Shown: positions 1-64,000, counted from the stretch's first letter. The stretch: 64,000 bases of DNA from an uncultured Myxococcales bacterium (GCA_903847405.1 CAINDP010000007.1:48969-112968), one strand, 5' to 3'. Notes: generated by a model not told the origin, from the sequence alone. A program made the numbers and translations.

Positions 1-580
1 CGTCGGCACCCCGGTGGAAGGGCGCGTCGGTGCGGCTGCGGCGGCCAGCGTCGGCAAGATCCTGGGCGTCGAGCGCGCCTCCTGGGGCGGGCTGGCGGTG
101 GCGACGGTCCGGTTGGACGGCGGTCTGGTCGTTTCGGCCCTGGCGGTCGTCAACGCCTTCGGCAGCGTCGTGGACCCGCGGACCGGCGGGTTCGTGGCCG
201 GGCCCCACGACGGTCTGGGCGGCTTCGTGGACACCGAGGAGGCGATCCTTGCCGGCGCCCTTTCGGCGCGATTTGCGTCGTCCCCGTCCAACACCACCAT
301 CGGCTTGATCGTGACGAACGGGCGGCTGGACAGCGACCGGTGCTCGCGTGCGGCCTGGATCGCGGCCCAGGCCATGCCGATGTGCCTTCGGCCCGCATGG
401 TCCGCGGTGGACGGCGACACGGTGTTCCTGGCCGCAACCGGCGAGGTCGCGGCAGAGCCCCACGCCGTGGGCATCGCCGCTCGGGAGGCGCTGATGCGCG
501 CCATCGTCCGGGCGGTGACGCTGGCGAACGTTCCGGGCTCCGACGGACCGGGGACCTTGCGATCGGAGGGAATCGGATGA
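1..580 (+). CDS. Peptidase S58 (DmpA/L-aminopeptidase-like) C-terminal fragment. The gene continues upstream of the window.
   Basis: Frame-2 translation gives ...NTTIGLIVTNGRLD...DGDTVFLAATGEV..., which resembles the S58/DmpA family beta-chain. The window starts inside the ORF. The stop TGA at 578-580 overlaps the next start (ATGA). Confidence 0.55.
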   Translation, partial: VGTPVEGRVGAAAAASVGKILGVERASWGGLAVATVRLDGGLVVSALAVVNAFGSVVDPRTGGFVAGPHDGLGGFVDTEEAILAGALSARFASSPSNTTIGLIVTNGRLDSDRCSRAAWIAAQAMPMCLRPAWSAVDGDTVFLAATGEVAAEPHAVGIAAREALMRAIVRAVTLANVPGSDGPGTLRSEGIG

Positions 581-1791
581 GTCGGGCAGGCACGTTCCTG
601 CGTCTGCTGGTGCTGCCCGTCGGAGTGGCCGTGGCCTTCCTGGGGTGCGGCGAAAAGGTGCCGTATCCGCCGACGACCGGGAAGGCGCCCGGGACCCCCC
701 AGGCGTCGGCCCCGGGAACGCCGGCCGGCGGCATCCCGTCGGGGCATGGCCAGGTCGCGGAGCCTGCGCCGCAACCCGTGCCCGAGGCATCGCCGCCCCG
801 CCCGGTGGCCGTGGTCCGGACGCCGGAGGGATCGTTCCTGGTGTCGGCCCGGCGCGGGGGTACCGACCTCGCGGTCCGGAAGGTGCCGGGCCTGGTCCTG
901 GTAGGTGCCGAGGGCGGCGTCAGTGCGGTGCGGGCGGTGCCGGAAACGGCCCGGGCGGCAACCGGGGCGCCGGAGTCCCGCTTTGTCCGCCTGTCCTTCC
1001 GGGCGGACGGCAAGGAGGGGGACGTGCCCCTGCCGGACGCCGCGGATCGACCCGACCTGGTCGCGGCGGCGAAGGCCGATCCCGATCTGGCCGGCGCCTT
1101 CTTCCACCGGGAAACCCTGACCCCTGCCGGCATGTGGGGCGGGAAGGTGGCCTACGTCGCGGCGGTCGAAGGATTCCTGGGAGGGGCGCACCCCTACGCC
1201 TCCCGGCGCCTGCTGGTCGTGGATCTGGCGACCGGGCGTCTGGACGACGCGTCGTCCCGGTTCGCGGGGCATGACCTGGCGGCCGAGGTGCTGGGGAAGG
1301 CCCGGGAAACGACCTGCACCCGCAGGCCGGCCGGCGTCGCCGCGGTCGAGGGCCGTGGCGGCGAGCCTGCCTGGGTCGTCGGCCTGGCCCACGACGTCGA
1401 GTCCTGCGCCGGCGAATTCCGCGTCGCCCGCGTGCCGGGTCCCGGGCCCGAGGGGCCGCGCCCGACGCCGCCCGCCGAGGGCCCCGGGAAGGACGGCGCG
1501 CTGCGCCTGGCCGAGGCCGTGACGGCCGGTCCGGTGGCCGATTGGCGCCTCGCCGGAACGGGTGGGGCCGCGGTTCTCCTGATGGGCGCCGATCGGAACG
1601 ACCGGGCCGCATCGCCCTGGGAGGCTGCCGGCGGACGCCGAGGGGCCGCGGCGGCCCGCGAACTGCGCTTCTGGCAGCCCGGAATGGCCGCACCGGCCGT
1701 CCTGGGCCGAGCCTCTGCGATCCTGTCCGTGCAGTTCCTGGAAGGGACGGGCGATCCGCGGAAGGTTCAGGACGCGCTGGATCGGCTGTAG
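577..1791 (+). CDS. Hypothetical lipoprotein (404 aa), Pro/Ala-rich
   Basis: The ATG at 577 overlaps the upstream stop. The N-terminus MSRAGTFLRLLVLPVGVAVAFLGCGEK has a signal peptide and lipobox (FLGC). The ORF-track start at 340 was rejected as an extension. Confidence 0.55.
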   Translation: MSRAGTFLRLLVLPVGVAVAFLGCGEKVPYPPTTGKAPGTPQASAPGTPAGGIPSGHGQVAEPAPQPVPEASPPRPVAVVRTPEGSFLVSARRGGTDLAVRKVPGLVLVGAEGGVSAVRAVPETARAATGAPESRFVRLSFRADGKEGDVPLPDAADRPDLVAAAKADPDLAGAFFHRETLTPAGMWGGKVAYVAAVEGFLGGAHPYASRRLLVVDLATGRLDDASSRFAGHDLAAEVLGKARETTCTRRPAGVAAVEGRGGEPAWVVGLAHDVESCAGEFRVARVPGPGPEGPRPTPPAEGPGKDGALRLAEAVTAGPVADWRLAGTGGAAVLLMGADRNDRAASPWEAAGGRRGAAAARELRFWQPGMAAPAVLGRASAILSVQFLEGTGDPRKVQDALDRL

Positions 1792-1798
1792 GGAACGG

Positions 1799-4613
1799 TC
1801 AGTCCCCGCCGAATTCCTCGTCCGGCGGTTCGTCGCCGGGCGAAGCATCCCCGCCGGCAGGCGGCTGTACGGCCGCGAAGCGGATGTGCTGCTCGAGTGC
1901 GGCGGCGACCTCGTCCCCGCCGATCCGTTTCCGCCGCTCCATCTCCTCGATCAGCCACTTGACCCGACGCTCGAAGGACGGAGGCACCGCCCCGTCCTCG
2001 ACGTGCTTGTGGAACAAGCGGGGATTCGGAATGATGGTCACCAGGTAGGCGGCCTCCAGCAGCGACAGTTCCGCCGGGCGCTTCGCGAAGTAGTGTCCGG
2101 CCGCCTCGCGCAGGCCCCAGACGTTGGGTCCCCACTCGATGACGTTCAGGTACAGTTCGAGGATCTTCTCCTTGGGCAGGGTCTGCTCCATCTGCCAGGT
2201 CAGGAACACCTCCTGCAACTTGCGCGACATGGTCTTTTCGCGCGACAGGAAGAGGTTCTTGACCAGTTGCTGGGACAGGGTGCTTGCGCCCTGGTAGAAC
2301 CCCCCGCGCTCGATGTTCACCTTGATGGACCTGCGGATGCCGACGGTCGAAAACCCCTTGTGCTGGAAGAAGTTGGCGTCCTCCGAGGTGGTCAGCGCCT
2401 CGACGAGGTATTTCGGCACCTCGGTCAGCGGCACCCATTCCGGGGTCGCCTCGCCGACCATCCGGTCCACGATCGTCCCGTCGCCTTCCTCGATGCGGTG
2501 CAGGAAGACCGTCTGCAGCAGGCCCATGTCCACCGCCTTGCCCAGGTTCAGCGTGGTCATGTCGGCCACGTCCGGGCGGATGTCCATGCGCACGGCGTCG
2601 AGGTTCCCGGTGTCCACGTCCAGGTCCACCGTCGCGGCAAAGGTGCCGGACAGACGCATGCCGTCCAGGGAGCCCAGGACCTCCCGGGGCAGGGCGTCCA
2701 CCAGTTCCTGCGCCGGCAGGCGCTCCACGGCGCCCTTGAAGGAAAAATGGGGCCGTTCCGCCAGGCCCTCCGCGTGCATCTCGAAGGGCATCCGGACCTT
2801 GTCCAGGGAAGCGACTCCCCCGCTCAGGTCCAGTCGCCCGGCGGCCCAGTCGAAGGCCAGCGTGCCTCCCAGCGAGGCCTGGGACAGCCGAAGGGGCGCG
2901 GAGGCCACGGCGGGCAGGTCCAGGACCAGCCCGGCGATCCGCAGCGTTCCCGAAGCGTCGATGCGATGGACCGTGGGATCGAAGTGCAGGGTCCCGTCCG
3001 TCTGGTTCAGCACCGCGTCGCGGGTCCGCAGCCAGCGCGGCATGATGGCGCGGAAGGCGTGCATGGGAAGGTACTGGGCCTTCACGGTCGCCTTGACGTC
3101 CCCGGTGGCCGGGTTCAGCGTCAGGCGGGCCTCGTTGGCGTTCGCGGGGGCCTCGGGGCACTCGAACCGCAACGAGGCCTCGATGGGCCCTCCGGCGGTC
3201 CGTTCCAGTCGTGCCTCCAGGTTCACCAGGGACTGTCCCGGGCGGGCCGCCGTCTGCCCGGGCTCCAGCGTCCGCACGGTCGCGCCGTGGACCTCCAGGC
3301 GGGCCTCGGGGAAGGCCTGGGCCGCCGCGATGATGGCGGCGGTGCCGGACGACAACCGTTCGGCAACGTCCTGGAAGGCGTGCACCATCCGGACCTGCGC
3401 GGTCGGCGCGCCTTGCGGCGGGACCGCGGCCTTCTGCTGCACGGGCTCGCGAGCCTTGACCGCGGGACGCCGGATCGGGGCGCGCGGGTCGTTCCCGGGG
3501 ATCCGATCGGGGCTTCCCGGACCGATCCGGGCCCCGGTGGGCGCCGGTCCGTCCGTCGTTTCGCGCGGCCGTCGCGGCACCGGGGGAAGGTCGGCCAGGA
3601 CCACGTCCACGGACGGTCGCAGGATCTCGACGGCGCGCACGGTCCGCCCCGTCAGGAACCGGCCGGCGAGGGGCGCCAGGGAGGCTGGCAGACGGTCCAG
3701 GATGGCCTTGGGCGCGGGGCCGCCACCGTCGTCCCAGCGCAGGGCGACAGCCTCGGCGCGGACGGTCCACTGGTCGGGCTGCGACCAGGTCGGTCCCAGG
3801 ACCGCGACCTCGCCGGGCGCCCAGGATACGCCGTCGGCCGACACGCTTCCGAAGGGGATCGTCAGCACGACCGCCGGCTGGACCCGGCCCGACACGCGTT
3901 CCAGCGCGCCGGAGCCCAGCAGGGCCTCGATCTCCAGGTGCCGGGCCGTCCCGTCCCCCTCGTCCAGCGACAGATCGGCCACCAGGCGGCGGCGTGCCTG
4001 GACGGATTCGTCCTTCACCGGGGCCAGATCCACGCGGCCCCGATCGACGCGGAAGGTGCGGGTGCCAACGTGGGCGGCCAGGATCACCTGGGCGACCGCC
4101 AGGTCGGGGAGCCTGGACGCCCGGAAACCGGGTTCGGCGTCCGCCTGGGCCGGGGCTGCGTCCCTCCGGTGCAGCAGGGACCGCAGGCGCGCGACCGCGG
4201 CCTCCGGCCCCTCCAGCGGGGCCTCCGGGTCGCCCAGGCGCGCCGCGATCCGCTCCACTGCGACCCGCTCTATCCGGCGCTGGCCCACGAGGAATCCGAA
4301 GGGGTCGACCTCGACCCGGATCCCGTTGATTTCCGCTTCCCAGTCGGAACCGTCGCGCCAGGAAACGCGCTGGATCGTCACGGCCGTGGAACCCTGCAGT
4401 GCGACGCCCTGCACCTCGACCGTTCCGGGCAACCGTCCCGCGAAGCGGGCGATTTCACGGCGCGCCAGGCTGTCCGCGATCCGCGGGAGGACGACGACGG
4501 TGGCTGCGACACCCAGGGCCACCAGCGCCACGACGGCGATGACGACCTGCAGCAGACGACGATAACGGGGAGGTCTGGTGGAGCCGGAGGTGCGGGAGGC
4601 GAGGGAGGTCACT
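1799..4613 (-). CDS. Membrane-anchored 938-aa protein with a C-terminal GT51 peptidoglycan transglycosylase domain
   Basis: The C-terminal ~230 aa carry GT51 motifs (EDANFFQHKGFS, GASTLSQQLVKNLFL, KILELYLNVIEWG). One N-terminal TM helix (LLQVVIAVVALVALGVAATVVVL) is followed by a ~650-aa beta-rich region of unknown family. The GTG start at 4613 overlaps the upstream lipoprotein stop (GTGA). The ORF-track extension to 4714 was rejected because it overlaps the lipoprotein gene. Confidence 0.7.
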
Positions 4614-5037
4614 TCGACTGGGAGCCGCCGCTGGTGGCCGACGCCCAGGCGATGAGGCCGATGAGCGTGCCGGCCAGCGCGACGCCGCCGGCGATCCACA
4701 GGGCGGTCTTCCACGTGGACATGTGGTCGACTTCCGCGTTGTCCTTCAGGCTGTTCACGTCGAGGATGTAGTCACGGTCCGACGCGACCAGCTGCGATTC
4801 GGTCATCTTGAAGTTGAACGGCGTGATCGGATAGCGCTTGCCGCCCTGGGAGCGGACGAAGAGGCGCGTGTCCTCCTTGACCACGATGTCCTTGCCTTCG
4901 GTATCCTTCACGGTCGCCTGGCCGGCCTCCGGGACCTCCTGGAGGTTCCCCAGTTGCGAGCGCGGAACGGTGTACGTGTTGTAGCAACCAAGGCCGAACG
5001 TCGACACGACAAGAACGGCAGCAACCAAGCGCTTCAT
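4609..5037 (-). CDS. Small lipoprotein (142 aa), translationally coupled to the GT51 protein
   Basis: MKRLVAAVLVVSTFGLGCYNT has a signal peptide and lipobox. There is a C-terminal TM/hydrophobic segment. RBS GGAGGGGGG lies upstream of the ATG at 5037. Confidence 0.65.
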   Translation of the reverse strand: MKRLVAAVLVVSTFGLGCYNTYTVPRSQLGNLQEVPEAGQATVKDTEGKDIVVKEDTRLFVRSQGGKRYPITPFNFKMTESQLVASDRDYILDVNSLKDNAEVDHMSTWKTALWIAGGVALAGTLIGLIAWASATSGGSQSK

Positions 5038-5113
5038 CGAAGTCCCCCCTCCGTGCAGAACCAGAAGACCCGGGGCGGATCCTAGTCAACCTCCCCGGAA
5101 AAGAAAAGCCAAA

Positions 5114-5740
5114 TCATGCGTCGCGATCGACGCGCTGTGCACCGGGCCCCGATGTCGAGGCCAACTCCATCGCCAACTGGCTGGGAAGGTCCGGCTCGAA
5201 GCACCGGCGGCACCGGGCTTCGTAGCTGTCCGCGGCGCCGACGACGATGCGATTCTCGCTGGCCATCAGGCGCTGCGTGCGGCTGGCCGCCGCGCCGCAC
5301 CGCATGCAGACGGCCAGCGTCTTCGTCACGTAGTCCGCGACGGCCATCAACTGGGGCACCGGCTCGAAGGGGATCCCGCGGTAGTCCAGGTCCAGGCCCG
5401 CGACGATCACCCGCTTGCCCAGGTTAGCCAACCGCTCGCACACGGCGATGATCCCGCGGTCGAAGAACTGCACCTCGTCGATCCCGACGACCTCGACCCG
5501 ATCGTCCAGCAACCGCATCACGTCCTCGGACGTCCGGGCGACGATGGCATCCAGGGACGCCTCGGAATGCGACACGATGCGGTCCACGGAATACCGGTCG
5601 TCGATGGTCGGCTTGAAGACCTGGACGCGCTGGCGGGCGATGCGGGCGCGCCGCAGCCGGCGGATCAGTTCCTCGCTCTTGCCCGAGAACATCGGGCCGC
5701 AGATGACTTCCAGACCGGCCGTGGGGTTGTAGAAGGACAT
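5114..5740 (-). CDS. tdk: Thymidine kinase
   Basis: MSFYNPTAGLEVICGPMFSGKSEELIRR (P-loop) and a C-terminal zinc ribbon CMRCG...CRRC. ATG at 5740. The ORF-track N-terminal extension to 6181 was rejected. Confidence 0.9.
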   Translation of the reverse strand: MSFYNPTAGLEVICGPMFSGKSEELIRRLRRARIARQRVQVFKPTIDDRYSVDRIVSHSEASLDAIVARTSEDVMRLLDDRVEVVGIDEVQFFDRGIIAVCERLANLGKRVIVAGLDLDYRGIPFEPVPQLMAVADYVTKTLAVCMRCGAAASRTQRLMASENRIVVGAADSYEARCRRCFEPDLPSQLAMELASTSGPGAQRVDRDA

Positions 5741-6786
5741 CAGCCCAGATACCTCGCTTCCAGGAAGGCCCGCAGCCGGGGTTCGCCGCGCACCAGGTCC
5801 AGCGCGACGTCGGCGTGGCCCGGCACGTAGCCGTTCCCGATCAGCAGCGACACGTCCTTGCCCACGCCCTCGGCGCCCAGGGCCGCGGTGGTGAACGAGG
5901 TCGCCATGTTGAAGAAGTACGACGTCCCCCCGTCCCGGGTGGCCAGGACGGTCGCCATTTCGGTGCCGGGGATGTTGGTCGTGTTCAGCACGACGTCCAG
6001 CATGGCGCCGCCGGTCGCGGCGTGCACGGCTTCCAGCACCGTCAGCGGGTTCCGCGCGTCGGACAGGATGCCTTCGTGGATGAAGCCCAGTTCCTTCAAC
6101 AGGTCCAGGGCGTCCGGCCGCACGTCGATCCCGTACACGCGCCCCTCGGGCCCTGCCGCCTTCCGGGCCGCGGCGGCGCACAGCAGCCCGGATTTCCCCG
6201 TGCCCAGGATTCCCACGCGCATGCCGGGGCGGACCAGTCGGAGGGTCTGGGCCGGCGCGCCGGCGACGTCCAGGACCGCCAGGGCCACGTCCCGCGGCAG
6301 GTCATCCGGCAGGCGCACGCCGATGCCCGAGGAAAACAGGATCGCGTAGCCCTCGGCCGCGACCTGGTCCCGGTCCAGGTACACCTTCGTGATGCGCGAC
6401 AGGTGCAGCGGGGTCAGGGACAGCGACACCAGCGTCGCGATGCGATCGCCCACGCGGGCGTCGATCGGCCCGGCATACTCGGCGCCGACCTCCAGCACCG
6501 TGCCCACCAGCATGCCGCCGGAGCCGGTGACCGGGTTGTGCTGCTTGCCCCGCTTGGCGATCGTTTCCAGGATCTGCGCGGCAATCCCGGCCGGGTCGCC
6601 GTCGGCCGCCTGCTTCATCTGGGTGAACGAGGCCGCGTCCACGTTCAGCATCTCGACGTTCACCAGCAGTTCGCTGGGGTGCAGGGGCAGGCTGTTGTCC
6701 AGCCGCCACGCCGCCTGGGGCAGGACACCCCGCGGTTCCAGGACCCGGTGCGTGCCGAAGCGCACGCCCGCCTCATGATTCGTCAT
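5740..6786 (-). CDS. NAD(P)-dependent dehydrogenase resembling L-erythro-3,5-diaminohexanoate dehydrogenase (Kdd family)
   Basis: 348 aa with an N-terminal GTHRVLEPRGVLPQAAW...SFTQ block that I recall from Kdd. Rossmann motif GILGTGKSGLLCAAAARKAAG. The stop overlaps the tdk start. Family name assigned from memory only. Confidence 0.5.
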   Translation of the reverse strand: MTNHEAGVRFGTHRVLEPRGVLPQAAWRLDNSLPLHPSELLVNVEMLNVDAASFTQMKQAADGDPAGIAAQILETIAKRGKQHNPVTGSGGMLVGTVLEVGAEYAGPIDARVGDRIATLVSLSLTPLHLSRITKVYLDRDQVAAEGYAILFSSGIGVRLPDDLPRDVALAVLDVAGAPAQTLRLVRPGMRVGILGTGKSGLLCAAAARKAAGPEGRVYGIDVRPDALDLLKELGFIHEGILSDARNPLTVLEAVHAATGGAMLDVVLNTTNIPGTEMATVLATRDGGTSYFFNMATSFTTAALGAEGVGKDVSLLIGNGYVPGHADVALDLVRGEPRLRAFLEARYLG

Positions 6787-6792
6787 CGTCGT

Positions 6793-7635
6793 TCATCCGT
6801 TTCGAAGTCGCGCCATCACCAGTTGCAGGTCTGCCCACGTCGGCCGCTTGTAGTCGACGTTCCGCAGCAGGGCGGCCGGATGATACGTCACCACCAGGGG
6901 GATGTCACCGCGACGTTGCACCCGTCCCCGCTGTCGCGCGACGCCGTCCGTGCTGCCCGTCAGGGCATGGGACGCCGCGGCCCCCAGGGCGACCAGGAAC
7001 TTCGGCCGCAACAGGCGGATCTGCGCTTCCAGGTAGGGCTGGCACAACCCGGCCTGATCCGGCGTCGGCGTGGCGTTCTCGGGCGGCCTGCACTTCACCA
7101 CGTTCGCGATGTAGCACTCCTCGCGCGTCAGGCCCATGGCCGCGATCATCTTGTCCAGCAACTGGCCCGCGGCGCCCACGAACGGACGCCCCGTGAGGTC
7201 CTCGTCGGCCCCTGGGCCTTCGCCCACGAACATCACGGTCGGCGCGTCGCGGCGGCCCTCCCCGAAGACCGCGTGGGTCCGGGTGGCGTGCAGGGGACAC
7301 CGCGTGCAGACCTTGACCAGGGCCTCGATGGCGTCCAGGTCCTCCGGGAGATCGGGCCCGGCGGACGGGAACGGCGCGCCGTACTGCGGAACGGACGACG
7401 GCCCGGGTCGTTGGGCCGGGGTCACCGGCCGCTCCGGGCGCTCGGTCAGGGGAGGACGGGCGAACTCCGGCGGCGCCGGCGGGGCGGTTCGCGGTGCGGC
7501 GGCGGTCGGCTGGACCGGGGGCGGGACCGGCCGCGGGGGGACGGGCAGGGCGGGCACGTCGCCGGCCTCGGATTCCAGGAAGCGCCGAAGGGCGTCGGCC
7601 GCATCGGCCAGGTGACGCGCGAGCGTGTCGTCCAC
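6793..7635 (-). CDS. Uracil-DNA glycosylase, family 4 (Fe-S type), with a Pro-rich ~100-aa N-terminal extension
   Basis: VKVCTRCPLHATRTHAVFGEG...VMFVGEGPGADED...GRPFVGAAGQLL...VVKCRPPEN are family-4 UDG motifs. GTG start at 7635. An internal start is possible. Confidence 0.75.
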   Translation of the reverse strand: MDDTLARHLADAADALRRFLESEAGDVPALPVPPRPVPPPVQPTAAAPRTAPPAPPEFARPPLTERPERPVTPAQRPGPSSVPQYGAPFPSAGPDLPEDLDAIEALVKVCTRCPLHATRTHAVFGEGRRDAPTVMFVGEGPGADEDLTGRPFVGAAGQLLDKMIAAMGLTREECYIANVVKCRPPENATPTPDQAGLCQPYLEAQIRLLRPKFLVALGAAASHALTGSTDGVARQRGRVQRRGDIPLVVTYHPAALLRNVDYKRPTWADLQLVMARLRNG

Positions 7636-7662
7636 GGGGAGCCCCCGGGGTCCCTCGACCCG

Positions 7663-8892
7663 TCAATGGGTGGTGCCGCCGGACGTCGGCAGCCGTTCGG
7701 CCAACCGGTCCAGCAGGAAGTCGGCCAGGTCGGCCTTGGTCCGGGACGCCACGGTTTCCGTGTCGCGGTCCCGGGAAACCAGGAAGCCTTCGTTCGGCCG
7801 GGCGCCGAACCCGACGCCGTCGCCCACCGGGTTGGCGAACAGCAGGTCCAGCCCCTTTTCGTCCAGCTTGCGGCGGCCCGAGGCCTCGACGTCGTCGGTT
7901 TCGGCGGCGAATCCCAGGACGATCCGACCGGCCAGGGCCGGCCGCAGCGTCAACAGGATGTCCGGTGTCGTCACCAGGTCCAGCGTTGCCGGAAGGTCCT
8001 TCTTGCGTCCCTTGCCGGGCCGGGGAGCGGCCGGTCGCTGGTCGGCCGGCGCGGCCGCCATCACGAGGGCATCGGCGCCCTGGAGCGCCGCCTGCGTCGC
8101 TTCCAGCATCTGCTGGGTCGTCATGACCCGGACCACGGAAATCGAGGCGTCGTCGAACGCCCGCGGCGGGGGCACTTCGGTCGGCCCCAGCACCAGTCGG
8201 ACCCGGGCGCCTCGAACCTGCGCGGCCCGCGCGATTTCGATGCCCATGCGTCCCGTGGACGGGTTGGTGATCAGCCGCACCGGGTCCATCGGTTCCCGGG
8301 TCGGCCCGGCCGTGACCACGATCGTCCGGCCCGCCAGATCCCGGGGGCCCAGGGTCGCCGCGGCCTGCTCCAGGATGTCCTGCGGTTCCGGGAAGCGACC
8401 GGGGCCCACGTCGCCGGACGCCAGGTCCCCGGCCTCGGGGGGCATGACGCGGAAGCGCGAGGGATCCAGCCGGGCCAGGTTCTGCTGGACGGCGTGGCTC
8501 TGCCACATCGCCGTGTGCATGGAAGGCACCAGCAGCACCGGGGCCCGGGACGCCAGCACCACCGCCGACAGAAGGTTGTCCGCGAACCCGCCGGCCAGCC
8601 GCGCCAGCGTCGTGGCCGTGCACGGGGCGATGACGATCAGGTCGCAGGCTCGCGCCATTTCGACGTGCGACACGCCGCCGCCCGTGTGGAAGAAGTCCGC
8701 GTCGGTGCCGACGGGGTTTTCCGTCAGGGCCTCGAAGGTCAGGGGTCCCACGAACTTCGTGGCCGCCTGGGTCATCACGACCCGCACGTCGGCGCCCGCC
8801 TTTCGCAGACCCCGGGCCACGAACCCGACCTTGTAGGCCGCGATTCCGCCCGAGATGCCCAGCAGGATGCGACGGTCCTTCAGCGCTCGCAT
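7663..8892 (-). CDS. coaBC: Bifunctional phosphopantothenoylcysteine decarboxylase / phosphopantothenate-cysteine ligase
   Basis: 409 aa. N-terminal flavoprotein domain (ILLGISGGIAAYK...) and C-terminal CoaB ligase domain (ITNPSTGRMG). Confidence 0.9.
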   Translation of the reverse strand: MRALKDRRILLGISGGIAAYKVGFVARGLRKAGADVRVVMTQAATKFVGPLTFEALTENPVGTDADFFHTGGGVSHVEMARACDLIVIAPCTATTLARLAGGFADNLLSAVVLASRAPVLLVPSMHTAMWQSHAVQQNLARLDPSRFRVMPPEAGDLASGDVGPGRFPEPQDILEQAAATLGPRDLAGRTIVVTAGPTREPMDPVRLITNPSTGRMGIEIARAAQVRGARVRLVLGPTEVPPPRAFDDASISVVRVMTTQQMLEATQAALQGADALVMAAAPADQRPAAPRPGKGRKKDLPATLDLVTTPDILLTLRPALAGRIVLGFAAETDDVEASGRRKLDEKGLDLLFANPVGDGVGFGARPNEGFLVSRDRDTETVASRTKADLADFLLDRLAERLPTSGGTTH

Positions 8893-8899
8893 GGGGTGC

Positions 8900-9946
8900 C
8901 TACTTCTGGAGGATGTGGAATTCGACGCGCCGGTTCACGGCCCGCCCGGCCTCGGTGGAGTTGTCGTCGAGGGGGACTTCGTCACCCATGCCCGCCGCCT
9001 GCAGCCGATCGGGGCCGACCCCCTGGCCGACCAGGTACATCCGCACCGCGTCGGCCCGGGCCTGCGACAGCTTCTGGTTCACCTTCGGCTTTCCGACGGT
9101 GTCGGTGTGTCCCTCGATGCGGATCTTGAACTTCGGGTGATCCAGGATCGCCTGCGCGACCTCGTTCAGCAGTTCGAAGGACTCCTTCTTGATGGCGGCC
9201 TTGCCGGTCTGGAAGAAGACCTTCTGCTTCACCTGGATCTGGTCCTCGGTGATCGCGATCAGGGCGTACGGGCAACCGCTGTTCTCGACGGGTCCGGCCT
9301 CGGTCGGGCAGCGGTCCACGTCGTCGGAAACGCCGTCCTTGTCGCCGTCCTGGATCGGGCAGCCGCGGTTGATGCGGGGGCCGGGAACCGTCGGGCACGA
9401 GTCGTCGGGATCCATCACGCCGTCGGCGTCGGAGTCCTTGACCGGGCATCCGCGGTTGGCGGGTGTCCCCGGCGCGATCGGGCACTGGTCGTCGCCGTCC
9501 TTGACGCCGTCGCCGTCGTTGTCCGGATCCGGGCATCCGTCCTCGTCCTGGAACGAATCGAAGTCCTCGGCCAGGGTGGGGCACTTGTCGTCGCGATCGG
9601 GGATCCCGTCGCCGTCCGCGTCGGGCATGCAGATCGTGTCGCCCGAGCCCTTCCAGCCCTCGCGGACCGCGGCCTCGGCCTCCTCGATGGCGGCCTTGGC
9701 CGGGAACGGTCGTCCGCGGGAGGACTCGTGGCGGGCCCGGGCGATGGCCACCTCGGCCCGGGCCAGGGCCTTCGGAGCGCATGCGTAGAACTGGTCGTGG
9801 TGGTCGGCCATCAGGGCTTCCAGGGCCTTCGTCCGCTGCGCGATCTGGCTGTGACCGACGCAGGCGAGGGCCGACGGCAGCAGGACGACGGCGGCGGCGA
9901 ACACCGCGATGCGGGCGGGGCTCGGGAGGCGGATGGCCTGTTTCAT
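8900..9946 (-). CDS. OmpA-family lipoprotein with thrombospondin type-3 (Ca-binding) repeats
   Basis: Signal peptide and lipobox (MKQAIRLPSPARIAVFAAAVVLLPSALAC). Repeated DADGDGIPDRDDKCP / DNDGDGVKDGDDQCP / DSDADGVMDPDDSCP TSP3 units. C-terminal OmpA domain (NQKLSQARADAV...NRRVEF). ATG at 9946 with RBS GGGAGGAA. The ORF-track extension to 10348 was rejected. Confidence 0.85.
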   Translation of the reverse strand: MKQAIRLPSPARIAVFAAAVVLLPSALACVGHSQIAQRTKALEALMADHHDQFYACAPKALARAEVAIARARHESSRGRPFPAKAAIEEAEAAVREGWKGSGDTICMPDADGDGIPDRDDKCPTLAEDFDSFQDEDGCPDPDNDGDGVKDGDDQCPIAPGTPANRGCPVKDSDADGVMDPDDSCPTVPGPRINRGCPIQDGDKDGVSDDVDRCPTEAGPVENSGCPYALIAITEDQIQVKQKVFFQTGKAAIKKESFELLNEVAQAILDHPKFKIRIEGHTDTVGKPKVNQKLSQARADAVRMYLVGQGVGPDRLQAAGMGDEVPLDDNSTEAGRAVNRRVEFHILQK

Positions 9947-10323
9947 CGCGTTCCTCCCGACCGGCCGTCGGCCGGGGGCACGGCCTTCCCGGAGGGGTCC
10001 CCGGGCGCAGCCTTCCCGCGGGACTCGCGTAGCCGGGCATTCCGGGGTGCCAGGTCCCGCGTGGACGACGCCAGTTGGGCCGCCTTGTCGGCGAACTCCC
10101 GTGCCACATCGAATTCTGCCCGTCCGGCCAGGTCCCGTGCCGCCGTCAGGTATCCGTCGGCCGCGGTGATTTCGTAGGGGCACTCCTTGTCCCATCCACG
10201 GGTGCGGGCCTCGCGCAGGGAATCGTCCGCCCGCGTGATGGCCGAGGAGGCCTGGATCGGGCCGCAGCCGGCGCAGAAGAACGCTGCCAGCCCCAGTCCC
10301 AGGACCACCATCCGCATCGCCAT
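9943..10323 (-). CDS. Small lipoprotein (126 aa), DUF4398-like, coupled to the OmpA gene
   Basis: MAMRMVVLGLGLAAFFCAGC has a signal peptide and lipobox. Helical Ala/Arg-rich body. The stop overlaps the OmpA start (ATGA). Small lipoproteins of this kind commonly precede OmpA-family genes. Confidence 0.55.
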   Translation of the reverse strand: MAMRMVVLGLGLAAFFCAGCGPIQASSAITRADDSLREARTRGWDKECPYEITAADGYLTAARDLAGRAEFDVAREFADKAAQLASSTRDLAPRNARLRESRGKAAPGDPSGKAVPPADGRSGGTR

Positions 10324-10399
10324 CCCCCGTCCCGTGCCCGTAGTTCAATACCAGCCGACCTCCGCGGTGTCAACGCGCCCCCCTTCCTCCCTCCCCACC

Positions 10400-10477
10400 G
10401 TGCACGTGGACGTGGACGTAGACGTCGACGTGGACGTGGACGTAGACGTGGACGTAGACGTGGACGTCGACGACTGC
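10400..10477. repeat. Imperfect hexanucleotide tandem repeat (GT[G/A/C][G/C]AC)x13, intergenic
   Basis: Read directly: gtgcac gtggac gtggac gtagac gtcgac gtggac gtggac gtagac gtggac gtagac gtggac gtcgac. It lies between the lipoprotein start (10323) and the metalloprotease stop (10541). A poly-C/G-rich tract precedes it (10378-10399, minus-strand GGGGAGGGAGGAAGGGGGG). Confidence 0.85.
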
Positions 10478-10540
10478 TTGATTCCCTGTCGGTGGTCTAC
10501 GGTGTGGTGTGTGCGTGTTCCCGATCCGCGCGGTGCAGCG

Positions 10541-13500
10541 TCAGAGCCCCGTACCCGCCGAATACTCGCCGTACTCGAACGAGGCGTGCATCGAGCGGAT
10601 CAGCTCCAGCTTGCCGACCAGGAACTGCAGCGGGTGGAACAGGTAGTTCGTGCGGAGGTCGTCGAAGGTCAGGTCCGCCACGTCCTTCGGGCTGGACGCG
10701 ATGTTCTTGCACTCGTCGATCTCGTTCTGCGTGAAGGTCTTGTTCCGGGCGGGGTCATAGCAACTGAACATGAAGTCGCACTGCTTGACCAGGTCGAACG
10801 CCGGGTAGTACTGGCCGTCCGTCGTGCGGTAGGTCGTGTAGATGCGGCCCGAGAAGATGTCCTCGCAGGTCGCGACCTCGGCGCCCGCCGGCGGGGTGAC
10901 CGCGTACTTTTCACCCTGCAGCCACAGCCGTGTCGTGTCCATGAAGGACTGGTCGTAGTTGTTCACCATCAGGGCCATTCCGTAGTACGCCGCCAGCATC
11001 GGGATGCGGAAGCGGGTCGTCGGGAACGTGTACAGGGGCTCGGGCTCCAGCGAGATGCCGGGCATCGCGGCCTTGAACTGGCCCGTCGGGCAGGCCGCCG
11101 CGTCGTCGTAGCGGAGCAGGCGCGTGGGCACGCTCATCAGGGCGCCGTTGGTCTGCTTGTTGAAGCAGCCCATGTACATGTCGGCGCAGGTCTGGCCCGT
11201 GTACCCGGCCCCGACGCGGTCGGGCTGGGCGAAGGTGACCGGCTGCGTGGTCTCCGGGTGGGTCAGCACGCACCAACCGTACTTGTCGGAGTTGTTCGCC
11301 ATCAGGCCGCCGAACAGGTCGCGCATCTCGTTGCGGAACACGGACGCGTAGTTGATCAGGTACTTCCGGGTGTCCGCCTGGTAGTCCGTCGCCAGGAACC
11401 AGGTCTCGGGATCGGACAGGTACTCGAAGGCCGCGATGCGCTCGTAGATCGAGCCCGAGGAGACGACGGTCGGCTGGTAGCCGCTGTAGTCCCAGTTCGA
11501 GTAGATCGGGCGCGCGCCGGCCTCTTCCATGATCATGATCTGGCCGGTGTAGTTGTTCCGGTTCACCTGGTCCAGCGGCTCGAACCGCTTGGTCTGCCAG
11601 TTGTAGCCGTGGCTGCCCGGCTCGGGACGGCCGAAGGCGCCGGCCATGGTGTTGAACGAGGCGTAGGCCGCCAGGGCGCCCGGCAGACCGCCGTTCAGGT
11701 CCTCTTCCCAGCGCTTGCCGAACTTGCTCTTCCAGAAGTCGCCGTGGTTGTACGTCTGGTAGTTCAGCACCCACCACTGGAAGTGATGGCGCATGTTGTA
11801 GAAGGCGAAGCGCATGCTGCCGTCGTACATCGTGGGCCAGTACGTCGGGTCGTTGTGCCAGTAGCCGCTGAAGATCCACATGTTCTCGTACATTTCGCGC
11901 AGGTTGTTCACGATCTCGAAACTGTCCACGCCTTCGTCGAAGGTCGCGACGGTCGGCAGCCTGTAGGACAGTTCGTCGCCGCCGAACCGGAACGGGACGA
12001 CCGTGTCCGCGATCGAGCAGCGCAGGCCCTCGTGGAGCATCTTGCAGACGCGGTTGCCGGAGCAGTTGGCGCCCTCGCTGGTGCACTTTTCGCCGATGAC
12101 GGCCGCCTTGGGGACGTCGTGGCGCGCATAGATGTTGGCGGTGTCGCCGAACAGGTTCGGGATGTTGGTGGCGTGGATGCGACGCAGGGCGATGCCCAGG
12201 CCTTCGCCGCGCTGGTTGCGCAGGTCGGTCGCCTCGTTGCCCGGGGCGATCTGCAGCGGATCGACCGCGACGTATTCCGCCACGGAGCGCAGGTCCGGCG
12301 GCGTGTTGAACACTTCCATCAGGTTGCCGTAGGCGTACTTGATGGCGGCCGTGTCGTACAGGCCGATGCCCATCCAGGGCATGTTGAACTTGGCGTAGTA
12401 GTCCATGACCGAGGAGTACTGGTACTCGCGCAGGCCGCCGGCGATCTGGGCGGGGGTTTCGCCCCACAGACCCTCGGGCTGGTAGGTGTCGCCGTCCTTG
12501 CGGACCTTCAGATCCCAGTAGCCCGGCTTGAAGTTCAGGGCGTCGCTGGACGCCTCGAAGTTGTGGCGCAGGCCCAGCGTGTGGCCCACTTCGTGGATCG
12601 CGACGCCGTAATAGATCTTCTGGTACAGGTCTTCCTGGACCGTCACCCGCAGCTCGGCCAGCACCGTGTTGAACGCCTTCTGCGTCGCCATCAGGCCCGG
12701 GTTGGTCGTTTCCATCTCCAGCGGGGTGGGGATGTAGGTCGACTCGAAGCCGTAGGGGTTCATGGCGTTGTAGTACGCGAACCGGACGCGCAGCTGCTCG
12801 ATCAGGGCCTCGGTGCTGCAGGGAGCGTCCGCCGTGAAGCCGGTGAAGTCCAGTTCCGCCTGGCCGTTCATGCGCTCGCAGACCGTGACGTCATACTGCG
12901 CCTTGTACTGGTCGGCCAGGTGCAGGACGGCCCCGTCGAAGAAGGTGGCCAGGTCGTAGCCGCGCTTCGACATGCCCATGTAGTACTGGATCATCTTCTT
13001 GCTGCCGCCGACGTTCGCCCAGTTCTTCAGCAGGTACTTTTCGCTGCGGGCGTCGTTCGCCTTGGGGGCCTTGTCGCCCAGGCGCGGGTCCTTGAACAGC
13101 ATGCGCACGTCGTCGCTGACGAACAGGGCCTCGAGGTCGGGGTTGTTGCCCAGGATGGCCATGCGCGCCGCCGAGAAGTTCTGATCGGTCTTCTGGGGCA
13201 GGGTGGCGGTCAGGGCGTCGGCGACCGCGGGGATCACCAGCTTCTGGGCCAGGGCAACGGCCTGGTCATTGGTGAAGCCGGCCTTCCAGTAGGTGGACTG
13301 CTGCAGGCGCTTGGTGCGCATGTCGTCGGAAATGTACTTGCTGTTGGCGATCTCGCGGAAGGACTTGATGCCGGTCAGCAGTTCGATGCGGTCCATCGCG
13401 CGCTGGGCGCCCTGGCGCATCGCGGCGACGTAGTTGTTCGCCGTGGCCGTCACGATGCGGCCGGACAGCGGGTCTGCCGAGGACGGGCCATAGCCGTACA

Positions 13501-14893
13501 GGCCCACCTGGGTCGGGGCGTTGACCGCACTGAGGAAGTTGTAGCGCAGGTCGCCGAGGTGCTTGGCAACCGACAGGTCGCCGCAGATCGCCGGGTTGGT
13601 TTCGGCGGTCAGCGTCCCGTGCGCCGCCAGGTCCGTGGTGTTGTTTTCGCACACCAGGTACATGTGCTCGACCGAAACGGGCTTGCCCTGTTCGTCCAGC
13701 ATGGGCTTGCCGTTGCGGTCATACGCGGGCAGTTCGCCGGGGTTCTTGCCGGTCACCGACAGGACGGTCGCGTCGAAGGCCGTGGACCACTGGATGGCCA
13801 GGTCGATCCCGGACTGGACCAGGTTCGCCGGGTAGCCTTCCGTCAGGGTGTACACGATCGGCTTGACGCCGATGATGACGCCCGCGGCATCGCGCTGGTA
13901 GATGTCGTGGCGGTTCACGTAGCGCTGGACGCCGCCGTAGGTCGTGCCGTAATCCACGTCCCAGCGCAGGCGCTCGCTGCGGAAGTACCCGAAGCGCTCC
14001 ATGTCGAAGTCGGTGAAGTCCTGAGCGTCGTACTTCAGGAAGGCTTCCTCGCGGGCGGGATCGACAGCCAGGAAGGACGTGCGGGTGCGGATGCGCTCGC
14101 TGATGCACTCGTAGATGCCGCCGGAGTACCACGCGTAGTAGTAGCAGAGCGGCACGGTGCCGTAGCCGTCCATGTACTCGGTCTGCGCCTCGAAGATCCA
14201 GTCGTTCACGAAGTCCATGTAGCCGGTCTCGGGATTGATCCGGGACTCCAGTTCGGGCGCCGACTGGGCGTCGTGCAGGATGTTCGGCGCGCCCGTCTGG
14301 CTGAATTCCTGGAACGCGTTGACCGACGAGGGCAGCAGGTCGTTGCCCCAGCCGACGCGCATGGATTCGCGCTGGTACCACAGGCGGTCCGAGGTGTTCT
14401 CCGAAAGGACGTTGGTCTTCTCGCCCGTGTTCGGGTTGTACTCCCAGATCACGTCCAGGTGGCTTTCGATCGGGTACGCCGCCACGGGCGAGTTCTTGTC
14501 CATCCAGACTTCGTTGCCGTTGACGAGGTACGGGGTCCCGTCACGGTTCGTCAGCCGCTGGTCGACGTCGTGGCGCGGGGTTTCCATCCCTTCGCCGATG
14601 ACGAAGCTGTAGACGCGGTAGAAGTACAGCACCTTTTCCTGGATGTCGAAGACGCCGCGCTCCATGACGCCCTGCATTCCCACGAACGAGTACGCCGAGG
14701 CGTAGGGCGCCTCGGTGGTCGTGGACTGCATGAACCATTCCTTGCGCGTGCCGTCCGCGTTGAACAGCAGGTCCGCCTTCTGGCTGACGTTCTGCTGCGT
14801 GCGATCGACGGTACCAATGTCCTGGGCACACCCCGCGGCCAGCGCAGTCAGCGCGAGCAGCGCAGGCAGCATGATCTTCAACGCACGATGCAT
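10541..14893 (-). CDS. Giant lipoprotein zinc metalloprotease, metzincin-like (1450 aa)
   Basis: ATG at 14893 with RBS GGAGGGA. Signal peptide and lipobox MHRALKIMLPALLALTALAAGC. Zinc site AIHEVGHTLGLRHNF (HExxHxxGxxH) with a Met-turn-like YSSVMDYY ~40 aa downstream. Paralogous to the next gene. Confidence 0.85.
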   Translation of the reverse strand: MHRALKIMLPALLALTALAAGCAQDIGTVDRTQQNVSQKADLLFNADGTRKEWFMQSTTTEAPYASAYSFVGMQGVMERGVFDIQEKVLYFYRVYSFVIGEGMETPRHDVDQRLTNRDGTPYLVNGNEVWMDKNSPVAAYPIESHLDVIWEYNPNTGEKTNVLSENTSDRLWYQRESMRVGWGNDLLPSSVNAFQEFSQTGAPNILHDAQSAPELESRINPETGYMDFVNDWIFEAQTEYMDGYGTVPLCYYYAWYSGGIYECISERIRTRTSFLAVDPAREEAFLKYDAQDFTDFDMERFGYFRSERLRWDVDYGTTYGGVQRYVNRHDIYQRDAAGVIIGVKPIVYTLTEGYPANLVQSGIDLAIQWSTAFDATVLSVTGKNPGELPAYDRNGKPMLDEQGKPVSVEHMYLVCENNTTDLAAHGTLTAETNPAICGDLSVAKHLGDLRYNFLSAVNAPTQVGLYGYGPSSADPLSGRIVTATANNYVAAMRQGAQRAMDRIELLTGIKSFREIANSKYISDDMRTKRLQQSTYWKAGFTNDQAVALAQKLVIPAVADALTATLPQKTDQNFSAARMAILGNNPDLEALFVSDDVRMLFKDPRLGDKAPKANDARSEKYLLKNWANVGGSKKMIQYYMGMSKRGYDLATFFDGAVLHLADQYKAQYDVTVCERMNGQAELDFTGFTADAPCSTEALIEQLRVRFAYYNAMNPYGFESTYIPTPLEMETTNPGLMATQKAFNTVLAELRVTVQEDLYQKIYYGVAIHEVGHTLGLRHNFEASSDALNFKPGYWDLKVRKDGDTYQPEGLWGETPAQIAGGLREYQYSSVMDYYAKFNMPWMGIGLYDTAAIKYAYGNLMEVFNTPPDLRSVAEYVAVDPLQIAPGNEATDLRNQRGEGLGIALRRIHATNIPNLFGDTANIYARHDVPKAAVIGEKCTSEGANCSGNRVCKMLHEGLRCSIADTVVPFRFGGDELSYRLPTVATFDEGVDSFEIVNNLREMYENMWIFSGYWHNDPTYWPTMYDGSMRFAFYNMRHHFQWWVLNYQTYNHGDFWKSKFGKRWEEDLNGGLPGALAAYASFNTMAGAFGRPEPGSHGYNWQTKRFEPLDQVNRNNYTGQIMIMEEAGARPIYSNWDYSGYQPTVVSSGSIYERIAAFEYLSDPETWFLATDYQADTRKYLINYASVFRNEMRDLFGGLMANNSDKYGWCVLTHPETTQPVTFAQPDRVGAGYTGQTCADMYMGCFNKQTNGALMSVPTRLLRYDDAAACPTGQFKAAMPGISLEPEPLYTFPTTRFRIPMLAAYYGMALMVNNYDQSFMDTTRLWLQGEKYAVTPPAGAEVATCEDIFSGRIYTTYRTTDGQYYPAFDLVKQCDFMFSCYDPARNKTFTQNEIDECKNIASSPKDVADLTFDDLRTNYLFHPLQFLVGKLELIRSMHASFEYGEYSAGTGL

Positions 14894-14963
14894 CGGAGTC
14901 CCTCCGTTCGCGAGGCCGAGGATCTGGTTCTCACGGTTCCTGTTCATCGCCATCACCTCCGCC

Positions 14964-17900
14964 TCAGATCTTCATCTTGCTGAAGACCTCGTAGACGCCC
15001 CGCATCATGTCGAGGACTTCGACGATGTTGCGGAGTTCCACCTCGGCGGCGGCCTTGTCGGCGCCGGTCGCGGCCTCCCACAGAGCCTTCTGGGCATTGG
15101 CCTTTTCGACCAGCACCACGTTCGGCGAGTACCAGTCCGCGGTGTAGGTCGGTGCCCACACGACGAAGGTCTTGCCGGTGAAGGGATCGCTGAATTCCTG
15201 CGGCACGATCCCGCTGGTGGCCCCGATGTCGTGGCAGTTCCCGTTGCCCTTCAGGCAGACCGTGAACGAATCCAGGAACGACGGGTCGAAGGACGCCGGC
15301 AGGTACGCCATGCCGTAGACCATCATGTACAGCTTCAGGGTGATGTTCTGGATCGACGGCTCGACGCGGGGAGCCGTGCTGGCCGCCACCTCGGTGAGGT
15401 ACGGAGCCGGCACGACCGTTCCGACGATCTCGCCCAGGGTGTCGGTCGCATAGATGCTGCTGTTGCGCGGGTCGAACAGCTTGCGGGGGGCGTAGGTGCC
15501 GCCCTTTTCCGCCGTGCCCGCGAAGATCTGCGGGCTGTCGCTGATGGCGCCGCCGAACAGCTCGGTCAACTGCTTCGGGTACATCGTGTTGAACCCGATC
15601 GAGGTCCCGACGCCGATGTTCAACTGCTCGCCGACGTAGTTGGTCGTGAAGTAGACCGTCGAGTCGGTCAGGGTCATGAGGGCCGCCATCTTCTCCCAGA
15701 ACGAACCGTAGAACTGGGCGTGGTCCCAGAAGAAGTAGCCGGCGCCGTTCCAGAAGGTGGTGTAGGGGTACTTCCCGTCGGACAGCGGGATGTCCAGTTC
15801 GCTGCCCGTCGCGCCGCTGAGGTAGGAGATGTTTTCGAACAGGTTCTTGTCCACGTTCATCTTGTACGAGCCGGGCGCCGGCGAGGCCAGCGTCGAGGCC
15901 AGGATCTCGAAGCCCGTTTCCGACGCGCGCCGCAGGCCGTAGCCCATCAGCTTGGCGTTCGCCCAGACGCCGCGCCAGGAGTAGTTCTTGAGGACGTGGG
16001 AGTACAGCGCGTACAGCATGCCGCAGCCGCGCATGACGTCCATGTAGCGGGTCTGGACGCGGGTCATGTACCCGACCGGGTTGCCGTGGAGGCCGGCGCC
16101 GTAGCGCTCGCGCTTGAAGGCGTCCATCAGGTAGTAGTCGTGCAGCTGGATGCCCATGTTGTGGACGATTTCCAGCGCGTCCACGCCCGTGTCCCACGTG
16201 TAGATGCCGACGTTGCCGGCATACTCGTCACCGCTGAACTTGTAGGGGACCTGGATGTAGGTCCAGTCCAGGTAGGACTGGTAGTAGTTGGTCGTCATGT
16301 TGTGCTCGTCCCGCAGGGACTCGTAGGGCACCGCGGTACGATTGCGGACGCTGTCGCCTTCCGAGCGGTTGGCCTTCTCGCCGATCAGGTTGTTGAAGAA
16401 GTAGAACTGCGAGAAGAAGATGCCGCCGCCCCAGTAGGTCGTGTCCAGGTTGTCCGAGCTCTGGGACTCGCTGTCCTGGCCGTAGCTCTGGTAGTACGTG
16501 TGCACGGCGTTCTGCAGCTTTTCCGTGTCGTTGTACACGTCCACCAGGCCGCCGTAGCCGAACCGGATGGCGGCCTTGTCGTACTTGCCCAGGTCCAGGA
16601 TGTCGCTGTTCCAGCGCTGGCCGTAGTCCATGATGGACGAGACCTGGTAGATGGTCCGGGACTGCTGCGCTTCGCTGTCCGTCAGTTCGGCGCGCGGGAT
16701 GAACGCCATGATCTTGCCGTCGTTCTCGTTCACGACGGGGGTCGTCACGCGGGTCTTGACGCCGTCCTGGCTGCTGTAGCACACGCGGTCGTCGCCGTTG
16801 CAGGTCGAGCCCGCGGGGCAGACGCCGTGGAGGTTGCATCGGGTGATCTCGACGCACTGGCCGGCGATGCAGTCGAAGGTGTCGTACTTCGGGACCGCGG
16901 CGTTGGCGAAGCCGCAGTCCGAGGCCTTCGTGCAGGTTTCGACCTTCTTGGCGCGGCAGAAGTGGCCCTCGCAGTACTGGCCCAGGGCGGCCTCGCACTC
17001 GTCGTTGACCTCGCAGGGTACCGGCTCCTTCACGCGGATGTCGTAGTACTTGTCCGGGTAGTTGAACAGGTCCGTGGACGCCGCGAAGTTGTGCCGCAGG
17101 CCCATCGTGTGGCCGACTTCGTGCTCGACGACGGCCGTGTAGAAGCGCTTCAGGATGCTGCGGGCCAGCATCGGGCCGCTGCTGATGCAGCAGGGGCTGC
17201 CGGTGTCGTTGGCGGGGTCCAGGGCGTCCCACGTCTTTTCGTCGCAGCGCGGGCGGGGGTCGTCGCCGATGCAGGCCCAGGACTGGACCATGCCCAGCAT
17301 GCCTTCGTCGTCGAACTCGCCGTAGCAGTAGGCGTGCTTGCCCAGGTAGATCTGGCGCTCGCGCTCGCGCTTCTGGATGTCCTGGATGTTCGCCCACTCC
17401 AGCGGCGAACCGCTGACGGGGGAGTCGTTGTCCAGGGCGTACTGGACTTCCGAGTTGGTCATCAACTGCTCGTACTGGGTGCCCTTGAGGGCCGCCAGGC
17501 GCTGCTTGCCCAGGGACGGGCTGAGGACCGGAACGGTCGAGGCCAGGGGCGTCCCGATGTTCTTGTCCCGGATGATCTTGAAGATGTCCATCTGGCTGAT
17601 GGGCTTCTGGTTCTGCAGGACCTGCTGCGTCGGATCGAACTGCTGGCGCATGCCGGCAATCGGGTCCAGCGTCTGGGCCGGGGTGCCCTGCGGGGGAGCC
17701 TGCGGGGCCATCATCGCCTGGACTTCGGTCGGGGCGTTCTTGGCCTTGTCCTTGAGGTACGTGCGGATGTTTTCGCCCGTGACGTAGTCCGCCGTGTCCA
17801 GCTTGCCGCTGATCAGGTCGAACAGGTCGCGGTACATGTTGCCGTAGGTCGTCAGCGGGGCGCCATAGATGTTCGCGATGCCCCAGAACACCTGGCCGCT

Positions 17901-20423
17901 GTCCGGATCGGCGGCCGTCGGGCCGTAGCCCAGCGGGGACGAGAACTGCGCCTCGGACACCCACTGGATGCCGGAGTAGCGCGAGTCGCCGATCTTCTTC
18001 ATCGACTGGGCCTGGGTCATCTTCTGGGCCGGGGTCATCTTGGAGGCGCCGGGCAGAAGGTCGATGCAGGGGCTGACGACGGGCAGTTTGGTCATCTGGT
18101 CCGCCGAGGCGTTCTTGATCGTGGCCCACGGGGCGTAGAGGTTCGACGCCCACTCGTCGTCGAACAGGGCGCCGCCTTCCACCTGGGGCGTGTACGTGTT
18201 GCGGCACATGACGAACATGTCGGGCAGGGTCGCCTTGATTTCGTCCAGGCGCGTCCAGTCTTCGGCCGTCATCGGCTGGTCATAGCCGGCGCAGCGGCCC
18301 ACGCCGTCCGCGATGTAGCAGGTCACGTCGCCCTTGGACCCGGCCGGGGCCAGGACCATGCGCTGGGAAACGAAGTCGGCGGGCAGGTTGACGCCGTTGC
18401 CGCCGCCCGAAACGCCCTGGTAGCCGGAGTTGCCGCCGTTCTCGATGGCGTACATGCGCAGGCCGGCGTCGATCGACAGGTCCGCCGTCACGCCCGTCAT
18501 GTTGATGACGCGCAGGCCCTTGATGTCGCTCTTGATGGCCGAGGCCTTCGCCAGCGTGGTGCCGTCGTACGCCAGGGTGACGACCGAGTTCACCGGGCAG
18601 TCGCCGTTGATGGACGCGATCTCGGTGCCGCCTTCCATGACGCTGAACTTCACGTTGCTGGCCGGAAGCACGGAGGCGTGGGCCGGGGTGGCCGGGTCCT
18701 GGGAATCCGCCTTCTTCGTGTTGGGGTCCGCGACCAGGGCGGGGACGCCGGTCAGTGCCGTCGTGCCGTTGACCGCGAGGTCCAGCGTGCGGCCATCGGC
18801 CAGGTTGATCAGGCGGACGCCGCACTTCGACAGCAGGTCGGTCGGGTACTTCCAGTCCGGCACCATGGCCGACGTCCCGCCGGGAAGCGCGACGATGGTC
18901 TGGCCGATGGACGTCCACTGGATCTTGCCGCTGGCGGACTTCGGGAGGTCGCCGTTGCTGGCGTCCAGTTCGAACATGCGGTCCACGAGGGCGTGGGTCG
19001 CGCAGTCGGTATCCGTGGCGCAGGTGCGGACCTGGTTCTGGCCCAGGATGCGGCCCTTTTCTTCCCACAGGTACAGCCACGCGACGGTGTCCTTCAGCGT
19101 GTCGCTCCAGGACTTCGCGGTCCGGTAGGAACCGGTCCACATTTCCGCCTTGATCATGGTGTCCAGTTCGCCTTCCTTCGGGGCTTCCGTCGGCAGGTCC
19201 GCGGACACGTGGTACACGACCGGGCGCAGGCCGCGCTCGGTGTAGGGCAGGGGAGTGCGGGAAACGCAGTTGCCGCGGGTGAACCACGTGTCGGCCTGGC
19301 AGAACTCCTTCACGCCGTTCACGTTGGTCGTGTCGCAGCCCGTGTTCGCCAGATCCTTGAAGCAGGGCTTCGGCGTGCAGACGGCATTCGGGTCGGCCGT
19401 CGGGCAGGTTTCCCCGGCGGCGGTGATCGTGACGGGGGTGTCCTGGAAGGACTTGTCCCAGATGTTCCAGCGGTTGATGAACGACACCTTGCCGGTGTCG
19501 GTCAGGCCGTAGTCTGCGTCATACGTGTTGCGCTCGGTCAGGAAGTAGCCGAACAGGACCTGACGGTCCTCGTTGTGGAAGCGCATCGGCTCGTAGTCCT
19601 GCGCCGGGTCCACCTTGCGGAACGCCGTGCGGAACTTGACGACGGCCGGGGCGCAGTCGCCGGTGGACACGCCGTAGATGTCGCAGGCGCCGGTCGAGGC
19701 CGGGTTGCCCCAGGACTTCGTGACGACGTCGAAGTAGTCGGGAGTGAAGGACGGGGCGTCGGGGTTCGTCGGGTCGTCGGACTGCACGTAGTAGTCGATC
19801 GGCGACTGGTCGATGATGCGGGCCATGAACGTGAAGTCGCTGATCAGGTTCTTGGCCCAGTTGACGCGCATGTACTTGCGCTGCCACCACAGGTTGTCCT
19901 TGGTGTTTTCCTCCAGGACGTTCGACTGCTCACCGGTCTGGGGGTTGTACGCCCGGGTGACGTCGAAGTGGGACAGGACCTGGAAGATGGCCACCGGCTG
20001 TCCGACGTACATCTGGGTGAAGCAGCACAGGCGCGTGGGGTCGGTCAGGTTGTCCTTCCCGTCCACGCACTGGTACAGCTCGCTGTCCTTGTTCGTGCAG
20101 GCGTCGTCCCAGTACTTGAACAACTTCTGCTGGTGCCAGGTCTTTTCCGATCCCTCGACGTACTCGACCGTCGGGTAGGCGATCAGCTTGTCTTCCTGGA
20201 TGTCGAAGACGACCTTGCCGGTGGCGCCGAAATTCATCTCGCCGACGAACGACCATGCCCCGCTGTAGGGGATGTCGATCACGGTTTGATTCATGTACCA
20301 GACGCCCGCGAACTGCTTCTTCGCAAGCTGTTCGTGCTGGGTCCGGTCAATGGTGCCGACGTCCGTGGCGCAACCGCCAAGGGCGGCGAGCGCCAGTCCC
20401 ACCAGGAACCATCGGGCCTTCAT
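14964..20423 (-). CDS. Giant lipoprotein zinc metalloprotease, metzincin-like (1819 aa), paralog of the preceding gene
   Basis: ATG at 20423 with RBS GGGAGG. Lipoprotein signal MKARWFLVGLALAALGGC. Zinc site VEHEVGHTMGLRHNF with Met-turn VSSIMDYG. Shared N-terminal blocks with the 1450-aa paralog (GTIDRTQ, VFDIQEDKL, YNPQTGEQSNVLEENTKDNLWWQRKYMRVNW). A ~370-aa Cys-rich insertion follows the zinc site. Confidence 0.85.
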   Translation of the reverse strand: MKARWFLVGLALAALGGCATDVGTIDRTQHEQLAKKQFAGVWYMNQTVIDIPYSGAWSFVGEMNFGATGKVVFDIQEDKLIAYPTVEYVEGSEKTWHQQKLFKYWDDACTNKDSELYQCVDGKDNLTDPTRLCCFTQMYVGQPVAIFQVLSHFDVTRAYNPQTGEQSNVLEENTKDNLWWQRKYMRVNWAKNLISDFTFMARIIDQSPIDYYVQSDDPTNPDAPSFTPDYFDVVTKSWGNPASTGACDIYGVSTGDCAPAVVKFRTAFRKVDPAQDYEPMRFHNEDRQVLFGYFLTERNTYDADYGLTDTGKVSFINRWNIWDKSFQDTPVTITAAGETCPTADPNAVCTPKPCFKDLANTGCDTTNVNGVKEFCQADTWFTRGNCVSRTPLPYTERGLRPVVYHVSADLPTEAPKEGELDTMIKAEMWTGSYRTAKSWSDTLKDTVAWLYLWEEKGRILGQNQVRTCATDTDCATHALVDRMFELDASNGDLPKSASGKIQWTSIGQTIVALPGGTSAMVPDWKYPTDLLSKCGVRLINLADGRTLDLAVNGTTALTGVPALVADPNTKKADSQDPATPAHASVLPASNVKFSVMEGGTEIASINGDCPVNSVVTLAYDGTTLAKASAIKSDIKGLRVINMTGVTADLSIDAGLRMYAIENGGNSGYQGVSGGGNGVNLPADFVSQRMVLAPAGSKGDVTCYIADGVGRCAGYDQPMTAEDWTRLDEIKATLPDMFVMCRNTYTPQVEGGALFDDEWASNLYAPWATIKNASADQMTKLPVVSPCIDLLPGASKMTPAQKMTQAQSMKKIGDSRYSGIQWVSEAQFSSPLGYGPTAADPDSGQVFWGIANIYGAPLTTYGNMYRDLFDLISGKLDTADYVTGENIRTYLKDKAKNAPTEVQAMMAPQAPPQGTPAQTLDPIAGMRQQFDPTQQVLQNQKPISQMDIFKIIRDKNIGTPLASTVPVLSPSLGKQRLAALKGTQYEQLMTNSEVQYALDNDSPVSGSPLEWANIQDIQKRERERQIYLGKHAYCYGEFDDEGMLGMVQSWACIGDDPRPRCDEKTWDALDPANDTGSPCCISSGPMLARSILKRFYTAVVEHEVGHTMGLRHNFAASTDLFNYPDKYYDIRVKEPVPCEVNDECEAALGQYCEGHFCRAKKVETCTKASDCGFANAAVPKYDTFDCIAGQCVEITRCNLHGVCPAGSTCNGDDRVCYSSQDGVKTRVTTPVVNENDGKIMAFIPRAELTDSEAQQSRTIYQVSSIMDYGQRWNSDILDLGKYDKAAIRFGYGGLVDVYNDTEKLQNAVHTYYQSYGQDSESQSSDNLDTTYWGGGIFFSQFYFFNNLIGEKANRSEGDSVRNRTAVPYESLRDEHNMTTNYYQSYLDWTYIQVPYKFSGDEYAGNVGIYTWDTGVDALEIVHNMGIQLHDYYLMDAFKRERYGAGLHGNPVGYMTRVQTRYMDVMRGCGMLYALYSHVLKNYSWRGVWANAKLMGYGLRRASETGFEILASTLASPAPGSYKMNVDKNLFENISYLSGATGSELDIPLSDGKYPYTTFWNGAGYFFWDHAQFYGSFWEKMAALMTLTDSTVYFTTNYVGEQLNIGVGTSIGFNTMYPKQLTELFGGAISDSPQIFAGTAEKGGTYAPRKLFDPRNSSIYATDTLGEIVGTVVPAPYLTEVAASTAPRVEPSIQNITLKLYMMVYGMAYLPASFDPSFLDSFTVCLKGNGNCHDIGATSGIVPQEFSDPFTGKTFVVWAPTYTADWYSPNVVLVEKANAQKALWEAATGADKAAAEVELRNIVEVLDMMRGVYEVFSKMKI

Positions 20424-20734
20424 TGCAACCTCCCACACCCTTGGACTGCAAGGCGGAAGCGGCCTGCTCCCTGCCTGAAAACCGACGTTATATACCTGCA
20501 AACACTCGGCAAGGGAAGCGGCAATTCGCGTCGCGGTGTCCGGTCTCTTCAATCGCAAGAATCGGGCCAATACCGGGGCCCCCGGGCGCCTTCCGGTGCA
20601 CCGAAAGCGGGGAGCGGGGGGCTTCCGGCCGGATTCGGTTGCGGCGTCACGATCCGGACGGCGTGCGGCCGCGGCTTTCCAAGACCGCGCCGGCGTGCTA
20701 TCAGATCAAGGTGTAAGCGCGGAGTTGCCCCACG

Positions 20735-21082
20735 ATGAGCGAGAATCGAAAATCGATCCGGATCCTCACCGACGCCGTCGTGGACGTCGCCTCCGACACC
20801 GAGGTCGTCCTGTTCCACAAGATTCGCGACCTGGGGGAAGGGGGGATCAGCCTCGAGTTCCCGACCCTGGAGCCGGTGGGCTCCCTGGTGGACCTGTCCA
20901 TCTCGCTGCCGACGCTGGACCGCGTGCTGGAATGTTCGGGGGAGGTCGTGCGGTCGATCCTGTCGCCGATGCCGGTCCTGGGCATCCGCTTCACCGGCCT
21001 GTCGGAGCCGCAGGTCGCGCTGTTGCGTCGGTTCCTGGCGATTCGCGCCGGGAATGGCGAGGGCGACGGGGAGGCTCGATGA
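20735..21082 (+). CDS. PilZ-domain protein (c-di-GMP receptor)
   Basis: 115 aa with RKSIR (RxxxR) and DLGEGGIS (DxSxGG-like) motifs. Confidence 0.75.
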   Translation: MSENRKSIRILTDAVVDVASDTEVVLFHKIRDLGEGGISLEFPTLEPVGSLVDLSISLPTLDRVLECSGEVVRSILSPMPVLGIRFTGLSEPQVALLRRFLAIRAGNGEGDGEAR

Positions 21083-21654
21083 GGACCGACGAGGATCTGC
21101 GCGAGGCGAAGACGGCCGAGGCCCGGGCCCGTCAGGCCGTCGTGAAGATGGCCGTCGAGATCCGGCCGATCCTGGGCGAGGACTTCGTCGAGTTCCCGGC
21201 CTACGAAATCCGTCGGCGCTTCGTATCCGCCCCCGACTTCGCCGCCGGCCTGCCGGACGAGGCCATCGGCCGGCTGAAGTCGATGCTGGCGGCCCGCTCC
21301 CTGGAAGTGCGCGACGCCGTGCTTGCGGCCCTGGCCGACCCGGAGGTCTGGCTGGCCGGCGTCGACAGCGAGGGTCCGGGGAAATCCCTGGCCGAAAACG
21401 GCCGGCTGTGGGCACTGACGGTCCCGGTGGCGGACCTGGTGCGCGAGGTGCTGGCCGCGTTCGGGTTCCCGGCGGGGGACGAGCCGATCGAGTACCGCAT
21501 GCCCATGCGGTTCATCCACAAGAAGTTCCTTCCCGGCCTGGCGGAAAAGTACTGGGCGGCGGTGGCCGATCTGCGGGAGGCGCGGGCCCGGGTGCAGGAA
21601 GCCGAGGAAGGCCGGGTGCGCGAAGCGCTGGGCAAGAGATGGGATCGGATGTGA
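21078..21654 (+). CDS. Hypothetical protein (192 aa), translationally coupled to the PilZ gene
   Basis: The ATG at 21078 overlaps the PilZ stop (ATGA). Helical, charged sequence with no recognised motif. Confidence 0.5.
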
Positions 21655-21663
21655 GGTTCAGAG

Positions 21664-21737
21664 TGGCGAAGGAGGGATTTGAACCCCCGACACGGCGGAT
21701 ATGAGCCGCCTGCTCTGACCAACTGAGCTACTTCGCC
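21664..21737 (-). tRNA. tRNA-Met (anticodon CAT), elongator-type
   Basis: The reverse complement folds as GGCGAAG-TA-GCTC-AGTTGGTC-AGAGC-A-GGCGG-CTCATAT-CCGCC-GTGTC-GGGGG-TTCAAAT-CCCTC-CTTCGCC-A, a cloverleaf with a G1:C72 pair. CCA is not encoded. tRNA-Ile2 (lysidine) cannot be excluded from sequence alone. Confidence 0.85.
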
Positions 21738-21796
21738 GGTCACAAAGGCGGGCGGAATTTACATCCTCGGTCGGGACGCTGTCAAGCGGAGGTGCT

Positions 21797-23320
21797 GTGG
21801 TGAAGGCGCGCATGCTGGTCCTTGCGCTGGTCTGCCTGGGGATGCACGACGTTGCGACCGCCGGTCCGAGGCCGTCCGATGCGGGCGGCGGGGCCACGGT
21901 GGCCGTGATCGACCTGTACCTGAACGGCATCGACGCGGTCGCGACGGGCGACTACGGGAAGGCCGTGGGGAAGGCGCTGTCCGGCAGCGGCTACACCGTC
22001 CTGGATCGGGACGAGGTCGCCAACCGGTTCCGCGCGGTCCTCATCGTCCCGGTCCGCAGGCTGCAGGAAGAGCGCCTTGCCGAACTGGAACGCATGGTCA
22101 GCGAAGGGGACCAACTGGTCTACACGGACCCGAAGGCCGCCGTGGAGGTCCTCAGCAAGGCGCGGGCGCAGCTGGAAGCCATCGGCGACGGCGTGTCGGC
22201 GAACGACAAGGTCCGCAGTGAGTTCCTGAAGACGCAGATGCTGCTGGCACGGTCGCACCTGGACTCGGGGAACGAGGCGCGGGCCGGCGACGTGCTGCGC
22301 GAGGTCCTCCGGGCTTACGGCGACGACCTCGAAGTGTCGGACCGGGACTATCACCCCCGGCTGGTCAAGCTGTTCCAGAAGGTCAAGGCGGGCATGCGCG
22401 CGGAGCGGACGGCGACCGTGTCGGTGCAGACCCCCGAGCCCGGCTGCAACGTGCTGCTGGACGGACGGATCCTCGAGGGGGACACGCCCCGGGAATACAA
22501 GAACCTGTATCCCGGCGCGCACTACCTGCAGGTCCGTTGCGGGACGGTGGACAGCCTGATCCGGCGCGTGACCCTGGGCAAGGAACGCGTGCACCTGCTG
22601 GTGGACGTGTCCTTCGAAGCCGCGCTGGCGGTGGACGCCGGGCACCTGGGCCTGGCCTTCCCCGACGCCCGGACCGCCCAGGCCCGCATGGTGCCGTTCG
22701 CGGCGAAGTTCGGCGAACTGGTGGGGGCGGACCTGGTGGTCGTGCAGGGATTCCTGGACGACGGCTCGCGGTCCGAACTGAAAGGTCTGCTGGTGGACGT
22801 GAAGAAGGGCTCGCAGGTCCGTGCGGCCTCCGTGGCGGCCCGGCCCGGCGTCGTGGCCCAGTCCGGCGTCGGCGCGCTGGTGGACCAGTTGATCGGCGAA
22901 GGCGGCGGCACGGCTGCCCGGTACACGCCGCCCTCGGGCCCGGCGGGCCGCAAGGCGTGGTACGAAAACTACTACGGCTGGATCGCCACCGCGGTGGGCG
23001 TGGGCGGGCTGGCCTGGGGCGCCGTGGAAACGGTGTTCTACTTCGATCATCGTTCGAAGGCGACGAAGGCCTATTCCTTCAGCACGCAGGCGGAAGGCGA
23101 GGCCGAGTATCTGCAGAAGGTCTCGGAAGCCAACAAGGCGAACGACGCGGCCACCTACGCCATCGTCGGCTACTCGGTGGGCGGCGCGGCCCTGGTCACC
23201 GGCGTGGTGCTGTTCGCGCTGACCGATCGCATCTGGCCCGGCTCCGATGCGCCGAAGGCCCTGCTGGTCCCGACGGTGGGCCCGGGCGGCGGCGGGATGC
23301 TGCTGTCGATGCCGTTCTAG
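21797..23320 (+). CDS. Secreted/membrane-anchored PEGA-domain protein (507 aa)
   Basis: The GTG at 21797 follows a GGAGG RBS. Signal peptide MVKARMLVLALVCLGMHDVATA. PEGA-like segment VSVQTPEPGCNVLLDG...GDTPREYKNLYPGAHYLQVRCG. C-terminal TM helix (ATYAIVGYSVGGAALVTGVVLFAL). Confidence 0.7.
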   Translation: MVKARMLVLALVCLGMHDVATAGPRPSDAGGGATVAVIDLYLNGIDAVATGDYGKAVGKALSGSGYTVLDRDEVANRFRAVLIVPVRRLQEERLAELERMVSEGDQLVYTDPKAAVEVLSKARAQLEAIGDGVSANDKVRSEFLKTQMLLARSHLDSGNEARAGDVLREVLRAYGDDLEVSDRDYHPRLVKLFQKVKAGMRAERTATVSVQTPEPGCNVLLDGRILEGDTPREYKNLYPGAHYLQVRCGTVDSLIRRVTLGKERVHLLVDVSFEAALAVDAGHLGLAFPDARTAQARMVPFAAKFGELVGADLVVVQGFLDDGSRSELKGLLVDVKKGSQVRAASVAARPGVVAQSGVGALVDQLIGEGGGTAARYTPPSGPAGRKAWYENYYGWIATAVGVGGLAWGAVETVFYFDHRSKATKAYSFSTQAEGEAEYLQKVSEANKANDAATYAIVGYSVGGAALVTGVVLFALTDRIWPGSDAPKALLVPTVGPGGGGMLLSMPF

Positions 23321-24726
23321 GAGGACTTCTTCTTCGCCTTCCCGGCCTTCTCCGGCTTCGCCGACTTCTTCGCCTTCTTTCCCGCGGGCACGGTCACCGG
23401 CTGGACGGTCCGCCACCAGGCGCCCCGATCGGCCATGAGCGCCTCGATGTCGTCCACGGTCTTCGGCAGCGCTTCCGTCAGGACGCGGCGGCCCTTGTCC
23501 GTCACCAGGACGTCGTCCTCGATCCGGATGCCGATCCCCCGCAGCGCCTTGGGCGTGGCGGGCGCGTCGGCGAAGTACAGCCCCGGCTCGATCGTGATGA
23601 CCATGCCCGCGCGCAGGGGGATCGACGCTCCGTCCACGAAGTACGGTCCCACGTCGTGCACGTCCGAGCCCAGCCAGTGGCCGATGCGGTGCATGAAGTA
23701 CGGGCGGTAGGCGCCGGTTTCGATCAGCGACCTGGGCTTGCCCTTCAGTGCGCCCAGATCGACCAGGCCCTCGACCAGGACCTTCAACCCGGCCTCGTGG
23801 ACCTTCGCGTAGGTCGTGCCCGGCTTGACCGCGGCGATGGCGGCCTCCTGGGCCTTCAGCACCCACTCGTACACCCGGCGCTGGAGGGGGGTGAAGCGGC
23901 CGTTCGTCGGGAAGGTTCGCGAGATGTCCGCGGACATCATGTTCCGTTCGGCGCCCGCGTCGATCAGGACCAGGTCGCCGTCACCCAGGGTCGCGTCGTT
24001 GCGGATGTAGTGCAGGGTGGCCGCATTGGCCCCCGAGGCGCAGATTGTCTCGAAGGCCACGCGGTGCGCGCCGCGCCGGCGGAACTCGAACTCGACCACG
24101 GCGGCCAGCTCGCCCTCGTTCATTCCGGGCGTCGCGGCCTGCATCGCGGCCCGGAAGGCGGCGACGGTGATCGCGCAGGCGTCCTCGATGACCTGGACGT
24201 CGTGGGCGCTCTTGACCACCCGCATGTCCCAGAGGATCGACCGGGGATCGATGATCTGCCAGGGGCCGCACAGCCCCTTCCGGGCCTCGCCCTTCAGGGC
24301 CTCGATGGCCAGGGACACGCGGCCCTCGAAGGCGACGTCGAGTCCGAATTCCAGGTACAGGCGCGGCTGGTTGGTCAACAGGCCGGGAAGACGGTCGAAG
24401 AACAGGGCGCTGTCGTAGGCCTCGTCCGCGCCGAAGTCGCGGATGGCGCCTTCGGTGCCGGCGCGCTTGCCGACCCAGGTTTCCATTTCGGGGTCCCGGG
24501 GGCGCACGAACAGCACGTATTTCCTGTCGGCCCCGCGCTTGACCAGGACGGCCATGGTTTCGGGCTCGTCGAAGCCCGTCAGCAGGAACAGGTCGCTGTT
24601 CGTGCGGTACGGGTGGTCCACGTCGCCGTTGCGGACGTGCACGGGCCAGGACTTGAACACCGCCACGCCGTCTTCCATGGCGTCCAGGAAGCGGGTGCGT
24701 CGATCGGCGAACACGTTGTGGGCCAT
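23317..24726 (-). CDS. pepP: Xaa-Pro aminopeptidase (M24B) with a Lys-rich C-terminal tail
   Basis: ATG at 24726 (MAHNVFADRRTRF...). M24 motifs (HYIRND, LVLIDAGAE, HRIGHWLGSDVHD, GMVITIEPGLY). The tail is ...AGKKAKKSAKPEKAGKAKKKSS. The ORF-track extension to 26100 was rejected. Confidence 0.85.
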   Translation of the reverse strand: MAHNVFADRRTRFLDAMEDGVAVFKSWPVHVRNGDVDHPYRTNSDLFLLTGFDEPETMAVLVKRGADRKYVLFVRPRDPEMETWVGKRAGTEGAIRDFGADEAYDSALFFDRLPGLLTNQPRLYLEFGLDVAFEGRVSLAIEALKGEARKGLCGPWQIIDPRSILWDMRVVKSAHDVQVIEDACAITVAAFRAAMQAATPGMNEGELAAVVEFEFRRRGAHRVAFETICASGANAATLHYIRNDATLGDGDLVLIDAGAERNMMSADISRTFPTNGRFTPLQRRVYEWVLKAQEAAIAAVKPGTTYAKVHEAGLKVLVEGLVDLGALKGKPRSLIETGAYRPYFMHRIGHWLGSDVHDVGPYFVDGASIPLRAGMVITIEPGLYFADAPATPKALRGIGIRIEDDVLVTDKGRRVLTEALPKTVDDIEALMADRGAWWRTVQPVTVPAGKKAKKSAKPEKAGKAKKKSS

Positions 24727-24873
24727 GGCGCGTCCTCGGCGTCGGGAGGGGCAGACGATAGCATGGAGCCGGCTGACCCGGGTAGGCTCGTGATGTCGGG
24801 ACCGGGGGGCGCGAACCCTTGATCGATTGAGGCGGCAGCGATACCCTCCGGCCAGACCGAAAAGGGGTTTTCC

Positions 24874-26244
24874 ATGAAGACGTTCGTCGCTGTAGTCGGG
24901 GTGCTGGTGCTGCTGGCCCTGGCCGTGCCTGTGGCCAACCTCGTGGTCGGAGGCCCCTCCGGAACGGCACTGACGAAGCCCGCCCCGACGGATCCGTCGG
25001 TGGCGAAGGTCTCCGCGGTGCTGGAAACCGGGTGCGCCGACTGCCACGTGGAAGGGGTGGCGCTGCCGTTCTACGGGCGCCTTCCGGTGGCGTCCGGCGT
25101 GGTGTCGAAGGACAAGGCGTCCGGCCTGAAGTTCTTCGACCTGATCGCGGCGCTGCGCCCCGGCGCCGATGGGCCGTCCGAGCCGGGCCTGGCCAAGATC
25201 GAGCGCGAAATCGAGTCGGGCCAGATGCCCCCCGCGCGCTACATCGCGCTGCACTGGAATGCGGCCCTGGGCGGTGGCGACAAGGCGGCCGTGCTGGGAT
25301 GGATCCGGGACGTTCGGGTGGCGCAGTTCGCGCCGGCCGGACTGCCCCGCGAGGTTGCCGTCCGTCCGATCCACCCGATCCCCGCGAAGGTGGCCGTGGA
25401 TCCGGCCCGGGCCGCCCTGGGGTTCGCGCTGTACCATGACAAGCGCCTTTCGGGCGACGACACGCTGTCGTGCGCGTCCTGCCACGACCTGGCCAAGGGC
25501 GGCACGGACCAGGCCCGCGTTTCGACCGGCATCCGGGGCCAGAAGGGCGGCATCAACGCGCCGACCACGTTCAACTCGGCGTACCAGTTCGTGCAGTTCT
25601 GGGACGGTCGCGCGGCGACGCTGCAGGACCAGGCCGCCGGCCCGCCGGAGAACCCCGTCGAGATGGGCGCGAAGTTCGATGACATCGTGGCCAAGCTGAC
25701 CGCGGACGAGGCGTTCAAGGCCCAGTTCCTGGCGGCCTATCCCGAGGGCATCACGAAGGCCACGATCACGGACGCCATCGCCCAGTTCGAGCGGACCCTG
25801 GTCACGCCGGATTCGCCGTTCGACCGGTTCCTGCAGGGGAAGGCGGATGCCCTGACGGCAGCCCAGAAGGCCGGGTGGGACCGGTTCCAGGACAACGGCT
25901 GCCAGACCTGCCACGTGGGGCGCCTGCTGGGTGGTCGGTCCTTCGAGCTGATGGGGCGGACGGGCGACTACTTCAAGGCCCGGAGCGGGGAAACGCCGGC
26001 CGACCTGGGGCGCTTCGCGGTGACGAAGAACGAGGGGGACCGGAACAAGTTCAAGGTCCCGACCCTGCGAAACGTCGCGCTGACGTTCCCCTACTTCCAC
26101 GACGGTTCCGCGGCGGACCTGAAGTCCGCGGTCAAGGTGATGGGCGAATACCAGGTGGGGGCGAAACTGAACGATGTTGATGCTGCCGCGATCGTCGCGT
26201 TCCTGGAATCGCTGACCGGGACGTACCAGGGAAAGTCGCTGTAG
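24874..26244 (+). CDS. Tri-heme cytochrome c peroxidase (YhjA-like), membrane-anchored
   Basis: N-terminal TM helix and three CxxCH motifs (CADCH, CASCH, CQTCH). CCP signature FKVPTLRNVALTFPYFHDGSA. Confidence 0.85.
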   Translation: MKTFVAVVGVLVLLALAVPVANLVVGGPSGTALTKPAPTDPSVAKVSAVLETGCADCHVEGVALPFYGRLPVASGVVSKDKASGLKFFDLIAALRPGADGPSEPGLAKIEREIESGQMPPARYIALHWNAALGGGDKAAVLGWIRDVRVAQFAPAGLPREVAVRPIHPIPAKVAVDPARAALGFALYHDKRLSGDDTLSCASCHDLAKGGTDQARVSTGIRGQKGGINAPTTFNSAYQFVQFWDGRAATLQDQAAGPPENPVEMGAKFDDIVAKLTADEAFKAQFLAAYPEGITKATITDAIAQFERTLVTPDSPFDRFLQGKADALTAAQKAGWDRFQDNGCQTCHVGRLLGGRSFELMGRTGDYFKARSGETPADLGRFAVTKNEGDRNKFKVPTLRNVALTFPYFHDGSAADLKSAVKVMGEYQVGAKLNDVDAAAIVAFLESLTGTYQGKSL

Positions 26245-26259
26245 CGCCCCCGAACAAAC

Positions 26260-27177
26260 CTACGTCAGTTCCAGGAAGCGCTCCTCCAGGCTGTGGCCGC
26301 GGATGACCGAGCCGACGGTGGCGCCGGACTGCAGCAGCGCGGCGAGGGCCTCGGTGATGGCCTCCTCCACGGTGTCGCCCTGGCGCACGCGCAGGGACAC
26401 GCGGAGGGTCAGGCCGTCGGGGGATGCGTTCACGGCGGCGACCCGGGGGCAGGCCTTCAAGGTGACCAGGGAGCCGCTGGCCGTCCTGCCCAGGCGGATC
26501 AGGACCTGCTGGTCCTGCCCGGTCATTTCGGCGATCGACGACTGGGCGACCAGCCTGCCGCGATCGATGATCGCGGCGTGGTCGCACAGGTCCTGGACCT
26601 CGGTCAGGTTGTGGCTGCTGACCAGCACCGTGGCGCGGCCGGCCATCGTCCTGATCATCTGGCGCACGGTGTGGGCATTGCGCGGATCCAGGCCCTCGGT
26701 CGGCTCGTCCAGCAGGACCAGCTCCGGCGAGCCCAGGAACGCCTGGGCGATGCCGAAGCGCTTGGCCATGCCGTGGGACAGGGCCTTCCCGCGGACCTTG
26801 CGGGCCTCGTTCAGATCCACGGCCGCCAGCACGCGATCGGTTTCGCTGCGGGCGCGATCCGCGGGCAGTCCCTGCAGTTCGGCCATGAAGCGCAGGCTGT
26901 CCTCCAGGGTGCGCTCGGGGTGGAACCGCGCGTCCTGGGGCAGGGCGGCCATGCGGTCGCGCGGGAGGTTCGACAGGGGCTGGCCCAGCACCTCGGCGCT
27001 GCCCGACGCCGGCCGGATGAATCCGCACAGCATGGCGAAGGTCGTGGTCTTGCCGGCGCCGTTCGGCCCCAGGAACCCGTAAATCGAGCCCTTCGGCACC
27101 TCGAACGTCAGCGTGTCCACGACGGCGCGGCCGTTGTAGCGCTTGGTCAATCGGTCGGTTCGGATGGCGACGTCCAT
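26260..27177 (-). CDS. ABC transporter ATP-binding protein (ABC-2 type)
   Basis: ATG at 27177 (MDVAIRTDRL...). Walker A GPNGAGKTT, signature LSHGMAKR, Walker B LVLLDEPTEGLD. The ORF-track extension to 29343 was rejected. Confidence 0.85.
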   Translation of the reverse strand: MDVAIRTDRLTKRYNGRAVVDTLTFEVPKGSIYGFLGPNGAGKTTTFAMLCGFIRPASGSAEVLGQPLSNLPRDRMAALPQDARFHPERTLEDSLRFMAELQGLPADRARSETDRVLAAVDLNEARKVRGKALSHGMAKRFGIAQAFLGSPELVLLDEPTEGLDPRNAHTVRQMIRTMAGRATVLVSSHNLTEVQDLCDHAAIIDRGRLVAQSSIAEMTGQDQQVLIRLGRTASGSLVTLKACPRVAAVNASPDGLTLRVSLRVRQGDTVEEAITEALAALLQSGATVGSVIRGHSLEERFLELT

Positions 27178-28070
27178 CAGAGGTCCCTCCACCGCAGGCG
27201 GGCGGATGCGCCCCCCAGGAAGATCAGGCCGAACGCCAGGAACGCCAGCGCGCTGCCCAGGACGTCCAGCAGTTTCGGCGACCACAGGTTCAGTTTGTAG
27301 AAGGACGGCGACAGGAACCCGAGGTCGGCGCTGCTGGACAGGACGCCCAGGCCGATGAGGACGCCGACCATGACCGCCATGGACAGGCCGCCGCCGTCCA
27401 CCAGCGACGACACCAGCGCGGCCAGGGCGATGTAGCAGAAGCCGAAGGGAATCGTCAGCATCCAGAACCGCAGCAGGAGGCCCGCGGCCGGCAGGAGGTC
27501 GAAGGTCGGCAGCTTCATCCAGGCGTACAGGAACAGCGCGACGTTCGCGGCGACCGTCACCGCCAGGAACAGCAGGCCGTGGGACAGCATCTTGCCCAGC
27601 AGCAGGGACGTGCGCGACGTCCGCAGCAGGATGAACCGCGCCGACCGCTGGTTCACCTCCGAGTTGACGATGTCGTAGCTGACCAGGGCGATCAGCAGCG
27701 GCAGGAACGTCAGCGTCGTCCAGAAGAAGCCCAGCAGCACCAGCGGCATGTGCAGCAGGTGGCGGGCGATGGCCTCGTCCCCGCCCGTGATCGACGCGAG
27801 GCCCTCGTACACGTTCGGTGCGTCGGCCTGCATGGAGGCCATGGCCTCGGAGGCGTCGATCGCCGTTCGCGCCGTCTGGATCTTGTCGCCGAACTGGTTT
27901 TCGACCCAGACCAGTGCGCCGCCCGTCGCCAGGGCGCCCGCGAGGTAGATCAGCAGCGCCACGAGGGCACGCCGGGTGCGGATCGCGGTCATCAGGTCGA
28001 AGCGGGCGATCCGCCAGGTATCTTGCAGGACGCGCACGTCGCGCCTCCCCGTCAAAGGACGGCCGATCAT
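27177..28070 (-). CDS. ABC-2 family permease (6 TM)
   Basis: ATG at 28070 (MIGRPLTG...). Multiple TM helices. The stop and the ATPase start share 1 nt (TGATG). Confidence 0.7.
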   Translation of the reverse strand: MIGRPLTGRRDVRVLQDTWRIARFDLMTAIRTRRALVALLIYLAGALATGGALVWVENQFGDKIQTARTAIDASEAMASMQADAPNVYEGLASITGGDEAIARHLLHMPLVLLGFFWTTLTFLPLLIALVSYDIVNSEVNQRSARFILLRTSRTSLLLGKMLSHGLLFLAVTVAANVALFLYAWMKLPTFDLLPAAGLLLRFWMLTIPFGFCYIALAALVSSLVDGGGLSMAVMVGVLIGLGVLSSSADLGFLSPSFYKLNLWSPKLLDVLGSALAFLAFGLIFLGGASARLRWRDL

Positions 28071-28257
28071 ACGGCAGGTCGGGGGGAAGCGCGAAGTTCG
28101 ACGGCGCCGGGCGGCCTTGCCCGGGGGCCGACCGGAATGGATCGGCACGAAAGATGCTTGACAGTCCCTGGAGGGCAGGTCGCCGAGGGTGCAGGCAGGC
28201 CGCCGGGAGACCGCGGACGGGGCGGCAGAAGCGGCCGGGCCCGCGACCCGCAAGGAG

Positions 28258-29616
28258 ATGCCGAGTTTCATGGCGGAACCGCAGGAAGGCCGGCCCGACT
28301 CCGAAAACATTGCGGTATCGACTGCCGAAGTCTGGGCCGAGACGTTCACGCTGTCCTTCCGCGGCGACCTCGAGGACGAGTTCCGGCACGCCCATTTCCT
28401 GCAATCGCTGCCGGTGCTGCGGGTGGCCCTGCTGGTCGGGGCGGCGTTCTACGCGGTGTTCGCCGTTCTGGATCTGCTGGTCGTGTCCCAGAACACTTCG
28501 ATGCTGTGGGGGATCCGGTTCGGCGTCGTGCTGCCGGCCACCCTGCTGCTGTACCTGTTTTCGCGGCGGGCGGGGTTCGAGCGGTGGATGCAGCCGGCGC
28601 TGGCCGCCTGGATCGTGCTGTCCGGGTGGGGCATCGTGGCCATGGTGGCGGTCATCCCGCCCGCCGTCAGCCACGTCTACTACGTCGGCCTGATCCTGGT
28701 GCTGATCATCGGGTACACCTACACGCGGCTGCGCTTCGGCTGGGCCAGCGGCGCCGGCTGGCTGATCGTCATCGCCTACCAGACCGTTGCCGTGGCCATC
28801 GACACGCCCTTGCAGACCCTGCTGATCAACGATTTCTTCTTCATCGGGGCGAACGTCCTGGGGATGCTGTCGTGCCGCGCCATCGAGCAGTATGCCCGGG
28901 ACAACTTCCTGCTGGTGCGGCGGGTCCGGATCGAACAGGAGCGCGTGGCGGCGGCCAATCATGAACTGGCCGAAGTCAATCGGGACCTTGCCCGGCAGGC
29001 CCTGCTGGACGGGTTGACCGGGATTCCGAACCGGCGCTCGTTCGACGGCGCCTTCACGATGGAGTGGGCGCGGATGCAGCGGGAGGGCACGCCGCTGACG
29101 GTCGTGCTGTGCGACATCGATCGCTTCAAGGCCTACAACGACGCCTGCGGGCACCTGGTGGGCGACGACTGCCTCCGGGACGTTGCCGCGGCGGTGTGGG
29201 AGGCGGCTCGACGACCGGCGGACCACGTGGCGCGGTTCGGCGGCGAGGAGTTCGCGCTGATCCTTCCCCACACGGGGCCCGAGGGTGGCCGGCGGGTTGC
29301 CGAGGCCGTCCGGGCCGCGGTGCGCCGAAGGGGCATCCCGCATCCCCGGGCCGCGGTGGACGGGATCGTGACGGTCAGCCTGGGCGTGGCCTCCCTGATC
29401 CCGGTGCCCGAAGTGTCACCGGAAGCGCTTCTGGAAGCCGCCGATCGGGCCATGTACCAGGCGAAATCCCAGGGGCGGGACCGGGTGGTGGCGGCCGAGG
29501 AGTGCAAGCCCGACACCGGGGCATCCGCGCGCGAGTCCCGCTTCCGGCGACGGGAGGAGGGCATGCCGCCGGGCGCCTACCTTCCGAATCCCTCCAAGGA
29601 CCGTCACATCCCGTAG
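28258..29616 (+). CDS. Membrane sensor diguanylate cyclase (GGDEF domain with a GGEEF active site)
   Basis: N-terminal 5-6 TM helices. IPNRRSFD...VVLCDIDRFKAYND...ARFGGEEFALIL are GGDEF motifs. The start is 28258 or 28270. Confidence 0.75.
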   Translation: MPSFMAEPQEGRPDSENIAVSTAEVWAETFTLSFRGDLEDEFRHAHFLQSLPVLRVALLVGAAFYAVFAVLDLLVVSQNTSMLWGIRFGVVLPATLLLYLFSRRAGFERWMQPALAAWIVLSGWGIVAMVAVIPPAVSHVYYVGLILVLIIGYTYTRLRFGWASGAGWLIVIAYQTVAVAIDTPLQTLLINDFFFIGANVLGMLSCRAIEQYARDNFLLVRRVRIEQERVAAANHELAEVNRDLARQALLDGLTGIPNRRSFDGAFTMEWARMQREGTPLTVVLCDIDRFKAYNDACGHLVGDDCLRDVAAAVWEAARRPADHVARFGGEEFALILPHTGPEGGRRVAEAVRAAVRRRGIPHPRAAVDGIVTVSLGVASLIPVPEVSPEALLEAADRAMYQAKSQGRDRVVAAEECKPDTGASARESRFRRREEGMPPGAYLPNPSKDRHIP

Positions 29617-30734
29617 ACCAGCAGCCGGCACTCGATGTCGCCGTTGTACAGGATCTGCCACCGATCCGGGCGCTGGCGGAACGGCCGTTCGATGCTGGGG
29701 GACCCGGCGAGGATGGCCACCGTGTGTCCGCGCATCCGGCGCAGGGTGCCCGCCATCCCTTCGTACAGGGTGCTGTCCGCATCCAGACGGGCGCCGTACG
29801 GCGGGTTGATGATGACGAAACCCGCCGGGCCCAGGGGTTCCAGGGCGGAAATCGGCGCGATGGAGAACCGGGGCTGGACGCCGGCCTTCCGCGCGTTGGC
29901 CCGGGCCAGTTCGACGGCCGCGGGCGCGATGTCGCTGCCGAAGATTTCCGGGATGTCGTCGCGGCGGGCCGCCCGGGCGATGGCGCGGATCTCCTCCATG
30001 CGGGCCGCGGCCGTGGCGTCGTGGCAGGCCCAGCGCTCGAACCCGAAGCGCGTCCTCAACAGGCCCGGGGCGACGTTGGCCGCCCACAGGGAGGCCTCGA
30101 TCGGGATGGTCCCGGATCCGCACATGGGATCCACCAGCGGCGTGACCCGATCCCAGCCCGACAGGCGCAGGATGGCGGCGGCCAGGGTTTCCTTGAGGGG
30201 CGCCTCGAGGTGCTCCGCCCGGTAGCCGCGGCGATGCAGCGATTCGCCCGCCAGATCCAGGTACAGCGTCGCCTTGTCCTCGACGATGTGGACGAACAGC
30301 GCGACGTCCGGATCCTTGCGGTCCACCGAGGGGCGCTCGCCCACGGCGTCGCGGATCTGGTCGACGATCGCGTCCTTCGTCTTCTGCGAAATGAAGCCGG
30401 TGTGCGTGAGGCCTCCGGACCGGCACGACGCGGACACGGCCAGGGTCTGGTGCGGGGTCAGGTAGGGCGACCAGTCCACGGCGCGCACGCCGTCGTACAG
30501 GGCGGCGCCGTCGGGGGCGTCGAACCGGGCCATTTCGGCCAGGATGCGCAGGGCGATGCGCGAGTGCAGGCAGGCATGCCAGGCGTCCTCCCACCGGCCC
30601 TCGAAGTGGACGCCGCCGCGATCGGCGCGGACGTGGAACAGCCGCAGTTCGCGCAGTTCGTCGCGCAGGACGCCTTCGGTCCCCTTGGCGGCGGTGGCGA
30701 AAAAGGCCAGGGGCTTGGGGATTCCGGTCATCAT
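29604..30734 (-). CDS. THUMP-domain class I SAM-dependent RNA (m2G) methyltransferase
   Basis: ATG-ATG at 30734 with a GGAGG RBS. THUMP N-terminal region, GSG SAM motif (DPMCGSGTI), and NPPYG catalytic motif (FVIINPPYGARL). Confidence 0.8.
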   Translation of the reverse strand: MMTGIPKPLAFFATAAKGTEGVLRDELRELRLFHVRADRGGVHFEGRWEDAWHACLHSRIALRILAEMARFDAPDGAALYDGVRAVDWSPYLTPHQTLAVSASCRSGGLTHTGFISQKTKDAIVDQIRDAVGERPSVDRKDPDVALFVHIVEDKATLYLDLAGESLHRRGYRAEHLEAPLKETLAAAILRLSGWDRVTPLVDPMCGSGTIPIEASLWAANVAPGLLRTRFGFERWACHDATAAARMEEIRAIARAARRDDIPEIFGSDIAPAAVELARANARKAGVQPRFSIAPISALEPLGPAGFVIINPPYGARLDADSTLYEGMAGTLRRMRGHTVAILAGSPSIERPFRQRPDRWQILYNGDIECRLLVYGM

Positions 30735-30880
30735 GACGGTCCTCCGTCCACGGGCGGACTGTAGCCGCCGCCGGAGGGTTGTCAAGCCGGCACGATGCCC
30801 GGCCCCCGATGTCCGTGGATGTGGACAGGGGCCGCTGGTCGTGACAATGTCTGCAGTCGACACGGAACGAGGGTGTTTCG

Positions 30881-31942
30881 ATGCGGTCGATCGGTCGCCT
30901 GGTGCTCGCGTTGCCGGCCCTGTGCCTGGTGACGGCCGTTTCCTGCAGCGCGGGCAGCGCCGCGACGGACCTGCCGGGGGACCTGCCGACGGATGTCCCG
31001 GCCGATGTTCCCGGGGACCTGGCTCCCGACGTGCCTCCCGACGTCCCGGTGACGCCCGACCTCCCGCCGGAGGCCACTGCGGACGTGCCGCTGGACGTGC
31101 CGGCCGACGTGGCGCCCGACGCACCCGAACCGGTCCTCCCGGAATTCCTGGGCGGCGATCGTCCGGCGGCCCTGTACGTCCCGGACGACTACGTCGCGTC
31201 GCGGCCCTGGCCTCTCATCGTCCTTCTTCACGGGTACAGCGCCTCGGGCCTGACGGAGGCGGCCTACCTGGGTCTTCCCGAGCGGAGGACGTCGAAGGGG
31301 TTCGTGCTGCTGACGCCCGACGGGATGGTCGACTCGGAAGGCTACCAGTTCTGGAACGCCTTCGATTCGTGCTGCAATTTCGACAACCTGAACGTGGACG
31401 ACGTGGGGTACCTGCGAAAGTTGATTGCCGAGGCGGCTAGCGTTCTGAACATCGATCCGGGCCGGGTGTACCTGCTGGGCCATTCGAACGGCGGGTTCAT
31501 GTCGTTCCGGATGGCCTGCGACGCCTCGGACCTGATCGTAGGCATCGCGTCGATGGCAGGCTCGATCTCCACCAAGGCGGGCGATGCCGAATGCACGCCG
31601 GCGAAACCCGTGTCGGTCCTGGTGATCCACGGGACGGTCGACGACAGCATCGCGTACGGCGGCGAAACGGGAAACCGGCCCTACCTGGGTGCCGAGGCGC
31701 TACTGCAGTGGTGGAAGAACACGGATGAATGCACCCAGGGGCCGACGACGGGGGCCTCCCTGGACGTCGTCGACGATCTGGCGGGTGCGGAAACCACGAC
31801 GACCGGCTTCTCCGGTTGTTCCGCAGGCGCCCGCGTGGACCTGTGGACCATGCAGGGCGGCGGCCACATCCCGGTCCTGACCGAGGCCTTCAAGGACGCC
31901 GTGCTGGACCACCTGCTGTCGATGAGGCGAACCGCACCGTGA
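30881..31942 (+). CDS. Secreted lipoprotein esterase (alpha/beta hydrolase, PHB-depolymerase-like) with an acidic DxP-repeat linker
   Basis: Signal peptide and lipobox MRSIGRLVLALPALCLVTAVSCS. Linker DLPGDLPTDVPADVPGDLAPDVPPDVPVTPDLPPE. Nucleophile elbow LLGHSNGGFM. Confidence 0.75.
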   Translation: MRSIGRLVLALPALCLVTAVSCSAGSAATDLPGDLPTDVPADVPGDLAPDVPPDVPVTPDLPPEATADVPLDVPADVAPDAPEPVLPEFLGGDRPAALYVPDDYVASRPWPLIVLLHGYSASGLTEAAYLGLPERRTSKGFVLLTPDGMVDSEGYQFWNAFDSCCNFDNLNVDDVGYLRKLIAEAASVLNIDPGRVYLLGHSNGGFMSFRMACDASDLIVGIASMAGSISTKAGDAECTPAKPVSVLVIHGTVDDSIAYGGETGNRPYLGAEALLQWWKNTDECTQGPTTGASLDVVDDLAGAETTTTGFSGCSAGARVDLWTMQGGGHIPVLTEAFKDAVLDHLLSMRRTAP

Positions 31943-31943
31943 T

Positions 31944-32027
31944 GAGCCGCCCGAGCACGCAGGCGCAGGCGATGGGATTGCGCAGCAATCTCTCGCCGGA
32001 GCCGGAGTCGACTCGGGCTATTCAATG
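31944..32027. repeat. Intergenic ~84-bp hairpin repeat element, copy A (REP/MITE-like family)
   Basis: gagccgCCCGAGcacgcaggcgcaggcgatgggattgcgcagcaatctctcgccggagccggagtcgaCTCGGGctattcaatg. The ends are inverted (CCCGAG...CTCGGG) with an internal stem GGATTGC/GCAATC. Confidence 0.85.
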
Positions 32028-32111
32028 GAGCCGCCCGAGCACGCAGGCGCAGGCGATGGGATTGCGCAGCAATCTCTCGCCGGAGCCGGAGTCGACTCGG
32101 GCTGTTCAATG
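32028..32111. repeat. Intergenic ~84-bp hairpin repeat element, copy B (tandem with A; 1 mismatch)
   Basis: Identical to copy A except one base (ctattcaatg vs ctgttcaatg). It ends 1 nt before the ATG of the downstream dioxygenase gene. Confidence 0.85.
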
Positions 32112-32112
32112 G

Positions 32113-33042
32113 ATGAACCGCCGCCGGTTCCTGCGACACGGGGTGGCGCTGCTGGGGGCGGCGGCCGGTGTGCCGCTGCTGGCCTGCTCCCGTCCCGCCG
32201 ACCGTCCGGCGAACCCTGCGCAAGGAGGCCCCGGGATGTCCGAACCGACTTCTGCATCCCCGGCCGCGCGCATGCCCGTCCTGTTCGTCGGGCACGGTTC
32301 GCCGATGAACGCCATCGCCGACAACCGGTTCAGCCGCGCCTTCCAGGCCCTGGGAAAGGCTGTGCCGCGCCCCCGGGCGATCCTGTCCGTTTCGGCGCAC
32401 TGGTTCGTCCCGGGGACGTTCCTGACCGACAACCTGCGCCCGCCGACGATCCACGACTTCGGCGGTTTCCCACAGTCTCTGTTCGACATGCAGTATCCCG
32501 CACCGGGGGACCCGGACCTGGCGCGGCGCGTGGTGGCACTGCTGGGAGCGGCGACCGCGTCGCTTCGCGGGGACTGGGGCCTGGACCATGGGACCTGGAC
32601 GGTGCTGCACCACGCCTTCCCCGGGGCCGACGTGCCGGTCGTCCAGTTGAGCATCGACTCCCGCCTGCCGCCTTCGGGTCACCTGCTGCTGGGCCAGGCC
32701 CTGGCGCCACTGCGCGACGAAGGCGTCCTGATCCTGGGCAGCGGAAACATCACGCACAACCTGGCCCATGTCTTCAGCCAGGGCTTCCGGGACGACGCGC
32801 CAACTCCCGACTGGGCGGACGCCTTCGACGCCGACGTGGCGCGGGCCTGCGAACGGCACGACGGCGCGCACCTGGCCCGGGCGATCGACCTGGAAGACGG
32901 ACGCATGTCCCATCCCACGCCGGACCACTACCTGCCACTGCTGTACGTGGCGGGTGCCGCCGCGCCGGGGGACGCCGTGACGTTCCCGATCACCGGGTTC
33001 GACCTGGGTTCCCTGTCGATGCGGGCCGTTCGTTTCGGTTGA
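32113..33042 (+). CDS. DODA-type extradiol ring-cleavage dioxygenase (YgiD family) with a Tat signal peptide
   Basis: MNRRRFLRHGVALLGAAAGVPLLA is a twin-arginine motif. The mature domain begins MPVLFVGHGSPMNA...SAHWF... (class III extradiol dioxygenase). Confidence 0.75.
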   Translation: MNRRRFLRHGVALLGAAAGVPLLACSRPADRPANPAQGGPGMSEPTSASPAARMPVLFVGHGSPMNAIADNRFSRAFQALGKAVPRPRAILSVSAHWFVPGTFLTDNLRPPTIHDFGGFPQSLFDMQYPAPGDPDLARRVVALLGAATASLRGDWGLDHGTWTVLHHAFPGADVPVVQLSIDSRLPPSGHLLLGQALAPLRDEGVLILGSGNITHNLAHVFSQGFRDDAPTPDWADAFDADVARACERHDGAHLARAIDLEDGRMSHPTPDHYLPLLYVAGAAAPGDAVTFPITGFDLGSLSMRAVRFG

Positions 33043-33051
33043 AGCCGGGGA

Positions 33052-33912
33052 TCACATCCAGGCAGACGCATGTTCCGCGGCGAACCGTTCGAAGCCCGCG
33101 GGCGGCCGGCCCAGGATGGCAGCCACGTCGGGGGACACCGGGGCGCAGAAACCGGCCCGGATCAAACGGTAGAACGTGATCAGCCGCTCGACCCACTCCG
33201 GCGGGAAGCCGGCAGCCCCCAGCGCGCCGCGCGCCTGGTCCTCGTCCAGCGGCAGGTAGCGAATCTCCCGCCCGGTCACGCCCGACAGCACCCTGGCGAT
33301 CTGGTGGTGGTCCAGCGCCTCGGGCCCGGTCAGCGTGTAGGCGCGGCCGGCATGCCCCGCGGTGGTCAGGGCCTGGGCCGCGACCGCGGAGATGTCCCGG
33401 GCGTCGATCCAGGAAATGCGCGCATCGGCCGCCGGAAGGCCGAACGTCCCGGTCGTGCGGATGCCGGCCTGCACCGTCCCGGAGGCCAGCATCTGCATGA
33501 ACCAGTTGGGGCGCAGGTGCGTGAACTCCATGCCCGATGCCTCCAGGTACAACTCGATCTTCCGCAGCGCGAAGTCCTCGCGCATCTCGGTCCCCATGGC
33601 GGTGAGGTTCACGACGTGCCGGACGCCCTGGGTCTTCATCGCGTCGATCAGGGGCAGGGCGACCCGGTCGGAATGCTGGTCCCCGGGGCGGGCGATCAGG
33701 AAGACGCGGTCCACGTCCGCCAGGGCAGGGCCGAAGGTCTCCGGTCGCTCCAGGTCGAACGGGACCCACTCCACCGTGTCCCCGGAACGGGACCGGGCCG
33801 CCTGGGGCGACCGCGTGGCTCCCCGCACGGCGCATCCCTTCCGGACCAGGGCCGACACCAGTTCCCCGCCGACCGTTCCCGTGGCGCCCAGGACCAGGAT
33901 TCGTGCCGTCAT
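33052..33912 (-). CDS. NmrA-like / atypical SDR NAD(P)H-binding protein
   Basis: MTARILVLGATGTVGGELV (GxxGxxG). The ATG at 33912 overlaps the TetR stop (ATGA). An alternative start is 33921. Confidence 0.75.
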   Translation of the reverse strand: MTARILVLGATGTVGGELVSALVRKGCAVRGATRSPQAARSRSGDTVEWVPFDLERPETFGPALADVDRVFLIARPGDQHSDRVALPLIDAMKTQGVRHVVNLTAMGTEMREDFALRKIELYLEASGMEFTHLRPNWFMQMLASGTVQAGIRTTGTFGLPAADARISWIDARDISAVAAQALTTAGHAGRAYTLTGPEALDHHQIARVLSGVTGREIRYLPLDEDQARGALGAAGFPPEWVERLITFYRLIRAGFCAPVSPDVAAILGRPPAGFERFAAEHASAWM

Positions 33913-34538
33913 GGTTCCCATTCCTCCTCGAAGAGGGCCTTCAGGCCGGCCAGGTGATACCGGGAGAATCCCGCCACCGCCTGGCGAATCCGGGACTCGT
34001 CGCCGTAGCGGACCAGGATGTCCACGATCGTGTCCACGAGGTGTCGATAGATCCGGGTCAGCGCGAACCGGGTCGTGGGGGGGACCTCCAGATCCGGCTG
34101 CAGCCCCTGGAAATGCGCGATGGCCCGGTCCGCCAGATCGCGCACCAGGGCGTCCGCGAATCCCTCGTGCCGCGTGCCCTGGGACCGCCCCAGCAGCACG
34201 ACGACGCGCAGTCGGTTGCGGATGCAGAACGCCAGCAATTCCTCGGACAGTGCGTGGAACGGCGCGTCCGCCGGCAGGGTGCGAATGTCGTCGACCCCGT
34301 CCAGGGACTGGACCCGACGGTGCAGCCGCAGACCCAGTTCCTCGACGAAAGCGTCGGGGATCACGGCCTGGTAGAGGTCCTTCTTGCCGCCGTGATACCG
34401 GTACAGGTTGCCGGAGGAAACCCCGGCCGCATCGGCGATGTCGGCCATCGACGACGCCCGGTAGCCGTTCCGGGCCAGGACCTTCAGCGCGCCGGCAGCG
34501 ATGCGGTCGCGGACCTCGTCCTTCTGGTACTGGGCCAC
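33909..34538 (-). CDS. TetR-family transcriptional regulator
   Basis: GTG at 34538 (VAQYQKDEVRDRIAAGALKVLARNGYRASSMADIADAAGVSSGNLYRYH, HTH). The ORF-track extension to 35267 was rejected. Confidence 0.75.
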   Translation of the reverse strand: MAQYQKDEVRDRIAAGALKVLARNGYRASSMADIADAAGVSSGNLYRYHGGKKDLYQAVIPDAFVEELGLRLHRRVQSLDGVDDIRTLPADAPFHALSEELLAFCIRNRLRVVVLLGRSQGTRHEGFADALVRDLADRAIAHFQGLQPDLEVPPTTRFALTRIYRHLVDTIVDILVRYGDESRIRQAVAGFSRYHLAGLKALFEEEWEP

Positions 34539-34782
34539 CCGACGCCTCAATAGCGAACCAATGATTCGCAAATACACCCCTGCCGTCCGGGTGTCAACGC
34601 CGGAGGCGCGAAAGCCTGTCAGAGGCGGTGTGCCGTGCGGGCCGGCACTTGTTTCGGCGGGACGAATCCGGTAGACGGTGGAGGGCCCCTGGGCGGCTTC
34701 GGCTCTGCCTGGGCGCTCGGCGAGGGCAGGGCCCGGAAAGGAGGACATCGTGGTTCGGACGGTGAATCGGTGCAACAACGCG

Positions 34783-36408
34783 ATGGGACGGGCGGCGGGA
34801 AGCCTGCTGCTGGCCCTCGTCCTGGCGTCCTGCAGCAAGGCGGGCCCGTCGGCGGAAATCCCGTGCTTCTGCGAGGACGACGTCCCCGTGGATTCCTGGA
34901 TGGAAACGGACGACGGTGCGAACCGGGACATCCCGCTCGCGGACGACGCTCCCTCCATGCCGGACGCCGCCCCCGACCTCCCGGGCGACACCCTCGACCC
35001 GGGCGCCCCGGACGACGGTCCGCCGCCGCCCCTGTGGGACGACCTGGTGGGGACCGGGGAGCCCGTCGGCAACATCGTCGGCGTGGCCAGCCACATGAAC
35101 ACTGCGGAAGGCGCGAACCCCCTGCGCGATTTCGAGTTCGACCAGTACGTCGACTTCCAGGGGTTCAAGATCCGGCGGGGCCTGCGGTGGAGCAATGTCC
35201 AGCCCGACCGGGACACCTGGCGGTTCGACAAGGTCACCGCGGCGGTCACGGGGGCCCAGGAGCACAACGTGCGCCTGCTGCCGCTGCTGGCCTACGGCAA
35301 CGACTGGGCCCAGGACGACCCGGACGCCTACGGGACGCTGCATGTCGCGGACTACGCCGCCTACGCCGGGCGCATGGCCACCGAGTTCTGCGCGACGATC
35401 AAGGACTATGAGCTGTGGAACGAGGAGAACATCACCCGCTTCTGGGACCTCCCCCCGGACCCCGCGATGTACGCCGACATGGTGATCGCGTCCGCGGTGG
35501 CCATCCGCGCCGCCTGCCCCGATGCCCGGGTGGTTTTTGGCGGCATGAGTTCCTACGACGACGTGGACCTGTTCAACACCTGGGGCTACCTGCGCCTGGC
35601 CCTGGCGGCGCGTCCGGAACTGTGCGCGTCCTTCGACGCCCTGGCCCTGCACCCGTACACGTGGTTCCAGTTCGATCCGCCCGAGCACGACGCGCAGGTG
35701 TCGTTCGACGTCACCAAGCCCAGCCAGACCCGCATGACGACCATCGCGCGGGAGATCCTGGCCGCCGCGGGATGCGCGCAGAAGCCGATCCTGTTCACGG
35801 AGGTCGGCTGGCCCAGCTACGAACTGTCCGAGGACAAGGTCGCGCAGTACGCGGCCCGCAGCCTGCTGCTGTCGGCCCGGGACGGCGTCGAGGGATGGTA
35901 CTGGTACACGTTCTGGGACGATGCGCCCGACGCGTCGGGAATCCGTCCGCACGAAAACTACTTCGGCCTGTGGGGCTGGCCGGGCGCGGACGATTCCGTG
36001 CGCCGACCCAAGCCGGCCTGGAACGCGGTGAAGACGGCGGGGATGCTGCTGCGCGGATACCGGTTCGCCCGGGATCTGGGCACCGCCCTGGGCCTGCCCA
36101 ACGACGTGTATGTCCTGGCCTTCGTGGACGACGCGGGCCGGATCGCACTGGCACTGTGGGACGGTCGGGAAACGCCCGACATCACGCTGGACGGGGACGA
36201 GGCCGGCGGGCCGGACACGACCTATGCCCTGGCCTTGCCGCTGCCGGCCTGCACGACCGCCACGCACCTGGTCGACATGAACGGCGAACCCCAGGCGGCG
36301 CTGCCGGCCGGCCCGACCGCGTCCCTGCTCCTGACTCCCCAGGTCCAGTACCTCACCGTCGACTGCGACCCGGCCCCGCCCGCCGCCCGCCGCCCCTCCG
36401 GGAAATGA
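34783..36408 (+). CDS. Lipoprotein glycoside hydrolase, clan GH-A (TIM barrel, cellulase-like)
   Basis: Signal and lipobox MGRAAGSLLLALVLASCS. Acidic Pro-rich linker. Acid/base motif YELWNEENI and nucleophile motif ILFTEVGWPS ~130 aa apart. Confidence 0.7.
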   Translation: MGRAAGSLLLALVLASCSKAGPSAEIPCFCEDDVPVDSWMETDDGANRDIPLADDAPSMPDAAPDLPGDTLDPGAPDDGPPPPLWDDLVGTGEPVGNIVGVASHMNTAEGANPLRDFEFDQYVDFQGFKIRRGLRWSNVQPDRDTWRFDKVTAAVTGAQEHNVRLLPLLAYGNDWAQDDPDAYGTLHVADYAAYAGRMATEFCATIKDYELWNEENITRFWDLPPDPAMYADMVIASAVAIRAACPDARVVFGGMSSYDDVDLFNTWGYLRLALAARPELCASFDALALHPYTWFQFDPPEHDAQVSFDVTKPSQTRMTTIAREILAAAGCAQKPILFTEVGWPSYELSEDKVAQYAARSLLLSARDGVEGWYWYTFWDDAPDASGIRPHENYFGLWGWPGADDSVRRPKPAWNAVKTAGMLLRGYRFARDLGTALGLPNDVYVLAFVDDAGRIALALWDGRETPDITLDGDEAGGPDTTYALALPLPACTTATHLVDMNGEPQAALPAGPTASLLLTPQVQYLTVDCDPAPPAARRPSGK

Positions 36409-36489
36409 TGTCCGGATGAAACTGGTCTGCCGGGGGTTGCAGTGGCATGATGCCCCTGGAACCGGACCACTCGTCACCGGGGAACGCCC

Positions 36490-37092
36490 ATGAGGTGCCC
36501 GTTCTGCGCGGAAGAAATCCAGGACGCGGCGATTCTGTGCCGGTTCTGCGGCGCCAGTCGGGCGGACGGCACCTGGAAACCGGCGGCGATGCGGAACTCG
36601 TTCGCCCTGCCGCCGAAACCCCTCGCCGGGGCCGGCACGCTGCGCTTGGCGGGCGTGTTCTTCCTGGTGTCCGCCGGCATCGAACTGTATTCGATGGGTT
36701 CGGGGGTCCCCCTGGCGGGGGCGGTTCGCGCCGGCTTCGTGGCGACCGCGTACCATTCGCTGTTCGCCGCGATCTACGTCGCGATGGCCGTCGCGCTGAT
36801 GGCGCTGCGCCCCTGGGGAGTCCCGGTGTTCCTGGGCGGCACCGCGCTGTACGTGGTGGATCGCCTGGCATACGTGCTGTCGGCGGCGACGATCCAGGCC
36901 TCGGTCGCCCAGGCAACGGACGAGTTGGCGGTGCTGGGATCCGGCCTGGAAGGCATGGACGAGCTGCTGGATGCCGGCACCCTGATCCAGTTTGAACGGA
37001 TGAAGACCGCTGCGGTCATCGCCTGCTGGCTGGGCTTCGCCCTCTACGTCTACCTCAAGCGCCCGCTCTTCCACGGTCCGGCCAGGGACTGA
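36490..37092 (+). CDS. Zinc-ribbon membrane protein (200 aa), hypothetical
   Basis: MRCPFCAEEI...CRFCG zinc ribbon followed by ~4 TM helices. Confidence 0.55.
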   Translation: MRCPFCAEEIQDAAILCRFCGASRADGTWKPAAMRNSFALPPKPLAGAGTLRLAGVFFLVSAGIELYSMGSGVPLAGAVRAGFVATAYHSLFAAIYVAMAVALMALRPWGVPVFLGGTALYVVDRLAYVLSAATIQASVAQATDELAVLGSGLEGMDELLDAGTLIQFERMKTAAVIACWLGFALYVYLKRPLFHGPARD

Positions 37093-37113
37093 GGTCGCCG
37101 CCGATCGCACCGC

Positions 37114-38118
37114 TCAAGGCGTCATCATCCGCGTCCAGTCCAGGGCCTTGCGCCACGTGCAGTTCGCGCACTGTGCCACGGGCAGGGCGTTGGGCCCCTC
37201 GGACCGGGGCCCGCCAGGACACGCGAACAGGATGCGGGCGGGCTTCCGGCTGGAGTCGAGGAGGAAGCCGGCCAGTTCCTCGGCGAACCGCGCCGGGTGC
37301 AGGAGGTGGGGGAAATGCCCCCCGCCCGGAAAGACCGACAGGGTCGCCCCGTGGAACCGCTGCAGCGCCATCCGGCCGTGGCTGACCGGGATCACGCGAT
37401 CGTCATCGCCCCAGAACAGCGCGACCTGCGGCAGGGACTCGGCCGCGGCGACCTCGCGACAGGTCTGCATGTACTGGCCGAACACGTCGATGACCCCGCG
37501 AACGGTCCGGGCGAAGGACATCCCGCTGCCCGGCAGGCTGTTCATCCGCACGATTTCCTCGATCTCCACGGGCTCCGGATTGCCGAAGTTGTGCAGATCG
37601 CCCTTCATGGCCATGCGGGTGCCGATCCCCATCGCCGCGGGCGTGTACAGCACCTCCAGGTACCGGATGGCGGCCAGGCGCAGGCCCAGCATGACCTCGC
37701 GACCCAGGCCGCCCGCGGCCACCAGCGCCATCCGATCCACCCGCGGACGGTGGGTCAGCACCATCCACTGGGCGATGCCGCCTCCGTAGGAATGTCCGCA
37801 GAAATGTGCCTGGGCCAGCCCGATGGCATCCATCCACTGGTCCAGGATGTCCGTGAACCAGCCCAGCGTGTACGGGGCGTCGGGACGTCCGGACTCGCCG
37901 AACCCCGGCAGATCGGGAATCAGGACGCGGAACCGCCGGGCCAGAAGGGGGGCGGTGCGCCGCCAGGTGCGGCCCGAGTCGCCGATTCCGTGCAACAGGA
38001 TCAGGGGCTCGCCCGAACCCGTTTCGGCCCACGCGACCTCGGTTCCGTCCACGGTCGTCCGGTGGCGGGTGCCCAGGGGCGGGAGGCCGATCCTGCCGAC
38101 GTCGCCGGTCCCTTGCAT
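37114..38118 (-). CDS. Alpha/beta-fold hydrolase
   Basis: ATG at 38118 (MQGTGDVGRIG...). HGIGDSG, nucleophile elbow GHSYGGGIA, C-terminal His. The ORF-track extension to 38217 runs through repeat copy C and was rejected. Confidence 0.8.
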   Translation of the reverse strand: MQGTGDVGRIGLPPLGTRHRTTVDGTEVAWAETGSGEPLILLHGIGDSGRTWRRTAPLLARRFRVLIPDLPGFGESGRPDAPYTLGWFTDILDQWMDAIGLAQAHFCGHSYGGGIAQWMVLTHRPRVDRMALVAAGGLGREVMLGLRLAAIRYLEVLYTPAAMGIGTRMAMKGDLHNFGNPEPVEIEEIVRMNSLPGSGMSFARTVRGVIDVFGQYMQTCREVAAAESLPQVALFWGDDDRVIPVSHGRMALQRFHGATLSVFPGGGHFPHLLHPARFAEELAGFLLDSSRKPARILFACPGGPRSEGPNALPVAQCANCTWRKALDWTRMMTP

Positions 38119-38134
38119 GGACTCACCTGCCGAT

Positions 38135-38218
38135 GTTCCTCCCGAGCGCGCAGGCGCAGGCGATGGGTTTCCGCAGGAAACTCTCGCCGAAGACGAAGTC
38201 GCCTCGGGCCTTTCCACT
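38135..38218. repeat. Intergenic ~84-bp hairpin repeat element, copy C (variant subfamily)
   Basis: ctCCCGAGcgcgcaggcgcaggcgatgggtttccgcaggaaactctcgccgaagacgaagtcgcCTCGGGcctttccactg. The inner stem is GGTTTCC/GGAAAC, i.e. compensatory double substitutions relative to copies A/B/D. Confidence 0.85.
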
Positions 38219-38309
38219 GATCCGAAATGTGGGCCTTTCCCTTACCGGAGGCAAGGCGACGCGGAGCACAGCGAGAATGGATGGGCGCGGGCGATGTCGG
38301 TGGGCCGGA

Positions 38310-39356
38310 TCACTTCACGAGGGGTACGCGGACGATGGGACCGGGGCGGACGATGAGGTGGTCGAGGCCCGCGAAGGTCTCGCCGTCGATGACGGGGTCC
38401 AGGACCTCGCCGTCCCGCGCGCGGACCTCCAGGGACTCGCCCGGGAACTCGTGCCACGTGCCGCCGGGGATCGGCCGGCCCGCGACCAGCCAGATCCACT
38501 TCCAGGAGGCCTCGCTGGGGGTCAGTGCACCCGCGACCAGGTGCAGCTTGCCCGGGAGGCCCGCGAACGGGAACAGCTTCATCGTGCCGAAGTCGACGTC
38601 CACGGAGCCGACGTGCAGGCCCTGGTAGGATTCGTACGGCAGGACCTTTCCGTCCGCCACGACGTGTGCGCGGGTGCCGGACATCATGTCCCGGCTGTGG
38701 TCCTTCCACCGTTCCATCCAGGGGAAGCCGTGATACGGAACGAAGGACATCAGGTGCCCGGTCCCCACCTTGACCGCGATCTGGATGATGGTCCAGGGGT
38801 TCGGGTTTGCGGCCTCGTAGTATTTTTCGAAGAACTTCTGCCCGATGCCGCCGACGGCGGTGGCGAATCCCAGGCGGCGGAAGCCCATCGAGCCTTCCGG
38901 ATCCCCCACCCGGTGGCCGACGACCTCCAGCGTGGGCAGGTCGGCGGTCGTGAAGGCGCGGCCGGACCGGACCCCGTCCACGAGGATGCGGATGATCCGG
39001 CTGGAACTGCTGCGGATCCCGGCCTTGCGGGCGACGAAGTCGATGGTGCCGCCGTTGGCCGGAACCAGGAAGTAGGGGAACGGGGAACGGCGATCCCAGA
39101 CTCCGCGATCCTCGAGGACCGAGGCGCCCTCGTTGACCAGGCAGTTCAACGTTCCGTCGCCGCCGTCGGCGACCCAGTACCTGCAGCCGGCATCGATGAA
39201 TTCCTCCACCACGCCGCGGATTTCGCCCAGGCTGCCGGTGGCCCGCACCAGGACGTCCCCGCCCAGCGCCGCACTCAGTCGCTGGACGCGGCCGGTGCCT
39301 GCGCGGTTCCGTCGGGACTTCAGGTTGGTGATGATCCCGATGCTTGCCGCCACCAT
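38310..39356 (-). CDS. Diacylglycerol-kinase-catalytic-domain (DAGK_cat/YegS-like) lipid kinase family protein
   Basis: 348 aa with ...WVADGGDGTLNCLVN... (GGDGT motif). Confidence 0.7.
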   Translation of the reverse strand: MVAASIGIITNLKSRRNRAGTGRVQRLSAALGGDVLVRATGSLGEIRGVVEEFIDAGCRYWVADGGDGTLNCLVNEGASVLEDRGVWDRRSPFPYFLVPANGGTIDFVARKAGIRSSSSRIIRILVDGVRSGRAFTTADLPTLEVVGHRVGDPEGSMGFRRLGFATAVGGIGQKFFEKYYEAANPNPWTIIQIAVKVGTGHLMSFVPYHGFPWMERWKDHSRDMMSGTRAHVVADGKVLPYESYQGLHVGSVDVDFGTMKLFPFAGLPGKLHLVAGALTPSEASWKWIWLVAGRPIPGGTWHEFPGESLEVRARDGEVLDPVIDGETFAGLDHLIVRPGPIVRVPLVK

Positions 39357-39450
39357 GGCTCCTTCCGGTCGCCGCGATTTATCGCAGAGGGGTGGTCCGG
39401 ACGCAAGCCTGAACTGTGCGGAGAGTGCTGCCCGGCGGCACCGGGGCCCG

Positions 39451-39759
39451 TCAGTGATTCACGCGGTCGCTCCCGGCGGGGACGAAATCATTCCACCACA
39501 CGATCGCCGCCGCCTGGTCCTCCAGGCGCTGGATCTCCGAAACGTTCATGGACAGCAGGATGGCCACCTCCTGCCGGGTGCGGGCCACCGACGTGCCGAT
39601 CGCATACCGCAGTCGCAGCACCGCCTCCTGCCGGGGGGACAGCAGGGCCAGCCGGGACCGGAGGGCGTCGTCCACCGGCTGCCCCAGGGGGCCCGTGAAG
39701 GGGCGGGGATCCAGGCTCAGCGGACCCCGGTGCGTATCGTGGAGCGTGACATGCGCCAT
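39451..39759 (-). CDS. Stand-alone sigma-70 region-4-like HTH protein (102 aa)
   Basis: LSPRQEAVLRLRYAIG...TRQEVAILLSMNVSEIQRLEDQA resembles sigma-70 region 4 / LuxR-type HTH. There are no region-2 motifs. Confidence 0.5.
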   Translation of the reverse strand: MAHVTLHDTHRGPLSLDPRPFTGPLGQPVDDALRSRLALLSPRQEAVLRLRYAIGTSVARTRQEVAILLSMNVSEIQRLEDQAAAIVWWNDFVPAGSDRVNH

Positions 39760-40105
39760 TTCACCGTCTCCAGAAGATGTGCAAGGATCGAACGCTACCC
39801 CGGCGACCGTACGGCAGGAATCAGTGCCATTCCCGGTTGTTGCGTAAGGGATACCCCTAGCGGCCGCCCGTGGTCGGCGCCAGCACGCTGAGATTCCTGT
39901 TCATGCAGGATCCTCCCACGCGAAATCACCAGGGATTCGGGCATGGACGGCGCGCCTGTCAACCGGCGGACAATTGCCCGGAAACACAGGGCGAACGTGC
40001 CCCTGGGATGGCGGGACGGCATCCCGGGCGGCCGGGGTTCGTCCGCGCCGGGATCGGCGTTGCATCCGTCACCGGGAATCTCGTAGGATCCCCCCCGACG
40101 AGGGA

Positions 40106-42004
40106 ATGATGCAGACCATGCCCGGGGAAGGGACGCAGGGGACAGGCCGCGCCGGGCGGGACGTTGCGCCTTACGCCGGCGCGATCGCCTTCGCGTTGAT
40201 CCTGTGCGTCTACGCGGCGCTGTTTCCGGTGCCCCGTGGGGACCGCGTGGGGGGCGACGGGTTCTACACCTGGATTTTCGCCCGATCGCTGGCCCTGGAC
40301 GGGGACCTCGACCTGGCGAACGACTACGGGACCTGCGGGGATCCCTGGCGGCAGGGGGGCGACGAGGGCGGCGGGCGTCCGGCGAATCCCTTCTACCTGG
40401 GCCCGGCCCTCCTGTGGGCGCCGCTGCTGGCCATCGTCAAGACGGTGCAACCGCTTCCTCCCGACGCGTCGCCCCGGTGGAAGGACGCCTGCGCGGGGCC
40501 CTGGGCGGACACCACGCTGGCGTTGACGCCGCTGATCGCCGCCTTGACCGCCCTGATGGGCTTCCTGCTGGCGCGGCGCTTCTGCGGTCCCTGGACGTCG
40601 GCTGCCGCGATGCTGGTCGTCGGCCTGGGCTCGGCGCTGATGCACTGGGGCGCGATGGTCGTCCAGTACTCCCACGCCTACGCGGCCTTCGGAGTGGCGG
40701 TGGGCGTCCTGGCGTGGGTGCGGGCTGCGGAGGTTCCGGCCTCCCGGTGGCGCTGGTTGCTGGCCGGGGTCGGGATCGGGTTCGCGGCGCTGATGCGCAG
40801 CCAGGCGATGGTCCTGCTGCTGGCCCCCGCCATCACGCTGGGGATCCGCCTGGTCGCCGATCTGCGGGCGCGGCGGAACCCCGTGCCGTGCATCGTGGCC
40901 GGCGGCCTGGTCCTGGCCGGGTTCGCGTCCCTGTTCTGGATCCAGGTCGCGGCCAACGTGGCCCTCTATGGCAAACCCTTCGTCATCCCCCAGGGGGCGA
41001 CGTACCTGCAACTGGCCCACGCCCACCCGTTCCTGACGCTGTTCGCCGCGCGCAACGGGCTGCTGACCTGGCACCCGCTGTTGTGGCTGGGCTTCATCGG
41101 GATCGGGATCATGATCGCCCGGCGTTCCAGCCGCGCACTGGGGATTGCCCTGTGGGTGCCCCTCGCGATCGACCTGTACGTCAACTCGGCGGCCCTCGAC
41201 TGGCACGGGGCCGCATCGTTCGGGGCGCGCAGGCTGGTGAGCCTGTCGGCGCCGCTGGTCGCCACGACCGCCCTGTGCCTGGGGGTTCTGTGGCGCTGGC
41301 TTTCGGCGACCCGGTTGCGGCTGGGGCTGTTTGCCGCCGCGGGATGGCTGCTGCCCTGGTTCGTGATCGGCGTGGGCATGTCCATCGGGGACATCCAGGG
41401 GGACATCCCGAACGACAAGGCGGTCCCGATGGCCGATCTGTACCCGGCCGGCCTGAAGAAGGCCCTGCAGGTCACCCATCGCGCCGTCGGGAACCCCGCG
41501 GCCTGGCCCGCGTCGCTGCCGTTCGCGGTCCGTTACGGCGTGGCACCGGGGCGCTTCGACTTCTTCACCGGTGGCGGGATGTTCCGTCATACCTACCGGC
41601 CGGTGAAACTGGCGGGAGCGAACACGATCGATTTCAAGGCCCGCGAGGTGGATGACCTCCTGGTCGAGGGCCTGGAACGGCAGCCCGCAGGCGTGCGGCT
41701 GCAGGAAGGCGTTCGCGGCCGCTTCCTGGTGGAACTGGAGTGGCCCTTCGTGACGCACGTGTCCGTCACCGCGAAGCCGTCCTGCGGCCGGACCGTCGCC
41801 CTGACGATCGTCGTCGGCCAGTTCACGTGCCGCACCGACGTGGGCGTCCTGGGGTTTCCCGCGGAGGGGGCGTCGGTCGAAATCGCGGTTCCCGAGGGGG
41901 CCTTCGACTCGGGCGTCAACGAGGTTGTTCTGGAAGCCGACGGGGATCTGGTCCTGGAATCCTGGACGTGGGTCGATCGGGGAGTGCACGACACCAGTTT
42001 GTGA
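40106..42004 (+). CDS. Polytopic membrane protein, GT-C-fold glycosyltransferase-like (ArnT/PMT-like), 632 aa
   Basis: ATG-ATG at 40106. ~11 TM helices. N-terminal loop motif GDGFYTWIFARSLALDGDLDLANDY. C-terminal ~200-aa soluble domain. Confidence 0.6.
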   Translation: MMQTMPGEGTQGTGRAGRDVAPYAGAIAFALILCVYAALFPVPRGDRVGGDGFYTWIFARSLALDGDLDLANDYGTCGDPWRQGGDEGGGRPANPFYLGPALLWAPLLAIVKTVQPLPPDASPRWKDACAGPWADTTLALTPLIAALTALMGFLLARRFCGPWTSAAAMLVVGLGSALMHWGAMVVQYSHAYAAFGVAVGVLAWVRAAEVPASRWRWLLAGVGIGFAALMRSQAMVLLLAPAITLGIRLVADLRARRNPVPCIVAGGLVLAGFASLFWIQVAANVALYGKPFVIPQGATYLQLAHAHPFLTLFAARNGLLTWHPLLWLGFIGIGIMIARRSSRALGIALWVPLAIDLYVNSAALDWHGAASFGARRLVSLSAPLVATTALCLGVLWRWLSATRLRLGLFAAAGWLLPWFVIGVGMSIGDIQGDIPNDKAVPMADLYPAGLKKALQVTHRAVGNPAAWPASLPFAVRYGVAPGRFDFFTGGGMFRHTYRPVKLAGANTIDFKAREVDDLLVEGLERQPAGVRLQEGVRGRFLVELEWPFVTHVSVTAKPSCGRTVALTIVVGQFTCRTDVGVLGFPAEGASVEIAVPEGAFDSGVNEVVLEADGDLVLESWTWVDRGVHDTSL

Positions 42005-42015
42005 GGAGCCGCGAC

Positions 42016-42507
42016 CTACAGGTACCGCTTCAGCAGCTTCTTGCCCTGGGGGTCCAGGGCGCGGGTATCCAGCACGCGATACCGGACCCCTTCGGCGTCG
42101 GAAATCAGCACGCCGTTCAATCCCAGGCGCCGCACGTGGTCCTCGCTGGTCAGCACGAAGCGGACCTCGCCGCGATCCGTTTCCACGTGCCACGCGGTGG
42201 GCTCGGACCCCTGCGAGATGTCCAGGATGCGGCGGATGGTCGGCACGAACTCGCGGCGGGACAGTTCCTGCTCCAGCAGGCTCCGCACGCCCGGATCCAG
42301 GTCGGCCAGGTCGGTGATGCAGGCCACCTCGTGGCCCTGCGGGTCGCACAGCGAAACGCGCTGCGTGGGCGAGGTGAACGGGAAGCAGCGCACGGGGACC
42401 ACGTTCACCACGGGCGCGGCGCCCGGCAGTGCCATGACCATGCGGCCGAAGGCATCGACGTGCAGCGCCAGAGCGGCGGCGTCACCAGAGGTCAGGTCCG
42501 TGGTCAC
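42016..42507 (-). CDS. Small conserved protein, DUF1854-like (163 aa), coupled to the ABC exporter
   Basis: The GTG at 42507 overlaps the ABC exporter stop (GTGA). Proteins of this type usually neighbour ABC exporters. Confidence 0.55.
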   Translation of the reverse strand: MTTDLTSGDAAALALHVDAFGRMVMALPGAAPVVNVVPVRCFPFTSPTQRVSLCDPQGHEVACITDLADLDPGVRSLLEQELSRREFVPTIRRILDISQGSEPTAWHVETDRGEVRFVLTSEDHVRRLGLNGVLISDAEGVRYRVLDTRALDPQGKKLLKRYL

Positions 42508-44858
42508 GGCGACTCCTTCCGCGACGGTTCGGCGCGCAACAGGGCCTGGGGCGGCAACGGCTCGACCGGAGCGCCCTCGCCGGGGTGCTCCATTTCATGG
42601 CGCGACTGCGCCTCGTACAGGCTGCGGTACAGCCCGTCGGCGGCGATCAACTGCTCGTGGCTGCCCGTTTCGACGATGCGTCCGCCGTCCAGCACGACGA
42701 TTCTATCCGCGTTGCGCAGGGTGCTCAGGCGGTGCGCGATGGCCAGCGTGGTGCGGCCGCGGACCAGGTTGTCCAGGGCTTCCTGGATCTGGATTTCGGT
42801 CTGCGTGTCCACCGACGACGTCGCCTCGTCCAGGATCAGCAGGCGCGGGTCGATCAGCAGCGCCCGGGCGATGCTGATGCGCTGGCGCTCGCCGCCCGAC
42901 AGGGTCTGGCCGCGCTCCCCGACGATGCTGTCATAGCCGTCGGGCAACTGCAGGATGAACTCGTGGGCCCGGGCGGCACGGGCGGCGGCGATGATCTCGT
43001 CGTGCGACGCCGCGGGCCGGCCGTAGGCGATGTTTTCGGCGATGGTCCCGTAGAACAGGAACGGGTCCTGCAGCACGATGCCGATGTTGCGGCGGTACTC
43101 CAGCGTCGGGAACGACCGGATGTCCTTGCCGTCCACCAGGATCGAGCCGTCCGTCACGTCGTAGAACCGGCAGATCAGGTTCAACAGCGTGGTCTTGCCG
43201 GCGCCGGTGGGCCCCACGACGCCGACCATCTCGCCGGGGCGGATCGTGATGCTGACGTCGTCCAGGATGCGGCGGTTGCCGAAGCGGAAGCCCACGTTCC
43301 GCAGTTCGACCTCGCCCTTCAAGCGTCCCGGGGAAACGGGGTTCGCCGGCTCGGCGACGCTGGGCGCCCGGTCCAGGACCTCGAAGATGCGCTGGGCGCT
43401 GGCGGCCGCACGCTGGGTGCTGCCCGCCATGCGGGTCATCGATTCCAGGCGGCCGTAGAACCGCGCGATGTACGCCAGGAACGCGGTCAGCACGCCGACG
43501 GTGATCACCTGGTCGAACACGCGCCAGGCGCCGAAGGCCCAGGCGACCACCAGTCCCATCTGGTTCAGCATGGCGACCATGGGCCAGAAGAACGTCCAGA
43601 CGCGGTTGACGCGGTCGTTCGCGGCCACGATGCGGTCGTTGGAGGCCTTGAACCGTTCGACCTCGCGCCGTTCCTGGGCGAAGGCCTTCACGACGCGGAC
43701 GCCGGGAATGGTGTCGGACAGGATCGAGGTCATTTCGTCCCAGGCGCGGTAGCCCCGGGCGAAGCCCTCGGACAGCCGGGTCCGGGTGGTATACGTCAGC
43801 CAGGCGACGCCCGGGAAGGTGCACAGCGTCGCCGCGGCCAGCAACGGATCCATGTAGAACAGCATGGCCGCGATGCCGACGATCATCAGGGCGTCGGCCG
43901 TGAAGTCCGTCAGGGTATCGGAAAGGAAGTAGCAGATGCGGTCCGAGTCGGTGCTGATGCGCGTCACCAGATCGCCCGTGCGCTTGGCGCTGAAGTAGTC
44001 CAGGGACAGGGAATGCACGTGGGCGTACGTCGTGTTGCGCAGGTCCGCGCTGATGCGCTCGGACAGGCGGGCCAGCACCCAGCCCTGTCCCCATCCGAGG
44101 CCCCAGGCCGCCAGGCCGGACCCGATCATTCCCAGGAGGTACCACGGCACCATCGCGAAGGGTTCGTGCGCCTTCTCCCGCAGGGATTCCAGGCGGGCCT
44201 CCCTGGCCACTTCGCCGATCGTCGGGTCGTCGCGGGCGATTTTCACCTGCTCCTGGTAGGGGGCGAAGATGTCGTCCACCAGGGGCCACGTCAGCAGCGG
44301 CGGGATCAGTCCCGCCGCGGTCGAGGTCAGGGTCAGGCACAGGCCCAGGGCCAGCCACGCCAGGTGGGGGCGCGCGAAGCGCAGCAGCCGGAACAGGGTG
44401 CCGACGCGCGGGGGTTCCTCGGGCTGGACCGTTTCCGGGACCTCCAGGTCGGCCTCCTGGCCGGCCGTCGCCGAAGGGACCTGTCGCTCCGCCCGGAGGC
44501 CGGCGAACACGTCGAGGACCGATGCGACCCCCTTCGCCCGGCCGAGGGTGTAGTGCCAGCGACCCAGGAGGCCGTCGGCTCCCAGGGCTTCCAGCGTGCC
44601 CAGGCCGCCGCGATCCGTTGCCGTCAGGCCGGTGACGGCCTCCAGGGGCCAGGCGCGGAAACCGGTGCGCGCGGCCAGGTCGTCCATCGCGATCAGGCGG
44701 CGCTCGGTGAGCGCGACGATGCCCTCGCGGAAGGCCCGGGACGGGTCCAGATCCAGACGGAAGGAGGCCAGGATCCGCTCGCCCGGATCGAGGTGCGGGG
44801 CGAGGATCGCAAGCGAGGGATGGAGGGCGTTGTTGCGACGTTCGGTGCTGTCGTTCAA
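42504..44858 (-). CDS. ABC exporter (fused 6-TM permease + ATPase, MsbA type) with an N-terminal bacterial PH-like domain
   Basis: Walker A GPTGAGKTT, signature LSGGERQR, Walker B LILDEATSSVD. TM domain with an ABC-exporter fold. N-terminal GERILASFRLDL...GIVALTERRLIA (bPH-like). The start is uncertain (TTG at 44858, or ATG at 44687). The ORF-track extension to 45191 crosses repeat copy D and was rejected. Confidence 0.75.
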   Translation of the reverse strand: MNDSTERRNNALHPSLAILAPHLDPGERILASFRLDLDPSRAFREGIVALTERRLIAMDDLAARTGFRAWPLEAVTGLTATDRGGLGTLEALGADGLLGRWHYTLGRAKGVASVLDVFAGLRAERQVPSATAGQEADLEVPETVQPEEPPRVGTLFRLLRFARPHLAWLALGLCLTLTSTAAGLIPPLLTWPLVDDIFAPYQEQVKIARDDPTIGEVAREARLESLREKAHEPFAMVPWYLLGMIGSGLAAWGLGWGQGWVLARLSERISADLRNTTYAHVHSLSLDYFSAKRTGDLVTRISTDSDRICYFLSDTLTDFTADALMIVGIAAMLFYMDPLLAAATLCTFPGVAWLTYTTRTRLSEGFARGYRAWDEMTSILSDTIPGVRVVKAFAQERREVERFKASNDRIVAANDRVNRVWTFFWPMVAMLNQMGLVVAWAFGAWRVFDQVITVGVLTAFLAYIARFYGRLESMTRMAGSTQRAAASAQRIFEVLDRAPSVAEPANPVSPGRLKGEVELRNVGFRFGNRRILDDVSITIRPGEMVGVVGPTGAGKTTLLNLICRFYDVTDGSILVDGKDIRSFPTLEYRRNIGIVLQDPFLFYGTIAENIAYGRPAASHDEIIAAARAARAHEFILQLPDGYDSIVGERGQTLSGGERQRISIARALLIDPRLLILDEATSSVDTQTEIQIQEALDNLVRGRTTLAIAHRLSTLRNADRIVVLDGGRIVETGSHEQLIAADGLYRSLYEAQSRHEMEHPGEGAPVEPLPPQALLRAEPSRKESP

Positions 44859-44935
44859 GGGGGCCCCACTGCAGCCGCGCCGCAGTTTACTTCCACCGGG
44901 GCCGTGAGTAAAATGCCGCCCGCGGCCGTCCGACG

Positions 44936-45019
44936 GAGCCGCCCGAGCACGCAGGCGCAGGCGAGCGGATTGCGCAGCAATCTCTCGCCGAAGACGAAGT
45001 CGCCTCGGGCCTTTCCACT
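44936..45019. repeat. Intergenic ~84-bp hairpin repeat element, copy D (in the divergent promoter region)
   Basis: gagccgCCCGAGcacgcaggcgcaggcgagcggattgcgcagcaatctctcgccgaagacgaagtcgcCTCGGGcctttccactg. The 5' half resembles copies A/B and the 3' half resembles copy C. Confidence 0.85.
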
Positions 45020-45111
45020 GGACGCGTACCGGGGCGTTCCGGCGTTGGCGCGATGTCCCAGGGGGCTGGGCGCGGCGCCGGGGTTCAGATCCCTTCATGT
45101 CGAAGGAAACC

Positions 45112-47760
45112 ATGGAATTCCAGCGAATTCTGGCACTGAAGGGACCCAATCTCTGGTCGCGGCGCACCTGCCTGGAAGCCTGGGTGGACATCGGTCCGCT
45201 GCAGGATTCGCCGTCGAACCTGCTGCCCGGCCTGTACGAGCGTCTGTCCGCCTGGCTGCCGGGCCTGATCGAGCACCGGTGCGGCGTCGGGGAGCGGGGC
45301 GGCTTCCTGATGCGCCTGCGCGACGGGACCTACGCCGCCCACATGCTGGAACACGTGGCCATCGAACTGCAGAACCTGGCGGGCACGCCGGTCGGGTTCG
45401 GCAAGGCCCGGGAAACCTCGCGGCCCGGCCTGTACAAGGTCGCCATCCGGTACCGCAACGAAACAGTGGCGCGGGCCTGTCTGGATGCGGGACGGGACCT
45501 GCTGCTGGCGGCCATCCACGACCATCCGTACGACGTGGCCGACACCGTCGCCCGGCTGCGGGACGTGGCCGACGGCGCCTGCCTGGGCCCCAGCACGGCG
45601 GCCATCGTCGATGCGGCCGAGGCGCGGGGCATCCCGACGCACCGCCTGACCGACGCCAGCCTGGTCCAGTTGGGCCAGGGCGCCCGGCAGCACCGGATCT
45701 GGACGGCCGAAACCGATCGCACCGGCGCGATCGGCGAGTGGATCGCCTCGGACAAGGACATGACCAAGCGCCTGCTGCAGGCGTGCGGCGTGCCGATCCC
45801 CGAGGGCCGCCTGGTGGACGGCGCGGAAGACGCCTGGGTGGCCGCGCAGTCGGTGGGGCTGCCCGTCGTCGTCAAGCCCCGGGACGCCAACCACGGGCGG
45901 GGCGTCTTCACGGACCTGTCGTCCCGCGAGGAAATCGAAAACGCCTACGCCGTCGCGGTGAACGAGGGCAGCGGGGTGATCGTCGAGCGCTTCGTCCGCG
46001 GCAACGAGCACCGCCTGCTGGTCGTCGGCCACAGCATGGTGGCGGCCGCCCGGGGCGAAACCGCGTGGGTCGTCGGGGACGGGCGCTCCACGGTGCGGGA
46101 CCTGGTGACCTCGCAGATCGATTCGGATCCGCGACGCGGGTTGGGCGAGGACTTCCCCCTGAACTTCATCGAACTGGACGACCCGGTGGTGATGCTGGAC
46201 ATGCGGCGCCAGGGGTATTCGGCCGATTCGGTGCCTGCCGACGGCGCCCGGGTGATGGTCCAGCGCAACGGGAACGTGGCGTTCGACGTCACGGACATCG
46301 TGCATCCCCGCGTCGCCGCCAGCGTGGTCCTGGCGGCCCGGGTGGTCGGCCTGGACGTGGCCGGCATCGACATCGTCGCCGAGGACATCACGCGTCCGCT
46401 GGAAGAGCAGGGCGGTGCCGTGGTCGAGGTCAACGCGGGCCCCGGCCTGTCGATGCACCTCAAGCCCGCCGCCGGGACCCCCCGGCCGGTCGGGGAAGCG
46501 ATCGTGGACAGCCTGTTCGCCCCCGGCGAATCGGGCCGGATCCCCCTGGTCTGCGTGACCGGCACCAGCGGCAAGACCGTGGTGACGCGCCTGGTCGCCC
46601 ACCTGCTGCGGGCTGACGGGCGCCACGTGGGCCTGGCGTGCAGCGACGGCCTGTACCTGGATTCCCGGGTGATCGAAACGTGCGATCGCGCGGACGCCCC
46701 GGGCGCACGCAAGGCGCTGATGAACCCCTCCGTCGACGCGGCGGTGCTGGAGGCGGGCGGCCCCAGCATCCTGCGCGAGGGCCTGGGCTTCGACCGGTGC
46801 GACGTGGCGGTAGTGACCAACATCGGGCAGGGCGATCACCTGGGGCTGCACGACATCCAGTCGCCCGACGCCCTGTACTCGGTGAAGCGTTGCGCGGTGG
46901 ACGTGGTGCTGCCGACGGGGACCGCCGTGCTGAATGCCGCCGACCCCCTGGTGGCGGAAATGGCGTCCCTGTCCGCCGGCGCGGTGATCTTCTTCGCGCT
47001 GGACGCGGGCCACCCGATCCTGGGGGCCCATCGGGCTGCGGGCGGGCGTGCCGTGACGGTCCGCGACGGTCGCGTGGTCCTGGCCGAGGGGGACGTGGAA
47101 ACGCCCATCGCGGACGTTTCCGCCTTGCCGTTGGCCCACGGGGGGCGCGTTCCGTTCCAGGTCGAAAACGTGCTGGCGGCGGCGGCGGCGGGCTGGGCGC
47201 TGGGCCTGTCTCCCGCGGCGCTGGGCGCGGGTGTCCTGTCGTTCGACCGCGATGGCCGCGAACTCCCCGGCCGCTTCACCTGCATGGAACATGACGGGGC
47301 GACCGTCGTGATCGACGCGGTCCGCAACCCGGTGTCCGGCGGGGCCCTGGCGACGGCCCTGGATCACTTCCCCGCCAGGCGCAGGACCCTCGTCTGTGTC
47401 CCGGGGATCCTGCGGCGCGACGCCGATCTGGAGGACCTGGGCCGGATCCTGGGCGCCGCCTTCGATCGCATCGTCTTCTGCGGTTCGGAACCGGCGTCGC
47501 AGGAGGAGGACGCCGCTGCGGCAACAAGAATTGTCGATGCCTTGCAACCTTCCACCGGGTCGCTCCGTACACCCCTTCGACGCGGGGCCTTATCGGGCGG
47601 ACGGGCGGTTGAAATCGTGCAGGTTCCGGGGCATCACGAGGCCGTCGAGGCCGCCCTGGACACGCTGGAGGTCGGCGATCTGCTGGTCCTCCAGGCCGAC
47701 GAATATCATCCCGGGTCCACCGTCGATCAGGTCCGCGAATGGATGGTACGGCACGCCTAG
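45112..47760 (+). CDS. cphA: Cyanophycin synthetase
   Basis: ATG at 45112 with RBS GAAGGAAA. N-domain (LKGPNLWSRRT, TRETSRPGLYKV). ATP-grasp (LGPSTAAIV, VVVKPRDANHGRGV, IVERFVRGNEHRLLVV, VEVNAGPGLSMH). Mur-ligase domain (VTGTSGKTVVTRL, GDHLGL). Confidence 0.9.
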   Translation: MEFQRILALKGPNLWSRRTCLEAWVDIGPLQDSPSNLLPGLYERLSAWLPGLIEHRCGVGERGGFLMRLRDGTYAAHMLEHVAIELQNLAGTPVGFGKARETSRPGLYKVAIRYRNETVARACLDAGRDLLLAAIHDHPYDVADTVARLRDVADGACLGPSTAAIVDAAEARGIPTHRLTDASLVQLGQGARQHRIWTAETDRTGAIGEWIASDKDMTKRLLQACGVPIPEGRLVDGAEDAWVAAQSVGLPVVVKPRDANHGRGVFTDLSSREEIENAYAVAVNEGSGVIVERFVRGNEHRLLVVGHSMVAAARGETAWVVGDGRSTVRDLVTSQIDSDPRRGLGEDFPLNFIELDDPVVMLDMRRQGYSADSVPADGARVMVQRNGNVAFDVTDIVHPRVAASVVLAARVVGLDVAGIDIVAEDITRPLEEQGGAVVEVNAGPGLSMHLKPAAGTPRPVGEAIVDSLFAPGESGRIPLVCVTGTSGKTVVTRLVAHLLRADGRHVGLACSDGLYLDSRVIETCDRADAPGARKALMNPSVDAAVLEAGGPSILREGLGFDRCDVAVVTNIGQGDHLGLHDIQSPDALYSVKRCAVDVVLPTGTAVLNAADPLVAEMASLSAGAVIFFALDAGHPILGAHRAAGGRAVTVRDGRVVLAEGDVETPIADVSALPLAHGGRVPFQVENVLAAAAAGWALGLSPAALGAGVLSFDRDGRELPGRFTCMEHDGATVVIDAVRNPVSGGALATALDHFPARRRTLVCVPGILRRDADLEDLGRILGAAFDRIVFCGSEPASQEEDAAAATRIVDALQPSTGSLRTPLRRGALSGGRAVEIVQVPGHHEAVEAALDTLEVGDLLVLQADEYHPGSTVDQVREWMVRHA

Positions 47761-47811
47761 GCGTGTCGCGTGTGTTCGACGCCGATCGTGGCTGGACAGG
47801 GAAAGCCCCCG

Positions 47812-50433
47812 ATGGAAGTCACCCGCATCCGAGCCCTCCGCGGCCCGAACCTGTGGTCGCGCCGGACGGTCCTGGAAGCCATCGTTTCACTGACGGACGA
47901 ACAGCGCCAGATCCTGGCGCGGCCGGGGTTCGAGGAGCGCCTGCGCGAGCGGATGCCCAGCCTGGGCCGTCTGCCTCCCACGGGCGAACCCGGCGCGTTC
48001 AGCCTGGCCCACGTCCTGGAAAGGGTCGCCCTGGGGCTGCAGGCCCAGGCCGGGTGCCCCGTCTTCTTCAGTCGGACCGCGATGACGGTCGAGGAAGGCG
48101 TCTACCAGGTCGTGGTCGAATACGCGGTCGAGGAGGTCGGGCGGCTGGCGCTGGACCAGGCGCAGACCCTCTGCGACGCCGCGCTGGACGGACAGCCCTA
48201 CGACGTCGTCGACGCCCTGCTGCGACTGCGGGCCCTGGACGAGGAGATCCGCCTGGGGCCGTCGACGGGATCGATCGTCCGTGCGGCCCTGTCCCGCGGG
48301 ATTCCCATCCGCCGCCTGAACGAAGGCAGCCTGGTGCAGTTCGGCTGGGGCGTGAAGCAGCACCGGATCCTGGCGGCCGAAACGGACCACACCAGCGCCA
48401 TCGCCGAATCGATCGCCCAGGACAAGGAACTGACCAAGATGCTGCTGGAGGCGGCCGGCGTGCCGGTGCCCCGGGGGCGTCCCGTGACCGATGCCGAGGA
48501 CGCCTGGGAGGCCGCGCAGGAAGTCGGCCTGCCCGTGGTCGTCAAGCCGCGCAACGGCAGCCAGGGACGCGGCGTCGCCGTGAACCTGACCACCCGCGAG
48601 GCGGTCGCCGCCGCATACGTCGCGGCCGAGCAGGTCACCAGCGAGGTCCTCGTCGAGCGGTTCATGCCGGGCCGGGACTTCCGCCTGCTGGTGATCGGCG
48701 GACGCCTGGTCGCAGCGGCCCGTCGCGAGCCCCCTGAGGTTGTCGGGGACGGCGAGCGGACCATCCGCCAGTTGGTGGACGAAGTGAACGCCGATCCGCG
48801 GCGCAGCGACGGCCATGCGACGTCGTTGACCCGGATCCCGCTGGACGCGATCGGCCTGGCCGTCCTGGCCGAACAGAACTGCACTCCGGAAACGGTTCCC
48901 GCCCACGGCGTGCGCGTCCTGCTGCGCGGCAACGCGAACCTCAGCACCGGCGGGACGGCGACGGACGTCACCGACCAGGTCCATCCGGACGTGGCGGCCG
49001 GGGCCGTGGATGCGGCCAAGGTCATCGGCCTGGACATCTGTGGCGTGGACGTCATCTGCCAGGACATCTCCCGTCCCCTGCAGGAGCAGTCCGGCGGCGT
49101 CGTGGAAGTCAACGCGGCTCCGGGGTTCCGCATGCACCTGGATCCTTCCTACGGGAAGGGCCGGCCGGTGGGCGAGGCGGTCGTGTCCACGATGTTTGCC
49201 GAGGGCGACGACGGCCGCATCCCGCTGGTGGCCGTATCCGGCACCAACGGCAAGACGACCACGGTCCGCCTGGTTTCGCACCTGCTGAAGGCCCGGGGCC
49301 AGTGCGTGGGCATGACCTGTTCCGACGGGATCTACGTGGACGCACGGCGCATCGACGACGGGGACTGCAGCGGTCCCAAGAGCGCCCGGGCGATCCTGCT
49401 GCACCCGGACGTCGAGGCGGCCGTGTTCGAAACCGCACGGGGCGGGATCCTGCGCGAGGGCCTCGCCTTCGACAAGTGCGACGTGGCCGTGGTCACGAAC
49501 GTCGGGACCGGCGATCACCTCGGGCTGTCGTTCATCACGACGGTCGATGATCTGGCGGTCATCAAGCGCGTGATCGTCGAAAACGTGGCGCCCACGGGCG
49601 TCGCGGTTCTGAACGCGGCCGATCCCCTGGTGGCGCCCATGGCCGAGGCGTGCCCGGGGACGGTGACGTTCTTCGCCCCGAACGCGGACAACGCGGTCCT
49701 CGCCGCGCATCGCAGTGCCGGTGGACGCGTGGTGTTCGTGGACGGTTCCGACATCGTCGCCGTCGAGGGCGCGACCGAGGAGCGCATCGCCCTGGCGTCC
49801 ATCCCGATCACCCGCGACGGGTGCGTGCGCTTCCAGGTCGAAAACGCGATGGCCTCCATCGGGGCCGCCTGGGCGTTGAAGGTCGACTGGGCCACCATCC
49901 GCACCGGGCTGGGGACCTTCGTCAACGACATCCAGACCGCGCCCGGGCGCTTCAACATCCTGGACTACAGGGCCGCGATGGTGATCGCGGACTACGGCCA
50001 CAATCCGGACGCCATCCTTGCCCTGGTGGACGCGGTCGAGCGCATGCCGTCCCGGCGCCGCATCGCGGTGATCAGCGCCGCCGGCGATCGCCGGGACGTG
50101 GACATCCGGCGCCAGACCGAAATCCTGGGCGAGGCCTTCGACGAAATCATCCTGTACCAGGACGCCTGCCAGCGCGGCCGCGAGGACGGCGAGGTCGTGG
50201 CGCTGCTGCGCGAAGGCCTCAGCCATGCGCATCGCGTGTCGGAGGTGTCCGAGATCCGGGGCGAGTTCCTGGCCATCGAAACGGCCCTGGGCCGCCTGGC
50301 TCCGGGCGACCTGGCCTTGATCCTGATCGATCAGATCGAGGAGTCCCTGGCGCTGCTGGAACGTGCGATCCAGGGTGCGCCGCTGCGCGCCGAAGAGGGC
50401 GCGGCCGGGAACCTGGAAGCCGCGTGCGGATGA
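47812..50433 (+). CDS. cphA: Second cyanophycin synthetase paralog (cphA'-type)
   Basis: ATG at 47812 (MEVTRIRALRGPNLWSRRT). VVVKPRNGSQGRGV, DPRRSDGH, VEVNAAPGFRMH, VSGTNGKTTTVRL, GDHLGL. It starts 52 bp after the first cphA. Confidence 0.9.
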   Translation: MEVTRIRALRGPNLWSRRTVLEAIVSLTDEQRQILARPGFEERLRERMPSLGRLPPTGEPGAFSLAHVLERVALGLQAQAGCPVFFSRTAMTVEEGVYQVVVEYAVEEVGRLALDQAQTLCDAALDGQPYDVVDALLRLRALDEEIRLGPSTGSIVRAALSRGIPIRRLNEGSLVQFGWGVKQHRILAAETDHTSAIAESIAQDKELTKMLLEAAGVPVPRGRPVTDAEDAWEAAQEVGLPVVVKPRNGSQGRGVAVNLTTREAVAAAYVAAEQVTSEVLVERFMPGRDFRLLVIGGRLVAAARREPPEVVGDGERTIRQLVDEVNADPRRSDGHATSLTRIPLDAIGLAVLAEQNCTPETVPAHGVRVLLRGNANLSTGGTATDVTDQVHPDVAAGAVDAAKVIGLDICGVDVICQDISRPLQEQSGGVVEVNAAPGFRMHLDPSYGKGRPVGEAVVSTMFAEGDDGRIPLVAVSGTNGKTTTVRLVSHLLKARGQCVGMTCSDGIYVDARRIDDGDCSGPKSARAILLHPDVEAAVFETARGGILREGLAFDKCDVAVVTNVGTGDHLGLSFITTVDDLAVIKRVIVENVAPTGVAVLNAADPLVAPMAEACPGTVTFFAPNADNAVLAAHRSAGGRVVFVDGSDIVAVEGATEERIALASIPITRDGCVRFQVENAMASIGAAWALKVDWATIRTGLGTFVNDIQTAPGRFNILDYRAAMVIADYGHNPDAILALVDAVERMPSRRRIAVISAAGDRRDVDIRRQTEILGEAFDEIILYQDACQRGREDGEVVALLREGLSHAHRVSEVSEIRGEFLAIETALGRLAPGDLALILIDQIEESLALLERAIQGAPLRAEEGAAGNLEAACG

Positions 50434-50538
50434 CGCGTTCCGTTCCGCCCGCATGATTCCCCGCATCTCACGTTGACGCCGCACCCCGCAAGCGTTTCAA
50501 TGCCCCGGTACGAATTGGATGTGTTGCCGGGAGGCCCC

Positions 50539-52443
50539 ATGAAGTTCCTGAAGACGGTTCTGTGGATCGCGATCGCCCTGGTGGGGGCCTTTTCGTACGC
50601 GGTGATCACCCGGCTGGTGAACCCGGACGAGCCGATCAACGCCCTGTGGCTGGTCGTCGCCGCCGCCTGTACCTACGTGCTGGCGTACCGGTTCTACGGC
50701 GCCTTCCTGGCCTCGAAGGTCTTTGCGCTGGACGATCGCAGCCCGACCCCGGGCGTGCGGTTCGCCGACGGCCGCGACTTTCACCCGACGAACAAGTGGG
50801 TGCTGTTCGGGCACCACTTCGCCGCCATCGCGGGCGCGGGTCCGCTGATCGGCCCGGTGCTGGCCGCCCAGTTCGGCTACCTGCCGGGCGCCCTGTGGCT
50901 GCTGCTGGGGGCGGTGTTCGCCGGCGCGGTCCACGACTTCGTCATCCTGGTCGCGTCGATCCGCCATGACGGGTGCTCGCTGGCGGAAATCGCCCGCCGG
51001 GAGGTCGGCCCGGTCGCGGGCGTGGCCGCGTCGCTGGCGACCCTGTTCATCGTGGTGGTCGCGCTGGCGGGCCTGGGACTGGCCGTCGTGAACGCGCTGG
51101 CGCACAGCCCCTGGGGTACCTTCACGATCGCCAGCACCATCCCGATCGCGCTGTTCATGGGCCTGTACATGTACAAGATCCGGCCCGGCAAGGTGGTCGA
51201 AACGACCGTGATCGGCGTCACGCTGTTGATCCTGGCCGTGGTGTTCGGGCACGACGTCGCGAATTCCGAGGCGGCCGGGTGGTTCACGCTGCAGCGGAAC
51301 ACGCTGGTCTTCGCGATGGCGGCCTACGGGTTCATCGCGTCGGTGCTGCCGGTGTGGATGCTGCTGTGCCCGCGGGATTACCTCAGCACGTACATGAAAC
51401 TGGGGACGATCTTCCTGCTGGCCGCCGGCATCCTGTTCCTGGCGCCCGACCTGAAGATGCCTGCGACGACGCAGTTCATGGACGGCTCGGGGCCGGTGAT
51501 CCCCGGCTCGGTGTTCCCGTTCATGTTCATCACGATCGCGTGCGGCGCGGTGTCCGGTTTCCACGCGCTGGTCGCGTCGGGCACGACGCCGAAGATGATC
51601 AAGCGGGAGTCCGACGCGCTGGCGATCGGATACGGGGCGATGCTGGTCGAGGGCTTCGTGTCGATGATGGCGCTGATCGCCGCCAGTTGCCTGATCCCCG
51701 GCGACTACTTCGCGATCAACTCGATGCTCAGCGTGGACGCGCTGACGCAGTTGGGCTTTGCGCCCGAGCGGATCCACGAACTGTCGCAGATGGTCGGGAC
51801 CGACGTGATGAACCGGCCGGGCGGCGCGGTGTCGCTGGCGGTGGGCATGGCGTCGATTTTTTCGTCCCTGCCCGGGATGAAGGGCCTGATGGCCTACTGG
51901 TACAACTTCGCGCTGATGTTCGAGGCGCTGTTCATCCTGACCACGGTGGACACGGGGACCCGCGTGGCGCGCTTCCTGGTGCAGGAGATGGGCGGGTACT
52001 TCTACAAGCCCCTGGGGCGGCACGCGTGGATTCCGGGGACGCTGCTTTCCAGCACGCTGGTCGTGGGGGCCTGGAGCTACATGATCTACACGGGCAGCAT
52101 CGCGACGATCTGGCCGATGTTCGGGGTGGCGAACCAGTTGCTGGCGGCCATCGCGCTGTCGGTGGGGACCTCGGTCATGTTCCGGATGGGGAAGGCGAAG
52201 TACACGCCGATCACGATCGTCCCGATGGCCTTCATGGTCGTCACGACGCTGACGGCTTCGGTGGAACTGGTCCAGCGGTATTGGGCCGAGGCCGCAGCGA
52301 AACCGGAGTTGGCGTTCACGTTGCGGCTGGACGCGGTGCTGGTGGGGATCGTCGCGTGCCTGGTCGTGGTCATCCTGGTCGATTCGATCCGCCGGTGGCG
52401 GGGGTACATGGCGGCCGGGCCCAAGAGGCCGGTCGTGGCGTAA
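50539..52443 (+). CDS. cstA: Carbon starvation protein A (CstA family peptide/pyruvate transporter)
   Basis: ATG at 50539 with RBS GGGAGG. 634 aa, ~16 TM. CstA blocks (WVLFGHHFAAIAGAGPLIGPVLAAQFGYLPG, GNVLWALDSLTTG-like FMFITIACGAVSGFHALVASGTTPKM). Confidence 0.9.
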   Translation: MKFLKTVLWIAIALVGAFSYAVITRLVNPDEPINALWLVVAAACTYVLAYRFYGAFLASKVFALDDRSPTPGVRFADGRDFHPTNKWVLFGHHFAAIAGAGPLIGPVLAAQFGYLPGALWLLLGAVFAGAVHDFVILVASIRHDGCSLAEIARREVGPVAGVAASLATLFIVVVALAGLGLAVVNALAHSPWGTFTIASTIPIALFMGLYMYKIRPGKVVETTVIGVTLLILAVVFGHDVANSEAAGWFTLQRNTLVFAMAAYGFIASVLPVWMLLCPRDYLSTYMKLGTIFLLAAGILFLAPDLKMPATTQFMDGSGPVIPGSVFPFMFITIACGAVSGFHALVASGTTPKMIKRESDALAIGYGAMLVEGFVSMMALIAASCLIPGDYFAINSMLSVDALTQLGFAPERIHELSQMVGTDVMNRPGGAVSLAVGMASIFSSLPGMKGLMAYWYNFALMFEALFILTTVDTGTRVARFLVQEMGGYFYKPLGRHAWIPGTLLSSTLVVGAWSYMIYTGSIATIWPMFGVANQLLAAIALSVGTSVMFRMGKAKYTPITIVPMAFMVVTTLTASVELVQRYWAEAAAKPELAFTLRLDAVLVGIVACLVVVILVDSIRRWRGYMAAGPKRPVVA

Positions 52444-52967
52444 CGCGGTTCCCGTCACCTTGGGGGGCCGGGTCTCGGGGGTGCCCCTCCGGGGACGGCG
52501 TGCCCGGGGGCGTTGCCCCCGTTCCCGCCTCTGTCCTCGCCGGCGGCTCTTCATTATTTCCCCCTCAAGGTGCCGCCGGCTGCGGAGCCCCTCCGGAGCA
52601 CTCCCGAACCCGGCCCGCGGTCGTTCTTTGGGGGCAGGGACGGGCGGGAGCTGTGCCGGACCAGGTTCCCGGCCGGTGTTCGATCCCGCGGATCCGGCCA
52701 CCGGATGAAATTCGTTAGGGACTGTCACGCGGATGGCAGGTCGAAACAACTTTGCGGAGGGCATGTCCGGACCGAGGGAGGGACGGACGATTCCGGTGGG
52801 GGGCAAATTCCGGTGGATGAAGGGACGAAATGTTCTTCTGGGGGTCTCCACAACGCAGTGGAGGGGACGAGATGTTTCCGCCGACTGCACCTTCGCGTGA
52901 AGGAAGGCGCCAAGGATTCACTTAGGGGCTTGAACCGTCGGGAAAGCGGGCATGCGACCGCCGGACC

Positions 52968-53618
52968 TCACCGCTCGTAAGGCGACGGGTTTGTCGGGAA
53001 CAGGAACGACACGCCCAACGCCAGGGACAGGTCCACGTCGATGCGGTTCGTTCCGGGGAACCTCGTGCGGTGGATGTGGCTGTCCACGTCGATGCGGATC
53101 GCCAGCCACGACAGGCCGGTGTAGAAGCGCACGCCGCCGCCCACCAGTCCGTAGGCGTCCCAGCGGCGGTCCAGGAGGATCGCGCCGACGCCCACGGTCA
53201 GGTACAGATCCATTTCGACCAGGATGCTGCCCAGGCGCATGGCCACGGGGTTCGACAGGGCGGTCTCGGCGTCCAGCATGTGCACGTCGGGCTCGGACGC
53301 CGCAGCCTGCAGCGCGGTACTCCCGCCGACCCGCGAGTACCCGTACTGCACGCCCACGGCCCAGGCCGGATCCAGGTGCAGCCACAGGCGCCCGCCGGTC
53401 AGGAACGTGCTGCCCATGGAGCGCCCCAGGTAGGTGCCGCCAAAGGGCACCAGTTCCAGTTGCAGGTGGTGGCGGTGACGGTACGCGTCGTCCAGGATGG
53501 GCGGGATCGCCCGGATATCGGGGGATGCGACAGGGAGGGACGCCGGTTCCGCCGCCGCCGCCGCCAGGGGCGCCGCCCAGATCGCGCACGCGACGAAACC
53601 CATCAGAACGCGGGTCAT
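52968..53618 (-). CDS. Putative small outer-membrane beta-barrel protein (216 aa)
   Basis: Signal peptide MTRVLMGFVACAIWAAPLAAAAA. Alternating amphipathic strands. C-terminal aromatic-rich ...LGVSFLFP. Confidence 0.5.
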   Translation of the reverse strand: MTRVLMGFVACAIWAAPLAAAAAEPASLPVASPDIRAIPPILDDAYRHRHHLQLELVPFGGTYLGRSMGSTFLTGGRLWLHLDPAWAVGVQYGYSRVGGSTALQAAASEPDVHMLDAETALSNPVAMRLGSILVEMDLYLTVGVGAILLDRRWDAYGLVGGGVRFYTGLSWLAIRIDVDSHIHRTRFPGTNRIDVDLSLALGVSFLFPTNPSPYER

Positions 53619-53772
53619 CGCTGCACCGCCTTCGCTGGTGTGATCCAGGAATGCGCATCGAACGGGCGGGGGTCAACGTCCGGTGGCAGGGGACTGCACG
53701 AAGGACGCTTGGCGTTGCGCCGCGCCTTCTGGTAAGGACCAGTTCCGGACCCTGGGGTCGGGAGGAAACGCC

Positions 53773-54675
53773 GTGGACCTGCCGCCATACCATCCGTTCC
53801 GCTCCGCCCGGGCGAAGGCCCGGTATCTTGCCGCGTACGACGTCCGCGCCGCGCGCTGGCCTGTTCCGTGCCGGGACGCGTGGATCGACACCTCGTTCGG
53901 CCGGACCTACGCCCGGGTCAGCGGTTCGGACGACGCCCCGCCGCTGGTCCTGCTGCCCGGGATCGGCGCGACGTCGCTGATGTGGTCGCTGATGGTCGCG
54001 GATCTGTCGCAGCGGCACCGGGTGATCGCGGTGGACAGCATCTTCGACCACGGTCGCAGCGTCTGGTCGCGCCCTCTGCGTTCCGCGGCCGACTACGTGC
54101 GCTGGCTGGACGACCTGTTCGACGGCCTGGGGCTTCCCGGCGGGATCGACCTGGTGGCCGCGTCCTACGGGGGGTGGATGGCCGCCGAATACGCGCTGCA
54201 GCGTCCCGAACGGCTGCGTCGGCTGGTGCTGATCGCCCCGGTGGGCGCGGTCCTGCGCCTGGGACCCGCGTTCATGGCGCGCGCGATGCTGGCCCAGGTG
54301 CCGACGCGGGCCTGCTTCCGGCAGTTCATGGCGTGGCTGGCGGCGGACCTTGCGCGCGGCGACGCGGCCGACCGGGAGATCTTCGAGGAGATGGTGGACG
54401 ACGGGTACACGGCGATGCGCTGGTTCAAGCCCCGGCGGCCGGTCTACCCCCGACGCCTGGCCGACCGCGAGTGGGCCGCCCTGGCCGTGCCCACCCTGTT
54501 CCTGGTGGGCGCAGACGATCGCCTGTTCCCGCCTGCCAGGGCCATCGAGCGCTTGCACCGCGTCGCCCCCGGGATCCGGACCGACGTCGTCCCCGGGGCC
54601 GGCCACGACATGTTCGCGACGAAGCCCGGCGACGTCAGTGCGCGCATCCTGCGGTTCCTGGAACCCTTCCCGTGA
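53773..54675 (+). CDS. Alpha/beta-fold hydrolase (300 aa)
   Basis: GTG at 53773, 6 nt after RBS GGGAGGAAA. LLPGIGATS, nucleophile elbow AASYGGWMA, C-terminal GAGHDM. Confidence 0.75.
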   Translation: MDLPPYHPFRSARAKARYLAAYDVRAARWPVPCRDAWIDTSFGRTYARVSGSDDAPPLVLLPGIGATSLMWSLMVADLSQRHRVIAVDSIFDHGRSVWSRPLRSAADYVRWLDDLFDGLGLPGGIDLVAASYGGWMAAEYALQRPERLRRLVLIAPVGAVLRLGPAFMARAMLAQVPTRACFRQFMAWLAADLARGDAADREIFEEMVDDGYTAMRWFKPRRPVYPRRLADREWAALAVPTLFLVGADDRLFPPARAIERLHRVAPGIRTDVVPGAGHDMFATKPGDVSARILRFLEPFP

Positions 54676-54872
54676 GCCCGCCGGGAAAATGGGGACAGAA
54701 AATGGGGACAGACACCGATTTCCAGGAAATCGGTGTCTGTCCCCATTTTCGGAACGCGCTCGATGACGCGGTTCTGCGCGCTGGGCAGCGCCGACGCATT
54801 GATCCCCTCGGCCCCCCGGTCTACCATGCTGCATCCGGGGCGGGGGTGCCGTCCCGTCGATGGGGGGCAAGA

Positions 54873-55193
54873 ATGCCTGGCGCAGCCCGAATCGGTGACA
54901 AGTCGCAGTGCCCGGCGGACGTCCATGGCTGCCCGGCGTGCGTCCACTCGGTGGTGGGACCGGCGATCATCGGATCGCCGGACGTGTTGATCAACAACCT
55001 GCCCGCCGTGCGGGTCGGGGACATGGGGATCCACGCGGTGTGCTGCGGCCCGAACACCTGGACCGCGGTGATGGGCTCGGCCACGGTGCTGATCAACGGC
55101 AAGCCGGCCCATCGGCAGAACGACATGGACCAGCACTGCGGCGGCGTTGGCAAGATGATCGAGGGCAGTCCGGATGTCCAGATCGGGGGTTGA
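54873..55193 (+). CDS. PAAR-domain protein (106 aa)
   Basis: Three PAAR repeats: MPGAARIGD.., GSPDVLINNLPAVRVGD.., GSATVLINGKPAHRQND.., ending GSPDVQIGG. The stop TGA is immediately followed by the next ATG (TGAATG). Confidence 0.75.
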   Translation: MPGAARIGDKSQCPADVHGCPACVHSVVGPAIIGSPDVLINNLPAVRVGDMGIHAVCCGPNTWTAVMGSATVLINGKPAHRQNDMDQHCGGVGKMIEGSPDVQIGG

Positions 55194-58100
55194 ATGCGCA
55201 AGAACGACTATTTCCCTTACGACATCCAGATTTCCGAGGTCCAGTGGGATCGACTGGGACTGGGCAAGGTCCGGGCCGAACTGCGGGCCCTGGGCGAGGT
55301 CCCGGACGTCGTCTTCCTGCGGCACACCGCAGCGCGGATGAACCGGATGGCCGAGCCGGGCACCCGGCCCGCCCACGCGCGCCTGATGAACCTGTATGCC
55401 CTGCTGACCCGCATCGAGCGGTACGTGGTGGACAATTACGCGGAAACGATGCATCCCGGCATCCTGGGGCGCGCAGAGGACGACGCCCGGCGCCAGACCT
55501 CGGCGGAGGACGTTACGTCCGCCCAGCAGGGCTTCGCCCGCTACTTCCCGCCGGTGACTGTCCTGGACGGGGTGGAGCCGCCCCAGGACTACCTGGCGCC
55601 CCGCGAGGATGCCGCCCGCCGCCGGGACCGCATGGTGCGGGAGTTCCTGCTGCTGCGCGTCGCGGCCGAGAACCCGGCCGTGGACGACTTCCGCGTGCTG
55701 CTGGATGACGGCCGCATGGCCGCGGCGACGCCCTTCCGGAAGGTGGCCCGGGCGCTGGAAACCAGCCTTCGCCGCGCGCCGGCCCTGGGGCCCCTGGGCA
55801 TGACGCTTCCCGACCTGCTGCGGGCGCCGATCCTGGCGTCGCCGCACTCGCTGGAAGGGCAGGTCGAGTACGTCCGCGATCACTGGCAGGGCATCCTGCC
55901 GCCGGAACTGCTGCGGGAAATCCTGACCGCCTTCGAGATGATCCGCGAGGAGGAACGGGAGTGGGGCGGCGGCACCGCCGGCCCGCCCCAGGTCCTGGAG
56001 TTCGGCGGCCGCGACGCCCTGGCCGGGTACCCGGAGGTCGAGGCCTTTTCCCGGGACGCGGACTGGATGTCCAACGTCGTGCTGATCGCGAAGATGGTCT
56101 ATGTGTGGCTGGACCAGTTGACCAAGCGCTACGGCCGTCCCATCCAGCGCCTGGACGAGGTCCCCGATGACGAACTGGACCGCCTGGCCCGGTGGGGGTT
56201 CACGGGCCTGTGGCTGATCGGCCAGTGGGAGCGGTCCCCGGCCTCCCAGCGGATCAAGCAGATCGCGGGCAACCCGGACGCCATCGCTTCCGCCTATTCC
56301 CTGTACGACTACCAGGTCGCCTGGGACCTGGGCGGCGAGGAGGCTCTGGCCAACCTGAAGGAACGCCTGGCCCGTCGCGGGATCCGCCTGGCCAGCGACA
56401 TGGTGCCCAACCACACGGGGATCTACTCGCGCTGGACCGTCGAGCACCCCGAATGGTACGTGCAACTGGACTACCCCCCGTACCCGGCCTACCAGTTCAC
56501 CGGACCGGACCTGTCCTTCGACGGGCGCGTCAGCATGCGCATCGAGGACGGCTACTGGGAAAAGCGCGACGCCGCCGTGGTGTTCCAGCACGTGGACAAC
56601 CAGACCGGGCGGGTGCGGTACATCTACCACGGCAACGACGGCACCAGCACGCCCTGGAACGACACGGCGCAGTTGAACTACCTGCTGCCCGAGGTCCGCG
56701 AGGCGGTCATCCAGACGATCCTGCAGGTGGCCCGCCGCAGCCCGATCATCCGGTTCGACGCGGCCATGACGCTGGCCAAGAAGCACTACCAGCGCCTGTG
56801 GTTCCCCCAGCCCGATCAGCCCAGCGGCGTCCCGTCCCGGGCCGAGCACGGCATGACGCGGGCGGAATTCGACCACGTCTTCCCGATCGAGTTCTGGCGC
56901 CAGGTCGTGGACCGCGTCGCGGCCGAGGCGCCCGACACGCTGCTGCTGGCCGAGGCCTTCTGGCTGATGGAGGGCTACTTCGTCCGGACGCTGGGGATGC
57001 ACCGCGTCTACAACAGCGCGTTCATGAACATGCTGAAGCTGGAGGACAACGCCAACTACCGGCTGACGATCAAGAACGTGCTGGAGTTCAACCCGGAAAT
57101 CCTGAAGCGCTTCGTCAACTTCATGAACAACCCCGACGAGTTGACCGCGGTCGAGCAGTTCGGGAAGGAAGGCAAGTACATCGGCGCCGCGGTGCTGCTG
57201 GTCACGATGCCCGGCCTGCCCATGTTCGGGCACGGCCAGATCGAGGGCTTCCACGAAAAGTACGGCATGGAGTACCGGCGCGCCCGTTGGGACGAGCCGA
57301 TCGACGAGCACCTGGTGCACCAGCACGAGTCCTGCATCTTCCCGCTGATGCGCAAGCGGTACCTGTTCAGCGGGTCCGAAAATTTCGCGTTCTACGACTT
57401 CTTCGCGGGCGACTCGGTCAACGAGGACGTGTTCGCGTATTCGAACCGCGCCGGGGACGAACGAGGCCTGATCCTGTACCACAACCGGTACGCGACCACC
57501 TCGGGCTGGATCCGGACGTCCACCGCGGTTTCCCGGAAGAATGCCGGGGGCGACGCGGCGCTGGTGCAGACGTCGCTGGGCGACGCCCTGGGATTCAATC
57601 CGGACGGGCGCTTCTACTACGCGTTCAAGGACTGGGGCAGCGGCGAGGAGTTCCTGCGCTCGGGCCGGGAACTGGTCGAAAAGGGCCTGTTCGTCGAACT
57701 GGGCGCATACGAATACAAGGCGTTCCTGGACTTCCGGGAGATTCGCGACGACGACTTCGGCACCTGGGGGCGCCTGCACCACCGCCTGGGCGGGGCGCCG
57801 GTCGTCAGCCTGGACGACGAGATCAAGATCGTGCGGTACGAGCCCGTGCACGTCGCCCTGGCCGCGTTCCACGAGGAGGCCCGGGACGCCTTGGCCGCGA
57901 TGTTCGACGCGACGGCCAAGCCTGCCGCCCGTCGGGCCGCCGCCGGCCCCGTGGCTGGGCGGGCGCGGGAACTGCGCGCTGCTCTGGCGGCGCAGAGGGG
58001 TGTTCCGTCCGACGCCGCGGCGGAAGCGGTCGGGGCCGAGGCCTTCACCGCCCGCCTGGACGCCGCCCTGGCGCCGATCGAACCGGCGGGCACCGAGCCG

Positions 58101-58598
58101 GAGCGCCTGCTGCTGCTGACCTGGCTGGCGATCGTCACGTCCACGGGAAGTGCCGAGGACGAGGCGCCTGCCGTCCCGGCGACGTGGCTGGACGAACTGG
58201 GGCTGTCGCGCGCCATCGACCTGGCGGGCGCTCGGGGCGCGCACCTGGCGGGATCGGTGCTGCTGAAGATCCTGCTGGCGAACCGCCGCCTGCTGGGGGA
58301 CTTGACCGGTGCGGACCTGGCGTCCGGGATGGCGCGCCTGTTCGCGGATGCGACGGCGAGGACCGCGATGGGCGTGCATGCCAGCGACGGGGTCGAGTGG
58401 TTCCACCAGGAGAGCTTCGCGGAGGTCGTCCGCTGGCTGTGGCTGGCGACGCGGGTCGATGCGGGTCGCCTGCCCGGTCCCGGGGACGACGTGGCGGTGG
58501 ACGGCATCCTGGAGGCGGCCCGCGTGGCCGGGTTCCGGTCCGATCGCTTCCTGGCGGCGCTGGATGGGGCGGTGGCCCGTCCGGGCGAGGTCGGATAG
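55194..58598 (+). CDS. Large (1134 aa) GH13-family (alpha-amylase-like) enzyme with ~300-aa N-terminal and ~350-aa Ala-rich C-terminal extensions
   Basis: GH13 blocks GFTGLWLIGQWERSP, YSLYDYQVAWDLGGEEALANL, region I DMVPNHTG, region II IIRFDAAMTLAKK, region III LLLAEAFW, region IV FVNFMNNPDE. No signal peptide. Confidence 0.8.
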   Translation: MRKNDYFPYDIQISEVQWDRLGLGKVRAELRALGEVPDVVFLRHTAARMNRMAEPGTRPAHARLMNLYALLTRIERYVVDNYAETMHPGILGRAEDDARRQTSAEDVTSAQQGFARYFPPVTVLDGVEPPQDYLAPREDAARRRDRMVREFLLLRVAAENPAVDDFRVLLDDGRMAAATPFRKVARALETSLRRAPALGPLGMTLPDLLRAPILASPHSLEGQVEYVRDHWQGILPPELLREILTAFEMIREEEREWGGGTAGPPQVLEFGGRDALAGYPEVEAFSRDADWMSNVVLIAKMVYVWLDQLTKRYGRPIQRLDEVPDDELDRLARWGFTGLWLIGQWERSPASQRIKQIAGNPDAIASAYSLYDYQVAWDLGGEEALANLKERLARRGIRLASDMVPNHTGIYSRWTVEHPEWYVQLDYPPYPAYQFTGPDLSFDGRVSMRIEDGYWEKRDAAVVFQHVDNQTGRVRYIYHGNDGTSTPWNDTAQLNYLLPEVREAVIQTILQVARRSPIIRFDAAMTLAKKHYQRLWFPQPDQPSGVPSRAEHGMTRAEFDHVFPIEFWRQVVDRVAAEAPDTLLLAEAFWLMEGYFVRTLGMHRVYNSAFMNMLKLEDNANYRLTIKNVLEFNPEILKRFVNFMNNPDELTAVEQFGKEGKYIGAAVLLVTMPGLPMFGHGQIEGFHEKYGMEYRRARWDEPIDEHLVHQHESCIFPLMRKRYLFSGSENFAFYDFFAGDSVNEDVFAYSNRAGDERGLILYHNRYATTSGWIRTSTAVSRKNAGGDAALVQTSLGDALGFNPDGRFYYAFKDWGSGEEFLRSGRELVEKGLFVELGAYEYKAFLDFREIRDDDFGTWGRLHHRLGGAPVVSLDDEIKIVRYEPVHVALAAFHEEARDALAAMFDATAKPAARRAAAGPVAGRARELRAALAAQRGVPSDAAAEAVGAEAFTARLDAALAPIEPAGTEPERLLLLTWLAIVTSTGSAEDEAPAVPATWLDELGLSRAIDLAGARGAHLAGSVLLKILLANRRLLGDLTGADLASGMARLFADATARTAMGVHASDGVEWFHQESFAEVVRWLWLATRVDAGRLPGPGDDVAVDGILEAARVAGFRSDRFLAALDGAVARPGEVG

Positions 58599-58602
58599 GC
58601 GA

Positions 58603-59805
58603 TCAGCCGACCGCGGTGATGCTGCCCGCGATGCTCCGCGCGACGACGTCCGCCAGCAGGCCCAGGCGCAGCCCGGCGCGGCCCCGCCCGATCCGGGGGG
58701 CCGGGGCGCCGACGTGGCCCTCGTGCCACACTTCCAGCGAACCGACGTGGCGCTTCGACAGGTCCCGCAGGAACTGCCGGATGTCGATCCGCTGTTCGGG
58801 CAGCGTCCCGCCTTCGCCCAGCAGCATGCCGGTGTAGTGGCACCCCCAGGACAGCAGCACGTCGTCCGGCCGCAGGAAGGCCGTCCAGCGGGCCAGGAAG
58901 GCGTCGAAGGGCTCGCCTGCCAGGATGTCGTCCGCCGGGATCTCGGCGTGGAGGTGTGCCGAGGGCGCCATGGCGTGCCGCGGGGCCAGCACGGCCTGGA
59001 AGGTTTCGCCCGTGGCGGGACGGACCGCGACCCAGTGGACCAGTTCGTCGGGGAGGCCCGTGGCGTCCTTCCGGGGCCAGGCGTTCGCCTCCCCGGCGAC
59101 ACAGACGAGGTTCGCAGATCGTTCCACCAGCGTCGCCAGGGCCGGGGGAGGCGGCGGAGGCTGGCTGTTCCGGATCCTTCGGCGGGGCGAATGGAACTGC
59201 TCCGCATGCTGCACCTGGAACTCCACCATCGAGCGGAAGGGGGCCAGCAACCGGAGAGCCCCGGCCGGGTCGTCCTCCAGGACGCCCAGGACGTAGGACA
59301 GTGCCTCGATCGTGGACACGCAGTCCTCGTGGGGCTCGCGGCGGATGCGGTACTCGCTGGCGGCGGGCGGGCGGAACGCATAGCGGGGCAGGGCGGCCAG
59401 CCGGGGGTTGCGGTGGACCAGCTTGGCGGCCTGGGACCACGTGCCGTCCAGCACCACCAGGGTCACGGGACCTTTCGGCGGCGTGCGCAGGATGTCCGGC
59501 GCGTCGGGGCCGGGAAACAGCAGCACCGGGGGGCGCGCGGGGTCCGACAGCGTCGCCTGCAGGGCCGCGACGTCGTCCCATTCGATGCCGACGTGCAGCT
59601 CCGAGTTGGGCAGGCACAGGTGGGCCATGCGGGCCGTGCCGATGGCGACCCGGACCTCCCGGGGGTGCTGCAGGAACACGACCCGCGTGCGGGTGGGAAC
59701 CGAGGGAAGGTCCGCGCACCAGCACGCCACGGCGGGCCGTCGGCATCGCCGGCAGACCGGGCGATCCTGCGTCGTCCCGCTTTCCTGCAAAACCTTCTGC
59801 GCCAC
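58603..59805 (-). CDS. tapT: DTW-domain tRNA-uridine aminocarboxypropyltransferase (TapT-like) fused to an uncharacterised ~190-aa C-terminal domain
   Basis: GTG at 59805, 5 nt after GGGAGG. N-terminal Cys cluster CRRCRRPAVACWC and DTW motif LVVLDGTWSQAAKL. The extra C-terminal region is ...LVCVAGEANAWPRKDATGLPDELVHWVAV... The ORF-track extension to 60153 was rejected. Confidence 0.7.
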   Translation of the reverse strand: MAQKVLQESGTTQDRPVCRRCRRPAVACWCADLPSVPTRTRVVFLQHPREVRVAIGTARMAHLCLPNSELHVGIEWDDVAALQATLSDPARPPVLLFPGPDAPDILRTPPKGPVTLVVLDGTWSQAAKLVHRNPRLAALPRYAFRPPAASEYRIRREPHEDCVSTIEALSYVLGVLEDDPAGALRLLAPFRSMVEFQVQHAEQFHSPRRRIRNSQPPPPPPALATLVERSANLVCVAGEANAWPRKDATGLPDELVHWVAVRPATGETFQAVLAPRHAMAPSAHLHAEIPADDILAGEPFDAFLARWTAFLRPDDVLLSWGCHYTGMLLGEGGTLPEQRIDIRQFLRDLSKRHVGSLEVWHEGHVGAPAPRIGRGRAGLRLGLLADVVARSIAGSITAVG

Positions 59806-60091
59806 GTCGCCCTCCCTGGCCGGCGGAAGCCTACACGCGCGCCCGGGGGATCTCAAGCACTCGGCCGGCCGTCCGGTGGACCGATCCGCGGGACGGCGAC
59901 GCGTCGATGACGGCGACCCTGCGGAGGTTCCTCGGGAAGTGCGCCCCGGACTGCCCCTGCGCCCCGGCGGCGCTAGAATCGGGATGAACCGCATCGAAAT
60001 GTCCGGCCCCGGGGGAGAAACCCGCCAGGCGCCCGCGGTTCGGCTGTGCGCGGTACCAGGCCGGGCCTCGAGGCCCGACGGGAGGTGCGTC

Positions 60092-60583
60092 ATGGCGATA
60101 TGTCCGAAGCTCAAGAGGTTCCTGGGCGAACGAGGAGTCCGGTACGAGGTCATCGACCACCCGCTTGCCTACGCCGCGTCCGACGTCGCCCGCACCAGCC
60201 ACATCGGGCCACGCATGCTGGTGAAGGCCGTGGTGGTCGACGCCGACGGCAAGCCCTGGATGGTGGCGGTCGCCGCGACCCAGAAGGTCAACCTGCGGAA
60301 GGTGGCCGAGGCGCTGGGAGTGCGCCATGCCCGGCTGGAAAAGGAAAGCGACCTCGCGGTCCTCTTCGGCGATTGCGAGCCGGGCGCCATGCCGCCGTTC
60401 GGGAATCTTTACGGCATGAAGGTGGTCGCAGACCCGGTGCTGTACATGGACCGCGATATCGCCTTCAACGCCGGAGACCACACCACCGTGGTGAAGATGG
60501 CCTTCGAGGACTTCGAGCGCCTGGTCCAGCCCCTGCAGGCGGAGGTCACGGGGGAACTGGACGACGATCTGTACAGCCGCTGA
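60092..60583 (+). CDS. YbaK/ProX-family aminoacyl-tRNA deacylase-like protein
   Basis: ATG at 60092 with RBS GGGAGG. 163 aa. MLVKAVVVDADGKPWMVAVAATQKVNLRKVAEALG is typical of the YbaK/ProX editing domain. Confidence 0.7.
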   Translation: MAICPKLKRFLGERGVRYEVIDHPLAYAASDVARTSHIGPRMLVKAVVVDADGKPWMVAVAATQKVNLRKVAEALGVRHARLEKESDLAVLFGDCEPGAMPPFGNLYGMKVVADPVLYMDRDIAFNAGDHTTVVKMAFEDFERLVQPLQAEVTGELDDDLYSR

Positions 60584-60742
60584 CCTGGTCGCCGACCTTC
60601 GCCGCATCTTCCGATGTCGCTGGTGGAATCGGTGCTTTGGGCGCGACCGTGTGGACAATCCCCCGGTGCAGAAGGAAGATTCGGCCTGTCGGACCCGGAT
60701 TGTCCTGGTGGTCGGGCGGGAGCCGCCCGGGAGATGAGCGTC

Positions 60743-62137
60743 ATGGAACGTGATCCCTTGCTGCGAGCCCAGGAGGCTGCCCCGTCCCGGAAGCCCGCCG
60801 AGGCGGACCAGGGGGCTTCCCGCGGCAACGCGATGCGCAAATCCCTGCTGGGACTGTCCTACGACGAGCAGCGGGCGCGGCTGTCCCCCTCCTCGGCGGA
60901 AAGCGGCGCCCAGGAGTCGATCGTTTCGGTGATCTCGCCCGGTGCGGGACCCAACATGACCAATGCCGCCGACACGCTGCCGTCCACGAAAGCGCCCCCG
61001 GCCGGCGGGGCTGCGCCTGCAGGGACCGGCACCCTGGGTTCCGGGGCCCGGCCCATGCTGCGCACGGGGTCCAGCGGTGATTCCGTCATCGAACTGCAGA
61101 GCCTGCTGAACCACACGGACGAGGTGAACCAGAGCCTGCACGTGGACGGGCAGTTCGGTCCCCTGACCCTGAACGCCGTGCGGCAGTTCCAGGCGGCGCA
61201 CCCACCCCTGGTCGTGGACGGCGTGGTCGGTCCCCTGACCTGGGGGGCCCTGGACGGCACCCCGGGCGAGGCCCAGGCGCCCGAACCGGTCGCGAAGAAA
61301 CTGTACGAACGCGGCACCGACGCCTACGAGAAGGGCGATTTCGCCCATGCGTACGACCTGTTCACCAGCGCCGACGAACACGTCCACCTGCCGGCCCTCA
61401 CCTTCGATCGGGCGCAGTCCCTGCGGCGCCTGGGCGCCCGGTCCGAGGAGGCCATCGCCCTGTACGAGCAGTATGTCGCCGAGGGCGGCGCCCGGTCTGC
61501 CGAAGCCGCGGGCTACATCGTGGAACTGAAGGGCCCGGGGAAATCGGGCGACGAGGCGGCGGACGCCCACGGGGCCCGGGCCCTCTGGGACAAGGGGCGC
61601 ACGCTGTACGAGGCCGGCGACTATTCACACGCCTACGAGGAGTTCACCAAGGCCGACCAGGTGGAGCATCGGGCGGCCCTCACGTTCGATCGCGCCCAGG
61701 CCCTGAAGAAGATGGGCGGCCGGAGGGAGGAGGCGATCGCCCTGTACGATCAGTACATCGCCGAGGGAACAGGGTCGCGACTCCACGACGCGATCAACAG
61801 CGTCGCCGAGATGCGCGGACCCTCCAAGACCGGCGTGGAAGAGGTGGATGCGGCTGCGGCGAAGGACCTGTACCGGCGCGGGTCGGCGCTGTACGACGCC
61901 GGCGACTATGCCCACGCCTTTGACGAGTTCACCAAGTCCGACAACGTCGCGCACCGCGTGGCCAGCACCTTCAACCGCGCCCAGGCGCTGCGGATGCTGG
62001 GCGGCCGGCGCGACGAGGCCATCGCGCTGTACGAGGCCTATCTGGCCGAGGGCGGCGGGACCCGGGAAGGCGAGGCGCGATTCTACCGGGACGAACTGCG
62101 GACCCAGGGGGCGTCGGCCCCGCCGAAAGCGGTGTGA
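60743..62137 (+). CDS. Peptidoglycan-binding (PG_binding_1) protein with three TPR-like repeats
   Basis: GDSVIELQSLLN...DGQFGPLTLNAVRQFQAAH...DGVVGPLTWGAL (PGBD). Three ~75-aa repeats of LYERGTDAYEKGDFAHAYDLFT...LTFDRAQSLRRLG..EEAIALYEQYVAEGG. The start is 60743 (RBS GGGAG, 9 nt) or 60734. Confidence 0.65.
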   Translation: MERDPLLRAQEAAPSRKPAEADQGASRGNAMRKSLLGLSYDEQRARLSPSSAESGAQESIVSVISPGAGPNMTNAADTLPSTKAPPAGGAAPAGTGTLGSGARPMLRTGSSGDSVIELQSLLNHTDEVNQSLHVDGQFGPLTLNAVRQFQAAHPPLVVDGVVGPLTWGALDGTPGEAQAPEPVAKKLYERGTDAYEKGDFAHAYDLFTSADEHVHLPALTFDRAQSLRRLGARSEEAIALYEQYVAEGGARSAEAAGYIVELKGPGKSGDEAADAHGARALWDKGRTLYEAGDYSHAYEEFTKADQVEHRAALTFDRAQALKKMGGRREEAIALYDQYIAEGTGSRLHDAINSVAEMRGPSKTGVEEVDAAAAKDLYRRGSALYDAGDYAHAFDEFTKSDNVAHRVASTFNRAQALRMLGGRRDEAIALYEAYLAEGGGTREGEARFYRDELRTQGASAPPKAV

Positions 62138-62192
62138 CGCCGTGGCGCGCAGTTTGCTACGGAAGACGGTGTCTCGTGAGGGAGAGCCGATC

Positions 62193-62588
62193 ATGGGAAC
62201 CAGGGGCCCGAACATCGAAAAGATGGACGCACAGATCAAGGAATGGGGCGCCAAGATCGAGTCGCTCCTGGCCAGGGCCGAGATGGCCGGGGAGCACGTG
62301 AGGGCGGACTACCGGCGGCAGGTCGAGGAACTGAAGGCCAAGAGGCTGGATGCCCAGGCCCGGCTGAACGAGTTCAAGGCGGCGGGCGGGGAGGCATGGG
62401 AGGCCTTCCGGACGGGCCTCGAGGGTGCGTGGAAGGACCTGGAAACCTCGCTGAAGGACATCCGGCACGAGGACGCCAGCCCGAAGCCGCCGACGCGCCT
62501 CGTGAATCCGCACACGCCGCCGCCCTCGTCGGGGTTCCATGCCGCGATCCCGAAGCCCCAGGCCCGGCACCGGACGTCCCACCGCTAG
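62193..62588 (+). CDS. Hypothetical coiled-coil protein (131 aa)
   Basis: ATG at 62193 with RBS GGGAGAG. MDAQIKEWGAKIESLLARAEMAGEHVRADYRRQVEELKAKRLDAQARLNEF... has a heptad-like pattern. Confidence 0.5.
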   Translation: MGTRGPNIEKMDAQIKEWGAKIESLLARAEMAGEHVRADYRRQVEELKAKRLDAQARLNEFKAAGGEAWEAFRTGLEGAWKDLETSLKDIRHEDASPKPPTRLVNPHTPPPSSGFHAAIPKPQARHRTSHR

Positions 62589-62610
62589 GCCCGGGAAGCG
62601 CTTCCGGGGC

Positions 62611-62901
62611 CTACTCCGTCGCCGCGTAGGCGCCGAAATCGAACCGTTCCCACTCGAAGTCCACCAGTTCCCGCACGACGGTTTCGGTCTGCTCGCTGTC
62701 GGGCCCGTCGGGGGGCGTGATCTGGATGGCCGTTTCCAGGCCTTCGCCGTCCTCCACCATGACCGACACGCGGGCGGTCGGGAACCGGCCCGTGATGGCG
62801 TCGCGCACCCGGGCGGCGAAGTCGTCCGCCAGACGGTCCAGATCGTATTCCCCGTCGGTTGGCACCAGGTTGCCGGCCCATAGAACGATCGAAATCCTCA
62901 T
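62611..62901 (-). CDS. Hypothetical small protein (96 aa)
   Basis: Its amino-acid composition is not GC-biased (E/D/F/W-rich). RBS GGGAGG upstream of the ATG at 62901. Confidence 0.5.
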   Translation of the reverse strand: MRISIVLWAGNLVPTDGEYDLDRLADDFAARVRDAITGRFPTARVSVMVEDGEGLETAIQITPPDGPDSEQTETVVRELVDFEWERFDFGAYAATE

Positions 62902-62973
62902 GATCCTTGCCTCCCGTGAACCGCTCAGCCCAGCCGCAGATGGCCGGTGAACAGGGTCTCCCCCAATCGGCCT

Positions 62974-63363
62974 TCACGGCCCGTTCGCGTGCCCCTCGAC
63001 GTCCGCGGGTGCGCGCATTGCCTGGACAAACGCCGCGACGGCCGGTGCGGCCGCGGCCAGGACCGCAGACGCGGCGTTGATCATGCGCAGGTTCCGTTCC
63101 ACACCGTGGGCCAGTTCGCCGATCACCGACAGGAGGTCCGCGATGTTCTTTTCCCCGCCCTCCAGTCCCCGGCTCAATGTTTCGACCCGCGTGGCGATGA
63201 CCTCGACCTTGGCCAGGGTCGGCGCCAGTTGGTCGCCCAGGCTTTCGATCCGGCGCGCCGCGCGGAACAGCGCCATCGACAGCATCAGGAGGGCCGGCAT
63301 CAGGGCACCGACGAGGACGGACGCCAGAACGACCAGAACCACCTGCCACGTTTCCATTCGCAT
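62974..63363 (-). CDS. DUF948-like membrane protein (129 aa)
   Basis: ATG at 63363 (MRMETWQVVLVVLASVLVGALMPALLMLSMALF, a TM helix) then a coiled-coil body. The ORF-track extension to 63702 was rejected. Confidence 0.55.
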   Translation of the reverse strand: MRMETWQVVLVVLASVLVGALMPALLMLSMALFRAARRIESLGDQLAPTLAKVEVIATRVETLSRGLEGGEKNIADLLSVIGELAHGVERNLRMINAASAVLAAAAPAVAAFVQAMRAPADVEGHANGP

Positions 63364-63625
63364 TCCTGCCGTGGGGCCTGGGGAGGGAACGTTGCAACCG
63401 CTGTGCCATCGCCGGATGCGGGCCCTTTCGACACCCCCGCGCGCCGTATGCGGGGGTGCGCACCCGGGACCGCCGGGGCCACCCTTGGGCCGGGGCGCAC
63501 GAACTCCATCGGATTGACTGCATTCCAGTCGTTTTGATGAAGTCCGGCCCGACGGAGTCGGCGGAGCCTCCCCGGCGGCGGTTCTTCCGATCCGGGTCGA
63601 TTTCATCAGAATGAATGAGGGGAAG

Positions 63626-63901
63626 TCAGTTCCTGGAGGCGTGGCGTGCGGCGGGGTGGGCAGCCTCTGCCGGACCCTCGTCCAGCGCTTCCCGGGCCGC
63701 ATGGGACGCCTGCTTCAGCGCCTCGGGGACCCGCGCCAGGGTGTCCTTCGCGGTGTCCACATAGCCTGCGATCTGCCGGCGGGTTTCGCGGCCCGACCGG
63801 GGCGCCAGCAGCAGTGCGACGGCCGCTCCGACGGCGGCGCCGCCCAGGGCAGCCAGCACCACCGTGCCCGTTCCGTGTCCGACCTTGTCTTGTGCGTCCA
63901 T
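63626..63901 (-). CDS. YtxH-like small membrane/stress protein (91 aa)
   Basis: N-terminal hydrophobic segment VVLAALGGAAVGAAVALLLAPRSG followed by a charged helix. Confidence 0.5.
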   Translation of the reverse strand: MDAQDKVGHGTGTVVLAALGGAAVGAAVALLLAPRSGRETRRQIAGYVDTAKDTLARVPEALKQASHAAREALDEGPAEAAHPAARHASRN

Positions 63902-63930
63902 GAGGTCCTCCGTGCGATGGGGCAGGGCGC

Positions 63931-64000
63931 CTACTTCGTCACTTCCTTCAGCGCGTGCTTCGCGTCCTGGACCGCGCCCTTCACCGCGTGCTTGACGTCG
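63931..64000 (-). CDS. 3' end of a small CsbD-like/Lys-rich protein. The gene continues beyond the window.
   Basis: The reverse-complement translation ends ...DVKHAVKGAVQDAKHALKEVTK, with stop TAG at 63931-63933. Confidence 0.3.
   Translation of the reverse strand, partial: DVKHAVKGAVQDAKHALKEVTK

Follow-up and report, generated by a model that had tools for sequence, protein, structure and literature searches.

Two paralogous cyanophycin synthetase genes lie side by side in a 64,000-nucleotide stretch of DNA from an uncultured Myxococcales bacterium (the window), and the explanation that we favour, with a probability of roughly 0.55, is that they share the work of one synthetase: the second protein (P2) would polymerise, the first (P1) would give a primer and tether function, and the polymer would go to an exporter encoded next to them. 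It is from the observed gene content, residue patterns, conservation and synteny that we deduce the probable activities of the two proteins, their interaction, what kind of polymer is made and that it is exported.

Organization of the locus

The features of the locus, in coordinates of the window, are the following.

42016-42507, minus strand: DUF1854 protein, 163 aa, partner of the ABC exporter
42504-44858, minus strand: ABC exporter half-transporter, ~784 aa (a cytoplasmic N-terminal domain of some 170 aa followed by TMD and NBD)
44859-45111, no strand: divergent intergenic region between ABC and P1, 253 bp, presumed shared promoter region
45112-47760, plus strand: P1, CphA-type paralog, 882 aa (alternative ATG at 45097)
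47812-50433, plus strand: P2, CphA-type paralog, 873 aa (ORF opens at 47770)
50539-52443, plus strand: cstA-family transporter, ~634 aa, a neighbour without conserved membership in the module

Translation from the ATG starts confirmed the lengths and the head-to-tail order of the two CphA-type genes given in a preliminary description of this DNA, and their adjacency also held, although the spacer measures 51 nt (47761-47811) and not 52 bp. The motifs quoted there were all found, PRDANHGRG and GTSGKTV in P1 and PRNGSQGRG and GTNGKTT in P2, and the N-domain, ATP-grasp and Mur-ligase modules ascribed to each paralog are borne out by matches of both proteins to the Pfam families Cyanophycin_syn, ATP-grasp, Mur_ligase_M and Mur_ligase_C. 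Both proteins score above the 877-bit cut-off of the NCBIfam subfamily model NF010623 'cyanophycin synthetase' (P1 1119 bits, P2 1222 bits); against the equivalog model TIGR02068, with a cut-off of 850 bits, P2 reaches 980.8 bits and P1 stays just under with 834.7 bits. The divergent ABC and DUF1854 genes directly upstream of P1 had been overlooked in the preliminary description.

Reciprocal losses of functional residues

Residues were mapped in the numbering of SuCphA1 and TeCphA1, except for the N-domain site of P1, which is given in its own numbering. P1 keeps the Zn site of the N domain (Cx19HxxEH; H55, C57, H77, E80, H81, E85) and the ATP-grasp core of the G domain (K220, K261, H267, R309, D431, E450), which with G456, likewise present, makes up the full catalytic set of this domain. 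Its Asp pocket is lost through R323G, R458S and deletion of the 5-aa LSTGG stretch of the large loop, and Glu215 is exchanged as well (E215W). In the M domain P1 retains K499, T500, E558, D585, H586 and R731, while N497S and H748R (DAVRNP) are substitutions and the RGR motif of the Mlid, whose role we presume from the DNPR motif of MurE, is gone. Most of this pattern is shared by the 120 P1-type orthologs, all of which have the N-site HCHEHE, the six core residues K220, K261, H267, R309, D431 and E450, the R323G exchange and the large-loop deletion; position 458 is never Arg among them and the RGR motif is lost. N497S occurs in 1/120, the usual P-loop being GTNGKT[V/T/I], and H748R is likewise rare. 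In many Betaproteobacteria the P1-type protein is truncated to a short form of ~712-735 aa that has no Mlid and in most cases has also lost K499 and/or the D585/H586 pair; N-site and G core are retained in these short forms, which likewise have replacements at R323, R458 and the large loop. Long-form P1 orthologs retain the M-domain ATP contacts. Judged by these residues, P1 is without canonical binding of the incoming aspartate, every contact being lost, and its Mur-ligase (M) domain is decaying.

In P2 it is the N-domain site that is destroyed (H57R, C59P, an 8-aa deletion, H83R, E87G), and this site is dead in 119/119 P2-type orthologs. The G domain of P2 retains R309, R323, N394, S396, D431, E450, G456 and R458 as well as K220 and K261, so that H267, replaced by Gln, is the sole changed member of the G set. 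The M domain retains GTNGKTT, ETARGG, D585/H586, DYGHNP, GDRRD and RGR, and its residue set is complete (N497, K499, T500, E558, D585, H586, R731, H748). Gln267 is found in 117/119 P2-type orthologs, and the other mapped G and M residues are canonical in 119/119, the Asp pocket included. Glu215 is replaced in P2 as in P1 and also across the clade of ABC-linked enzymes. A protein identical to P2 (P0121) is encoded on a 159,675-bp public contig. A 1,493-aa protein (P0124) considered as a P1-P2 fusion was rejected, being a gene call that runs across a further two CphA-like ORFs, of another type.

P1 and P2 are 47% identical, and in a tree P1, P2 and the single-gene enzymes form three separate clades, of which those of P1 and P2 span three phyla. 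Domain conservation, calculated over the same 32 genomes, amounts to 0.69 for P1 vs 0.52 for P2 in the N domain, 0.71 vs 0.73 in the G domain, 0.60 vs 0.68 in Mcore and 0.46 vs 0.66 in Mlid. The paralogs are ancient, with reciprocal clade-wide losses of functional residues. Their complementarity is of this kind: P1 has an intact Zn site in the N domain where that of P2 is destroyed, and P2 has intact substrate pockets and Mlid, which P1 has lost. Alignment with characterised CphA proteins, a check that the preliminary description had called for, found that neither paralog retains the full residue set; between them, the two proteins still have the three active sites that a single canonical CphA1 combines. 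A recent tandem duplication yielding two redundant, fully active synthetases is thus extremely improbable: the shared three-domain architecture and the scores of both proteins above the NF010623 cut-off would fit, but the 47% identity, the separate monophyletic clades over three phyla and the reciprocal losses do not, and the view that the pair is no simple duplication stands.

Where exactly the complementarity lies differs from what had been suggested. GTSGKTV in P1 and NGSQGRG in P2 had been taken as complementary motif deviations. The first reflects N497S, which is nearly private to this P1, and the second does not hold as a sign of inactivation, as Q267 is clade-wide and also present in single-gene, ABC-linked enzymes with an intact N-site (L034, L052, L053, L074, L075, L077, L078), three of which (L034, L075, L078) have no second CphA within 10 kb. 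Since single-gene enzymes carry Q267 too, it is probably a working variant rather than an inactivation. What remains of the earlier idea is that M-domain function, that is the Arg ligase, appears confined to the second gene. A heteromeric or functionally split synthetase had also been suggested; spelled out, the G domain of P1 would add Asp and the M domain of P2 would add Arg, with the G domain of P2 dead via H267Q and the M domain of P1 dead. In favour of such a split, H267A inactivates SuCphA1 (PMC9262961) and TeCphA1, H267 is kept in P1, and M-domain function is clearly concentrated in P2. However, despite its canonical ATP-grasp loop P1 lacks R323, the LSTGG loop with S396, and R458, and mutations of these residues impair or kill characterised enzymes (R323A, N394A and R458A impair TeCphA1, S396W kills SuCphA1; PMC9427784). 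Moreover, no other domain of either paralog is as conserved as the G domain of P2 (0.73), which has its Asp-binding residues in 119/119 orthologs, unlike a dead domain, and Q267 is no mark of the pair. We consider this split unlikely.

A possible division of labour

How could two paralogs with these losses produce a polymer? In the explanation that we favour, an ABC gene with a coupled DUF1854 gene lies divergent from two ancient CphA1 paralogs that share out one three-site synthetase. P2 would be the polymerase, as its G domain has every residue that binds ATP/Mg, the end of the chain or the aspartate to be added, with Gln replacing His267, and its fully canonical M domain would add the side-chain amino acid. 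Because the metallopeptidase site in its N domain is destroyed, P2 should need primers, by analogy with Tatumella CphA1. P1, whose N domain is constrained, would cut polymer into primers with its Cx19HxxEH Zn site and would feed this primer-generating function and a chain-tethering function to P2, in trans or in a mixed oligomer; such a role is suggested by the retention of the Zn site together with the loss of aspartate binding and the decay of the M domain. The polymer would then be handed to the ABC/DUF1854 exporter instead of being stored and remobilised.

There is a precedent for such help between synthetases. N-dead TmCphA1 is made primer-independent by a G/M-dead SuCphA1 or by the isolated N domain of SuCphA1, added in trans (PMC9262961). 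P2 is like the Tatumella enzyme in having no Cx19HxxEH site, and P1 is like the G/M-inactive SuCphA1 helper, the closest mechanistic precedent for the pair. That case, however, is an artificial mixture of proteins from two species, whereas here the roles would sit in adjacent natural paralogs. With single CphA1 enzymes (Synechocystis sp. UTEX2470, PDB 7LG5; Thermosynechococcus, PDB 7WAC) both paralogs share the N-G-M architecture at E-values of 1e-174 to 1e-195, but P1 has neither the Asp pocket nor the Mlid motifs, P2 is without the N-site and has Q267, and both are without E215. The exchange D585A/H586A, like H267A, inactivates SuCphA1 (PMC9262961), and deletion of the Mlid strongly reduces activity (PMC9427784). 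[quoted passage not shown] Neither paralog is a CphA2 by its features, P1 being of full length with a GxxGKT P-loop, an N-site and no large loop, and P2 having a complete M domain. CphA2-like use of dipeptides by P1 was dismissed for the same reason, as the large loop that CphA2 needs is absent.

Several observations do not sit easily with a P1 that only makes primers. Such a role does not explain the invariant ATP-grasp core of P1 and the P2-like conservation of its G domain, nor the M-domain ATP contacts of long-form P1 proteins. In addition, both paralogs have another residue in place of Glu215, which reads the side chain of Arg in the last unit, and this sequence feature counts against the favoured explanation as a whole. 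It could be imagined that P1 contributes no chemistry at all and is a pseudoenzyme that serves P2 as scaffold or allosteric activator. Its lost substrate pockets and decaying or truncated M domain would agree with this, and in other families dead paralogs are known to activate weak enzymes, but the six Zn-site residues in 120/120 orthologs and the invariant ATP-grasp catalytic residues point to retained chemistry and make a pure pseudoenzyme quite unlikely.

Alternatively, P1 may be neofunctionalised and the pair may make a non-classical polymer. The ATP-grasp domain of P1 would then activate the C-terminal carboxylate of the chain and join it to a nucleophile without carboxylate, for example an amine, a lipid head group or a cell-wall group, so that the chain is capped or anchored for export. 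This is possible, if doubtful. It would account for an invariant catalytic core next to R323, R458 and a large loop that are replaced in 120/120 orthologs and in the short forms, all the more as both replaced arginines hold carboxylates of the incoming Asp, and for a G domain conserved like that of P2 (0.71 vs 0.73). The tight linkage to the exporter and the replacement of E215 across the ABC-linked clade would fit as well, as would the R. eutropha genes, for which cyanophycin was not detected and a 'different light-scattering polymer' was suggested. On the other hand, the alternative substrate is purely hypothetical, ATP binding could persist for structural or regulatory reasons, and P2 keeps the complete Asp/Arg-type machinery including RGR, which argues for a cyanophycin-like backbone. 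In its most specific form, with P1 (R323G, loop deleted, R458 hydrophobic) as a ligase that links a non-amino-acid amine or an envelope component to the activated C-terminus of a cyanophycin-like chain and the module as a machine for synthesis, capping and export, the proposal is speculative. Under the favoured division of labour, too, the product may not be classical cyanophycin, since the orthologs of R. eutropha H16 gave none detectable, whether in their own host or in E. coli, according to the accounts of Adames 2013 in PMC8560796 and bioRxiv 10.1101/072470.

The exporter genes and the four-gene module

The ABC protein matches NF052233 'cyanophycin metabolism-associated ABC transporter' with 1003 bits (cut-off 880) and the Pfam families ABC_membrane and ABC_tran, and the DUF1854 protein matches NF052234, likewise named 'cyanophycin metabolism-associated', with 171.6 bits (cut-off 150). 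Alignment with orthologs of 748-775 aa from L081, L082, L085 and L087 led to the choice of TTG at 44858 as the ABC start; a longer ORF reaching up to 45191 was rejected as it would run into P1. DUF1854 lies directly downstream of ABC, with ABC stop and DUF1854 start overlapping as GTGA, and is translationally coupled to it. Comparison of DUF1854 with the N-terminal domain of the ABC protein by hhalign revealed no kinship (probability 0.2).

The order DUF1854(-) ABC(-) / P1(+) P2(+) recurs in ~50 of 80 related loci, which belong to Myxococcota, Burkholderiales, Nitrosomonadales and Rhodocyclales, and in all five look-ups begun from P2-type proteins; several Planctomycetota and one acidobacterial MAG have ABC-DUF1854 beside a single CphA. 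When the flanking ORFs of the 80 loci were clustered, CphA, ABC and DUF1854 were the only genes that recur across taxa. Other recurrent neighbours, DUF1501, DUF1559 and sulfatase in planctomycetes and LysR and SLT in Betaproteobacteria, were set aside, none being related to cyanophycin. Myxococcales MAGs, at 68-70%, are the closest genomes. The four-gene module is known and widespread, and this locus is its version in Myxococcota: clusters with cphA/cphA', ABC and DUF1854 have been described (bioRxiv 10.1101/072470; PMC10687191 'Group 1'; NCBIfam NF052233, NF052234), and the preliminary description was right that such pairs are known, also without cyanophycinase (PMC10687191; PMC10206079; bioRxiv 10.1101/072470). 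The betaproteobacterial cluster (R. eutropha/C. necator H16, C. basilensis 4G11, Acidovorax 3H11, 'Ca. Accumulibacter') has the same genes in the same order and orientation, the same residue signatures and no cyanophycinase nearby, and P1 is ~58-60% and P2 ~68-69% identical to the Cupriavidus and Achromobacter orthologs. The locus described here differs by its host, an uncultured Myxococcota lineage, by cstA downstream and by the two extra M-domain losses in P1 (N497S, H748R), both rare in other orthologs; unlike the clusters from sludge (PMC10687191), this locus showed no IS elements at its flanks.

Export of the polymer is deduced from synteny and cofitness. The four genes, DUF1854, ABC, cphA and cphA', show cofitness both in Acidovorax 3H11 and in Cupriavidus basilensis 4G11, and it was proposed that an amino-acid polymer is exported (bioRxiv 10.1101/072470). 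Export rather than storage would also fit the absence of cyanophycinase. Only 2.8% of 903 CphA1-encoding Betaproteobacteria have a cyanophycinase (PMC10206079). Among the predicted proteins of the window that were scanned, the two giant ORFs being sampled, there was no Pfam match for cyanophycinase (Peptidase_S51), IaaA (Asparaginase_2) or an IadA-type amidohydrolase, which agrees with the earlier statement that cyanophycinase and isoaspartyl dipeptidase are missing from the window.

The role of the cphA/cphA' pair has been a question since it was first noticed in non-cyanobacterial genomes, as most hosts have no cyanophycinase and mutants nevertheless show fitness and motility phenotypes. The residue maps turn the vague notion that one copy may be inactive into a testable split of labour, with two predicted ligase activities in P2 and a Zn site plus an ATP-grasp core with altered acceptor pocket in P1; in our literature search no paper was found that states this partition. 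If true, it would explain the failure of single-gene expression and indicate how to reconstitute the system, many 'cyanophycin synthetase' annotations in Betaproteobacteria, Myxococcota and Planctomycetota would refer to a two-subunit enzyme tied to export, and work on nitrogen recovery from wastewater that counts cphA genes would be affected. If instead P1 is a ligase of the kind considered above, the product would be an extracellular or envelope poly-amino acid and not a nitrogen store. What this instance itself adds is the phylum-level host and a few lineage-specific substitutions.

The cstA neighbour and other features of the window

The gene downstream of the pair on the same strand had been assigned to cstA, and its product is a member of the Pfam family CstA (PF02554, 729 bits). 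The gene probably starts at 50539 (MKFLKTV), the start called for it in the 94% relative L084, and not at 50473; this places it 105 nt past the P2 stop. At 647.8 bits against the NCBIfam CstA equivalog NF011590 it is far under the cut-off of 1188, so that by its sequence it is not the E. coli CstA equivalog. The suggested link to the pair did not survive comparison: cstA is found in 0/80 related loci and is missing in the 79% and 77% relatives L081 and L082, adjacency being retained among the close relatives compared only in L084, and we rejected it as a conserved member of the system and regard it as a lineage-specific neighbour. It could still be asked whether cstA functions in the system here, for example by taking up beta-Asp-Arg dipeptides or peptides with which the polymer is fed or recycled. 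The common strand, the short spacer without terminator-like site and the adjacency in L084 would be compatible with this, but the distribution just described, a promoter-like TTGACG-17-TTCAAT inside the spacer, spotted by eye, and the score far under the equivalog cut-off of NF011590, which NCBIfam names 'pyruvate/proton symporter CstA', make it very unlikely.

Promoter and terminator scans stayed at chance level; in the ABC-P1 intergenic region one sigma-70-like match (44886-44914, plus strand) compares with 0.5 expected. This region has no match to an Rfam family, and the sole Rfam match obtained is a tRNA-Met at 21663-21737.

The Four-Gene Module

The locus holds two head-to-tail genes of cyanophycin synthetase (CphA) type, P1 and P2, as claimed in the preliminary description, and all motifs quoted there are found. 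Divergent from P1 lie two genes that it had overlooked, which match the NCBIfam families "cyanophycin metabolism-associated ABC transporter" (NF052233) and "cyanophycin metabolism-associated DUF1854 family protein" (NF052234):

42016-42507, minus strand, DUF1854 gene (NF052234, 171.6 bits, cut-off 150)
42504-44858, minus strand, ABC half-transporter (NF052233, 1003 bits, cut-off 880)
45097/45112-47760, plus strand, P1 open reading frame, 882 aa from the originally described ATG
47770/47812-50433, plus strand, P2 open reading frame, 873 aa from the originally described ATG

P1 and P2 are separated by 51 nt, share 47% identity and match the Pfam N-terminal cyanophycin-synthase domain, ATP-grasp families, Mur_ligase_M and Mur_ligase_C. 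Both pass NF010623 ("cyanophycin synthetase"), and among solved structures they come closest to the cyanophycin synthetases 7LG5 and 7WAC (E-values 1e-174 to 1e-195). The stricter equivalog model TIGR02068 (cut-off 850 bits) is passed by P2 with 980.8 bits, and P1 stays below it with 834.7 bits. G+C is ~70% throughout the window and the locus shows no compositional break. The ABC start was placed by aligning to orthologs of 748-775 aa. The stop codon of the ABC gene and the start codon of the DUF1854 gene share bases within GTGA (42504-42507, minus strand), with a Shine-Dalgarno sequence, GGAAGGAG, 5-12 nt upstream, which points to translational coupling of the two genes, in agreement with the ABC-DUF1854 fusion reported for some genomes (bioRxiv 10.1101/072470). 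Profile comparison of the DUF1854 protein with the N-terminal domain of the ABC protein revealed no similarity.

A genome scan with the alignment of P1 orthologs (P1-type), using one genome per species, yielded 80 loci onto which five window proteins were mapped; the best matches come from uncultured Myxococcales MAGs (68-70% identity), which assigns the window to an uncultured Myxococcota lineage. The order DUF1854(-) ABC(-) / P1(+) P2(+) is found in ~50 of the 80, in Myxococcota, Burkholderiales, Nitrosomonadales and Rhodocyclales, and all five look-ups begun from P2-type proteins led to the same four genes with the P1-type gene upstream. Some Planctomycetes of this set carry P1 and P2 with no transporter nearby, and a lone CphA adjoins ABC and DUF1854 genes in several Planctomycetota (Pirellulales, Lacipirellulaceae, Planctomycetaceae, Thermoguttaceae) and in an acidobacterial MAG labelled Candidatus Solibacter usitatus. 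Clustering of every flanking ORF gave no further family recurring across taxa. The feature is real and is a new Myxococcota member of a known module: DUF1854, the ABC transporter, cphA and cphA' are cofit in Acidovorax 3H11 and Cupriavidus basilensis 4G11, for which export of an amino-acid polymer was proposed (Price et al., bioRxiv 10.1101/072470), and PMC10687191 reports a "Group 1" cluster in which an ABC transporter accompanies two cphA copies and cphB is absent, citing Fuser and Steinbuchel (2007) for neighbouring cphA copies. The arrangement is already known.

The CstA-family gene said to follow the pair is present (Pfam, 729 bits; start at 50539 by comparison with a 94% identical relative, 105 nt past the P2 stop) but is a local neighbour only, as CstA occurs in 0/80 related loci; cstA is found only in the 94% relative, and in those at 79% and 77% identity different genes follow P2. 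In the P2-cstA spacer, TTGACG and TTCAAT with a 17-nt gap (50472-50500), spotted by eye and unreported by the consensus scan, may constitute an independent cstA promoter.

Partition of the Active Sites

Sequences of SuCphA1 (Synechocystis sp. UTEX2470) and TeCphA1 (Thermosynechococcus) were rebuilt from PDB alignments, their numbering was verified against published residues, and the residues with roles established in PMC9262961 and PMC9427784 were mapped. P1 keeps the entire Cx19HxxEH metallopeptidase site of the primer-making N domain (H55, C57, H77, E80, H81, E85, own numbering) and the core of the ATP-grasp (G) domain (K220, K261, H267, R309, D431, E450, G456). It differs by E215W, R323G and R458S and, through a deletion of five residues, lacks the LSTGG large loop. 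Its Mur-ligase (M) domain retains K499, T500, E558, D585 and H586 and has lost N497 (Ser), H748 (Arg) and the RGR motif of the lid (Mlid); Asn497 stacks on adenine and His748 contacts the gamma-phosphate (PMC9262961; PMC9427784). In P2 the N-site is destroyed (H57R, C59P, an 8-aa deletion, H83R, E87G), and beyond H267Q and E215S all mapped G and M residues are canonical.

These patterns are clade-wide and not local accidents. All 120 P1-type orthologs have an intact N-site and ATP-grasp core, Gly for R323, a deleted large loop and no RGR, and R458 is never Arg; H748R occurs in 2/120 and N497S in 1/120, so that the GTSGKTV P-loop noted originally is a lineage-specific extra loss. The N-site is dead in all 119 P2-type orthologs, Gln stands at 267 in 117 of them, and no other G or M residue varies.

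Mean pairwise identity over the same 32 genomes for P1 and P2
N domain: P1 0.69, P2 0.52
G domain: P1 0.71, P2 0.73
M core: P1 0.60, P2 0.68
Mlid: P1 0.46, P2 0.66

The earlier interpretation is supported in part: simple duplication does not describe the pair, and M-domain function appears confined to P2. The logic of complementary motifs, a canonical grasp loop in one protein and a canonical Mur P-loop in the other, does not hold: judged by its residues P1 is predicted to be unable to bind aspartate in the canonical manner, and the P2 G domain is the best-conserved domain of all. Its Q267 recurs in stand-alone enzymes. In the single-gene enzymes beside ABC and DUF1854 the N-site is intact and both the G and the M domain are canonical; seven have Q267, so that Gln here probably permits activity. 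In a rough neighbour-joining tree without support values P1-type (59), P2-type (54) and single-gene (22) enzymes are each monophyletic, the latter being about equidistant from the paralogs (0.466 and 0.470, versus 0.563 between P1 and P2).

Eight single-CphA loci with ABC and DUF1854 (L034, L052, L053, L058, L066, L075, L077, L078) keep all three active sites, six with Gln267; they belong to Planctomycetota (Pirellulales, Lacipirellulaceae, Planctomycetaceae) and the acidobacterial MAG, and seem to preserve the module in its unduplicated form. Protein P0124 (47 kb ENA contig) is a 1,493-aa gene call spanning two CphA-like ORFs of another kind than P1 and P2, the first without N domain and with the P-loop DADYGHG, the second with intact N-site and FGNQGRG, and may represent another paired-CphA architecture or a frameshifted assembly.

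Many betaproteobacterial P1 genes encode about 712-735 aa without Mlid, most also without K499 and/or D585/H586, and still hold N-site and G core. Lengths of only about 640-735 aa with Mlid missing were seen in Nitrosomonadales, Rhodocyclales and Oxalobacteraceae (L026, L033, L036, L039, L040, L042, L044, L047, L049, L050, L055, L056, L059, L060, L065, L068, L069, L071, L073, L076, L079, L080, L085-L087), M-domain P-loop and D585/H586 pair being mostly degenerate in the residue-mapped loci; in architecture these forms are convergent with CphA2.

Proposed Division of Labour

How could the two paralogs act together? The residue patterns fit subfunctionalisation of a three-site enzyme into P1 and P2. 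For activities, mutual interaction, product and export we infer the following. P2 would be the polymerase, equipped for the addition of aspartate followed by that of the side-chain amino acid; without primer-making site it would resemble the primer-dependent Tatumella enzyme. P1 would generate primers and tether the chain for P2, possibly in a mixed oligomer. Its primer-making N-site is under strong constraint, and for such help there is a direct precedent from experiment: SuCphA1 dead in G and M, or the isolated N domain, restores primer independence in trans to an N-dead enzyme (PMC9262961). In the main rival reading, the ATP-grasp domain of P1 might retain chemistry with a different nucleophile, as suggested by a core that is invariant despite loss of the acceptor pocket, a weak point of P1 as primer helper. 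A second weak point of this favoured division of labour is that the orthologous R. eutropha H16 genes yielded no cyanophycin (Adames 2013, as cited in PMC8560796).

The product of P1 and P2 would be exported and not stored, to which the tight coupling to an MsbA-type exporter and the lack of cyanophycinase point; cyanophycinase, IaaA and IadA were not found among the window's predicted proteins scanned. Recognisable cyanophycinase is present in only 2.8% of 903 CphA1-encoding Betaproteobacteria (PMC10206079). TeCphA1 Glu215 reaches across the Gcore dimer and holds the last polymer unit by its Arg side chain (PMC9427784). Since nearly all ABC-linked clade members have Ser, Gly, Ala or Trp in its place, the last side chain may be recognised differently there or itself be different.

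Other Features of the Window

Rfam and ARAGORN scans of the 64 kb gave nothing besides one tRNA, far from the locus:

21663-21737, minus strand, tRNA-Met (CAT)

Two very large adjacent ORFs (10541-14971, minus strand, ~1,450 aa; 14964-20705, minus strand, ~1,800 aa) gave no Pfam match in three 666-aa segments searched. Their GC3 is 0.93 and their GC1 only 0.56-0.58. Both begin with a signal peptide and a lipobox-like stretch, and the two proteins open alike; they appear to be paralogous giant lipoproteins.

What the first reader, a model, noticed from the sequence alone, without database searches (positions are those of the whole stretch)
54873..58598. Canonical PAAR protein translationally coupled to a 1134-aa GH13-like enzyme, outside any T6SS locus
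The 106-aa ORF has three textbook PAAR repeats (PAARIGD, LPAVRVGD, KPAHRQND, each followed by GSxxVLIN). Its TGA stop abuts the ATG (TGAATG) of a large cytoplasmic-type protein. That protein's central domain carries all four GH13 conserved regions (DMVPNHTG, IIRFDAA, LLLAEAFW, FVNFMNNPDE), flanked by ~300-aa N-terminal and ~350-aa Ala-rich C-terminal extensions. PAAR proteins normally cap VgrG spikes and are followed by toxin effectors. No Hcp, VgrG, TssBC or other secretion genes are in this 64-kb window. An alpha-glucan-active 'effector', or a non-T6SS use of a PAAR fold next to a glucan enzyme, has not been described as far as I know. The neighbours are storage and starvation genes (cphA x2, cstA). 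The big protein may therefore be a housekeeping alpha-glucan enzyme (TreY/GlgE-like) with the PAAR gene being a curious partner.
Basis: partly seen in the sequence, partly recalled or inferred. Interest (0 to 1): 0.75.

Follow-up and report, generated by a model that had tools for sequence, protein, structure and literature searches.

The report
Orphan PAAR gene beside glycogen-type enzyme
A real PAAR spike-tip gene sits directly in front of a large, widespread alpha-glucan (glycogen-type) enzyme gene, but the pairing exists only in this species and its sister, so it looks like a lineage-specific gene insertion and not a new toxin-delivery pair.

Summary
Window 54873-55193 encodes a genuine 106-aa PAAR protein: Pfam 69 bits, AF2 pLDDT 92.5, best fold matches PAAR structures 4jiw and 4jiv. 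Its TGA abuts the ATG of a 1134-aa divergent GH13 protein with an invariant Asp/Glu/Asp triad. No T6SS or CIS gene lies in the 64 kb.

The effector reading is not supported. The large protein belongs to a very large, full-length-conserved family (about 8000 clusters, at least 598 species genomes). In Chloroflexi it sits in GlgA-GlgC-MalQ-GH57 glycogen clusters. None of 81 other loci has a PAAR within 8 kb. The pair is kept only in the sister species (GH 81%, PAAR 87% identity), there with a 36-nt spacer. Relatives at 67% and 62% have a metallophosphatase or nothing in that slot.

The PAAR belongs to a Cys/His-rich 106-aa subfamily that elsewhere lies next to VgrG, DUF2169, TssBC and an uncharacterised 277-aa partner. 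It is under purifying selection (dN/dS 0.12-0.18).

One curiosity remains. Its closest PAAR relatives, in Myxococcota MAGs, sit in operons with DUF4912 and a GH57 branching enzyme.

Verdict: an orphan PAAR inserted upstream of a housekeeping alpha-glucan enzyme. Interest is low to moderate.

The parts
54702..54746 (.). Perfect 20-bp-stem hairpin between the alpha/beta-hydrolase gene and the PAAR gene. It is a bidirectional terminator-like element that marks the 5' boundary of the PAAR/GH13-like transcription unit.
   Evidence: Terminator scan. Both arms are unique in the window, with 0 matches expected by chance.
54862..54867 (+). GGGGGG Shine-Dalgarno-like run 5 nt upstream of the PAAR ATG.
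   Evidence: Read directly from the sequence.
54873..55193 (+). Orphan PAAR gene (106 aa), a spike-tip protein of a Cys/His-rich 106-aa subfamily.
   Evidence: Pfam PAAR_motif 69.1 bits. AF2 pLDDT 92.5. Foldseek top hits are 4jiw_D and 4jiv_D. Profile hit to SalCis10 9rce_c at E = 9e-14. dN/dS 0.12-0.18 against the sister species.
55185..55189 (+). GGGGG Shine-Dalgarno-like run inside the last PAAR codons, 4 nt upstream of the GH13-like ATG. It would allow independent or coupled translation initiation.
   Evidence: Read directly from the sequence. The sister species has a 36-38 nt spacer here instead.
55194..58598 (+). 1134-aa divergent GH13 (alpha-amylase family) protein. It has an N-terminal helical domain (about residues 1-250), a catalytic region (about 300-700), a beta-sandwich (about 730-850) and a C-terminal helical domain (about 857-1125). 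No signal peptide is evident.
   Evidence: Pfam Alpha-amylase 32.5 bits. 7998 homologous clusters, aligned over the full length. Invariant catalytic residues. AF2 secondary structure. Foldseek top hits are all GH13 enzymes. Glycogen-cluster context in other phyla.

Best explanation
These are two unrelated, individually ordinary genes placed side by side by a lineage-specific insertion.

The 106-aa ORF is a functional PAAR cone protein. It belongs to a subfamily that caps VgrG or VgrG-related spikes of contractile injection machinery. In other genomes that subfamily lies beside VgrG, a DUF2169 adaptor, TssB/C and an uncharacterised 277-aa partner ('c1').

The 1134-aa protein is a cytoplasmic alpha-glucan (glycogen-type) enzyme. 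It belongs to a very widespread, uncharacterised GH13-like family and keeps the same architecture whether or not a PAAR gene is nearby.

In the common ancestor of this species and its sister, a PAAR gene of the orphan (VgrG-distant) clade landed without c1 in a variable slot. That slot lies between the alpha/beta-hydrolase terminator and the GH13-like gene. Since then the PAAR gene has been co-transcribed with the enzyme gene. The stop/start abutment arose later, by loss of a 36-nt spacer.

Shown: the identity of both proteins, the distribution of the pairing, selection on the PAAR, and the contexts of the homologues.

Inferred: that the PAAR serves a spike encoded elsewhere in the genome, that the enzyme acts on storage glucan, and that co-transcription merely ties PAAR expression to the storage/starvation gene block.
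For: PAAR identity.

The subfamily is linked to spike genes. One locus reads VgrG (TIGR03361, 675 bits)-PAAR-c1-DUF2169. Another reads PAAR-c1-DUF2169...VgrG-VipA/VipB. A third is a c1-short spike-PAAR module. Phage_base_V/VgrG genes lie within the fetched flank (up to 10 kb) in 24 of 85 loci, and c1 in 35 of 85.

The enzyme is housekeeping. It has 7998 homologous clusters at 99% coverage and at least 598 matching stretches in the one-genome-per-species collection. It sits in GlgA, GlgC, GH77 and GH57 clusters in Chloroflexi. No PAAR is found in 81 loci within +-8 kb, by phmmer and by a subfamily HMM.

The slot is variable. The sister species has abhydrolase-PAAR-36 nt-GH. The 67% relative has abhydrolase-Metallophos-GH. 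The 62% relative has cphA-cphA-GH.

The PAAR is selected and was inherited together with the enzyme gene. dN/dS is 0.12-0.18. Its dS of 0.50-0.55 matches the 0.52 of the GH gene, and its GC3 of 0.88 is close to 0.90-0.92 for the neighbours.

No adaptor, immunity, VgrG or T6SS gene is present in 64 kb.
Against: The closest PAAR relatives (75-82% identity) sit in tight operons with DUF4912 and a GH57 branching enzyme in Myxococcota MAGs. Those operons lie beside a MalK-type ABC transporter and a Glucodextran_C gene. The window is therefore a second juxtaposition of this PAAR clade with an alpha-glucan enzyme, which chance insertion does not predict.

The PAAR is maintained by selection although its usual partner c1 and any VgrG are absent from the 64 kb.

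Whether the genome has any T6SS or CIS could not be checked.
Confidence: 0.62

Rival explanations
1. The orphan PAAR clade has a function tied to alpha-glucan metabolism or its regulation. It might act as a metal-binding partner, scaffold or signalling component working with c1, a small histidine kinase, DUF4912/GH57 and, here, the GH13-like enzyme, and not as a spike tip.
For: In the NJ tree the window PAAR nests inside a clade whose members lie in c1-PAAR-[HisKA/HATPase]-DUF4912-GH57 BE operons, with 3-4 nt gaps or overlaps. This holds across four groups whose branching enzymes are only 71-75% identical. No VgrG lies within 7 kb in that clade. The window pairs the same clade with a different alpha-glucan enzyme family. 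The PAAR is under purifying selection. The subfamily carries extra invariant Cys/His residues.
Against: All GH57-linked loci share one synteny block, so they are probably a single ancestral event in one lineage. In several loci unrelated genes are inserted between the PAAR and DUF4912/GH57 (a histidine kinase, radical SAM genes, and an opposite-strand gene). Other members of the same clade have no glucan genes nearby. PAARs 70-76% identical, with the same invariant residues, sit next to bona fide VgrG, DUF2169 and TssBC. Neither enzyme family generally carries a PAAR.
Confidence: 0.15
2. The GH13-like protein is a cargo effector loaded on the PAAR-tipped spike and delivered into target cells. 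This follows the usual rule that the gene downstream of an orphan PAAR encodes its effector.
For: The enzyme gene lies immediately downstream, on the same strand, with the stop abutting the start. The adjacency is retained in the sister species. From general knowledge of T6SS, not tested here, orphan PAAR or VgrG genes are often followed by their cargo.
Against: The protein is a full-length orthologue of a housekeeping family found without a PAAR in all 82 PAAR-less relatives examined, that is every relative except the sister species (81 loci scanned, plus the gene table). It has no extra N- or C-terminal domain relative to PAAR-less relatives. It has no Pfam-detectable T6SS targeting domain. 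No adaptor or immunity gene is present, and the next gene is a convergent DTW gene. It occupied the same chromosomal position before the PAAR arrived. The abutment is not conserved: the sister species has a 36-nt spacer. No paper in the searched library describes an alpha-amylase-family cargo effector paired with a PAAR.
Confidence: 0.08
3. The small ORF is a decaying or unexpressed relic of a former spike island.
For: The PAAR is isolated from c1, VgrG and every other partner gene.
Against: The reading frame is intact and all subfamily-invariant residues are present. dN/dS is 0.12-0.18 over a dS of about 0.5. A Shine-Dalgarno-like run precedes the ATG. The gene is retained in the sister species.
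Confidence: 0.05

Closest known systems
Stand-alone T6SS PAAR proteins VCA0105 (Vibrio cholerae, PDB 4jiv) and c1882 (E. coli, PDB 4jiw)
   Same: They are about 95-106 aa proteins made of a PAAR domain only, with three PAAR repeats and the same cone fold. Foldseek gives TMq 0.69-0.73 and TMt 0.78-0.82. The profile hit has E = 1e-6.
   Different: Identity is only 31%. The subfamily here has additional invariant Cys/His residues (HGCPACPH, HAxCCGPN, DQHCGG). It falls below the NCBIfam T6SS_PAAR_dom cut-off, at 36.9 against 124 bits. The window copy has no VgrG or T6SS genes within 64 kb.
SalCis10, the PAAR tip of the extracellular contractile injection system of Salmonella enterica subsp. salamae (PDB 9rce; PMC13266070)
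   Same: It is the best sequence match among solved structures, at E = 9e-14 over the full length. It is a stand-alone tip protein of about 100 aa.
   Different: SalCis10 is encoded inside a complete eCIS cluster. No sheath, tube or baseplate Pfam family ranked among the 25 families shown for 122 further genes lying within 6 kb of PAARs of this subfamily.
Orphan PAAR or VgrG islands with a downstream cargo effector, an arrangement general to T6SS (from knowledge of the field, not tested here)
   Same: An orphan PAAR is followed on the same strand by a large enzyme gene.
   Different: The downstream gene is an orthologue of a ubiquitous glycogen-cluster enzyme. It lacks an adaptor, an immunity gene and a targeting domain, and its family is not linked to PAAR elsewhere.
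GH13 alpha-amylase family enzymes (neopullulanase/TVAII, trehalose synthase TreS, GlgE)
   Same: Conserved regions I-IV carry an Asp/Glu/Asp triad. Pfam Alpha-amylase scores above its cut-off. All top Foldseek hits are GH13 enzymes.
   Different: Sequence matches to solved structures are marginal, at E = 1e-4 or worse. The region IV His is replaced by an invariant Pro (N646-P647-D648). The protein has an extra ~300-aa N-terminal helical domain and a ~270-aa C-terminal helical domain. It fails the TreY, TreS and MalA equivalog cut-offs by a wide margin. Its specificity is unknown.

Membership tests
PAAR domain (PF05488), spike-tip proteins of T6SS, CIS and phages | Sequence match to the PAAR_motif model above the curated cut-off | tested here: met
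   69.1 bits against a cut-off of 27, E = 3.8e-19.
PAAR domain (PF05488), spike-tip proteins of T6SS, CIS and phages | Conical beta-structure built from three PAAR repeats | tested here: met
   AF2 pLDDT 92.5 and pTM 0.84. The six best Foldseek PDB hits are all PAAR proteins: 4jiw_D, 4jiv_D, T4 gp5.4, a Klebsiella phage KP1 baseplate chain, a phage P1 baseplate entry and phiKZ gp163.1.
PAAR domain (PF05488), spike-tip proteins of T6SS, CIS and phages | Zn site formed by conserved His/Cys near the cone apex | tested here: inconclusive
   Invariant H18, C23, H54, C57, C58, H80, H88 and C89 exist. They were not mapped onto the canonical site, and metal binding was not tested.
PAAR domain (PF05488), spike-tip proteins of T6SS, CIS and phages | Encoded with, or shown to bind, a VgrG or gp5-type spike | tested here: inconclusive
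   Not met in the window: no VgrG in 64 kb. Met for the subfamily elsewhere (L126, L170, L253). The rest of the genome is not available.
NCBIfam NF033420 T6SS_PAAR_dom (equivalog) | Score above the curated equivalog cut-off | tested here: not met
   36.9 bits against 124. The protein is a PAAR, but not of the proteobacterial T6SS equivalog type.
GH13 / alpha-amylase family | Pfam Alpha-amylase match above the cut-off | tested here: met
   32.5 bits against 22, residues 326-688.
GH13 / alpha-amylase family | Conserved regions I-IV with the catalytic Asp (II), Glu (III) and Asp (IV) | tested here: met
   D522, E587 and D648, plus D402, N406, H407 and R520, are invariant in 23 sequences. The region IV His is replaced by Pro.
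GH13 / alpha-amylase family | (beta/alpha)8 catalytic barrel | tested here: inconclusive
   The AF2 core has pLDDT below 50 over much of residues 340-700. Foldseek hits are all GH13 but with TM of about 0.2.
   TreY scores 18.1 against 498.65 bits and treS_nterm 16 against 678. GlgE appears only as a remote fold hit.
T6SS cargo effector of a PAAR | Linkage of the effector family to PAAR, VgrG or adaptor genes across genomes | tested here: not met
   No PAAR lies within 8 kb in 81 homologous loci. Their recurrent neighbours are glycogen genes, or a TPR protein in Geobacteraceae.
T6SS cargo effector of a PAAR | Adaptor, chaperone or immunity gene, or a targeting domain (MIX, FIX, Rhs, prePAAR) | tested here: not met
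   The only Pfam hit is Alpha-amylase. The flanking genes are an alpha/beta hydrolase and a convergent DTW gene.
T6SS cargo effector of a PAAR | T6SS-dependent secretion | not testable with these tools
   This needs an experiment.

The most novel reading that the evidence does not exclude
A clade of stand-alone PAAR proteins, found in Myxococcota-type uncultured bacteria, has left the injection machinery. It now works inside the cell with alpha-glucan (glycogen) enzymes: GH57 branching enzyme plus DUF4912 in most members, and the GH13-like enzyme here. It might act as a metal-binding scaffold or as a regulatory partner together with c1 and a small histidine kinase.
Probability: 0.1. Interest if true: 0.8.

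Novelty: new member of a known kind. Interest (0 to 1): 0.3.

Why it matters
If the parsimonious reading holds, the case is a caution. A gene directly downstream of an orphan PAAR, even one abutting its stop codon, is not necessarily a T6SS effector, and guilt-by-association effector mining would mis-call a housekeeping glycogen enzyme here.

Three by-products may be more useful than the pair itself:
- A very conserved 106-aa Cys/His-rich PAAR subfamily with an obligate-looking, unannotated 277-aa partner (c1).
- Small c1-short spike-PAAR modules that lie far from any sheath or tube genes.
- A very large, structurally unsolved ~1150-aa GH13-like family embedded in glycogen clusters, with an unusual region IV.

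The repeated placement of the orphan PAAR clade in alpha-glucan loci is unexplained and cheap to test.

Tried and rejected
Exact-sequence look-ups of the window's own large protein failed, although a 100% identical cluster exists. The rest of the source genome could therefore not be inspected for T6SS genes.

I tested whether a PAAR-Metallophos effector cassette had been inserted and then differentially lost. A Metallophos gene fills the slot in L001 and another follows a PAAR in L139. The idea is rejected, because the two Metallophos proteins share only the GNHD motif.

Phage or prophage origin of the PAAR is rejected. The best relative in the viral contig collection is 44% identical, against at least 65% within the subfamily.

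I looked for a complete eCIS or T6SS cluster around subfamily members. A Pfam tally of 122 further neighbouring genes showed no sheath, tube or baseplate family among the 25 families listed. Only L170 shows VipA/VipB.

An AF2 model of the 1134-aa protein built from 23 sequences gave a poor catalytic core. The GH13 subfamily and the N-terminal domain fold could not be assigned.

Literature searches for PAAR with glycogen, for DUF4912, and for PAAR with alpha-amylase effectors returned nothing relevant.

Taxonomic placement from CoaBC gave only a weak hint of Myxococcota, from a named cluster at 53% identity.

The sigma-70 promoter scan found nothing in 54400-58900. This is uninformative for a 69% GC organism.
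Full report
**Observation**

The region reads as described. ORF 54873-55193 (+) encodes a 106-aa protein, MPGAARIGD...SPDVQIGG. It matches Pfam PAAR_motif at 69.1 bits against a cut-off of 27. Its TGA (55191-55193) directly abuts the ATG of a 1134-aa ORF at 55194-58598.

The large ORF matches Pfam Alpha-amylase at 32.5 bits against a cut-off of 22. It contains all four quoted motifs. In an alignment of 23 homologues, D402, N406 and H407 (region I), R520 and D522 (II), E587 (III) and N646-P647-D648 (IV) are invariant. The catalytic triad is therefore intact, but the near-universal His of region IV is replaced by Pro.

One small correction: the first repeat is PGAARIGD, not a literal PAAR.

A perfect 20-bp-stem hairpin at 54702-54746 separates the upstream alpha/beta-hydrolase gene from the PAAR gene. 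It is unique in the window. The PAAR and the enzyme genes therefore form their own unit. Both genes have G-rich Shine-Dalgarno-like runs.

The 64-kb window holds two cphA genes, cstA, an ABC exporter, hydrolases, DTW, CoaBC, a PBP and other genes. No Hcp, VgrG, TssBC, sheath, tube or baseplate family was found. HMMs of the PAAR subfamily's usual partners found nothing either.

**The large protein**

It is a member of a very large family that is conserved over its full length. 7998 clusters at 90% identity passed E <= 1e-5, and the listed hits are 1118-1195 aa long with 95-100% coverage. They come from Geobacteraceae and many other lineages.

A scan of one genome per species found at least 598 matching stretches in Geobacter, Chloroflexota, Hydrogenedentota, Zixibacteria, Nitrospirota and others.

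I called and clustered the genes in 81 of these loci and annotated the recurrent neighbours:
- In Chloroflexi the gene sits with a GH57/DUF3536 protein, GlgA (GT5), GlgC and MalQ (GH77).
- In Geobacteraceae a TPR protein precedes it.

This is a cytoplasmic glycogen/alpha-glucan context. The N-terminus shows no signal peptide.

Sequence searches against the PDB give only marginal alpha-amylase hits, at E = 1e-4 or worse. The TreY, TreS and MalA equivalog models are missed by hundreds of bits.

An AF2 model is confident for an N-terminal helical domain (1-250) and a C-terminal beta-sandwich plus helical domain (730-1125). It is poor in the catalytic core. Its Foldseek hits are all GH13 enzymes, but with TM of about 0.2.

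The family is GH13-like, uncharacterised and structurally unsolved. It is not a standard TreY, GlgE or amylosucrase.

**Is the pairing conserved?**

The window PAAR (phmmer) and a subfamily HMM were searched against six-frame ORFs of the 81 loci (+-8 kb). No hit was better than E = 0.27, while the window positive control scored E = 1e-61 or better.

Contexts of the nearest relatives, in order of decreasing GH identity:

| Relative | Gene order around the GH13-like gene |
|---|---|
| Sister species (GH 81%, PAAR 87%) | ABC-cphA-cphA-cstA-abhydrolase-PAAR-(36 nt)-GH13-like-DTW-PG_binding/TPR |
| 67% relative (GCA_036844845.1) | cphA-cphA-x-abhydrolase-Metallophos-GH13-like |
| 62% relative | cphA-cphA-GH13-like |

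The enzyme's position next to the cyanophycin synthetase genes is therefore ancestral. The slot upstream of it is variable. The PAAR was acquired once, in the ancestor of two sister species. The TGAATG abutment is a later, window-specific loss of the spacer.

N-termini of PAAR-linked and PAAR-less enzymes are collinear. Nothing has been added that could serve as a loading domain.

The PAAR is not decaying. dN/dS is 0.12-0.18. Its dS of 0.50-0.55 equals that of the enzyme gene (0.52), and its GC3 of 0.88 is close to that of its neighbours.

**The PAAR**

AF2 gives pLDDT 92.5. The best PDB fold matches are the PAAR proteins 4jiw_D and 4jiv_D, T4 gp5.4, and phage baseplate tips. By profile, the best solved relative is SalCis10, the tip of the Salmonella salamae eCIS (E = 9e-14; PMC13266070). 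Tas1, VCA0105 and Tre23 follow.

Homologues form a strikingly uniform 106-aa subfamily. They are 65-87% identical across Myxococcota, Desulfobacterales, Nitrospirae and low-GC lineages. They carry extra invariant Cys/His residues in HGCPACPH, HAxCCGPN, AHR and DQHCGG.

I fetched 84 further loci and clustered their genes. Recurrent neighbours, annotated by Pfam and NCBIfam, are:
- an unannotated, Pro/Ala-rich protein of about 277 aa, 'c1' (35 of 85 loci, usually directly adjacent);
- Phage_base_V/VgrG proteins (24 loci), ranging from 250-aa 'VgrG-related' spikes to a full VgrG (TIGR03361, 675 bits);
- LysM/PG_binding proteins (14 loci);
- a methyltransferase (15 loci);
- DUF2169 (10 loci).

A Desulfobacteraceae contig shows PAAR-92 aa-c1-DUF2169...VgrG-VipA/VipB. 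Another contig carries a bare c1-short spike-PAAR module.

The subfamily is absent from viral contigs, where the best relative is 44% identical. It is therefore a spike-tip PAAR of T6SS or CIS type.

**The unexplained part**

In an NJ tree, the window PAAR and its sister nest inside a clade that is never next to VgrG. In that clade the locus reads as follows, in MAGs labelled Myxococcota:
- minus strand: MalK-type ABC transporter - Glucodextran_C - LTD - ECF sigma;
- plus strand: c1 - PAAR - [small HisKA/HATPase] - DUF4912 - GH57 branching enzyme.

Gaps in the plus-strand operon are 3-4 nt or overlaps. The branching enzymes of the four groups are 71-75% identical.

The window is thus a second juxtaposition of this PAAR clade with an alpha-glucan enzyme, of a different family.

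Several points argue against a functional link:
- The GH57 loci share one synteny block, so they are plausibly a single ancestral event.
- Unrelated genes have been inserted between the PAAR and DUF4912/GH57 in several loci.
- Other members of the clade have no glucan genes nearby.
- PAARs with the same invariant residues serve real VgrG loci.

CoaBC places the organism only vaguely. The nearest named cluster, at 53% identity, includes 'Myxococcota bacterium'.

**Mechanism and verdict**

Most likely (about 0.6), an orphan spike-tip PAAR gene was inserted, without its partner c1, into a variable slot upstream of a housekeeping glycogen-type enzyme. It is now co-transcribed with that enzyme. The PAAR presumably caps a VgrG-type spike encoded elsewhere, and the enzyme works in the cytoplasm beside the cyanophycin and starvation genes.

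The rival readings are:
- a functional PAAR/alpha-glucan partnership (about 0.15);
- the enzyme as T6SS cargo (about 0.08);
- a relic ORF (about 0.05).

The decisive data are the rest of the genome, an event-counted co-occurrence survey, and interaction or secretion experiments.

Novelty: a new member of known kinds, namely an orphan PAAR and an uncharacterised GH13-like family member. Interest is low to moderate.

Noticed in passing
L083:8690-9502 (+); also L088:9065-9985, L126:10328-11161, L170:6518-7348, L253:8369-9214: An unannotated, Pro/Ala-rich protein family of about 277 aa ('c1', with motifs NKYHVD, INGPVG, GPPL). It has no Pfam or NCBIfam hit. It is the commonest neighbour of this PAAR subfamily (35 of 85 loci) and is usually directly adjacent to the PAAR. 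It is absent from the window.
   Followed up: partly
L173:351-13055 (also L083, L088, L089, L090, L097): A conserved block in Myxococcota MAGs. On the minus strand lie a MalK-type sugar ABC transporter, Glucodextran_C, LTD and an ECF sigma factor. On the plus strand lie c1, PAAR, an optional small histidine kinase, DUF4912 and a GH57 branching enzyme, with 3-4 nt junctions. A PAAR inside an alpha-glucan locus is unexplained.
   Followed up: partly
window 55194-58598; L041, L047, L031, L066, L076: The ~1150-aa GH13-like family is very large (about 8000 clusters) and has no solved relative. Region IV is an invariant N-P-D instead of N-H-D, and region II has a stretched form, RFDAAMTLAKKH. In Chloroflexi the gene lies in GH57(DUF3536)-GlgA-GlgC-MalQ clusters. 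Its enzymatic specificity is unknown.
   Followed up: partly
L253:8369-10321; L099:2800-4731; L101:952-2917; L116:1198-3158: Three-gene modules of c1, a short (~250-260 aa) VgrG-related spike with only a Phage_base_V domain, and the PAAR. No sheath, tube or baseplate genes lie in the DNA available around them (+-10 kb in L253; the other contigs are shorter).
   Followed up: partly
window 45097-50433, with L001:167-5431 and the contigs: Two tandem cyanophycin synthetase paralogues (887 aa each) are conserved next to the GH13-like gene in all four related genomes. This suggests a storage-polymer island combining cyanophycin and alpha-glucan.
   Followed up: partly
window 54702-54746: A perfect palindromic hairpin with a 20-bp stem between the alpha/beta-hydrolase gene and the PAAR gene. 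It is terminator-like on both strands and unique in the window.
   Followed up: yes
window 10541-14956 (-) and 14964-20570 (-): Two adjacent giant ORFs of 1471 and 1868 aa with unusually low first-position GC (0.56-0.58) and GC3 of 0.94. Their only Pfam hit is a ~30-residue Met-zincin (DUF4953) motif. They lie next to an OmpA/TSP3 protein gene (8900-10348).
   Followed up: no
L139:198-2340: A PAAR of the same subfamily with a C-terminal extension of about 80 aa. It is followed, with overlap, by a 515-aa Metallophos-like protein, which looks like a typical PAAR-effector pair. That protein is not homologous to the Metallophos gene occupying the slot upstream of the GH13-like gene in L001.
   Followed up: yes
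window 58603-60153 (-) and 59408-60583 (+): The DTW ORF (516 aa) and the tRNA_edit ORF (391 aa) overlap by about 750 nt. Both are much longer than their counterparts in relatives (388-403 aa and 163 aa), so the real start codons are probably further downstream.
   Followed up: no
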